A stretch of DNA of 63,200 nt, the filler included, from Bipalium vagum (Eukaryota): the NCBI GenBank assembly GCA_037834085.1. It is 3 parts of 3 records of this genome, joined end to end, with 100 filler letters (N's around TTAATTAATTAA, not from the genome) between each part and the next. Parts side by side here need not be neighbours in the genome. Positions count along the whole stretch, not along the records: positions 1 to 21,816 come from JBBMKC010231843.1; 2 more parts are not named here. One strand, given 5' to 3'. The notes beneath the pieces were generated by a model. The model was not told the DNA's origin. It did not search any database and saw nothing but the letters and a program-made list of their open reading frames with translations. How positions within the stretch are numbered: position 1 is the stretch's first letter; each line of letters begins with the position of its first letter. Below are positions 1-63,200 of the stretch, piece by piece. The position numbers were made by a program, and so were the translations under genes.

Positions 1-62
1 AAGATAAAATTAAGCAAAACAAAGTGAAGGATTATTTCTTGAACATTATAAAAAAAATCATA

Positions 63-243
63 NNNNNNNNNNNNNNNNNNNNNNNNNNNNNNNNNNNNNN
101 NNNNNNNNNNNNNNNNNNNNNNNNNNNNNNNNNNNNNNNNNNNNNNNNNNNNNNNNNNNNNNNNNNNNNNNNNNNNNNNNNNNNNNNNNNNNNNNNNNNN
201 NNNNNNNNNNNNNNNNNNNNNNNNNNNNNNNNNNNNNNNNNNN
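63..243. other. Assembly gap (N run)
   Basis: 181 consecutive N. Confidence 0.99.
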
Positions 244-438
244 ATATCTTTCTCACAACTTTATAAAATTATGATTTAGAAAATGCAAAGGAAGAATTAA
301 ATAAATTACATGAATTGAAAATGAAAAAGAAATTTAAAGATAATTAAAATAATATATTTTTAAATGTTTTGATTCAAAATTTTAAAAATAAATAAAATAT
401 TAGAATTCCTTTGTAAATATGGAATTAGTTCAACATCG

Positions 439-1151
439 AATTTTGATTCTTGTTTTAATTATGAATTAGGCTTAGTTTATTTCTCAACTTATAACACTAT
501 TTTTAATATCAATAAAAATATTAATAATAGTATAAGTTTATGATTAAAGATAGCAAAGGTAATCAGGTTGATAATACAATATCATTACTTCCAGGTGCAT
601 ATAAAATTTCTGAGATATCTAAAACAATATAAAATGATATAAAATATAATTCGAAATTAGAGGAATTAAAAGATAAAGAATTTTATATAAAAATTAAAGC
701 ATATCCTATATCTTCAAATTGTGTGATGAAAATAAGAAAAGATTGTAAAGTTGATTTCCTATGGTCAAATCTCTTAAAACTCTATCAATTATTTTAGGAT
801 TTGAAACTGAAAAAACTTATGAAGCAGGAATTCATTATTCTATTAGTTAATATTTCTAATATAGAATTATGTTAGAAAGTAGTATTGTAGAAGAAGGATT
901 TTATAATGAAGAAACAACAGACATCGAGACAGAGTCTCTTGTTACTCGTAGTAACATCATTTATGATTTTCCTTCGAATAATGTTCCTAGAGGATATAAA
1001 ATTCTTGAAAGACCAAATTTTCCCATTTATTTTCCTTTGATAATAAAAAAATATAAATGAAATAAAATTTAAAATAATTGATAATAATAAAGAATTAATT
1101 AATTTTAATGATGATGAAATTAGTTTTAGAAGTCATTTAAAACAAGTTTGA
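439..1151 (+). pseudogene. Polinton/Maverick (adintovirus-like) minor capsid (penton) gene remnant
   Basis: Frameshifted pieces translate to NFDSCFNYELGLVYFSTYNTIFNINKN (439-520), ISLLPGAYKISEI (~580-618), SNIIYDFPSNNVPRGYKILERPNFPIYFPL (ORF 869-1060) and EIKFKIIDNNKELINFNDDEISFRSHLKQV* (~1058-1151). These match the characteristic N- and C-terminal motifs of Polinton minor capsid proteins as recalled. A packaging ATPase remnant follows immediately. Confidence 0.72.
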
Positions 1152-1248
1152 ATTAAAACAAAGTCGCATTTAAAACAAATATAAATAACAAATAACAAAT
1201 CGAAAATTAAAAAAATTATATAAAAAACATTGAAAATCTCTGTTATGA

Positions 1249-1521
1249 TTTAATCATCATTCTAATTTACCTAGAATTTTTAGAATTTTAATTATAGGTC
1301 TTTCAGGTTCAGGTAAAACAAATTTATCATATAACATGTTATTTCAAGAAAATAACTTTGATTATGATAATCTAATTATTTTATCTAAGATAACATTTAT
1401 TCAACCTGAATTGAAATACATTAGAGATTGTTTTGATTATGGTTTATCACAATCTTATTTTGATTTACCTTTAAGAAATAATGCAAATGTTTTAATATTT
1501 TTAAAAAATTTCAACAAATGA
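1249..1521 (+). pseudogene. Polinton A32/FtsK-like packaging ATPase, N-terminal remnant
   Basis: FNHHSNLPRIFRILIIGLSGSGKTNLSYNMLFQENNFDYDNLIILSK: Walker A (GxSGSGKT at 1297-1320) in the LPxxxRxLIxGxSGSGKT context typical of Polinton ATPases. Truncated before Walker B. Confidence 0.75.
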
Positions 1522-1699
1522 TATAAATCAAATTTATTCAAAAATGTTAGGAACTTTTATGGAAAAAGAAGAATTTAATTATTTATATAATTTTCATGAG
1601 AGAAAAATAAAAATATTTATTTATAAATTTAGAAGATGAAAAGATTATGTCAACAGCATTTTGATAGTTAATAAAAATGTTTTATAAAAAAATATTTAC

Positions 1700-2900
1700 T
1701 ATCATCTTTATTGTGCGTTTCATTATCATTATATTTATTTTCATTACATTCATCTTCAAAATGATGATTTTCTTTGATAATTTTTTCTAATTCATCGTCA
1801 TCAACATAAATATCAATAGCATAATAATCTTCAATATATTCATCATTAAAATCGTCACCATCAATATATTCATTTTTATTATCATTAATAATTTTATTAT
1901 CTGTATTTTTGAAAAATTCTTCTATAATACTTAATATTAAAACATTTCTTTAGTTTTTCAATAACACTAAGTTTATCATCATTTTTATTATTATAATCAT
2001 TATCATCATAATTATTATATTTATTGTTTTTCTTCTGAAAGCCATCTTTTTTAATGCTACACATATTTTTCACTAAAACGAAGATTATCATCATTATCAT
2101 TATAATCATTTTATTTATCAATTTTTTTACTACAAAAATTTTTATTATTATATAGATTTTTTTCTTTATTTCTACATGCTTTGCATTTATTTCTATTTTT
2201 ATCAAATTCATGTAAAAAATTTTTTTCTAAACAATACCTACATTTTTTATAATTGTTGTTATCTATAACAGACCAATCAAGCTTAATTTTATTCTTTGTT
2301 TTAAATTCTTTTTTTATTTCTTCATTTATAAAACTTTGATATAAGTAAGACTTCGTTTCTATTTCTTTACATAAAGCTTCATTCTTTCATTTTGTGCATT
2401 TTAAACACTATTAGCACAATTTTTAATATGAAAAGTTTTGCAATAATTTTTTCCTGGATAAAATTCATCAAAATTCTTTATTTAAAAAAGTTTATTAAAT
2501 TGTTTTCTTTATTAGATACTTGTATATTTTTAAATTGATTTTTCATTTTACTTTTCAAAATAGTATAATGTTGTAGAGTTACATTATTTAATCCTTAATT
2601 ATATGCATTCTTAATAATTATTTAAATAAGTGTATAAAGATTTACATTTTTATTAACAATAAAAATATTATAAAATGATATATAATTTTCAAAGTTAGGA
2701 CATTTATTAAACGTCTGAAACTCAAACATTTGTGTTGCTTGATTATAAGAATTTGGTATGAAATCAAGTCTTGACATCTCAATAGAACAATCAATATTTT
2801 GATTTATTTCATCTAAAACAAGAATTAAATTAAATTGAAAATCTATTTTATTTTTTATTAATTTAACGTTATTATGTAAAGAATATTCATTCATCAATAT
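1700..2900 (-). pseudogene. Degenerate CxxC-repeat/acidic ORF, probably a Polinton accessory gene
   Basis: KKCRYCLEKNFLHEFDKNRNKCKACRNKE (~2250-2165), a second decayed unit EFDEFYPGKNYCKT (~2480-2435) and a D/E-rich tail. It lies next to the Polinton ATPase and carries many frameshifts. Confidence 0.4.
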
Positions 2901-3139
2901 TTGTATTTGGATTCACCATTTTTTGAAAAAAAATGTGACTTTGTTTATACTTAGTTTTCTACTTTTTAAATTTTATTTTTAAATTTATTTTTAAAATTTA
3001 TTTTTATTTTTACATAAAAAATTAATATAAAAAAATATTATAAAAAGTATTAAATTTTTACTTTTTTTATCCTTTTTTACAAAAAAACCTACATAAGGTA
3101 TTCTAAAAAACATGCAAAAAATATAATTATTTTTTTATT

Positions 3140-3299
3140 ACACGAAGTGTACTACCGTTTACGAATCTTTTTTTGCTCAAAATATGAAAATATAAAATCT
3201 CAAAAATAAAGACAAACCTTCGTAAAGGAAATCGCCACTCCTCTCCTCTCCTACAAACAAAATAAAAAAATGTACGTCCAACGGTAGTACACGTTGTGT
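3140..3299. mobile_element. ~160-bp MITE-like element with ~20-bp imperfect terminal inverted repeats
   Basis: ACACGAAGTGTACTACCGTT (3140-3159) versus the reverse complement of 3280-3299, ACACAACGTGTACTACCGTT: 2 mismatches in 20. No clear TSD. Confidence 0.5.
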
Positions 3300-3314
3300 G
3301 TCAAATAAATAATA

Positions 3315-3475
3315 AATAATTTGCTATTCAAATGATTCAAAATTTTATCTTATGCCAACTTCTTTTCGGGCTTCACCAAGTTTGCCCTGGTCTGCTAGAG
3401 CACCAGTCAGCTCTTAGAACTCGATAGGGATCCGAAGTTAGAAATTCATGTCACCCACAAAATAAATACTTATTT
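3315..3475 (-). pseudogene. EEP-superfamily fragment resembling an inositol polyphosphate 5-phosphatase (pseudogenic)
   Basis: One frame reads YLFVGDMNF*LRIPIEF*ELTGALADQGKL...*NFESFE*QII, resembling the GDLNYR...DQL...FxGFxEG motif order. Four in-frame stops. Confidence 0.3.
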
Positions 3476-3982
3476 CTTTTCGTAATTATATAATTTTCGT
3501 TAGCCAGATGTAATTTGATAGCTCAATAACCTATAAGATCTTCGGTGATTTGTTCCTCAAAAATATACAGTCACTATAATCACCAGTTTAATAATTCAAA
3601 AAGTCACTGGAGCTCTTCATTTGAGAATTGACTTTGTAGCAATACAGTAGCTCTGTTATAGGCAAAAAGAAGGAGAATTTATCCATTTTTCATTACCCTA
3701 AATGTACAGGTCCGTAATTGATTTATTCCCAAAGCCCTTTAGAGGCAAAAGCGATAATTAATATTTTTCTGCTACTGAAGAAGAATGAAAAATAATCTTT
3801 TTTAAAGCAGCAAAATAAAATAAAATTAAAAAAAAAATATTATTATTATTGTGAGGCAAATATTAAGTAGTTGTTTAAGAAAATAATTTAATTCTTAGAA
3901 TAATTAAATTATTTTAAAAAATGACTTGTTTATATAATTGATTTGTAATAAAATACACATTTTGAAAAGCGTCTTGATTTAT

Positions 3983-4715
3983 ACAGGGTCTTCCAAAAGA
4001 AGCTTTACTACTTTAAGTCACTATTTCTCCGTACATAAAAATTAAAAAGTCAAGTAATTTTATTTATACCTTTATTTAAACACAGATATAACAAAAGTTT
4101 ATATTTTAAATATGATGTTTTAAATGACCACACCTGGCAGCCCTACAAGTTTGGGCTATTTTTATGGAATTTTGTATAACTTTTTGGCATAAGTCAATTG
4201 AGATCATAGCAATTTGTTCCGAAATGTTGTCTTTCAGTTGTGTAATAGTTTTTAGTTGATTAATATAAACTTTATCTTTTAGATATCCCCATAAGAAATA
4301 GTCTGGAGCCGTCAAATCGGGAGATCAGGGAGGCCAGTCAACATCACCGAAACGTGAGATCACGCCAGATGGAAAAGTTTCGTGTAATAATGCAATTGTT
4401 TTCCTGTTTTTATGGGATGTGGCACCATCTTGCTGCAAGTAAATATTCTCCAAATTAAAATCATTCAGATAAGGCTTAAGGAATGTTTCTATCATATGTC
4501 GATATCTCTCTCCCGTTACTGTAACTGTTTTACCTGCAGCATTTTCGAAAAAGTATGGACCAATTACACCCCTTGCCCATATTCCACACCATACTTTGGC
4601 GAATGTAATGCTTCTTCCTTCAAAACATAGGGTTGCTTTGTTGCCCAAATTCCACAATTTTGTTTATTAAAAACACCTTCACTCAAGTGAAAATGTCTTT
4701 CATTAGTCATAATGA
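3983..4715 (-). mobile_element. Tc1/mariner maT (DD37D, DUF4817-type) transposon remnant, 3' half
   Basis: IMTNERHFHLSEGVFNKQNC, VWCGIWARGVIGPYFFE, QQDGATSH and WPP*SPDLTAPDYFLWGYLKDKVY. TIR-like TACAGGGT at 3983. Stops and frameshifts. Confidence 0.88.
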
Positions 4716-4867
4716 TTTTTTTCCAAAAATATTAAAACATTCAAATAATTTTATTGATAAACATAAAATAATACACAAAACTGAACGAATTTTTAAAGTG
4801 AAAAATATTTTTTAGAAATTATTATTAAACTGAAGCAAAATCTTTTGAAAAATCTAATAGTAACAAA

Positions 4868-5851
4868 TTATTTGACCTTAATTTGATCTTGATTGTTACT
4901 TTCTGCAGTTCTAAATTTTATCTGTCTAATTCTCTCCGCTGAGAATGAGCTTTTTCCATAAATACCATATTCTTTCATAGCTTCCTCAGAGTTCATATTT
5001 GTTAATCCTTTCGTATTATATTTTAGGAAATGAGATGGAGTAGACCTTGAGAACTGATATGGCCATTTCGGCAAAGGAAAGGTAGCTGGTTTGATATGGC
5101 GAGGCCATGAAAAAGGAAAATCAGAAGTGTGATCTCGATTATCCATATTAGGATTAAGAAATAAATAATTATCCCAGTGTTTATATAAATGATAAACCTT
5201 GTTTCTCTGAGTCCTAATTTCATATTCATTTAATGCTTTATCTACTAAAAGATGATCAGGACCACAACAAGTAATTGCCCGATATGGACCCTTTCCTTTA
5301 TATAAGAATATATCTGACATATGAAAATGAACTTTATATTTGTGAGTTAGTGCCATTAAAAAACGACTATGTGGAAAAGGACCTAATGTTTTGAAAAAAT
5401 TATAAAACGGTTTTGTTTGAGGATAGCCGTTTTGATCACACCATTTAACGAAATCACTTTCAGAAAGTTTTTGTAAATTCAGTTCATAGAAACCGAGAAA
5501 TTGTCTACGAATAGAATCGCAATCTAATACAAAAACCAACCGGAACCACATACCAATTTGTTCATCAAAAAATATACCCATGGTGTATTTGTAATCAAAC
5601 TCATTCTGGTAGCCCATTAATGTTTTTTTTTTATTTTTATTTTTTTTTCGTAAAACCTTATTACGTTTTAGTTTCAGTTTATCAAATATTTTTGAACCTC
5701 CAGAGAGGGTATCGCTCTCATAACTTCCGCTACTTGTGAAATCGGATCCACGGCTTTTAAAAACAAGTTGATCTCCAGAATAAGTAGCCCTGTCAGAAAA
5801 ATTAGCCATAAAGTCGGCTTCTCTTCTTATTTTTCCAAAGCATCCTCCCAT
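4868..5851 (-). CDS. Intronless 327-aa uncharacterized protein with N-terminal MGGC acylation motif, polybasic stretch and possible degenerate KH-like fold
   Basis: 984-nt uninterrupted ORF in very AT-rich DNA. The ORF-track start at 5905 is TTG; the first ATG is at 5851 (gaaATGg context). AATAAA lies on the minus strand at 4755-4750. No transposase or RT motifs. Confidence 0.75.
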   Translation of the reverse strand: MGGCFGKIRREADFMANFSDRATYSGDQLVFKSRGSDFTSSGSYESDTLSGGSKIFDKLKLKRNKVLRKKNKNKKKTLMGYQNEFDYKYTMGIFFDEQIGMWFRLVFVLDCDSIRRQFLGFYELNLQKLSESDFVKWCDQNGYPQTKPFYNFFKTLGPFPHSRFLMALTHKYKVHFHMSDIFLYKGKGPYRAITCCGPDHLLVDKALNEYEIRTQRNKVYHLYKHWDNYLFLNPNMDNRDHTSDFPFSWPRHIKPATFPLPKWPYQFSRSTPSHFLKYNTKGLTNMNSEEAMKEYGIYGKSSFSAERIRQIKFRTAESNNQDQIKVK

Positions 5852-6030
5852 TTCGATTGATATTACATTATTGAGATATGGGGTAATTATATACGTCCAG
5901 CACAATTCATCATCAACCAGTTTTAGTTAAATTAAATTACGGTTAAAAATTCAATAATAAATCAATTTGATGATCAATAACTGCATTCAAGAAAGTTATT
6001 ACATAAAAGAAAACTATTAATGACATAGAG

Positions 6031-6800
6031 CAGGAATGTCAAAATCAGAGTCCCGCGAGGGCCGTAGGAATCAGTTTGTGGTGTCATGAGGGCCACAATG
6101 TGTACAATATAATTTAAGTCGTTAAATAAAAATTATTGCAGAATATTTTTCTTTTATTGGAAATTTAAAAACATGCATTGTTTGGTCGTATTCAAGAATG
6201 TAGACACGAAAGTGCATGTAGTTTAACAAAAATATACAAAGGAAATTAACATGAGATATAAATTTGTTATTTTTTTTAATGTAACGAAAATTTAAAAGGC
6301 AACATAAATGGTCTGCATGTATATGAATACAACATCAACAAGTGCAATGCGAATAAATTACAATAATTCAAAATGGACATTTATTATCAAGTATTTAAAT
6401 ATTTTTCATGTTTGTCCTGACGCTTGACACATCTTGTTCTTGACAATCTTTAATATGTCTGGCTGAAATTTCTGTGTAGTGCCGAGTTTTACGAAAGATG
6501 ACAAGTGATTATCAGTCGACTTAGTTCTCTGAGAAGTTGTTAATTTCATGAAGGAAAATAATTGTTAAATAGTTGGAGCCGAGAATTGCCACAATCCATG
6601 CGGAAAACTTTCTGAAGTTTATAAACCTTTTCGGAAGGTATGGAAAGAAATCGGGTATTCAAACTTCAAAATACTTTGCTTTGAGTAAAGAATCTGACTG
6701 CATTTCTAATAGTTCCGTTTGCAGGCTTTCTTATGCCATGGTAACATCAAATGTAAGCGGCGACGAGAATAACGCAAGCCGATGTTCAAAATATGATTAA
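6031..6800 (-). mobile_element. hAT (SPIN/GTF2IRD2-like) transposon 3' remnant
   Basis: LQTELLEMQSDSLLKAKYF...ILGSNY / QLFSFMKLTTSQRTKSTDNHLSSFVKLGTTQKFQPDILKIVKNKMCQASGQT* matches the hAT dimerization C-terminus (FGSTYxCEQxFS...RSRLTDxHL). Terminus-like CAGGAATGTCAAA...CCCGCGAGGGCCG at 6031-6064. Confidence 0.8.
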
Positions 6801-7148
6801 TCACGATTTTTTTTTAAAGTCCTTTGACAATAATTCCAGGTGACTGTCATACTTGATAAAGCTTATTGCAGACTTAGTATTAGTACTGTTTTTCAGCTCT
6901 TTGTATGTAGGAAAATGAATTAAATTTTCATCAAGACATGTGATTTCCATAATTTCAACTTAGTAATGAAGCATTTGACGTTATCATACAACTTTTAAAC
7001 CATTTTTTATTGTTGATTTACTAATCCAAATTTACTAATCAAATAATTGCCGAAAATTTTTACATTGGTAATCAATATATTAAATTTTATAAATATATTA
7101 ATTTTATACTTAAGTTCTTTTATAAAAACCAAAATATTAGTCTTCAAA

Positions 7149-8426
7149 ATGAGTGATGAAAAATTGTACGTTTGGTGTTGCATAAGATATGAATTTGATC
7201 AAATTGAAAATGCATCCCAAGCATTTAAATCAATGTGTTCCGTTCTTGGTAATAATGCCATTTCCCGCAGTACATGTAAACATTGGTATCGTCTATTCAA
7301 AGACGGAAATTTTGATGTCACTGATCGACCACGTAGTGGTGCTCCACAGATATTGGAATCAGCCAAATTGAAAGACCTGTTGAATGGAAATACAGCCGAG
7401 ACGCAAGCAGAACTCGCTCAACAACTTGCCGTTGATCAAAGAACTGTTGGGAGACGGTTACACGACATGGAAAAAATTCAGAAGGAAGGAAAGTGGATTC
7501 TGCACGAACTTTCTGAAACCAATATTTTATGCCGATTAACAACATGGGTAACCCTTATTGCTTGACAAATACAAAAAGACTTTTTATGGAAAATCTTCAC
7601 CAGAGATTAAAAATGGATTAATTACAATAATCAAAAACACAAACATTTTTGGGTGGACCCTGGAATGCCAGCTACTACAGTTGTAAAAAAAAATATTCAC
7701 AATAAAAAGTACTCTTTTGCATCTGGTGGGATATGAAAGGACCCATTCATTATGACCTCCTCCAAACTGGTGAAATCATTAATGCGGAGCGTTATAGCAA
7801 ACAATTTCTGCATTTGGCTAAACAAATTGAGAAAAAAGACCTTTTTTCGGGCAAGGATCGGGTAAGATTGTCCAGCTACATGACAATGCTAGACCGCATG
7901 TAGCAAAACATGCTCAGGAAACAATTTTACAGTTAGGTTGGGAAGTTCTTCCTCATACGGCTTATTCTCCAGACCTTGCTCCTACAGATTTTCATTTGTT
8001 TCGTTCAATGCAACATGGATTATCCGGATGTCGTTTCAAAAATGTTGACCAGATACGAGATTTTGTCAAGAATTATCTTGCGTCAAAACCAATATCTTTC
8101 TATCGTTCCGGGATTCGCCAATTACCTGAAAGATGGCAAAAAGTGATTTCCAATAAAGGATATTATTTTGATTACTGATTTTTTGAATTCCTGTCGTATA
8201 AAAATTAATATATAACCTTTTTAATATTACAATCATTACTTGTGGTCCTGAAGAGAACTGTTACCTTATTAATAAATTAAAGAATTAATTAATACCCTAC
8301 AAAATAATTAATCATCTTTAAAACAATTATAAATAGTCTATTAAAATAAAACGGAGAAAACTTAATTTAATTCATTTTCAGAAATAATTTTTGAAAATCC
8401 GCAATTTCATACTGGACAACCTAATA
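7149..8426 (+). mobile_element. mariner (DD34D) transposon, near full-length, degenerate
   Basis: ATG at 7149. WYRLFKDGNFDVTDRPRSGAP, GKWILHEL (WVPHEL), TRD*KWINYNN, HDNARPHVA, YSPDLAPTDFHLFRSMQ and GIRQLPERWQKVISNKGYYFDY* (8178). Mariner-type TIR GCAATTTCATACTGGACAACCTAATA at 8401-8426. Confidence 0.92.
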
Positions 8427-9482
8427 TTATTTAATAATTGTAAACTTCTTTAATAATCGAAATACGATCATAGTAAAGTAAAATAAAATGAAAATTGTCT
8501 TTTCAAAATCAAAATGAGAATGCAACAAGTAAAATGAAAATTAAAAATGAGTAAAAAGAGAAAATGGAAAAATTAAATAAGTGAAATACATTACATTTTT
8601 AAATTTTAAAAATGGATGCAAAACAAAATATAATTATTTTGTCAAAAATAATTTGAAACTAATGAATTAAATTAATGGAAGGTAAGAAAATGATTATAAC
8701 AAGATTTAACCATATTACACAAACCTGTTACCAATTTTCTAATCTCAAAGACTGATAAATTAGAAAATCAAAAAGATAAAGATAAAAACCAAAGATAATT
8801 CTAATCGAATTAAAGATGAAGCTATAGAAATGGTTAATGAAAAATTAAATACTTTATTTGATGAAAAAGTTTTAGAAAATAACCCCCTGTATATAAGGAT
8901 GATTATTATAAAAGAATATTTGTTCTTAAAAAAGATATAAAATGCTAAAACGATAAGATCATCAGTTCAGAACTATTTTAAAATTAAATAAGACAAATAT
9001 TACAATTACAAATGACAAGAATGAATTATATTTAGAAAGAATTAAAATGAACAAACGATTTGACAAATAGTTATGATGGAAATTATATATGTAATTAAAT
9101 CTTAAATTATTAAGATTTAATTACATATGTAAAGGGTAGTTTGATTGCTAACCTTTATTGAAAAAATTTAAAAAAACAATGAGATAAGTTAATATCAGAA
9201 ATAAATTATAGAATTAATAAACCCAAACATATACTTGATCTGACTCTATCACCTGCAATTAGTTGTATCAATTTTAAAAAGCTGGTCATGATAATCTTGA
9301 TCATTTAATTTAAAAAATTTTAATAAGTTAAAAACGCAAAAAAAAAACACTTATGATTACTATGAAAATATTAAAGTTAAAATTGATCTAGATTCTGATT
9401 AAAAAATTTATTATAAAATGAAAGCATCTTTACAAAAAATATCAAGTCTTTTATCTCAATAATTTTCAACATTTATCAAGAA

Positions 9483-9600
9483 TCAGATATAACATTAATG
9501 TTTGAAACACCACTAAATTTTGATCCAAATTTTAATTACGAATTAGCTTTAATTTATTTTTCAACATATCATTCTCATTAAAATATTACTGAAAAATAGA
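9483..9600 (+). pseudogene. Second Polinton minor-capsid (penton) 5' remnant
   Basis: SDITLMFETPLNFDPNFNYELALIYFSTYHSH*NITEK, clearly paralogous to NFDSCFNYELGLVYFSTYNTIFNI at 439-520. Confidence 0.65.
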
Positions 9601-12600
9601 TATAGAAATTAGAAAAAAATAAAATAGAAAATTTTTATGATAAATAGATTTAACAACAAAAAGTGTGATTATTAAGAAACATTTTTAATTCCTGCAATAA
9701 TAACAAATTTAAGTAAAAATGGAAATCTAACTTTTTCTTTACTACAATCATCAAATGTGTGAGTATTTAGAATTATCAGAAGCAATTATAGTTTTCAAAA
9801 TTGAAATTTAAGGTATAAAAGCAGATGAAAATATAACTTTACAAAAAAATTTATTTCTTTATTTGTTTTCTAGTGTAACTTTAAAATTAGATTCATAGAC
9901 CGCATAGAATTAAAGATTATTTCTTATCCACAACACCTGTAGTCAGAGATAGCCCAATAATTCTTAGTTTTCAGATTTCTAACCGGAACATCTTCAGAAC
10001 TTTTTGTTAGTAAAAAAAGAACTTTTCTCAACCGACATAGCTTTGGTGGCATTAATTTAAGCAAAGAATATGGACAATAAAGAACATGTGTATTTAATAA
10101 AATAATTCTAAGATCTGTGTTATTTAAAGAGAAGTCTTAACTTTATCGTACTTTTCGTATCTCAGCGAATCGCTCAAATAACCCCTTTTAGTATTGTTCA
10201 TTTTCCATATTTTTTGTAATGGATTATTATCTTATATTTTTCTATCCATTATTAATTTTCGAAAATTTTATTTCAACTTGATATTATTGGGTTAAATTCT
10301 AATTAATTTTAAAACAAAAATAAAAATATTTTAAACTTATTTTTCCTGCTTGTCAAAATTCCCTGTAACCGGAAATCCGGTAAATTTCCTTTCAATCGTT
10401 AATTTGAAAAAAAATATTTTTTATTAATAAAATCACGAAGAGTTTGAATGTAGAGAACGAAAACGAACTTTATTTTCTGACTTTTGATAAACTTTTAATT
10501 GTCTTCTACAAGACATTTTTAAGATTTAAAGAAAATATTAAAAAATAATATTTATATATGTAAAAAGAACAACCCAATAAAACTTTACTGGAGAATGATG
10601 AGTTTCAAATAAACAAAAAACATACTGGAAATTGATTATATTTATTATCATTTATCACATCTCTCACGTAAATGCATCTGGAAAATAAACCATAAATAAA
10701 TGATACGCATTCAATCAATCATAAAATTAAAAAAACAAAATCAAACATCAACAAATTTGTTGTTTTTTTTTAAAAGAAATCAATATCACATCATAATAAT
10801 TAAAAAAATCAATATAGTAGGCTAGTAAACAAGTTATCTTGATTAAGAAAATATTATTTATAACAATTATTAAATAGAACTATAATAAAATATTTCCTAA
10901 ATATAATGAAGTCTAAGGCATGAAAACAAATTCAATATAATTGCACCAAGATTTTAAAATAAACATTTCAATAATATATTTTATATAATGGTCGCTATTC
11001 TGTCAATGAGTATGCTGCCTAAGATTCGTCAATTTCTGAGACAAATGTAACTGTATGAAACGGAAGCAATAATATTACCTGAAACAGGAGAAAAAATGTT
11101 GGGAGTCATTTTTAAGGAGCTACCATTGTTGTATTGATGTCTCATTGAATGGAGCATATCAAGGAAATCGTTAGACTAAAATTATTGAACCATGGACAAT
11201 TAATGAACTCTTCATCATATTTTAAAAATTTTACATTTTCATTTTATACAAAGCATAACATAAGATAAATATAAAATCTGTTGTTCAATTCATCATCGTT
11301 AGTTTTTTTAAAAAAAATACAAACAATAAACTTTTTAACTTCAACTAATGGACTCCGGGATACCTTACCAAAAACAAATTCCTAGGGAAAAATATATCGA
11401 ATAATCTCGAATTTAAATCTCTGGACACATAAACATAATCATGTGAAAGGGTTTCTTTGTTAACTTGTGATGAAAAAAAAGATAATATTGACTAAAATAT
11501 TTATTTTATCTTTTATTTATTGATAAATGATAATTTAGGAAAAATGAAAAATATAATTGATTGATTTTAGAAATATTTTTAACAAATAGATTGAAAATAT
11601 AATATATTGATAGACGGCACAGACTTAAGATTGGAAAATTGCGCAATCAAATATAATAATGGGTACCCTGATTAAAATAATTAAATAATAATGCCGGCAC
11701 TGTATTATGGTCGAGTAAATTTCGAAAAGAAATAAATAATGGGCGCATATTTTATATTTTCGGAAGATTTAAGAATATTACTGAAAATAAAATTATATTA
11801 TTATATTATTATACATCAGTTAGTTAACACTGAGATTTTAAAATAGATATTTTAACTTTGATCTCCTTTATTGTTCTAATGAATAATTTTTGCACTCGGC
11901 ATTGCCTAAATCGTAAGTAAAAGAAATAAAGTCAACAAAAACGTCTCAATTTCAACATTTATTGAACACTTAGTTTAACACATAAACTTCATTCAAAATC
12001 AACTACTTCAAGCTACCATCAATTAACATTTCTCGACAAAAACCAAAGACCTTCTTCTCGTGATGCAAGAATCGGTTCTGCTAAATTCTGTAATATTCTC
12101 TAAATTCGGATATGGGGACAGTGATCTTGTTATCTGAATTCTGAAACTGGACCTAAATCAATTTCATAATTCAGACATAGAACGACTTCCCTTCTCGAGC
12201 TGCCTCAATTCTCTTCGGGCGTTACTGAACACATTTACAACTTGTGTTTATATAGTATTAATTAATTAAAATAATCAATAAAAGAAAAAGTGCATTAGAA
12301 AATTTTTCGACATAAATAATAATTATAAAATGGGTTTGGAAAAATTTTCCTAATTATTTTCCCGACTTCATAATTTGCCTCAAACGATGATATTATTTTC
12401 AAACTATTTCAAAGTTGTAAGAATCTTTTCCCTATCTAAATCTTCTTGATGTCATTCTATAAAATTAAGATCACCGAAAGAAATAAGTTTTAAAATATTC
12501 AATCTCCGTTTTCTGTTTCGATTTTCAGTTATTTCTTTATTGCTTTCGGGAAAAGGTTAAAATAATATCACTTCTACCTTTAAAATAGAATAATTAATTT

Positions 12601-12854
12601 AAGGTAATTTATTATTTATTATTAAACGTTTCCAATTTCCCGTATTGAATAAAACTGAAGAAATTGATAAAATATAATGAAAAAGAATTATCTGCTTCTT
12701 TTTCCAATAGAGGATTATTAAATAAATTTCCTCATATATTTTGATAATTAAATAAAAAAGAATTATTATAATAATACGGATGTATTGTGTTGTAATTTAT
12801 TTTTCGGAAAAAAATTAATAAGTTTTCATATTTTTATATTTTAAATAATCATTA

Positions 12855-13810
12855 TATAAGGGGTACAAAAAAATAATGCTGATTTATTTAAAATATATTT
12901 ATTTCAAATATAAATAAAGACATATCGAAATATAATTGTGAATTGAAATATAAATCAATTTGTTTGAATAATATCTAATCAATAGGACAGTCATTTAAAT
13001 TTTCATAATATGTTAATAATTTCAAAATTTTTAGATCTAAATATTTCAATATTTACGCCAAGCAAAGAACACTTGCGGGAGGTTCTCATTCATTACTACA
13101 TGATGAACAAAAAAACTGACGCAGAAAACTGCAGGATATTATTCGATGTTTATCGAAAATGAGTAGTACAGAAAACACAAAAGAAAATCTTTCTTCCATC
13201 GACTATTGACAGGAGATGAAAAGTGGATCTATTTTGAAAATCTCAAACGTAGAAAAGCATGGGTTAACCCAGGTCAACCACCAGCTGCAAGAGCAGAAGA
13301 AAACAATGCTCTGCGTCTGCTGGGTCAGCAAGGCGTGGTTTACCATGAGCTTCTCAAACTAGTTGAAAGAGTTAATTCGGAGAGATACCAAAACCAAATA
13401 GCGCAGCTAAATCAGTCTTTAATAGTTAAACATCTGAAATGTCTCAATAAATATGGCTAAGTATTCGTCTACATGAAAACGTAACGCCTCACACTTCTAA
13501 AGCAGTTAAAAGACATGAAATGGGAAGTACTCACGAGATCTTGCTTCTTCCGATTTTCACCTATTTCGTTTAATGGCAGATGAACTTGCTGAGCTGCACT
13601 TCAAATCGTACGAAGATGTCCAAAATTGGGTCTCTGAAAGGTTCGTCTCGAAACCAGAAAAGTTCTTTTGGGATGGCATCCATAAATTGACTGAAAGATG
13701 GAAGAAAGGTGTGAATAACAATGGCTATTATTTTGAATAATTTTTTTTGTTTCGAAATTACCATATTTCGGTTATTAAAAAAATCCGCATTATTTATTCG
13801 TACAAAAATA
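12855..13810 (+). mobile_element. mariner (Mos1/mauritiana-like) internally deleted element with both TIRs
   Basis: TIR cores GTACAAAAAAATAATGCTGATTT (12863-12885) and the reverse complement of 13781-13803, GTACGAATAAATAATGCGGATTT. Protein pieces: PSKEHLREVLIHYY, TGDEKWIYFEN, DLASSDFHLF, GIHKLTERWKKGVNNNGYYFE*. Confidence 0.88.
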
Positions 13811-14189
13811 ATACAATGTAAAATCAATAATCAATGTACATGATGTGTATCAAGGAAAAATCCGATTTTAAATTGTAATATCGTAAAATATATTCAACAT
13901 CAGATTTCAAAGTTTTGACTGACATTTATTTATTAAAATTTAATATTTTTCTACAGAATGATCATTAATGTTAAATTCGATAAAATCGACTCATTAAAAC
14001 AATTAAACACATTAATTTTCAGAAATTCTGTTTCTGAGAAAAATTTAAATTGAATATGCTTAATTATGATATATAGAGTATTTTAAAAGTTACTATCTAT
14101 TAGGTGAACCGAAAACAGAGCTCAAAACGACGTTTGGCTTGACGAAACACATTTTTATCATTTGTAGTGATATTTGCTGAACTGCATAT

Positions 14190-15447
14190 GTAATTAGATT
14201 TTTAAGTTCAGTAATATTTTTAATTCTTCTACCAATGTACACCTTAGACTTTGTGAATCCCCAAACATAAAAATCTATAGTTTGTAAATCTGGAGAGCGT
14301 GTCGCCCATAATTGTGGTCCACCATGACCAATCCAGCGATTAAGAGACGATCATTGCATAATGACAAGGTGCTATATCCTACCGAAACACAACTGAGTCA
14401 AGAATGCCATCTGCAAGTAGTAGCTCTACGAAATTTTGAACCATCTCCATATATACAGCTCCTGTAACCGTATCACCTGGAAAGAAGTAAGATTAATAAA
14501 TTTTCTTTTTTGTCATTCCCATCCAAACATTCACTTTCGGTGAATCTGATTTTCAAGAAATTCATTTGGCTTTTCGAATCCCCAAATGTGACAATTATGG
14601 TGGTTAACTTTTTCACAAGTGTGGAAGGTTGCCTCTTCACTGAAGTAAATTTGCATCTTTAATTTGATCTATCAGCTCTGCACACATAATCGCTCTCTTA
14701 GAGTAATCCTCCTCTTGTAAATGATCAAAAAGTTTAATATGATAGGTATTAGCCGCAGCAATTTCTTCGTCAATTTAAATCTTTTCAAAACGTTTCAAAA
14801 TATATATTTAAACAAAAACATTTCAGAGATTAAATTAACGTAGTAACGTAAATTAATTAAAGTAGGATTTTTTTCAAAACAATTTGCAGGATTCATAGAA
14901 TGACAGATATGGAAGTTCTAACAAATTTCCAGCCTTACGAACCGATAAGTGAGATTCTTGCTGAAAGTTATCGCTAATCATTTCACACCTTTTATTAGAT
15001 TTTCTTTGACAGATATTATTAACAGATCCAGTTCTCTGAAATATCATTACCAACTCACACATAGTTTTATCTGTTGGCCCATTTTTAAGATTTGTTTTCA
15101 AATTAATTTCTTATTTTTTCGCATTTTACTCCTTTTATTCTTTATGTAACTACCAATACTCGTTCTTCCGTGTTTATTTTCAATAAATGGAACTAAACTA
15201 AAACAATCAATAAAAATATTTAACTCTTTGATTAAATATATAAGGTTTTGAACATTTTTCGCGTTATTTACTATTTTGCATATAATTTTATATAAAGTAT
15301 CGATATATCGTGACTTTTGACGCATTTTCTGAAAATAAAACTTGTTTTTCAAAATTTTAAATATCTTTTGAAAAAGTGAATTTTGAAAAATTCTGTATAT
15401 TTTGCTGAGCTCCGTAATGGAACACTTACTTTATATACACCTTGTAT
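14190..15447 (-). mobile_element. maT/DD37D (DUF4817-type) transposon remnant
   Basis: FQRTGSV, FSEEATFHTCEKVNHHNCHIWG, SPKVNVW, FFPGDTVTGAVYMEM and WATRSPDLQTIDFYVWGFTKSKVY. TIR-like TACAAGGTGT at ~15446-15437 on the minus strand. Confidence 0.8.
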
Positions 15448-15616
15448 TTTAAAAATTTATTATTTTAAAGAAATTTTATTTATTCTTGACTCTGGAACTA
15501 CCGTGAATGGAAAAATTATAAAATATAAATGAAATATATTTACTGATGAAATTTTTAACTGTTGGGATGGCAACTGAATAATTGTATATTTTATAGAAGT
15601 TTCTCACACATTATAC

Positions 15617-16150
15617 ATATTACTGTGTTCAAAAAGTCCCGAGAAAATCTCATTTAAAAATTTCGACAATAGAATTTCAGAAAATTCTTTTCTGAATAGA
15701 CTTAATAATTTTTTATTAATATAAATCCAAAGTTTTATTATTTAAAGAGATATCCTTATTTCAATACACTATAAGAAGTAAACTATCGATTTTTCAAATC
15801 TCAATTTTTAAAGATCAACTGATTTGTTTTTAAATTTTATCACCGGAACAATGTGTCGTGTACCAGATGCAGAGATGTTTCCGTGATCAATGCATGCCCC
15901 GAGAATGTTACAAGCATTTTAAAGAAGTCAGAGAATTCGTGAATGTTATCCAACTTTTCTGAAGACCTTCTACATTAACCGAGTACGGACACATTGAAAA
16001 AATACATTGACAATCAGAGAGATATCTGAACAAAGTACATTATCAATTGGATTTTACCAATCGATTTTGAAAGAAAAATTGCAAATGAGACGCATTTTAT
16101 CTCGAATTTTCTGAAGCTCTTAATTTTTTGTAAAAACAACAGCGTGTTCT
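15617..16150 (+). mobile_element. Highly decayed mariner 5' remnant
   Basis: TIR-like TGTGTTCAAAAAGTCCCG at ~15624. HTH-like pieces (ECYKHFKEVRE...RPST; ILKEKLQMRR). Confidence 0.4.
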
Positions 16151-16527
16151 TTGATTTTTTATTTTGAATTTTTTCGACATCCTTTTATTTGAATACAAAA
16201 AATGATATCATAATTTTTAAAATTCCTTTTTTCTAAATATTTTATTTTATTAACAAATTTATTCAAATTGAATTTCAAACTGTAATTTCAATTGAAACAG
16301 TCTATGGTGGAAGCTTTTTATGTCACCTAATATGATATAATAATTCAATATACATAATTATATAACATTATATTATATTATATATAATATTTATATACTT
16401 AATATAATCTAATATTAATAATTAATTTAATGTTTGAATAATTTATTGACGCATTAAAAGAACGATAGTGAAATATTCAATGGGAAGGTTTTAAAAAAGA
16501 ATCTACTACTTTTTGTACTTAGAGTAA

Positions 16528-17775
16528 TACAAGGTTGGTAATACATAAAAATGGCACAATATTGCAATGTTTCATCATACAAATAATAATTTCTAAAAAA
16601 TTGATTGTCCCCCTTTCTCCTAACAGTAATCGATAAAAATTATCTATGTTAATTCTTCACCTATGGAATCTGAGGTGAATATCATAATTCGACAATAGTC
16701 AGTCATGGAATTCTTACTGAAATTCAGAGACAGTTCAGTCACACCAGTTTATTCAACAAATGAAACATGTTTATGGTAACGAAGCCCTGGAGAAAAGCAC
16801 AATAAAGATGTGCATTCAGCTCTTCCGGTTGGTGATTTTAATATATGACTGAGAGGTCTGATAGACCATATTCTGTGTCAACAGACAAAAATTTTGATCT
16901 GAAGGAGAAAATAATAAAAAATCACCAAAAAATAACAACTTATCTAGTGATTAAAAAGACTGACAATTCCTAATTGAAGTGGGCTTAAACTTCTTTCAGG
17001 TTTATTATATCGAAAATTGTAAGCAAAATGAATGTCAAAACTTCTAGTACGAGAAATCATGCAAAGTCGGTAGCTAATCTGTTTATACCTAATTGAGTCC
17101 TTGCTTGAAGTAACTAATGAGATCTTTCATAACGTTGAATGAAACTATCATTATTTATTATTATGATACTTCTCCAAAAGTCAAATTTATAAAACGAACC
17201 AAAGAATTCAACAATAAATAAAAAACCACGACTTTCCCTTTCAAAAACAAAATAATAGTCTCGGTCTTTTGGGATCAAAATGAACTGATTTTCCTGGACA
17301 TCCTTTAAGACAAAAATTATTCGATTAACAAGAAAAGATATTGTAAATTTTTAGAAAGCCTACAGAGATTAATTTCAACAGAAAGATTAGACACTCAGAT
17401 TTAACTCATTCGGATAGTGACCAGACCTCATACCGCGAAATATACGCTTGCAGAAATTTCAACACATGGGTGGACTTTAATTTAGCTTACAGTCCCCATT
17501 TGGGTTACTCGGATTTCTCTCTGAATTAGTACAGAATTTTCTACCCGGTATAACATTTGAAAAATGATGAAATGATGAAGACAATTATTCAAAAAGTATC
17601 ATATAACATTACACCAAAAAGCTCTTGTGAGTTTGAAAGAACACTGGAAGATATATTTATTGATCCTGATAAACAGACAATAGTTAGAAGTTCAATGTAC
17701 AAATCTTTATTGTTTTGATTTATTAATATCAATAGTTACTAAGGTTTGTGCAACATTTACTGACCAAACCTTGTA
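16528..17775 (+). mobile_element. mariner transposon, full-length but heavily decayed, both TIRs
   Basis: TACAAGGTTGGTAAT...GCACAA (16528-) and TTGTGCAAC...ACCAAACCTTGTA (-17775) are inverted repeats ~1.25 kb apart. Internal VSVFWDQNELIFLDIL and TRPHTAK motifs. Confidence 0.75.
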
Positions 17776-18147
17776 TTGTAATTATAAGAATCGTATGATA
17801 ATGGGTAAATTATGATACCATGTGGTACATAACTTTCTGTTTTTCTCAACTATACATTAAATTTATATATAAATATTGGCAACAGTTTTAGAATATATTA
17901 TATAATTTAATAGAATAAAGATAATTAAGTATAAGGTTACTGAGTGCCCAGAATGTGGAATAAGAACAAAGAAGTGTGAAAAAATGACCTAAAAATCGAT
18001 TTCTGACGTGTTTAAAAAGTTCGTATTACAGAAAAATACACGCTTTACAAACATTTCGTTAAAAATAAAAAAACAAAATATTATTAAAATAAATCAAAAG
18101 TCAAATGTCAAAGAGACTTGTTGTTATTTAAGCAGACCATTACATAA

Positions 18148-19425
18148 TACAGTGGCGGAAATAATGATAAATCCGTTCAGTTTTCTGCGATAATTTTTTA
18201 CTAAGACAAATTAATCATTTAAGGAGATCAAAAATTGCTTAGGCACTTTATAGGTTATCTGGAAAATTTTGAGGTTTTATTAAAATTTGTGTGTTCAAAG
18301 GCCGTAGTCATATAAAACATGCAGAAATAAGTATAAATACACTCAACAAATGTTGTTTAAGTATTCAGCTTAATGATTTATGGAATCTGGTAAATTACTT
18401 TATGCGGAATTTAATTTTAAATTTTTTATAAATATATTGTAAATAGAAATAAAATACCAAGAGGAATTAAATTGACTGTCTTGGAGCGAGCTAAAATCGA
18501 CAAGTTAAGAAAATCTGGATTTAAAAAATAGGAAGATTGCAACTAAGATAAATAGAAGTTATTGTGTTGTGAATACATACTTGATATTAGACTCTACTTA
18601 TGGAACCATCAAAAGTAAAGGCCGAAAGCCTGCGATATCAGAGCTTGACAAGCGAGAAATTTTTAGATAAGCTACAAATAGCCGTTTAGTAGCATCTAAA
18701 ATTCGTACAATAGTGAATCTGTCTGTATCTACCCGACGTGTTCGACAAATTTTGGCTAGTAAGTAAATGGCGAAAACCTTTGCAGAAACCGAAATTATTT
18801 CCGAACCGCATAGAAAGAAGACTTGATTTCGGAAAAAAGTACATTTATAGATGGACCAGATGGTTTGCGATGTTATTCTCAAAAATTAAGAAAATCTTTA
18901 GAGATGGGAATCAGTCGAAATTTTGGAAGTGGAACAGTTATGGTATGGGGACTATCTCGCATAAACGACAGCTTCCATTAGAAGAGATTTCAACTAAAAT
19001 AAATTCTCGCGCATACATAAATTTTTGGAAACGGGTTTATGTCAAAATGGAGAGGATTTATTAGAAGAAAATTTCATGTTTCAGCATGACAACACACACG
19101 GTTCAAATCTTGGTTTTCTGAGAAAAATATTAACTTGCTAGATTGAAAATTTATAGAGCTTTATCTCCAGGCAAGTGTATGAAAATGGAAAATCATTTTC
19201 CTCTGTCAATGAACTTCGGGAGGCTATTTTTAAGGTTTCGAATGAAATCCAATCGGATCTTCTGCAGAATTTGATGAAGACTATGAAATATTGGTTTTCG
19301 AATTAATTACAAAAAATGGTAGCCTTACATCATATTGATTTACCTAATCTCACGTTATTTCGACAATATGCGGTGCGCGTATCTAGAAAATGTGAGGTGG
19401 ATTTATAATTATTTCCTCCATTGTA
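18148..19425 (+). mobile_element. Tc1-family (Tc3-like, DD34E) transposon, decayed, both TIRs
   Basis: TIRs TACAGTGGCGGAAATAATGATAAATCC and TACAATGGAGGAAATAATTATAAATCC (3 mismatches in 27, including the terminal TA). PRGIKLTVLERAKID (Tc3-like start), KGRKPAIS, VMVWG, KINSRAYI and MFQHDN. Confidence 0.88.
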
Positions 19426-20155
19426 TCTTGTGAGAAACCTACAAAATCATTCTCTATCAAGATCATCATCCAAAAATATCAACTAGAGATGACTTAAACA
19501 AATATTAAGAGATAAATAAAAATAATCCGAAAATGAACAATGTAAAAATCAATGAACTCTAAACATTTTCAAGGAAAATAAAATAATTATATATTTATAA
19601 TAAAATAATATTTAGTCATATTTAAATTAAATTATTCAGTAAATCCCGATAAACAAATTAAATTTTGAAAAATGTTTCAATAAATTGAAAAAAATACAAT
19701 TTAATCGAAACTAGCTTAATATATTGAAACATAAATTTTCAGACTTTACAACAAAAAAATACCATTTGTGATAACGGATTTAGGCAATTCTTAGAGAAGA
19801 TAAAGAATAATTTAAAAATTCCCTTTGGTTTCATTTTGAAATAAAGTCTGTCACATAATGAGAATTTTTATATTAAAAATATAAATTAATACATGGTTTG
19901 TCAAGTATTTTCTAAATTTTGAACATCATTTTCAATAATTGTTATTCAATATTAAATCAATTTTTGATTTTATCGATCAATTTTCAAATGTTGACATATC
20001 ATTATCAATTTTTAAATTTTAATGTTAAATTTTTCAATTTGAATAACTGTATTGTATCGTAGTTCAATGAAAGTATCCGTAGAAATGGGAAACTTAATAA
20101 TAAAGCGAGTTTTAGAGTAATATTTAAAACGTAAATTAAAATAAATAAAAAAGAA

Positions 20156-21807
20156 TTAACACAAGAAACCCGGGAAAAATGAACTACCTACAAACACGAA
20201 GCGCGTCAATTGACGTTTTACATTAATTTCTATTTCAAAGCACATCCTTTGCATTTTTAATTGAACATTTTTCCACAAATCGCTTTTTTTGCACATCTGA
20301 CATCGATCTGTTGTTCTATTTCTGCATTTAATTGTTGCACATGTGCGCCTTTTCTTCGTTTCAGATGGACCGGAGTCATCGTCATTATTGTCCTTTGGGT
20401 TTTTATCTAATGGAGAATGTCCTGTGAGGTCTTCACAAACTTTATGGATAAACTGTCGACGAGAAATTGTACTTCTGCACACGCTTGTATAAGCTATTCA
20501 AGCATTTATCAGGGAGAAGTCGAAAACATTATAAAAAACATGCATTGGTCATCTTCTACTACTAGCTCTTGTGGAATATGTCCCTGATATTTGATCAATG
20601 ACATCAACTCCAAATTTTTTCTTGTTATAAAATAAAATAGTTTCGGGTTTTTTCTTAGGATTAGATACCCTTGGAATAATGATATCAGGATGTACGGTGC
20701 TCAAAATGGCAACATATTTGGTTGTTTGCACTGATATGACGTTAAAGTTATATGATTCGATGTTTCGATTATTAATGTATCATGAAGAGGTCTTTTTACC
20801 TTTTTTAATTCAGCCAATTCTCTTCTATTTAAATGAATTGTACCAACAATGCTAGTTTTTTTCAGCAGTAAATTTTGAGCAAGATTCAAGGTAAAGTAAT
20901 TGTCACAAATGACGTTATATCCTCGGTTAGCAAAGGGACTCGTTAATTTTAGTACAGCATCAGTGGGGAAAAGATGGTGATCTTGTTTCATATTTGCCTA
21001 GGTATGGAAAGCCATTGCATAAATATTTGCTTTCAACATCAATAGCAAGCCAAAATTTTAATCCAAATTTATCAGACTTTTTTGACATATATTGGATAAA
21101 TTTACACCTAGCCTTACAAGGTAATAACTGCTCGTCAATTGTAATATTCTCATGAGGAATATAAGCTTTTTGAGTTTTCTATAAATGAATTCCATTGGTT
21201 AGAAACTAAACAAAACTTATCTGTTTCCAAATTCTTTCTCCTTTCACTTTTGAGATCAAATCGTAGATTTTTCATTATATCTGAAAATTTATCACGTGTC
21301 ATAGCTTTGTTAAATAGTTGACGCCCACAAGATTTATCACACATATTTCTTCCTCAAATTACTCCTCTAGCAATAATAGAACCAATTAATTTGTCTAAAT
21401 CATCCAATGTTATTGTCAATATTAACCCTTTGAGCTTCCTCAATTGTACATTTTAGAATATTTCGCATCATTGCTTCACTGAATAATAACCGGAATGCTG
21501 AAATATGACTTCCTTCTTTTATTCTCGTTGAGCAATATGAAGTCGGACTCGGGTTGAAGTACTTCAAATTTTGGAATTTTTTCTTTCCCAGAGTTGCTAC
21601 ATCTGCCTCCAACAAATGCCATTGGGTGCCCTCTTTACTCTTCATGGATCTTGGAGTTTCCAGATCATTGTCCTCATTGCTTGACTGGTTTGATTCACTT
21701 GAAATAGAAATGATTTCATAATCATCCATTTCAAAATCCTTGTCACGGTCATCATCAGATTGGTCAGATGGAATATCTCTCAATTTCTGTATTGCGTTCG
21801 AAAACAT
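20156..21807 (-). mobile_element. piggyBac (PGBD-type) transposase pseudogene, truncated by scaffold end
   Basis: Acidic N-terminus, MTRDKFSDIMKNLRFD, TIDEQLLPCKARCKFIQYMSKKSDKFGLKFW, CDNYFT, YNKKKFGVDVIDQ and a C-terminal Cys-rich CATIKCRNRTTDRCQMCKK. Several frameshifts. Confidence 0.92.
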
Positions 21808-21816
21808 TTAAAATTT

Positions 21817-21916
21817 NNNNNNNNNNNNNNNNNNNNNNNNNNNNNNNNNNNNNNNNNNNNTTAATTAATTAANNNNNNNNNNNNNNNNNNNNNNNNNNNN
21901 NNNNNNNNNNNNNNNN
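21817..21916. other. Artificial scaffold linker (N44-TTAATTAATTAA-N44)
   Basis: 100-nt spacer with a six-frame stop core at 21861-21872; identical to the linker at 47690-47789. Confidence 0.97.
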
Positions 21917-23377
21917 ACGCACAAACGCAACCTTCAACCGTTGAGACCTGAGAGACATTTAAGCTCCGACCTTTAACATCTTTTTGTCCATCAATATTCA
22001 GGATCTTAACATATTTTTAAAATTGTATAATTTTTTTCATTGGTTTCCTTGCCTTATTTAATTTTGCTATCTTAAAATTTTTCGATATTATATTCATATT
22101 TTTTATATTTTTCATTAAAATATAAAAATCATGATCATCACTATTATTTTTGGGTAATTGATCAAATAAAATTTTTGTAAAATATTCTTTATTATTTTTT
22201 AATTTTTAATTATTGTTTTTTGATTTTAAATTATTTGTTAATGCAGTTTTCGTTTTACATTTTTTTCAAACTTCACAATTAAATTCCATTTGGTCTTGAT
22301 TATTTTAGTTTTGATATTTTATTAATTTATTATTTTTAAAGAAAAAATAAGAAAGATATAAAAGAATATCGAGCTAGTCTTCTGAAAAGTAGTTCTCACC
22401 ACAAGGATTATTCATTTACATCGAAATGAAAAATTAATATACTTTAAGTAAAATTTGTTGAGTTCGTATTTGTAATAAAACCAAAATATTTTTATTTAGT
22501 TAAATGACCGAGTAAATCGCTTTTACCATGTCAACGTATCAATCTTTTAACTTCAGATTTATGTTAGTTTTAATTAAGAAGGTTAACCATCAATCAGTTG
22601 CAGTAAGAAGTAGAGTTCCAATCACTTGCGCTGCGAACTAAATTTATTTGTTTATCAGGAAGTTTGACGGTAGGTACGAATTGAATCTTAAAAAGGCGTC
22701 AACATACGTATAAGTAATCATTAATATATTTCATTAGTTCAAAGTATTCCTCAACTCAAGAGTTTCTGTTGAACTGACAAGTGAAGATAAATATATAGTA
22801 CTATCGAAAACAATATATTTAAAGCCATTTTCAGTAATACTATTAAAATTAATTGGTTTTCAAATAATAATTTTAATAATTAATCGGTTTTTTATTTTCA
22901 TTTTTTAGTTGAAAAATAAGTTTTTAACATCAGTTTTATATTGAGTATTAAAAATAAATCTAAAATAATTTTTTGAATAATTAAAAATAATAACTTATTG
23001 CTTTTCACAATAATAATTTAACAATAAAATTTTCTATTAACGTTTTTTCTCTTCAAAAAAGGAGTTGAAATACATATGATTTCAGCTATTATTATTACAA
23101 ACTATATTATGTAATACTATTAATTAAACGAATTCGACTTGTTTTAAACCTTCATTTTAATTTTAATTATAATATGACACCCAAATAATGTTATATATCT
23201 AAATGTTAATTCATACTATTCGTTAACCAATTTTTATGCATTTTTCACAAAGCTTAAATACTATATTAAATTATAACGCAAAATTTCAATATTTTAACAA
23301 AATTTATTTTCCATTAAATTCGTTTACACAAATTTTAATTTTCAGTTCATTTTAGATCTAATGAAAATTGGTTTTTA

Positions 23378-26300
23378 ATGTCGGAATATAATGCTTACTC
23401 AAATCTATTACAATCGACACAGGCAGAATTTATTTCTTCGGAAACATTAGATTCTACATCTAACCAGATCTCCGTTAATAATTCAAATAACAATTTGATT
23501 TATAATTCGGCGCCTCTCATTTTTCTCAATTCTCAAAAGTCCGACGTTGGACTGCTCCAAAATTCAGTGGTAAGATTTTCGATTATTGTTTCATTGATAC
23601 CATAGATGGTATTAATGTTATTGATTATTTTCTTCATGTCAGACAGTCTGTTGGTTGATAAATTTAGAATTATCAAGTGATGTTTTTTTTCTTTGAAAAT
23701 GTTTTAAATTGATGACATGGTGATATTTTCTTCACAGCGGTCAGAAATGCGTTTAGAATTTTATCATTGTGCCTTAAATAAATTTAAATTGATTGACTTT
23801 TATAGATCCGTTTAATATTCGATTTTCTTAGAATAAATCGTTATCGATTTTCATTGTTACACCTTTTCCATATTTGGAATTATTGAGTCTTTTTTTTGTT
23901 TGTATCACAACAAAGTATTATCCATAATGTATTGTCGACCAGTTGATCACGTTTTTCACTAGGTTCTTCCAGTGCTCAATCTCTTGCTCCTCGGTGCTAA
24001 AATTTCGATTATCTTGTTAAGAAAAAGGCGACATAATCTCACCGAAACTCATTTTCCTTTATTGATTAGATTCAGGAACGATAGATAATTGATAAATGCA
24101 TCGAGGTTGTTTGTGAAAGACAGAATAACGTTGAGGTTATTTTTATGATGGTGATCATTTCTCATTATTGATCGATTGATTATATATTGATTTATGAAGT
24201 AAGGTTACCTTGTTGTATTGAAACAGAGCAAAAAATAGATTTCATTAATTGAAAAAAAAATCAAAATGAACTTTTAATAATGTCAATTTTCTGTGTCGAT
24301 TAATTCTATATATTGATTTGAATTGAATTTATCGATATTTGAATCGATTTTATTTTTTTGTCAAGGACAAAAATTCAGTATTCTTTGAAAAAGTTTTCAA
24401 ATGGGAAAAAGTCTGTCTATTATGGATTTTAAATTATTGATTTCTTATAAAACTTCCGTAAATAACAAAATCAATGGTATTTTCCGAAGAAGAATTCAAT
24501 GTATGTATAACGATTTTTTTATTGCATAGAAAGGTTTAGAGGGAAGGGAACATTCCCAATCGTTGATGACATTTGGAAGAATCAATTATGATAGTTGTGA
24601 AATGTTAAAAACGAAAATTTATAAATCGATATTTGAACGGTTGACTCATGTGAAAAATTGTGAACATCATCATGTGACCATGTGATATCGTTTCTCAATC
24701 AATTTACCGACCTCATTTAATTGAAAATCGATCCAATATTTTCTGTATGTGTACGTGATTATTTTTGAAATGTAACGAATAGTTTATATTTTAAAAAATT
24801 GAGCACGGAGATTTTTAGTATTTTTGGAAATCGGCGTCGATGTCCAGGTATTCGTTGTCGTCTGTGTTTGGTGCCAGCACGCATGTTTCGTGAAAACAGA
24901 AAAAAGATATTTCCAATAGAAAAATACGGTGCAATAAAATTTATTTTGTAGAAATAATCGATTTTTATGCGTGCTGAATTCCATTCTTCTGGTAGGTTTG
25001 GTCATTTTCCGATTCAGAATTATCGATTTTTTTGAATGATGCACCCATTCTTCTGGGAATATTTTCAAATTAATTTTATTTATTAATTAATTTTAATTTT
25101 ATTTTAATTTTTTAATTTTTATTAATTTCTGATGAAATTTTCTTAAACAGAAAATAAGGATGGGCATTTTCATACATCAGAATTATCGAATTGTTATCCA
25201 TACATCAATACAGACACTTTCGACAAAAAAAATCATTTATTGATCAATAAATCGACGGTCTAGGATTTCAGAGTGAATACTGTTATTATTATCGAATATT
25301 ACTATTTTTAACGTTCTTGTTAAAATTAGATCGATGGAGATTAATCGATTTATTGATCTAAGAAGATTTTTTCCACTGATGAATTGTACGTTTCTGGTCT
25401 CTGGTTTTGTTCGATAAATCAATATTTAAAATAAAAAGATTGGAACATGTTCTGCACATTGTGAATATTGAGTAAACGAAAACCCATGAAAATGAATAAT
25501 TTACGTTTGATTGCTTTAAAACTGATAGGCATTATTTATTGGTTGATTTATTTTTATTGATTGGAAATCGATTGTGTATGTTGAAATGAAAAATAAATAT
25601 TTTTCAAATAAATAATATCGGGAAATAAAAAAATTTATTTGTGATAGATCTTTTATTGCTCATGAGTTTCTGCTCACAATCAGTAGTCGACATTTTCTCT
25701 GAAATAAAATCTCAGTATCATATCGATTTCTTTCTTTGAAAATTATTGATTAAAACTTTAATAATGAAAAATTATTATTAAGAATTGATTTTTTAATTTT
25801 TTCAATTTAATTTAAATACTTTAATTTTCAATAATCGATCAACTTTGAAAAGAAAAAAATATTTTCAATTTTTTAGTTTTCTCCTTGACTTTTTTTTCAA
25901 AAATTCACTCCAATGATATCAAACAAGAAGATCAAGGGATTTGTCATATCGATTAAAAAATAGTGTTCTAAAAATTATCTTTTTAAATCTATAAAGAATT
26001 TGAGCTTAATAAATTTTATGGTTAATGAAAAATAGATATTTATTTTAGAAAATTGAAAAATTGTTCAATCGGTAAAAATCGAGGAAAGCTTCAATTTGGT
26101 TTTCTCAAAAAAGATTTACCCATCGCTCATGATACATTTGAGAGTTTATAAATAAAAATATTCTGAATAATTAAACCATAAAATATTGATCACAAATAAG
26201 CAAGTCGGTGTCCAAAATTGTCGTCACTTGCTGTGAAAGTCGAAAGTGGTGCCAATAAAATTTTCTGAAAAAGAAATTTTGCCTTTGATAAAGGAATTAT

Positions 26301-29300
26301 CGATTTCTTCCTTTATTAATTTGTCTGTAGAACGAAAAAGAATGTTTCAATAACGAAAAATGAAATTTGCATTTCCTTAATTGAAATCCATAAAAAAGTA
26401 ATTGTTAAAATAAAAGAATATTAATTTTTAATTATTTTATTTTTAAGTGATTGATTACTTTACTATGAAAAATGTTGAACTTATTTTTAAATAAATCAAT
26501 GAATATATTATCGAGTTGTTTTTTATTTTTATTGATTTTATGAATTTTTTATTATTATTGTAGTTTTTCATTATTGATCTATTCAATTATTGATAAAAGA
26601 TGTGCAAATTAGTCATAATATCACCAGTTGTTTGAGGTCAGCTTGATTATTGAATTTAAGCCAATTAGATCGGAAGATTTTTAACATTTATACTTTCAAC
26701 CTGTCTGTCAATATTGTAGCAATATTTTTCTCTGTGAATTTTTTTTACATCACCAATTCTGGTGCAACTGAATTACTTTGTCAAAAAAGCCTTTCCATCA
26801 TAATAAGGTTGCACTTCTTTTCCATTTTCACTTGATATCGATTCTCAAGTAAATATATCACATCAGCTTTAAGCACTCATTTTTTGATTGTTTAAATCAG
26901 TTTTATTTTTGAAAAGACGATGGTTTTTGGTGCCGGGAATAATCCTGATGAGGAGTTCCGTGCAGTATTTTTTGACAGAGGTGGTCACTCAGCAAAAGGT
27001 GACACGTAACGACTTCTGAGGTCAACTAAATTTCAGCTGTTCTTTCTGTTGTACATTGATTTTTCGTTTATTGATTTTTCAAAATGATAGCCTTTTCTAT
27101 TTTACTATTATTGATTTTTTATTTAATAATTTTCTTTCTCTTATTGACGATAAAATATTGACATTTCAATCTAAAAAAGCTATACAACTCTGGCATTATA
27201 ATAATAGTGTTTTATTTAGAATTCGATCAATACTCGTTTTTAATTTTGATTTTCATTATTTGTGAATCAAATTGTGAAATATCAATTTTTCTGTAATCTG
27301 TGGTTTTGGCTTTTGATCAGATAACGATTATTTGAAAAATGTAGAAAAACTTTCATTTATTTATTTTCAATTTTACCGTTAAAAGTTAATTGATTTAATT
27401 ATTGATTTATTTTAGTTTCCATTCTTATATTTGATATTTTTTATCGATATTTTTACCTCAGTTGAGTCCGTCGCAATTTTCAATTTTTCTTCATCTGCAC
27501 CCCGACAAACATCGATAATGTGGGCTTATTTCAAAATGAAATGGAAAACTTTTAATCAATTGGTCTGATAAAAATGAACAATTGATTAAAATATTAGATT
27601 TTACCCTTATTGTCTTTCCGTCCAAAAAATAAACTGAATCGACAATTTTCAGACACGAAATATTTTAATAGATATGCAAAACAATAATGTCTCATTTTTT
27701 CACGTAATTATCCTAGGTACTTGTCTTCCTTCAGATTTCTCATTAGTCTTCAGACTATGACGTGAAAAAGACATTTTATTTCTTAAACTTTCTAAAGATT
27801 TGATGCAATGGTTATTTATTACTTCTTGGTCCACGGAGTTCTTCATCTTTTGTTGACATGATCTCATTCACATTTTATAATTTTTTCTCCAAACTGAAAA
27901 AAATCATTTAAAATACATTAGATATCATTTAACAAATTTACTTTTAAAGGTCAATATTTATGAATTCAAATCAGTTTTTAGTATTTTCCATTAATTATAT
28001 TCGTTATTGATTTAAAATTATGTAAATTCTATGACAATACTGTTTCACCTTTACAATTATTATTGATTTTTAAATTAAAAGTGCCTATCAGATCTTGATT
28101 TTTCACGCCAGCTCATTGGTTGGATATTATTATCTTTATTATTGTGAAAAATACGTTATCACAATGAAAATGATCATCAAATCTGTAAAATGCAAATTGC
28201 AAGAGCTTACAATCAATACACAAAGTGCTTGGTTACAACGTGACAATGGGCCGCACTTGATTCACTGAGAGCGTGTTCAGGCTCACAAGACACTCAAGAT
28301 AGAAACAGTGAATTATTGTCTGAGTGCTGGGCTAATAATTGTCCCAAAACTCAAATTTCATTTCTCTAATTACCACCTGTTCCCATGTCCACGGTTGCGC
28401 TTTGATATCATATGACAAACAATTAGCTTTCACTCTCATCATAATTCGCTTATCGGCGGCTTTCTTTGATTTCTGAAGACAAAAAGTTCTTTTTTCCACT
28501 GATTATTTCAAATTGGTTTTCAGATAAAAATCAATAATTTCGTTTTTGTTTCTAACCTTTTCGGAATGAAATAAAAATTCCGTTGATCAAAGGACAAATA
28601 AGTTTGGTTTATTTATTTAAATTTTGTCAAAAATTGAAAATCAGTGCGATAAAGTAAAAAGAATCGACAATATGAAGATTTTGAGATCATTCTATACTCT
28701 AGACTTCAATATTTCTCAGGATCCCTTCCGCAAAAGTTGTTTCTGATTTCCACACGTTTTACCAACATTGTGGGTTTTCTCTCACGACTTCACCCTCATT
28801 TCTTTTTCACTTTTTCTCTTATGATATTTAAAACATTAAAACCAAAAAGATAAAAAAGAAAATTGAATTTACTGTTTTGCAACACAGATAAACGATGGCT
28901 CAACATACCTCACGATCCAAACGCAGCCAAACGGCGGTGCCAACGAACTCAACGGAGCCAAGCTGCTGAACACTCCCATCATAATCCAAAGTTCGCCGAC
29001 AATACCTATCCAAACTACTCAATACCAGCAGCAGTCAACGTCGGCGATCAACGTCCAGCCGAACGCCGCCAATCCAGTAACCTCACTGACGTCCAGTCAG
29101 CTGCAGAGTCTGTCGTATTTGATGCAGACCCAAATTACACCTCAATTTATCCAGACCTCGAACGGGCTGATCCAGATTATTCCCCACGGCTTGATCGCAA
29201 CACAAAACTCCAACAACCAATTGCAGAATCACAATCAAGATCAATTGGTGACATCTCAGCTGACAGCTTTGCCGACTTTGGGTTGGTCTCTCAACAATTT

Positions 29301-32300
29301 CAACACCGCCAACAATCAAATAACCATCGATAATCAGGTTGGTGTCGGTTGGCTGGTTTGGTTTGGTTTGTGTTCTTTTATTTGGAACAAAGATGATATA
29401 TATTGATTTTATTTCATCAATGGATTAATTTCACCGTCACTGATTCGTGTCATTGTCCATAAATTATTATTATCATTGACACAATGAAATCGATATGGAG
29501 TCGTTGGTAGTTCAGGTTTCGTTGTGTTCAGAGTGACAGAGGACATTTTTCAAAAATTCTAACTTGATTACACTTTTTGATTGATTTTTTTTGAAAAAAC
29601 TATCAATTTAAATAACATCGATATTTTGTTAGAAAATTATTAATGGATTATTATTGATTTATTATTGGTTGATAAATTTTAGTGTTGTGAATTTTTTTAT
29701 TCATTCTTTTTACCTATAACTCGAATGAACATAGGTTTCTTAAAAATATAGCTAAAGTCGATGTCGGTATTTTTCACGTCATACCATACAGCTCTAAGAG
29801 AGATAACGTATCAGGGGAACGATCGGCTAAACTATAATATATTAAGCAATATGTGAAATCGACAATTGGTGAAGAAGTGAGGGAAAGGAAGGAGGTAGGA
29901 GGTCGATGAAGGTCGTTTGTGAATTTTTTTAAAAATAATTAATTAACATCATTCTTGATGATCAATTGATTATGTTCAATTTTTTTGGGAGTTAAATATT
30001 CTGAAACTCCAATGAATAGTGAAATGATATGATGGTGGTATTGGTAAATATGTTTTGTGGGCGTCATATCGATTGAGAATTTGGTGGCACCATAAGCAGC
30101 GTCAGCAGAAAAAATGTAGGCTGAGAAGAAAAGGGGAGGAGATGAGGAAGTGTTATTGGTATTTTGGGGCTCACATTACTGTCCACAGTTTCTTTTCTGT
30201 ACATCATTATCGTCATCATTTTTATTATTGACAACCGAATATTGATTGATGACAACTGAAAGTAAAACATAATGTGCTGTAAAATCGAAAAAAATCAGAT
30301 TAGCGATCGACGGTACTGTGTGCGGGATGCTTTTATCTGACTTAAACGTGATCGATACGGTCAGAAATCGATTTTCTCAGCTAATGTGAATCACTGTATG
30401 TCGTCGTCGTTGTCATCGTTGGTGTTGCTTGACTGTGGTGATTAATTGTGTGTGCGTGTATGATGTACTAAAATTAGATTTAAAAATTACGATTTGTGAT
30501 ATATGTTGTGAGAGAGAGAGATAATGTCATAATTTGTCTCGCTTCTCTTCCTTCTTCCTTTCTCTTTTGTGTAACACATTGATATTTTTTATCACAACGT
30601 TATGGTGCACTCATTATCAACAAAACCCCGCCCTCTTTCAAAGTCAATGAGCTTGTGCGATCACATTTCTGAGTTAGAATTTTGTTTGTCCTGTTTTTTT
30701 AATGTGAAGGAGATACCACGATGGTAATCAACATTTCATTGACAGAAAAAGAAAACAGCACCGATGGCGGTTTCTCTATTGTGTGATTTTTTGCTGAACA
30801 GTTTAATAAATTCTTCAATATTGATAAATAATGACAATGCGAATATGATTTTTTTATTTCCATTCATTTTTTATCGATCATTTTTATTTGTATTTATTAT
30901 TATTATTTAAAATTAAAAATTCAAATCATTTTCAACCAAATTACGCTGTTGGTTAGTGATAAATTTATCTCAATTGATCAATAATTCGAATTTTTTAACG
31001 GTCTCAAATTTATTATTCATTGGTTTAAATTTGATTAAAAAATTTTCACATGAAATTCCTTGTCCTTCTCTTATCTCCGTGTACTTTCTCCATGTTCCAA
31101 TTTAAGGTTAATTTTAAAATTTATTTTTGCTTTGTTTTATTAAATCAATAGTTATGGAATAAGCAATAAGTAATTCACGTGGTTTTTTAAAATGAATCGT
31201 TATTCCATTGAACCGCGGGTGTCAAGGCGACTTGGTTGATAAAAGTTGAGATTTAGTACTCTTGAGAAGAATTTATCGATTTTAATAAAATATCGATAAA
31301 AGTTGTAAAACATCACATTGACTTTTATTTCTATTGTTCTAATATTAAGTTTTAATATTGTTATTGTATTGATTTCTTAAAAATAATATTTGACATTGAA
31401 AGAAGTATTGTTCATTATTCTCAGTTTTATTTTGAATTGAGTTTTTGAATCTATTTTTAAGTTACATATTTTGTGCCATATATCGATAACTGTCTTATAA
31501 TTTATTTAAAGATCTGCAGAATTTCAGGTTGTTTTTTTCTTAGTATGAATCATTAAATATTATAGCACTGTTGCTATGGTGACAGAAGTTTGTATTATAC
31601 TCAGCATAACCATCATATGAGTTGCTTGTTTTTTCAATTGTCTTTTTAAAGCTAATTTCATCATAAAAAATGACCAATGTTCAGTGATGTTCTGAAAATT
31701 TCACCAATTACCTGAGTAGTAATATAAACATTTTCCTTCTATTCTTTAAAAACATGTTTCTTTCGATTATTAATTAAAAATAACATTCTTAAAAAATTGA
31801 TTTTCTGTTTTCCTCTTAGGTTTGTGGTGGAGTGCTTGTTTACATAATCGATTTAAGTTTCGATACAATTTTCAAATAATTTTTTATCATTAAATTTTTA
31901 TTGGTTGAAATGAGTTTCAGTAAACAATCAATCGATAATTGTAATTATTTGGAGAGGAATTTTTAAAAATTCGTTTTTTCTACTAATAATTTTGGTCGAT
32001 ATGATAAAAATTTGGAAGAAAGAACACAAAACGGAGGTGATAAAGGGTGAACAACGAATTTTTGTTGAAATATGCTGGTTTTTTGTATATAATATACTGT
32101 GCCAATCACCTTGAAATCTATTTCTATTTATATGAATTATTTGTCGGTATTTTTAAGTTTCGATAATTTTGTTCCGACTGGTCGACCGAAATCATAGTAG
32201 AAAATAAATTGATAATCTTAATTTTACAAAATTTGAAGTCGATTTTAAAATACAGATTTTATTGTGTCTATGGTTCAGAATTGATTAAATTAATGAGTTT

Positions 32301-34078
32301 TTGTATCATGTCACGAAGCTTTTAATAGGAAAGTCATACTATATCTAAACATTTCAATAATAAAATATGATTAAAATTTAAATAAAATCAATCAATTTTA
32401 GATAAAGAATTAAAAATTTCATGTTTAATTGCGACTTATTTGTTATTGTATAACGAATAAATATTTTTCTAATAAAATCCCGGTGTTTTATAGTGTTTAC
32501 ACCAGAAATCTTAATAAAAATCAATTTAATTACAAGTAACAATTTCATAATTAAATATAACAAGTCAATTATTTTTTTACTATTATATAAACAATCAATA
32601 ATAATAAAATTAATAAACAATTGAAATTTAAATGAAAGTTTTGAAATTGATTTTTTATTTTATCATTACTATCATCAACCATTATTCAGATTCACCAGAT
32701 CCAACTGAATAATCTCGGCATACCCCAACTGATACCATTGCAACAAATAATCCAGCCATCCAATTCGTTTTTCAATCACCAGAACGATGATCAAAACCAA
32801 ATTGTATCGACCATTGTCGATTTGAACACTAGTGAAAAGAAATCTATAGACACCGGTGCAGTGAATAATGGTAACAATATTAACAGCAACAAAAAGGGAT
32901 CTCGTCGGAAAAGAAAGCCGACAAACAAAATTGGAATGGTGGTGGAATCGTCTCAGCTGTCCAGTCCGTTGGCTAATCACCACCCAACCAGTACCAATGA
33001 GGTGATGAAGGAAGTGGCCGAGAGCAGCAGCAGCAACATCAATAACGGCATGATGAGTTCCAACATCCTCAATGGCCTTAGCAACAGTCTTGGCGACACC
33101 AATGCTACGACAACCGCCTCTGGAACCGTCGCAACCAATAACACTCTGTTTGACAACAAAGGCCGCCCGTTCAGCTTTCTGTGCCCTGAATGTCCGAAGA
33201 AGTTCACTCTCAATTCTCGTCTGAACGCTCATATGAGATGTCACACGGGTATGCGTCCATTCACGTGCAACGTGTGTGCCTTTTCGTTCACGCAGAAGAG
33301 CTATCTGATTCGTCATGCCGCTGTCCACAAGGAAGAGCGACCGTTCCATTGCGAAAAATGCCAAAAGAGCTACAAGCACTACGGATCGTTGGCCAATCAC
33401 CGCAAATTGCACCGGAAGGACGAGAAGAACGAGACAGAAATAATCATCGTCGGCAACGATTTGAAATTGGAATCTTCGGTCGTGCAATCGTCATACAACG
33501 GTAGCTCAAAATCATCATCGATTGTTATTGGCGGTAACGGTTCACATAACAACAATGGGAACGAATACGGAGTCGTTGTAGCCAATAATCAAAACTTTGA
33601 AACAAACAAAATAATCGTGTCCCAAGAAATCGATGATGTCAATCACGGTTTCACCATCACTTCATCATCGGTTCATTCGACAACTGGGAGTGTTGGTAAC
33701 AGTAACGGTGGCGGAAGTAGTGGTTATATTAAAGATTTGGATCTCTATCCGATAACGCTGTCTCAACAGTTGACAGACAACAACGTTGTCGTCGTTGATA
33801 ACGGCAGTCACCAGTCGTCTGGCAACGTTTTTTTCCAAACGGCGCAGTCCCAACTCCTCGACCAATCGTATAGCAGCAGTAAATCCAATTATGTTTCCAA
33901 TAGCAACACCAATGGTAACAACAATGGTGGAGGAAATGGAAACATGTTGGAACTGTCTAGCTCTGCTGTTACCGCCAATCGTCACAATGATCATCATCAG
34001 AATTCAAACGAGGTCGTGTCGTCGGTTCATCAAATATTTTCAAACAATGAAAATCTTCGCTCATCTTATATTATTTGA
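23378..34078 (+). CDS. Triple C2H2 zinc-finger transcription factor with Q/N/S-rich low-complexity regions (~676 aa, 3 coding exons)
   Basis: Exons 23378-23569 (GTG|gtaag), 28888-29337 (acacag|ATA...CAG|gttggt) and 32690-34078 (ttcag|ATT; an in-frame alternative acceptor gives a start at 32699). All are phase 0 and open. Fingers CPECPKKF..H..H, CNVCAFSF..H..H and CEKCQKSY..H..H, with TGMRPF and KEERPF linkers. The last exon is certain; the joining of upstream exons is inferred. Confidence 0.85.
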
Positions 34079-34922
34079 CCGATTATTATTCTCTACAAAG
34101 TTTTGGAATGGTGCTCTATATATCCCTCTCCTTTCTTTTCTCTGTCTGTCTGTCTCACGTGCCTTCTTTTCTATATATATTAAAAGACATACACACAAAA
34201 GCGCGCTGGCAACTGCAACAAACCTCCCCCTCTCTGTGTGTATTTCCATTTATATATTTTTGCGCTTTAGGATATTATATATAAATATTTATTTTCCATT
34301 GGTTAATTATTTATACACATACACATCCTCTTATAATATTATTATTTGACGATGAGAGTAGACGAATTTTAATTGAAACGAACATGCATTTTGACGAGAA
34401 AAAAAATGGAAAAGGACAGTAACCATCGGAAAAACTGGTTGCATTACATTGATTTTTTTTAAAAACGAAATCGTTTTGTTATTTTTGTAATTTGACCACA
34501 CTGATAAAGTACAAAAAAGCTCTATCTCTTGACCCTATGAACTAATGTATCATTTTTGTACAGTTTAAAGTAACTTGTTGCAATAACGTGTTCTCTTCGT
34601 TTTAATCAATGTTTAGTGTAACATCAATAATTTATAATTATTACGATATTGTTATAATAATTATTAGATGATTTTCATAATAATAATAATCAAGATCGTT
34701 TCAACTCGATATTATTGTATATTCATTTGTATGATTGTCGGTTTGAATTTTATTTACAGTATTATGCATGATTGTGCATACTCATTGGAGTGCCTCATGT
34801 TTTAAATGTACATAAACCGATAAGGTGCTTCCCGATATTATCGATGCCTTATTATGGTAATGCTTTGTCATAACACTTTTCAATCAATTATTTAACTGTT
34901 GCTGTACTTTAAGCGTATCATA

Positions 34923-34928
34923 AATAAA
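34923..34928 (+). terminator. Candidate polyadenylation signal of the zinc-finger gene
   Basis: AATAAA ~850 nt after the stop, followed by a T-rich downstream tract. Confidence 0.45.
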
Positions 34929-35010
34929 ACTATTGCTTTGATATTATTTTCTTTTGGACTTTTTTGTAAAACATTGGAAAAAATTAAAATGATTATTTAA
35001 CAGAAATGTC

Positions 35011-35016
35011 TTTATT
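35011..35016 (-). terminator. Candidate polyadenylation signal of LIS1
   Basis: TTTATT on + (AATAAA on -) ~690 nt after the LIS1 stop. Other AT-rich alternatives exist. Confidence 0.35.
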
Positions 35017-35706
35017 TTTAAATTTAAAATGACAGAAATATGGTTCAACACTTGTGGATTGAAAACCTTAATAATGAATGGAGAATTAAAGTAAGACAAT
35101 CAATAATAACAATAATCACATTTTACGCTGCCAATACTCAATAAAATCATTTATTTAAAATCAATCAATTCACTTCTCTATTTCACAAATCGAGAGACAA
35201 ACACACGTGGCTTCTATAATGTTTTTGGCAAATTCGAAGAAATAAATACAAATATCCAAATGAGAGAGAAAGTATTCAATAAAAATAAATCAATTTAACT
35301 CAATTATTCAACAAAATTCTCTCTCAGAATGCTCAATTTTTTTGAATAAGCACTCCTTTAAAAAAGAAATATACCGTACCGACCACACACAGACAGAATA
35401 AACTATCATTATTATTACTATTTTAATATTATTTGTTAATAATCGCCGACGAAACAAAAATCGATAAATGTGTGTGAATTATTGAAAACGAGCACCACAT
35501 CACTTCGATTATATAATATTACTCAATTCTGAAAAATCGATTTCTTAAAATGCTTTTTACAGAGAAGACAAACTTTCACTCAAAATCTCTCTTTCAAGAC
35601 AGAGACGCGAGCTCAATTTTGAAATATATATAGATCAATAGTTTTATTATCATTATTATTTGGTGGTTTTGGTGTGTATTCTTTTTTGAACTGAAACAAG
35701 TAATGA

Positions 35707-48279: not shown

Positions 48280-49042
48280 CAGTGAAAGAAATCCGAAAAA
48301 TGTGTTTGGAACTTTGTTCAACGTTTTCATCAACTGTCTTCATTTGATTGGTAAAGTCAGAAAGTTGAAAAAATGGATATCTCAAGAGCTGACTTTAAAC
48401 ATATGATAAATCGTTTGGAACCATGTTTAAGGATCCTTTTCTTACCAGATTAGTCACGTGAGTTGAAAAATTGATTTCTTACGACAATCGAAAAAGTTCA
48501 TACCAATGGCTTGACAAATATGAACTCCCAAAATCTGTTCCATAACTTTCTATCCATAAAAGAAGCTCTTGATATCATTTTGGTGGGGTGTTCGCGATAT
48601 TATTATTTGTTTATATTAGCATACTGGGGAAACAGTGAATTCAGATACTTACTGCCATTACTTGAACAAAATGCATACAAAGCTTAAGGGATCTATTCTG
48701 TTGTAAGATAACTCCAGACCTCATATCTTGGTGAAAAATATTCCGAAACATTTCGATTTGAATTATGAACTTCTTTATCATCTCCATATTTACCCCACTT
48801 AGCCCCATCTGATTTCCATCTATTCATAATCTGAAAAAATACGATTCTACAAATTCTTTGATTTCAAAACCCAAGATTTCTTCTCATCTGGAATATACTC
48901 ACTAAAAAAGCGCTGACATGTGTGTGCCGATGCGGATAGAGCTTATTTTGATAAATTAAAGATTGTATAAACCCAATTTCTCACTTATTTTTGATAGCTA
49001 AGAATTTTATAAAAACGACATTTCACATGCACCAAACTAATA
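48280..49042 (+). mobile_element. mariner (DD34D) remnant with right TIR
   Basis: HLIGKVRKLKKWISQEL, PFLTRLVT*VEKLISYDNRK, DNSRPH, YLPHLAPSDFHLF and FFSSGIYSLKKR. TIR CGACATTTCACATGCACCAAACTAATA ending at 49042. Confidence 0.82.
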
Positions 49043-51344
49043 TCACATTGCCGATTGGTAAATGCAAAAGTTTTTTCACTTAAATAGAAATAAATTTAAT
49101 GAAAAAAATTAATTGAAAAAATTAAAATTATATTATTAATATTATAATATAAAAAATTAAAGTAATTATGATTAAAATAATTTGAAGAACAAAATTATTT
49201 TTCATTATTTTGAAAAAAAATTTCTTTAAATTTTAAAAAATTAAATAATATTATAAGAATATTAAACAAATTTTCCATTCCTGACCCTTGTGGTGAAGTT
49301 AGTTGAGTAAAAACCCCTCTCTCGCCGACGAGGAATAACACCACCTGGAATTTTTTAATCCTCTTAATACTCTAAGCCAACTTTTCTCAGACAATTTGTG
49401 ATAATTTAGAGGATTTTATTTGATTTCCAGATAGACTGAATATTTCCCAATATCCAATAGCTCAGCATATTTGGACTATTATAATTTTACTTGTGAAAAT
49501 AATGAGAACAGACAGAAAGAAGAAATCCCCCACATTGCAGAAAATTAAATACTAATTAGTATAAATTATAATTTTACTTTTCCGAATATTTCCATTCTTT
49601 AGAGAAATTGGAATAATGCCTTACTGGATAAAGAGAAGGATGTTTTATTTCCATTTGAAATGAAATCGTTTCACTTTTTAAATGTATGTTAATATATATT
49701 TTATGTTTCAGTTATGAAATGATTATTTTGTTACTTAGAGAAAACTTTAAGTTCATAAAAAGGAGATTTGAGAAAGATAGGCAACTTAACACGCTTGGAG
49801 GAAACAAAATATTAAAATCAATATTTAAAGTAAATTAAAAATTTCAAATATAAAACACTGAATCAATAAATACTCAAACTGTGAATCGAATTTAGAAATA
49901 ATAATTCAATGTTAACAAAAGAATGAAATGAAAAATATATATTTTAAACCCATATGAATGATATTTTACAAAAATAAAATCTATCAAATTTACAATTGAC
50001 ATTTTCACACAGCTAATATAATGGACAATCCAGATTATAGAGGAGATAAAAAAAGACAGGTCGACTTTTGCTATCTTACTCATAAAAGGTCTCAGTAAAA
50101 TTGCAGTTCTTTGTCCTACTTGACGTGGAGAGCACAAAAAGAGAATATACTAGGTAACAAAATAAATAATTACTTGATTCTAACTGGTTCACCAAAACTT
50201 ATCTAATTTTCAGTTGAATAAAATTTTTAAAATTCAAATCAAAATCTTGAATTTCGAATTACGTTTGATCTATTTCTTTATCGGATAATCTATTATATAA
50301 TAAATAAGCTCGAATGATCCTTCAAACCAATTTTATCGATGTAAATAAATAATTATTTCTTATGATGTTTTTATAGATTCATCTTTTGATAGTTCAGGCT
50401 TTTCTTACTTTTAATTTTTCTGATATTTAGTTTATTCGACTTGGCTTAAGTTTTTTTTATGGAATATATAGAATTTTCAATATCCTCAAAGATTTCTTTA
50501 TCTTTTTAACATGGAAATTATTTAATAATTTTTCGATTAGCTTTTGATCACTGAGAAATATTCATTTTTTTCACTTATGTAACATATTCATAAAAGACGT
50601 TCCAAATTAAGAGGTCCAATAAACTTTCTATAATATATTATATTATATTATATTATTAAAACCCGTCTCAAATTATTAATAATAATTATGCTTATATAAA
50701 ATAGAGCTAGAATTCATTCTTTTATATTTAAAAATATATTCAAATATGATAATTTTATGATAAGGACGAAAAATTACCAATTTTAAGCTTAAATTTTCTT
50801 TTATTTAATTATGGGAAATTAAATAAAGTAAATATATATTGAACATATATTATCGGACTCTGAGAATAATTGTTTTATAATTTACACTAAAAAAATCTAT
50901 AAAAATGTCAAATTTATGAAATTTCCAATAATAATAATAATAATAATAATAGTAATATTTTGGGAAAAGTTATTATTTAAATTCAAGAGTTCATTCATGC
51001 TGAAATAGACATAATTATAAATAATAAATGAAATATAATTTCAATTATGAAAATCAATAATTATCTTAAAAGTAGCGTAGGAATTATTAAAATTTTTGCT
51101 TTTATATATTTATGGATATTAATATTCTTAAATAATGAAAATTATAAATAAATAAAATAATATCAGGAAAATATATTTAAAATTTTCTTGATTACACTTA
51201 AATTATATAATATGGAAAATGAATACATGGTGCAACAGTTATTGTGAATAATATCGACAATATTATAAAATTCTTTTTATTAAAATGGAAAAAATATTTT
51301 TTATTAATTCACGGGAATTCTAATCCTTTGAGTAAGTGTCAATT

Positions 51345-51790
51345 ATATTTTCTTGTCCCCAACTTCGACAGTTCTTTCTGTTAACAAGTCCACTCAAATG
51401 AAAGTGGGCCTCATCACTGAAAATGATTTTCTTTGTGAAACCCATCCAGCATATTTCATCCGCTTCTTATGATCTAACGATTTAATCTTTTGCCTGAGCT
51501 GGATCATGTAAGCATGCATATGCAGATCTTCATTTAAAATTCGATGTAACGAAGTTGCTGAATTATGCATTTCTTGGCATCGCCGGCAAATCGAATTTGC
51601 AGGATTCGCATTCACATTTTTTTCCACAGCAACGACTTCTGTCCGACTGGAACATTTCCTCCCTGACTTCATGAGATTTGCAACTGATCCAGTTTCCTGA
51701 TATATACATTAGTCTTCGAACTGTAGACTCGTTGGGTACATTACCTCTGACCAAAATCGATCGAGATTTTCAAACTGTTTGTGGGTCTCT
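51345..51790 (-). mobile_element. maT/DD37D (DUF4817) transposase N-terminal remnant
   Basis: VPNESTVRRL, SGRKCSSRTE, SLHRILNEDLHMHAYMIQLRQ and IIFSDEAHFHLSGLVNRKNCRSWGQEN. Confidence 0.85.
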
Positions 51791-53001
51791 CATTATTTTC
51801 ACATTTTCTACGGTATCCATTCTAAGTAAATTCTTTTGGTCCACTTATCAACTTTTCTTCCAGATCTGGCCAGAAAGGTCTTTGACCAGCACCTGCTTTT
51901 CTTAACTTTTGAATTCATAATAACATCTTCGTTTTTCTATCTTAAATTTTTCTAATCTATTTTTCAAGTACGTGATATTTCCGACAAATTGTTTTTCAAT
52001 GAATTCAATGTGTTTAACGCATCTCTCTTTTGGCCAATATTATCAGACATTACTCTATGCATTTGTAATAATCAAATAAATAAAACTAAAAAAGGGATTA
52101 ATACATAAGATAAATTTAATTTAAATGTCTCACTAATGTTTTATAAATAAAACAAAAATATTGATTCAGATATTGCCACACAATACATACAATAAAATAT
52201 TCTAAAAATATTGATAAATTAAATTTTAAAAATTTCACGGCCAACTCAATTCGAGGACCATGAACTTAAAGTTGACTTGGATTGCTTTTACGAAACCTCG
52301 GTACACCTTAAACACAATAAAACAAAAATTGTTTTTTGATGAGAAAACATTGGGATAAAATTTAATTTATCAAAAATTTATCGAAGAAATAAGTTGTTAT
52401 GGTTTGTGGATATTAAATATTTAAATTATTATCTATTTATTTTTATTGTACATAAATACAAGATGATTCAAGTAACTGTTAACAATATATAATTTTACAC
52501 ATTATTATCCAAAAATTAATTTACCATGTCCTGGAAAGGGATGACTGTCTTTAATTTTCCTATCTCCTCAACAATCAAAAGAAGAATAAATTAAATGCTC
52601 CTTCTCTCATGAAATGGGAAAAAGGATAAATCATTTTATGACAAAAAACGATGCAATTACCGTAATGTTCGATGAGCACTTATGAAATTAAAATAATTTA
52701 AAAAATAATTAAAGAAAAATATAAAAAGATGTTAAAATTGGCATAACTGAATATAATTAACTCATAAACAAGGAAAAATGATAAATAAAATATCTATACT
52801 GTCTATTAATATTATCATAATCGGTTTAGTTATATTTATGGAAATATCTTGAAAGACAAAAGTAAATATCAAATAATTTATACATGTCTAATTTATTCAA
52901 GTATGATAAACCGATGTTCAGAAATAATATAAATATTAAACGTTAGTCCTTATCTGGAATTGGGATAGGAAAAAAATTGCATCCTGAACTCGTATGTACA
53001 A

Positions 53002-53490
53002 TATTGAGGTGGTCCATAAGTCTTTTCGTATTTTTGTTTTACTATTTAAAATTAATTTTGTAATTGATATAAATATTTAAACCTATACAATTATATATCA
53101 TTTTGAAGATAAAAACTTCTTTTATCAGACGTAAATTTGTTTAGAAGAAATATGTATAAATATACATTGTAAATTAGAGTATTTTTAAGATATTATTAGA
53201 AACAACATTTCGAAGCTACACAAGCGTCCAAAAGATAATTAAAGTTGAGAATGAGAACTTTGTTTCAATTCGTATGGCCCCAAACTGTTTCAAAAAATTT
53301 AATCAAGGCCAGGAACACCTTCAAGATCAAGAACGACCAGGCAGGCCGATAACCAAGAATTTCGGATGTATATGCAACGCAGTTGAAGCTACCGGCACTC
53401 GAAGATTATTTTAAGAACTCGGTATTCCAAAGACACCAGTTCTTAGATATTTTCATTCAATAGATAAGGTAAACAGATGCTGTCGCCAAA
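53002..53490 (+). mobile_element. mariner 5' remnant (left TIR + HTH)
   Basis: TATTGAGGTGGTCCATAAGTC TIR-like start. FKKFNQGQEHLQDQERPGRP and TRRLF*ELGIPKTPVLRYFHSIDKV. Confidence 0.7.
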
Positions 53491-54732
53491 TAATTTGTGT
53501 GGATGATGGCGTACTCGTAAATTGAAAAGCAATTTATATAGGTGAGTATATGATATTATCTAATGAAATTTAGTGTGTTAATACTATTTTTAAAAAATAT
53601 ATTGAATAAATTTATTATTAATAACTACATATTAATTTTTATATAATAATAGATATGCTTAATCCATTCCATAATAAAACCAGATTACCTATTTTATGAA
53701 ATAAAATCGGTTAAGTGTAATTTAAAAATTATAAACTAAGCGTAGTTTTAATTTTGTCAAATCTATTAAATATTAATTTAAATACAATAATGATGCTCAA
53801 ACTAACTGTAAATAGTAAAGATAGATAAATGAAAGTTTTCTAAGATATACTGTTAAAAATATTTTTATGGTTTTTATTGTTTAATTTTAAATTACAAGAT
53901 TGCTAATTGATCCGCTACGCCTGATTGCATAATTTTAAACTGGGTCAATTAAAAATGATGGTCAATTTTTTTTATAAATATAGTACTTGTTTAAATATTA
54001 AATATAGGGATATCACTTTTAAAAACTCTAATAATATTTGTTACGTTCAATTAATCTTTTCTACATCATAACAATATCTAATAGACAATGTTGAAAACAA
54101 TAACCTGTTAATTTGTCACAGATTATATTTGTTATTAGATTTGTATTTCTTTGAAACGATGTAGACCAGATCGAAATGATTTGATAATATCTTAATATCA
54201 TCAAATTTGGTTTTTGTTACTTTCTTCATTTTAAACTTAAACTCATTTATAGAATATTAACTTTAAAATACTATTAAAAATGAGAGTATTAGAGGTGGAA
54301 AAAGATATTATAAATAGATAATAAAAATAATTCCATAATTTTTTTATTTTTACATAATTTTATAAATATGAAATGTTGCAATATTTTTAAAATTTTCATT
54401 TTAAGTTCTGTCTTTCTATGGCTTCAAAGATTTAGAGAAATAAAAATAAATGTTTTTATATATTGTGAAATGTTATCTGATCAGGGAAGACTTCAAATCT
54501 CAATTTTCGGATCAATTGCAATTTGATACTTTAATTTTTTTTAATTTAAAATTGTTTCATAAATTATGAAATAAAAATCAATATTAATGCACTTAATTTT
54601 TTATTGATTAACACAATAAATTTACTAAAAATAAAAAAATAGAAATAGAAAAAATATTATTTTTAAAATCAGTAAATAAATTGAATATACTAGTTTTTGT
54701 TGCACTAAATTAGATTATTAATTCAAAAAAAA

Positions 54733-54960
54733 ATGTCGAAAATGTATAATTTCGTAGTATGATCTGTACATCTTTACATCCCAAAAGATATGGTAATAAG
54801 AAGATTATTAAGCAACTTCAAGAGGTTTATGGTAAAAAAGCTCCATCTTAGATGATATTTTATAACGAGAGTCCGAGAATTTTTATCTGCTTGAATAAGT
54901 GTTTTCAATGAAGTCAAAAGTGGAAGACCTGTGGAAATTAGTAGAACAATTTCTAAAAAT
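54733..54960 (+). mobile_element. mariner HTH remnant
   Basis: QLQEVYGKKAPS and SVFNEVKSGRPVEIS. Confidence 0.5.
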
Positions 54961-55069
54961 TGAAAGATATTTTTAAAAATAATCGTAAAACAGAGCTATT
55001 TGAAAGACTATATGTATGGAAAGGACTGATTCTAGAGCAAATGGGATTTCCAGTTATGGAGTTGCAAAA

Positions 55070-57305
55070 CAAAAATGTTAAGTTAGCATATTTTGGTGGC
55101 TTCTGTGCTCAGAAAAATGGCAGCTTTTTACTTAATCTTAACATTGCTGAAACTCGGAAAATTACTCGCAAATACCATTCTGTCACAGAAAAAATGACCT
55201 GCAGTAAACTCCAATAAAATAATTACGAGAAATGTTAACTTTTTATTAAATAATAGGCACATCAAGAATTTTTTCGATAGCCTTCGGTTGGGTGAAAAGT
55301 ATATCTTCCTCAATTGCACTGTATCAGCAGCAATTTTTATGGACGTACCGATTATCTTGATCTGAATATGGTAAACAATATTTCTGTAATATTTCTCATC
55401 TTTCAGTCCCCAAACTCTCGAAAACGTCTTCTGGTTTTAGATTTTGAAAAAAAGTTTTCTTTTGTTTTCAATCCGACATTTTCCCACAGCTCCGAAATTG
55501 CATATTCCATAGCGGGTACTTTGAGAGAGTTTTTTTGAAATATGGGGAAATATTGATTGCTTTGAGTTGAGTGAGAGCCCTCCACACGAAACACGTGACT
55601 CAGGTCTCTACTCAAATTTGATCTTTTGCGGAATAATTGAGAACTATTCAATTGGTATAGACCTGGCTGGTTTTAACTCCTAGTCCATTCGGGGAAAAAT
55701 TTATCTTCATCTGATTTACTTTGTCATGAAACCCCTAAATTTTTTCTTTCTCCACCTTCAATCAATGAGAAAAAGCTCAGCAGAAAAGACAGGAAAAGTA
55801 GGGCTAAGGTACTTTTAATAGAAATAATCGAAAACGATTATCACGTTGACCGTATCATGGATAAAATTGTCAGTCTCTTTCCTTCTCAACCTTCTGTATT
55901 ACGTCATAAACCATATCTTGGGTCAAAAATGTTCAAAGAGAAAGTGAATAAATTTGCTATATGATCTAATTTTAATAAAAATAAAGAAATACACACTAAA
56001 AAAGATAGACATTATTGAACACTTTACTCACTCTTTACCGCAAAACAGAACTTGGGTTTTCAACGAATTTTGTAAGTCTTCCTCGACCAAACTATACCTT
56101 GATTTGATTTAGCTGCTGAAGTATGTATGGCATTGGAAAAAGTAGGTAACACAACTTCTGGATGTGATGGCATCACATACAGTAACTTGAAATATCTGGA
56201 TCCTGATGGAGACATTTTATGCTTCTTGTTTAATAAAATAATGGTATCCGGCAAAATTCCTTCTCCTTGGACTTTGTTTAAAACATCTTTAATTACGAAA
56301 CCTGGCAAAAGTGATAATTATCATCTGGTGTCAAGCTTGAGACCAATTGCTCTTCTCTGTACTTCCTACAAGATTTTCACTGAGATTCTCTGTAACAGAT
56401 TAAATATCTGGGTCAGGGAGAACAATCTTCTTCATTTTTCTCAAAAGGTGGCAATGAATATGAGGGATATGTCGAGCATAATGCAGTTCTAACTGCAGTT
56501 TTGGAGCACATTAAATATTCAAAAAGTTGCCCAATTTCCATCGTTTGGCTCGACATCAGAGATGCCTTTCCGAGTGTTCCACACCAATATCTGTGGTTAC
56601 ATTTTCGATATATAGGGGTTGGCAACAGCTTCGTAAAAATATTGGAATTATTTTATAATAATATCAGTACATTTTACAGCTGTGGGCCTTTGACAACGAA
56701 TAATCTGCCAATTCGAAGAGGTGTGAGACAAGGCTGTCTACTTTCTATTTTACTTTTCGAAATTGCAGTAAATCCGGTTCTTGAAGCTGTAAGCTGTCTC
56801 TGTGACATCTGTTTGATTGGAACTTCTGCAATAAGAGTTTTGGCTTATGTAGATGATATTGCAACGTGTTGATCATTTGATCACACATGTTGAGAAAAAA
56901 TTGATTTTTCTCATTGATATCAAATGACCGATGGATATCCTGAAAATTTTCAGGAATTCAGATGACGACAATTTAGCTAAATACGCAGATCTTTGTAATC
57001 GACTTCAAGTGTTGAAGCCAGATTATAAAGTTGTACTGCATACATGCATAATTGGTTCTCTAGGAACATTATCGCCAAAAACAGTTGATGTATTGGACAA
57101 AATCGGTGTCCGGAGGTCAAAAATTGGTCAATATCTCAAGGAATTTGCAGCATCAAATATTGAATACTCGGCAAAGATTTAGAATTGTGATATTCCCCGA
57201 TATCGACAAAGCTGGGCTGAAGCAAAGTTATACTAAAGCTGAAGAACTTAGCTGAATTATCTTGAAAGATCCATGCAGATCTACTGTGTCCTGAAGAAAT
57301 AAACT
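55070..57305 (+). mobile_element. Non-LTR retrotransposon of the RLE type (R2 group, NeSL/Utopia-like), internally deleted and decayed
   Basis: RT: NTTSGCDGITY, WTLFKTSLITK, LRPIALLCTSYKIF, SQKG, WLDIRDAFPSVPH, GVRQGCLLS, LAYVDD (56127-56870). C-terminal restriction-like endonuclease region IDIK*PMD...AKYADL...IIGSLG (56910-57182). AATAAA at ~57298. The 5' boundary is approximate. Confidence 0.88.
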
Positions 57306-59419
57306 TCAAATTATTTCTATTTTAATAAATATAAATTTTATGGACATAAAATGGCCTATGAAAAAATTTTTTGTCTTTTTAGTGCAGTAAAAATTGCTTA
57401 CCTATATATGAGAGACCATTGAGTCTCAATTTTTAATTCCTAGAAAAGAGAGTCAAGGAAATTGATTTTCAAAAGTGAGAAGCCATCCAACGTCTTGGGT
57501 CTCAAAATTTTGTATCCTACACATAACATGGGAACGTCTTGTGGGATACCAATAGTATCTTGAAGATAGATTTAACTAAAGAAATTTTAAAATTGGGTTA
57601 ATACAGTATTTCATACTTGACTGAAGCATCATTGGAGAATTCTTCATGGTAAAGAAATAACAATTCTCGAAGCACTTAAAACCAGGCGTTTTAGGTAACA
57701 TTGAACTTCAGTGTCCTATTATCTCAGCTTAAAATATTAAATGTCAAATCTACTAAGATTGACCCTCGATTTTACATTTTAATTGAAATAGTGATGTCGT
57801 TATACTGGTACGACAATAATTATTGGGTATCCTCATTTTAGAAGTTGAGTAAGATAAATTAATTATTAATGAATACATAAAAAATATTAAATAAAAAAAT
57901 ATTTAATTATTTAAACACTAAATTAAGTTATAAATTATAATTGAAATAAAAAAAGATAAATAATGAAAATATAATAATGAATATATGAATAATAATATAA
58001 TGAATAATAAAATAAAAAATAAAATAGAAAAATAAATAAAAAATAAAATAAAATTATTAATCAAAATTATTAATTAATAATTAAATTATTAAAATTATAA
58101 TCTTATTATTTAATTATAATTTTTTATTTATATTTTATATTTTATTTATATCTGATTATTCAATTATGAGAATATTTCTTTATTTATTGATTTAATACCA
58201 TTTTATACCAACTTAGGTAATTTTAATTTAAAATCTAATTCGTTCAGCAATGTAACAATATATAATTTATTGTTTATATTACTATATTATATTTTACTAA
58301 TATTCTTTCAAAAAAATCCGACCACTTTCAATTAAAAATATAAACTTTAGAAAATTGGAAAATTATAAAGATCAACAGAGCTAATTATATAAATAAAACA
58401 ATAAGTAAAATTATATTCTTTGATTATGTTTGTTTTAATTAGAGCTGTTGAAGTAAGAAATTGAATGAATATAATTATTTTAAATTTAATTTTTTCATAT
58501 ATAAAAATAATAGAATGAAATTTTTATTATAAAACACGTAAAATAATTATTTTACCATTATAAAATAAAGATTAATAAAAAATTATAATACAAATATATA
58601 AAAAATTCAATAATACATATTAAAATTAAATAATAAAGAAAATTTTATTTTTATTTTTCAATACTTTTTATATGTTCTTTTTCCACTAGTTTTATATTAC
58701 TTTTTTCTAATAATTATAAAAATAGCTTATAAAATTATTTTTTTTTGATACTAAAAATGCATTGAAACAAAAAATAACATATTTAAAACAAAAAATATTT
58801 TTAAAATTTTATTTTCAGTGCCATTTTTAAATCCTCTGAGAATGGATAAAAGTATTTTTTGAAATTGTCAAATAATATTTTAAGATATTTAAGATTTATA
58901 TATTAATTTTAATGTTTGTTTTAAACATCAACCTTTAAAATTTATTTATTAAGAAATTATTACAATTAATTTATTAGTAAGATATTAGGTTTATGCATTG
59001 AAAGTGAGCCTAATTTTTTACAATTTTGTTTTTTTATTTAGTAAGTAATATAAATATTAGGTAAACATAAATATATAATATATTACTTTAATAAATATTT
59101 GTAAATGGAATCAATAATTAATTTAATCAGAAAAAATGTAATAAGTTTTTCTCTGAATTGTTAAATATTAGAAATTGCAGCAAATATAATTTAAATAATA
59201 AATTATCATTTATAATATAATTATTTCAACAATGAAGATCAATAATGAAACTGTTAGTCTTTTGGGCCATTTGAACATTCCATTGCAAATTTGAGATATC
59301 GATTCTTCCGTCTATCATTTAGTGACATTCGTGCAAATAAATAAAATGGTATTATATTAATATTTGTAAATATTAAAATAATAAATATTATTAATATAGA
59401 TTATCAGAGTTTTATTAAT

Positions 59420-60577
59420 TTTCCGAAATAATTGAAAATCAATAACGAACGAGTAAATTAATAATCTCTTATTTTGATCTTGAGATAGTTAGCGTAGAGT
59501 ACTTTGTTTAAAGAAATTCTTTTTTCAACTTGAGTCCGTTTTATTAATTAATGTGAAAGAAGATATAACTGGCGACAACAACGAAAATATTAGTGTCAGT
59601 ACGAAAAGAAAAGGAAGAAGGAAAGAAGCATGCTGTACCAAAACAAGTTCAAGAGTTACTAAATTTAATACCCGAAAATTCTTTAGACGGAGTTCGTCAG
59701 AGACAGCGTGTTCGATAAAAGAAATCGACGAGTGGCTTAACATAAGGGATCTAAGTTTAATCAGTGTTTATGATCTTTGGTATTGAAAGAAGATGATAAA
59801 TTATTGAAAAATTTAAAAAGGAAAACTACGTCGAAAGAAGTGGCGAGAATTGGTTCAAGGAAACGTTTTTTGTTTAAAAATAATTTCCATATAGCAGAAG
59901 TTAAGCAAAACGTGGATGAGAGGTTCGCACTATTCAACATTCTACTGTGTAACCTCTTAATCAAAGTTTTGGACATAATATAATAAGTTAAAAGTTTACA
60001 AGACATTGCTGACTCTTTCTCACATTTTGTCTGGGGGTCTAGCAAATGCCTTTGAATATAAATCGAAGTGTAAAGGATGTACTGATGTTTAAGACGGCTG
60101 ATGGTAGACTGCTGACTGATTCGAAATATTTTTCGTCCATGGATTTAGGACAACCATACTAGTATTAATACTCCAGAAAAAGATCTACGAAGTTTTCTCG
60201 TTAAAAATAGTTTTAAGTTACATGCCGGTGTAGAAGATCACAAGTATCAGTATACTGAAGTTGTCAGACAAACCAGAAGGAACTTGAAAATGTCGGGAAA
60301 GTAAACGAACTCGTTCAAGAATTTGAAATTGGAGAAGTTTTAGTCAGGAAAGAATCTCAGAATTTATAGAAAACCTATTTCAAGTATGAGGGTCATTAAG
60401 AATAAGAATATGTATATCTCCAGGGGTCCGGATGTAACGAAAACAGCAAAAATTGAATGACTAAAAAAAGGTAGTAATCTTCAGCGAAAGGTTAGTTAGA
60501 GATTATATAATTTTGTTAATAAATATTTTTTTGAATTGGAATCTGTCTTATTAATTAATTTAAAGGAAGATCTAATT
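59420..60577 (+). mobile_element. Small internally deleted LTR (Gypsy-like) retrotransposon
   Basis: Diverged direct repeats ending ...TTATTAATTAATGTGAAAGAAGATATAAC (59569) and ...TTATTAATTAATTTAAAGGAAGATCTAAT (60576). PBS-like TGGCGAC at 59570; purine-rich AGGGGTCCGGA followed by TGTAACG at 60433; integrase C-terminal-like EFEIGEVLVRK...KYEG. Confidence 0.6.
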
Positions 60578-61899
60578 TAGATTTCGTAAATACAAAAGAA
60601 CAACAATTTTTAGGCTAATTTTCGTTTTTCAAATTACAATTCAATTTATTATTATATTTCCATAAAAATATTATTTTCATGTTATGTATTATTTATTATT
60701 GTATTTATTTAAATCTTGAAAACTCGTGATCAAAAATTTTTTTAATTATAACTTTATTACTTTTTCAAAAAAGTATATTTAGAACTAGAATATAAATAAA
60801 GGTGCTTGGAATACAATTTATTTTAATATGTATGTCCAGGAGAAAAAGAGAAGTTGAACTCAAAATAATCAATAAATTCAAATGAAATCAGCAAAACATT
60901 ATCATTGAAAAAATCAGGAGATATTTATAACATACACCATTTTAGTCATTTTAGTTTGAATTAATTTTATTTGAAAATTTAATATGTATTAGCTGCGATA
61001 TCAAAAAAATCAGTAATAGTTTGAACAATATATTTTTGAATGCTTTTTAAAACAATAATACTTTAAAAAAATCCATTCTTAATAATTTAATATATTGTGC
61101 CATTAAAAATCAAAATTATTTTAAAATAAATATTAAAAATTAAAAATTAAAAATTAAAAAATAAAATTTAAATTAGGCACAATATAAAATTTAGAAATTA
61201 GAAATCAGTTTAAATACTCACATAATATATCTAATTAATATAAAATAAAATTAATAATTAATCACAATGATAATTTTAATAATAATTGAAGTTAATATAA
61301 AAATAAATGTTGGGAAGAAATTAAATAAAAACGTCACCTATCAACAATTTTAAAATAAAATAATAAAAATAAAATACATAAAATTTACCTTTAAGTATTT
61401 CATTTTGAAAATAAAATCCATAGGAATCAAATGTCAATAATTTCCATAAATTGAAATAATTCCAATTTAAAAAGATCTTATATTTGAGATTTAGAATAAT
61501 GCCACGATATCGTAGTACGAAAGTACAACACAAGAATATGTTTAAATTAAATTTGGACTTATTTCAATTTATTGGTGAATATATAATGATATTGATTTTT
61601 AAATATTTATTTAATTTATTCTAATAAAATTATATATATATCAATAAATTACCAAAATACGAAATTACCTATTGCATGATCTAATTTAAAAATTACGTAA
61701 ATTAATCTAATAACTTAAAAAAACTTTTGTAAACACATTTTAAAAATTCAAATTCAGGAAGAAAAACAAATGAATTTTAAATGTATCCAGGAAATTATAT
61801 TTTAAAAGTAAAAATAATAAAATCAATAATAAAGATAATAAATTTTTGATAGTTATTGAGAACCTGTGCAGGTTTGCAAGTAAAAATGTGTCTAAGCTT

Positions 61900-62600
61900 T
61901 TCAATGATAAAATCAAATAAAACATTTGTCTGCCAGTAAGTTGTTTGTCAGATTTCCATATATAACGCTTCTGTACTATTCACGGAACGCCATCTACAAG
62001 AGACAGCTTCTCATTTCTATGTCCCACATGGGTTGAAATTAGCTTAAAAACTCTGTAAAGCAAATTCAATAACTGGAATGCTTTCTAATTTCGCTAAGTA
62101 TTTTACTCTAGATATATTAATACTGAGTGAAATATACAGAAATATCCGTCCAGTAAACATAATATTATAACGTAAATGTCCTCGGAGGTTCAAGGATGTT
62201 TGGTGAACACCCAAAACCTAATCGAAAAGGTGAATAAAACCAAAGAGCCAAAAGAATATCAAAGAAAAGAACAAATAGATTTTCGTCTTTTAAAAAGTAA
62301 AACAGAACAAAAAAAATCCTGTATACTTCGTAAAAGGGAAAAGTGAAAACAGGTTCTCAGAAAATTGATATTAAGTGAAATTAAACATTCAGTCAAGTAA
62401 GACTTTTGGTAAGTATTATGTTTCGTATGTTGGTGCCCAAATGGGTTAATTAAAGAAAGGCTATCTATGCCTATTGCTAAAATTTGACTGTCAAATATTT
62501 CCTTGATTTTGATTGCAATATCATCAGACATTCAAAGAACATTCAGTAACTCGTTTTTATACGTCATTTTACTTCTTATCAAATTCGCCATTTACGTTTC
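61900..62600 (-). mobile_element. Decayed hAT (Buster/Charlie-like) transposase fragment
   Basis: MSDDIAIKIKEIFDSQILAIGIDS (cf. MSxDIxxQ...FAIQxDES), TGRIF and SLVDGVP (cf. TDGAP). Fragmentary. Confidence 0.45.
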
Positions 62601-63134
62601 GAATATTTAAACAAGTTACATATTTTCCGAGAAATATTAATTACTGAACTTTATAACTTTATTCATTAATGTGATCTTTAATTTTAATCTTCAACTTCAT
62701 TCTTTATTTACATGTTTTAAAAAAACTTTAAAGATGGTTCAACCTTTAATTACGTTTACATTTCACATTTAAGATTTTATTTCATTTTCATTAAAAAATT
62801 ATTTATTATGATTATATTATTTATAATCATAATAAATAATTAAGAAACATTAAGACGATTTCACTTTTGTCAATACGAGTTGTAATAATTAATGCTTTTT
62901 CGCGAACGAACCCCATGTTTCTCCACTTGATTTATCTATGATGATTAGACCTTAACAACACACCATTGGTCGATATATGAGAAGACATGGATACAAAAGA
63001 CCTTTATAATTTCAATAAGGGTTTTCACAATCTCTAGTCAAAGAGGTTTGGAAATCTATAAATGTCTTTTGAGCAATCAAACGGACGAATGGTTTTAGTC
63101 TCACAATGTAACTACAGATAATTAATAAATAATG

Positions 63135-63200
<66 letters not shown>
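63135..63200. repeat. (AAT)n microsatellite
   Basis: About 22 perfect AAT units running to the window end. Confidence 0.95.

Follow-up and report, generated by a model that had tools for sequence, protein, structure and literature searches.

A conserved intronless gene of Bipalium vagum encoding a candidate myristoylated protein with a predicted split KH-like core

Introduction

Src-family SH4 and G-alpha-i proteins are dually acylated peripheral membrane proteins, and canonical type-I KH domains, which bind single-stranded RNA or DNA, are represented by ASCC1, Nova KH3, FUBP1, PCBP and IGF2BP. Dually acylated examples are also known from Toxoplasma (PMC7373427). Myristoylation requires an MG start, which is nevertheless only a moderate predictor of it, and double acylation predicts membrane location (PMC4200515, PMC7373427). 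The GxxG loop, placed between helix 1 and helix 2 in type-I KH domains (PMC13586276), grips the RNA backbone. The GxxG-less KH domains of N4BP1 and KHNYN showed no RNA binding or RNA dependence, and they act, or have been proposed to act, as protein-contact sites (PMC13586276; bioRxiv 10.1101/2024.12.23.630104).

Here we describe a gene of Bipalium vagum whose product, P0001, can be compared with both groups. The DNA analysed (the window; 63,200 nt of assembly GCA_037834085.1, filler included) consists of three joined scaffolds, the first of which occupies positions 1-21816 and carries the gene.

Results

An intact gene among broken transposons

P0001 is encoded by a real, conserved protein-coding gene, and we regard this as next to certain. 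The original prediction of an intact and intronless ORF was correct (Table 1). The frame has a chance expectation of about 1e-8 on the scaffold, and the other five frames carry 17-42 stops. The start codon has a purine at -3 and a G at +4. Since no in-frame ATG was seen upstream of the start and the first AG in that direction comes only after 131 nt, the ORF is unlike an internal exon. A TATA-like word about 42 nt upstream and an AATAAA 113 nt past the stop codon, within the adjoining relic, are weak cues in AT-rich DNA. The ORF had also been called the sole long intact one, which holds in the form that it is the only non-transposase piece among the three ATG-started ORFs of at least 120 aa on the scaffold; one of these, of 135 aa, was called a transposase piece solely by its position beside the piggyBac-type Pfam match.

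In run X1, a single contig spans 4667-6145 at a depth of 22.6, with 2 letters differing from the window. Bins across 5010-5813 gave 22.6-26.1, as against hundreds to tens of thousands over the flanking relics, and almost nothing besides this contig maps onto the ORF at 80% likeness. Thus, no second copy of the gene above 80% likeness was seen in X1, a run which may be the assembly's own source and is therefore not an independent confirmation of the locus.

Table 1. Positions of the gene, the parts of its product and the other features of the window
Feature	Coordinates	Strand	Remarks
P0001 CDS	4868..5851	(-)	intact from ATG to stop; 327 aa; no intron within the ORF
MGGCFGK, residues 1-7	5831..5851	(-)	predicted N-myristoylation signal at Gly2; candidate palmitoylation at Cys4
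Ser/Gly-rich linker, residues 8-57	5681..5830	(-)	likely disordered; unalignable to relatives
Polybasic patch, residues 58-77	5621..5680	(-)	net +12
Core part 1 (strand 1, helix 1), residues 101-122	5486..5551	(-)	predicted KH-like
38-residue insert, residues 123-160	5372..5485	(-)	predicted helices 131-140 and 144-155
Core part 2 (helix 2, strand 2, strand 3, helix 3), residues 161-216	5204..5371	(-)	predicted
Aromatic, Pro-rich tail, residues 217-327	4871..5203	(-)	217-237 alignable to P0002
Tc1/mariner-superfamily transposase relic, broken	3980..4800, ends approximate	(-)	DD41D spacing
hAT-like (SPIN-type) relic, broken	6020..6900, ends approximate	(-)	six-frame output read by eye
Broken mariner copy	7050-8390	(+)	DD34D spacing
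Broken mariner copy	13050-13740	(+)	
Polinton/adintovirus-like decayed relics	244-3000 and ~8500-9950		17-23% GC; by eye
Med15_M-like fragment	15101-15430	(-)	Pfam E 2e-5; GC3 0.20; amid transposon debris
piggyBac-type transposase, broken	20159-21807	(-)	DDE_Tnp_1_7, E 3.5e-9
Second-scaffold host gene: Gln/Asn-rich exon	28854-29403	(+)	
Second-scaffold host gene: C2H2 protein	32651-34078	(+)	three fingers
Second-scaffold host gene: WD40	36756-39995	(-)	insert of ~35 residues
Protein-primed B-family DNA polymerase fragment	43281-43784	(-)	DNA_pol_B_2, E 2.6e-6
LYR-family complex I subunit exon	44809-45090	(+)	
MFS transporter exon	47394-47684	(-)	
Non-LTR retrotransposon, broken	55677-57179	(+)	RVT_1, E 6e-12

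Relatives in flukes

A phmmer search of 1.84 billion representatives returned two relatives of P0001, namely P0002, an unnamed protein of 212 aa (E 6e-31, 37% over P0001 residues 81-237), and P0003, VDP73349.1 of Echinostoma caproni (E 6e-5). A profile of these three proteins added P0004 (Fasciola gigantica FGIG_07016), of whose cluster P0005 (F. hepatica D915_000422) is a member. In a control, a profile of the fluke proteins only (P0003-P0005) scored P0001 at 38.6 bits and P0002 at 29.1 bits, whereas none of 4000 shuffled and 2 reversed sequences scored above 9.6 bits. Since four relatives were found, P0001 is not the orphan that it had been taken for, and the label lineage-specific is wrong in the narrow sense, relatives being present in trematodes. 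The profile search, which requires shared five-residue words, found no further flatworm genus.

The fluke proteins are true relatives of P0001 over the core and share with it the MG start, the layout and a similar length (304-308 aa); unlike P0001, they are without its Cys and basic patch, and the loop joining strand 2 to strand 3 is longer in them. P0002 begins near P0001 Met79 and may be a partial gene call. P0001 gave no match in Pfam, NCBIfam or PHROGs, in word-seeded searches with P0001 alone against near-length and longer proteins, or in the prokaryote genomes searched. The best scores in the ESM Atlas were 0.78 and 0.80, with EF-hand rows among the matches, and are leads only.

P0003 is labelled 'RGS domain-containing' in UniRef; since Pfam shows no RGS domain in it, this label was probably given wrongly by automatic annotation. 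A metagenome locus (L001, tblastn 1e-5) was rejected as a false positive, the match lying within what was identified by eye as a bacterial nucleotide-sugar dehydrogenase-like ORF. The locus (4797-5984) belongs to a bacterial sugar-nucleotide biosynthesis cluster of about 25% GC.

Surroundings and origin of the gene

The Tc1/mariner relic begins within about 70-100 nt of the stop codon of P0001, and the hAT-like relic stops about 180 nt upstream of its ATG. Very many X1 contigs map to the former, and the latter is also repeated in X1. The flanks had been described as maT and hAT remnants. In the downstream relic, 41 positions separate the second and third catalytic Asp, a spacing that we take to be of the rosa/Visitor type and not the DD37D that we assume for maT; the hAT-like assignment upstream was made by eye, and Pfam gave no match for it. 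Upstream of P0001, the hAT-like relic is followed by the DD34D mariner. The Polinton-like relics contain capsid-like pieces and a P-loop packaging-ATPase-like piece (1249-1518) and have an 80-nt repeat in common (439-518, 9516-9595); four pieces of them were scanned against Pfam with no match. The Med15_M-like fragment is part of a Mediator subunit 15 sequence, either as an exon or as a piece of a pseudogene. The original prediction mentions neither the Polinton-like relics nor this fragment.

In the other window parts, the DNA_pol_B_2 fragment is a further Polinton-like relic. The WD40 gene, as we judge it, resembles LIS1, and the LYR-family exon is presumably NDUFA6-like. GC3 in the second-scaffold host genes is 0.37-0.60, far above the genome GC of 27%, and 0.28-0.29 in the other exons.

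The original prediction considered a retrogene family. A retrocopy that arose recently from an intron-bearing gene and came to lie among transposons, perhaps unexpressed and kept open by its youth and not by selection, is in keeping with an ORF without intron, with transposase relics within about 100 nt of the stop codon and about 180 nt before the ATG, and with a GC3 of 0.24, at the low end beside 0.28-0.60 in seven host exon stretches on other scaffold parts of the window. However, the parent of a young copy would be expected at above 80% identity and none was found on the ORF in run X1, the frame of P0001 is open whereas the flanking relics are decayed, and no clear poly(A) run follows the stop codon, where the flanks are overlaid by transposon relics. 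With neither a second copy at 80% likeness nor a clear poly(A) nor a parent found, the retrogene family was not upheld, and we consider a retrocopy very unlikely.

A gene of a mobile element or Polinton-like virus was also considered, together with a zinc-finger-less relative of AEBP2/Jing. Polinton-like relics flank the region. Besides, the best PDB sequence match was the C-terminal, SUZ12-binding part of AEBP2 (E 0.24-0.55, residues 164-236), and a K/R-rich patch precedes the matched part as it does in AEBP2 (PMC9255955, PMC7000746). Against a mobile or viral origin, the kind of match that the original prediction had named as refuting itself, a confident one to a TE or viral ORF, was absent from Pfam, PHROG, NCBIfam, viral-contig and BFVD searches; the ORF has 33% GC as compared to 17-18% in the Polinton-like relic; and one X1 contig carries the ORF, its relatives being annotated fluke genes. 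At E 10, neither profile repeated the AEBP2 match, and nor did P0002, P0003 or P0004. AEBP2 is missing from the 50 matches listed in the fold searches, and P0001, with 5 Cys in the whole protein, has no Pfam match to a zinc finger, of which AEBP2/Jing has three ahead of its KR patch. The AEBP2 lead was dropped since relatives and profiles do not share the match, and this group of origins is extremely improbable.

The N-terminus

The N-myristoylation pattern (PROSITE-type) consists of Gly2, a small residue 6, no forbidden residue 3 and no Pro7. It is present in P0001, P0003, P0004 and P0005 and absent from P0002, and the three fluke relatives have Ser6 and Arg7 within it. When residues are drawn at random from P0001 itself, the pattern together with a Cys and a basic residue at position 7 comes up with a frequency of 1.6e-4, and P0001 is the one stretch carrying the combination among the 1131 ATG-started stretches of the window. 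Since the fluke N-termini are unalignable with that of P0001 and the flukes are mutually kin, the myristoyl motif counts as two independent cases. Judged by its sequence, Gly2 of P0001 is a very strong candidate for myristoylation.

The start MGGCFGK and the polybasic patch were found as predicted. Their proposed reading as a Gly/Cys/basic anchoring code gained from the myristoyl motif in the three fluke relatives and lost in that Cys4 and the patch are peculiar to P0001: the fluke relatives have no Cys in residues 2-12, and the best 20-residue window in the relatives reaches +3 to +6. The three-part code is therefore no family trait. In P0001, the patch could be a second membrane signal, a nuclear signal or a nucleic-acid contact. 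No transmembrane stretch was found in the protein, the maximum 19-residue hydropathy being 1.23.

A KH-like core with an insert in place of GxxG

The proposal that an insert of about 40 residues replaces GxxG was borne out, as all five proteins have 38-40 residues and no GxxG between helix 1 and helix 2 (38 residues in P0001). The insert is neutral in P0001 and has a net charge of -3 to -5 in the flukes. L124, F134, W137, C138, T146 and F153 within it are invariant in the five proteins. Residues 122-153 hold seven of the 16 invariant alignment columns, the first Gly among the 16 being an alignment artefact, and the BLAST and HMM matches to flukes centre on the insert. These facts make it likely that the insert is functional or structural and not a tolerated loop. 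Its only Pfam match was Ish1 at E 0.11. By eye, we take it to resemble the C-terminal half of a SAM/Pointed domain; no SAM rows were among the 50 listed in the fold searches.

The alignment-based model, built on a shallow alignment, ends in a region of low confidence at 218-247; a single-sequence AlphaFold2 model (pLDDT 31) was set aside. The elements of the alignment-based model are residues 101-109, 111-122, 161-172, 175-184, 187-197 and 200-216, with two extra helices within the insert, and their predicted order, strand-helix-helix-strand-strand-helix, is that of type-I KH domains. KH domains dominate the structural matches with middling Z, and the KH rows cover 65-69 of the 71-74 target-domain residues at an rmsd of 1.8-2.5. 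Invariant among the five proteins are L109, R115 and Y122 in the first part of the core and R163, L165, D180, R191, G197 and A206 in the second. The KH consensus has a Gly after the last strand and an Ala in the last helix, and G197 and A206 would stand at these C-terminal signature places, in a region aligned by MAFFT only. Pfam KH models gave no match for P0001-P0005 or for the core alone; HMMER filters drop weak matches, and the insert splits the domain.

On the basis of the model, the core of P0001 probably has a type-I KH fold that is interrupted by an insert of two helices. The split type-I KH order of the original prediction agrees with this, its segments being present and the predicted model giving the proposed order. 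Alternatively, P0001 could be a real myristoylated flatworm protein whose core has a novel fold or a different small alpha/beta one, which we consider unlikely; the KH likeness would then come from an arrangement that is widespread, or be an artefact of modelling from a shallow alignment. The predicted order is not ferredoxin-like, the KH rows span nearly the whole target domain, and the positions of G197 and A206 would also argue against a non-KH fold. Since GxxG is absent and Pfam gave no match, P0001 was not filed as a canonical KH member.

Proposed function

It is hypothesised that P0001, the product of an intact host gene, is a myristoylated, membrane-tethered adaptor whose predicted KH-like core binds a partner protein and not RNA, a reading to which we give an even chance. 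Removal of Met would be followed by myristoylation of Gly2, and, in B. vagum alone, palmitoylation of Cys4 and the basic patch would reinforce the anchor. A flexible linker of 100-130 residues would keep the globular core, the predicted interrupted KH fold, off the membrane. The insert would remove the phosphate-binding loop and may, somewhat more probably than otherwise, supply a binding surface itself; this protein-contact role is proposed by analogy with the degenerate KH domains of N4BP1 and KHNYN.

P0001 might instead be a membrane-tethered RNA binder, in which the role of GxxG falls to helix 2, the basic patch and the insert, and mRNA or RNP particles are anchored. The predicted KH-like fold, the invariance of R115, R163, R191 and aromatic residues, and the +12 patch of P0001 are consistent with it, and PAPI, with an N-terminal transmembrane helix, is a precedent for a membrane-anchored KH protein (PMC3854531). 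On the other hand, GxxG is missing from all five proteins, the fluke insert is acidic, the basic patch is unconserved, and published GxxG-less KH domains showed no RNA binding. An RNA binder is improbable, and we see only a slim prospect of a flatworm-restricted, lipid-anchored family with a helical hairpin inserted into the KH GxxG loop that holds RNA or RNPs at membranes. If true, such a protein would localise RNA by means of an acyl anchor and recognise it in a way undescribed for KH domains.

Discussion

The adaptor reading offers a first structural and cell-biological hypothesis for these unannotated genes of liver and intestinal flukes. The case also illustrates that a gene may look like an orphan to Pfam, PDB and word-seeded searches and yet come from an old family, its common fold being disguised. 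The openly available papers searched, in their main text, held no description of these proteins, which fluke proteome tables may list, and neither a myristoylated KH protein nor a KH domain whose GxxG loop contains a helical module. Known GxxG-less KH domains have mutated or shortened loops; a helical module at that place combined with a lipid anchor is unreported in the literature searched.

P0001 is like Src-family SH4 and G-alpha-i in having Gly2, an early Cys and a basic residue at position 7, and unlike them in a large basic patch 55 residues downstream and in having no kinase or GTPase domain. It has 7-15% identity with the canonical type-I KH domains and, unlike them, has no GxxG and no Pfam match. 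PAPI/TDRKH (PMC3854531) contains KH domains and is attached to a membrane through its N-terminus, as is proposed for P0001, and some of its orthologs have no GxxG in KH1. Its anchor is a mitochondrial transmembrane helix and it has two KH domains and a Tudor domain, whereas P0001 has a single, split KH-like domain without a Tudor domain, its predicted anchor is an acyl group, and it has no sequence link to PAPI. In the GxxG-less KH domains of N4BP1 and KHNYN (PDB 6q3v, 9hts), mutation has altered the loop or a proline kink has taken its place in shortened form, and tandem KH domains stand beside a nuclease. By comparison, a helical insert of 38-40 residues replaces the loop in P0001 and its relatives, and P0001 has one such domain, no enzyme domain and a predicted N-terminal lipid signal.
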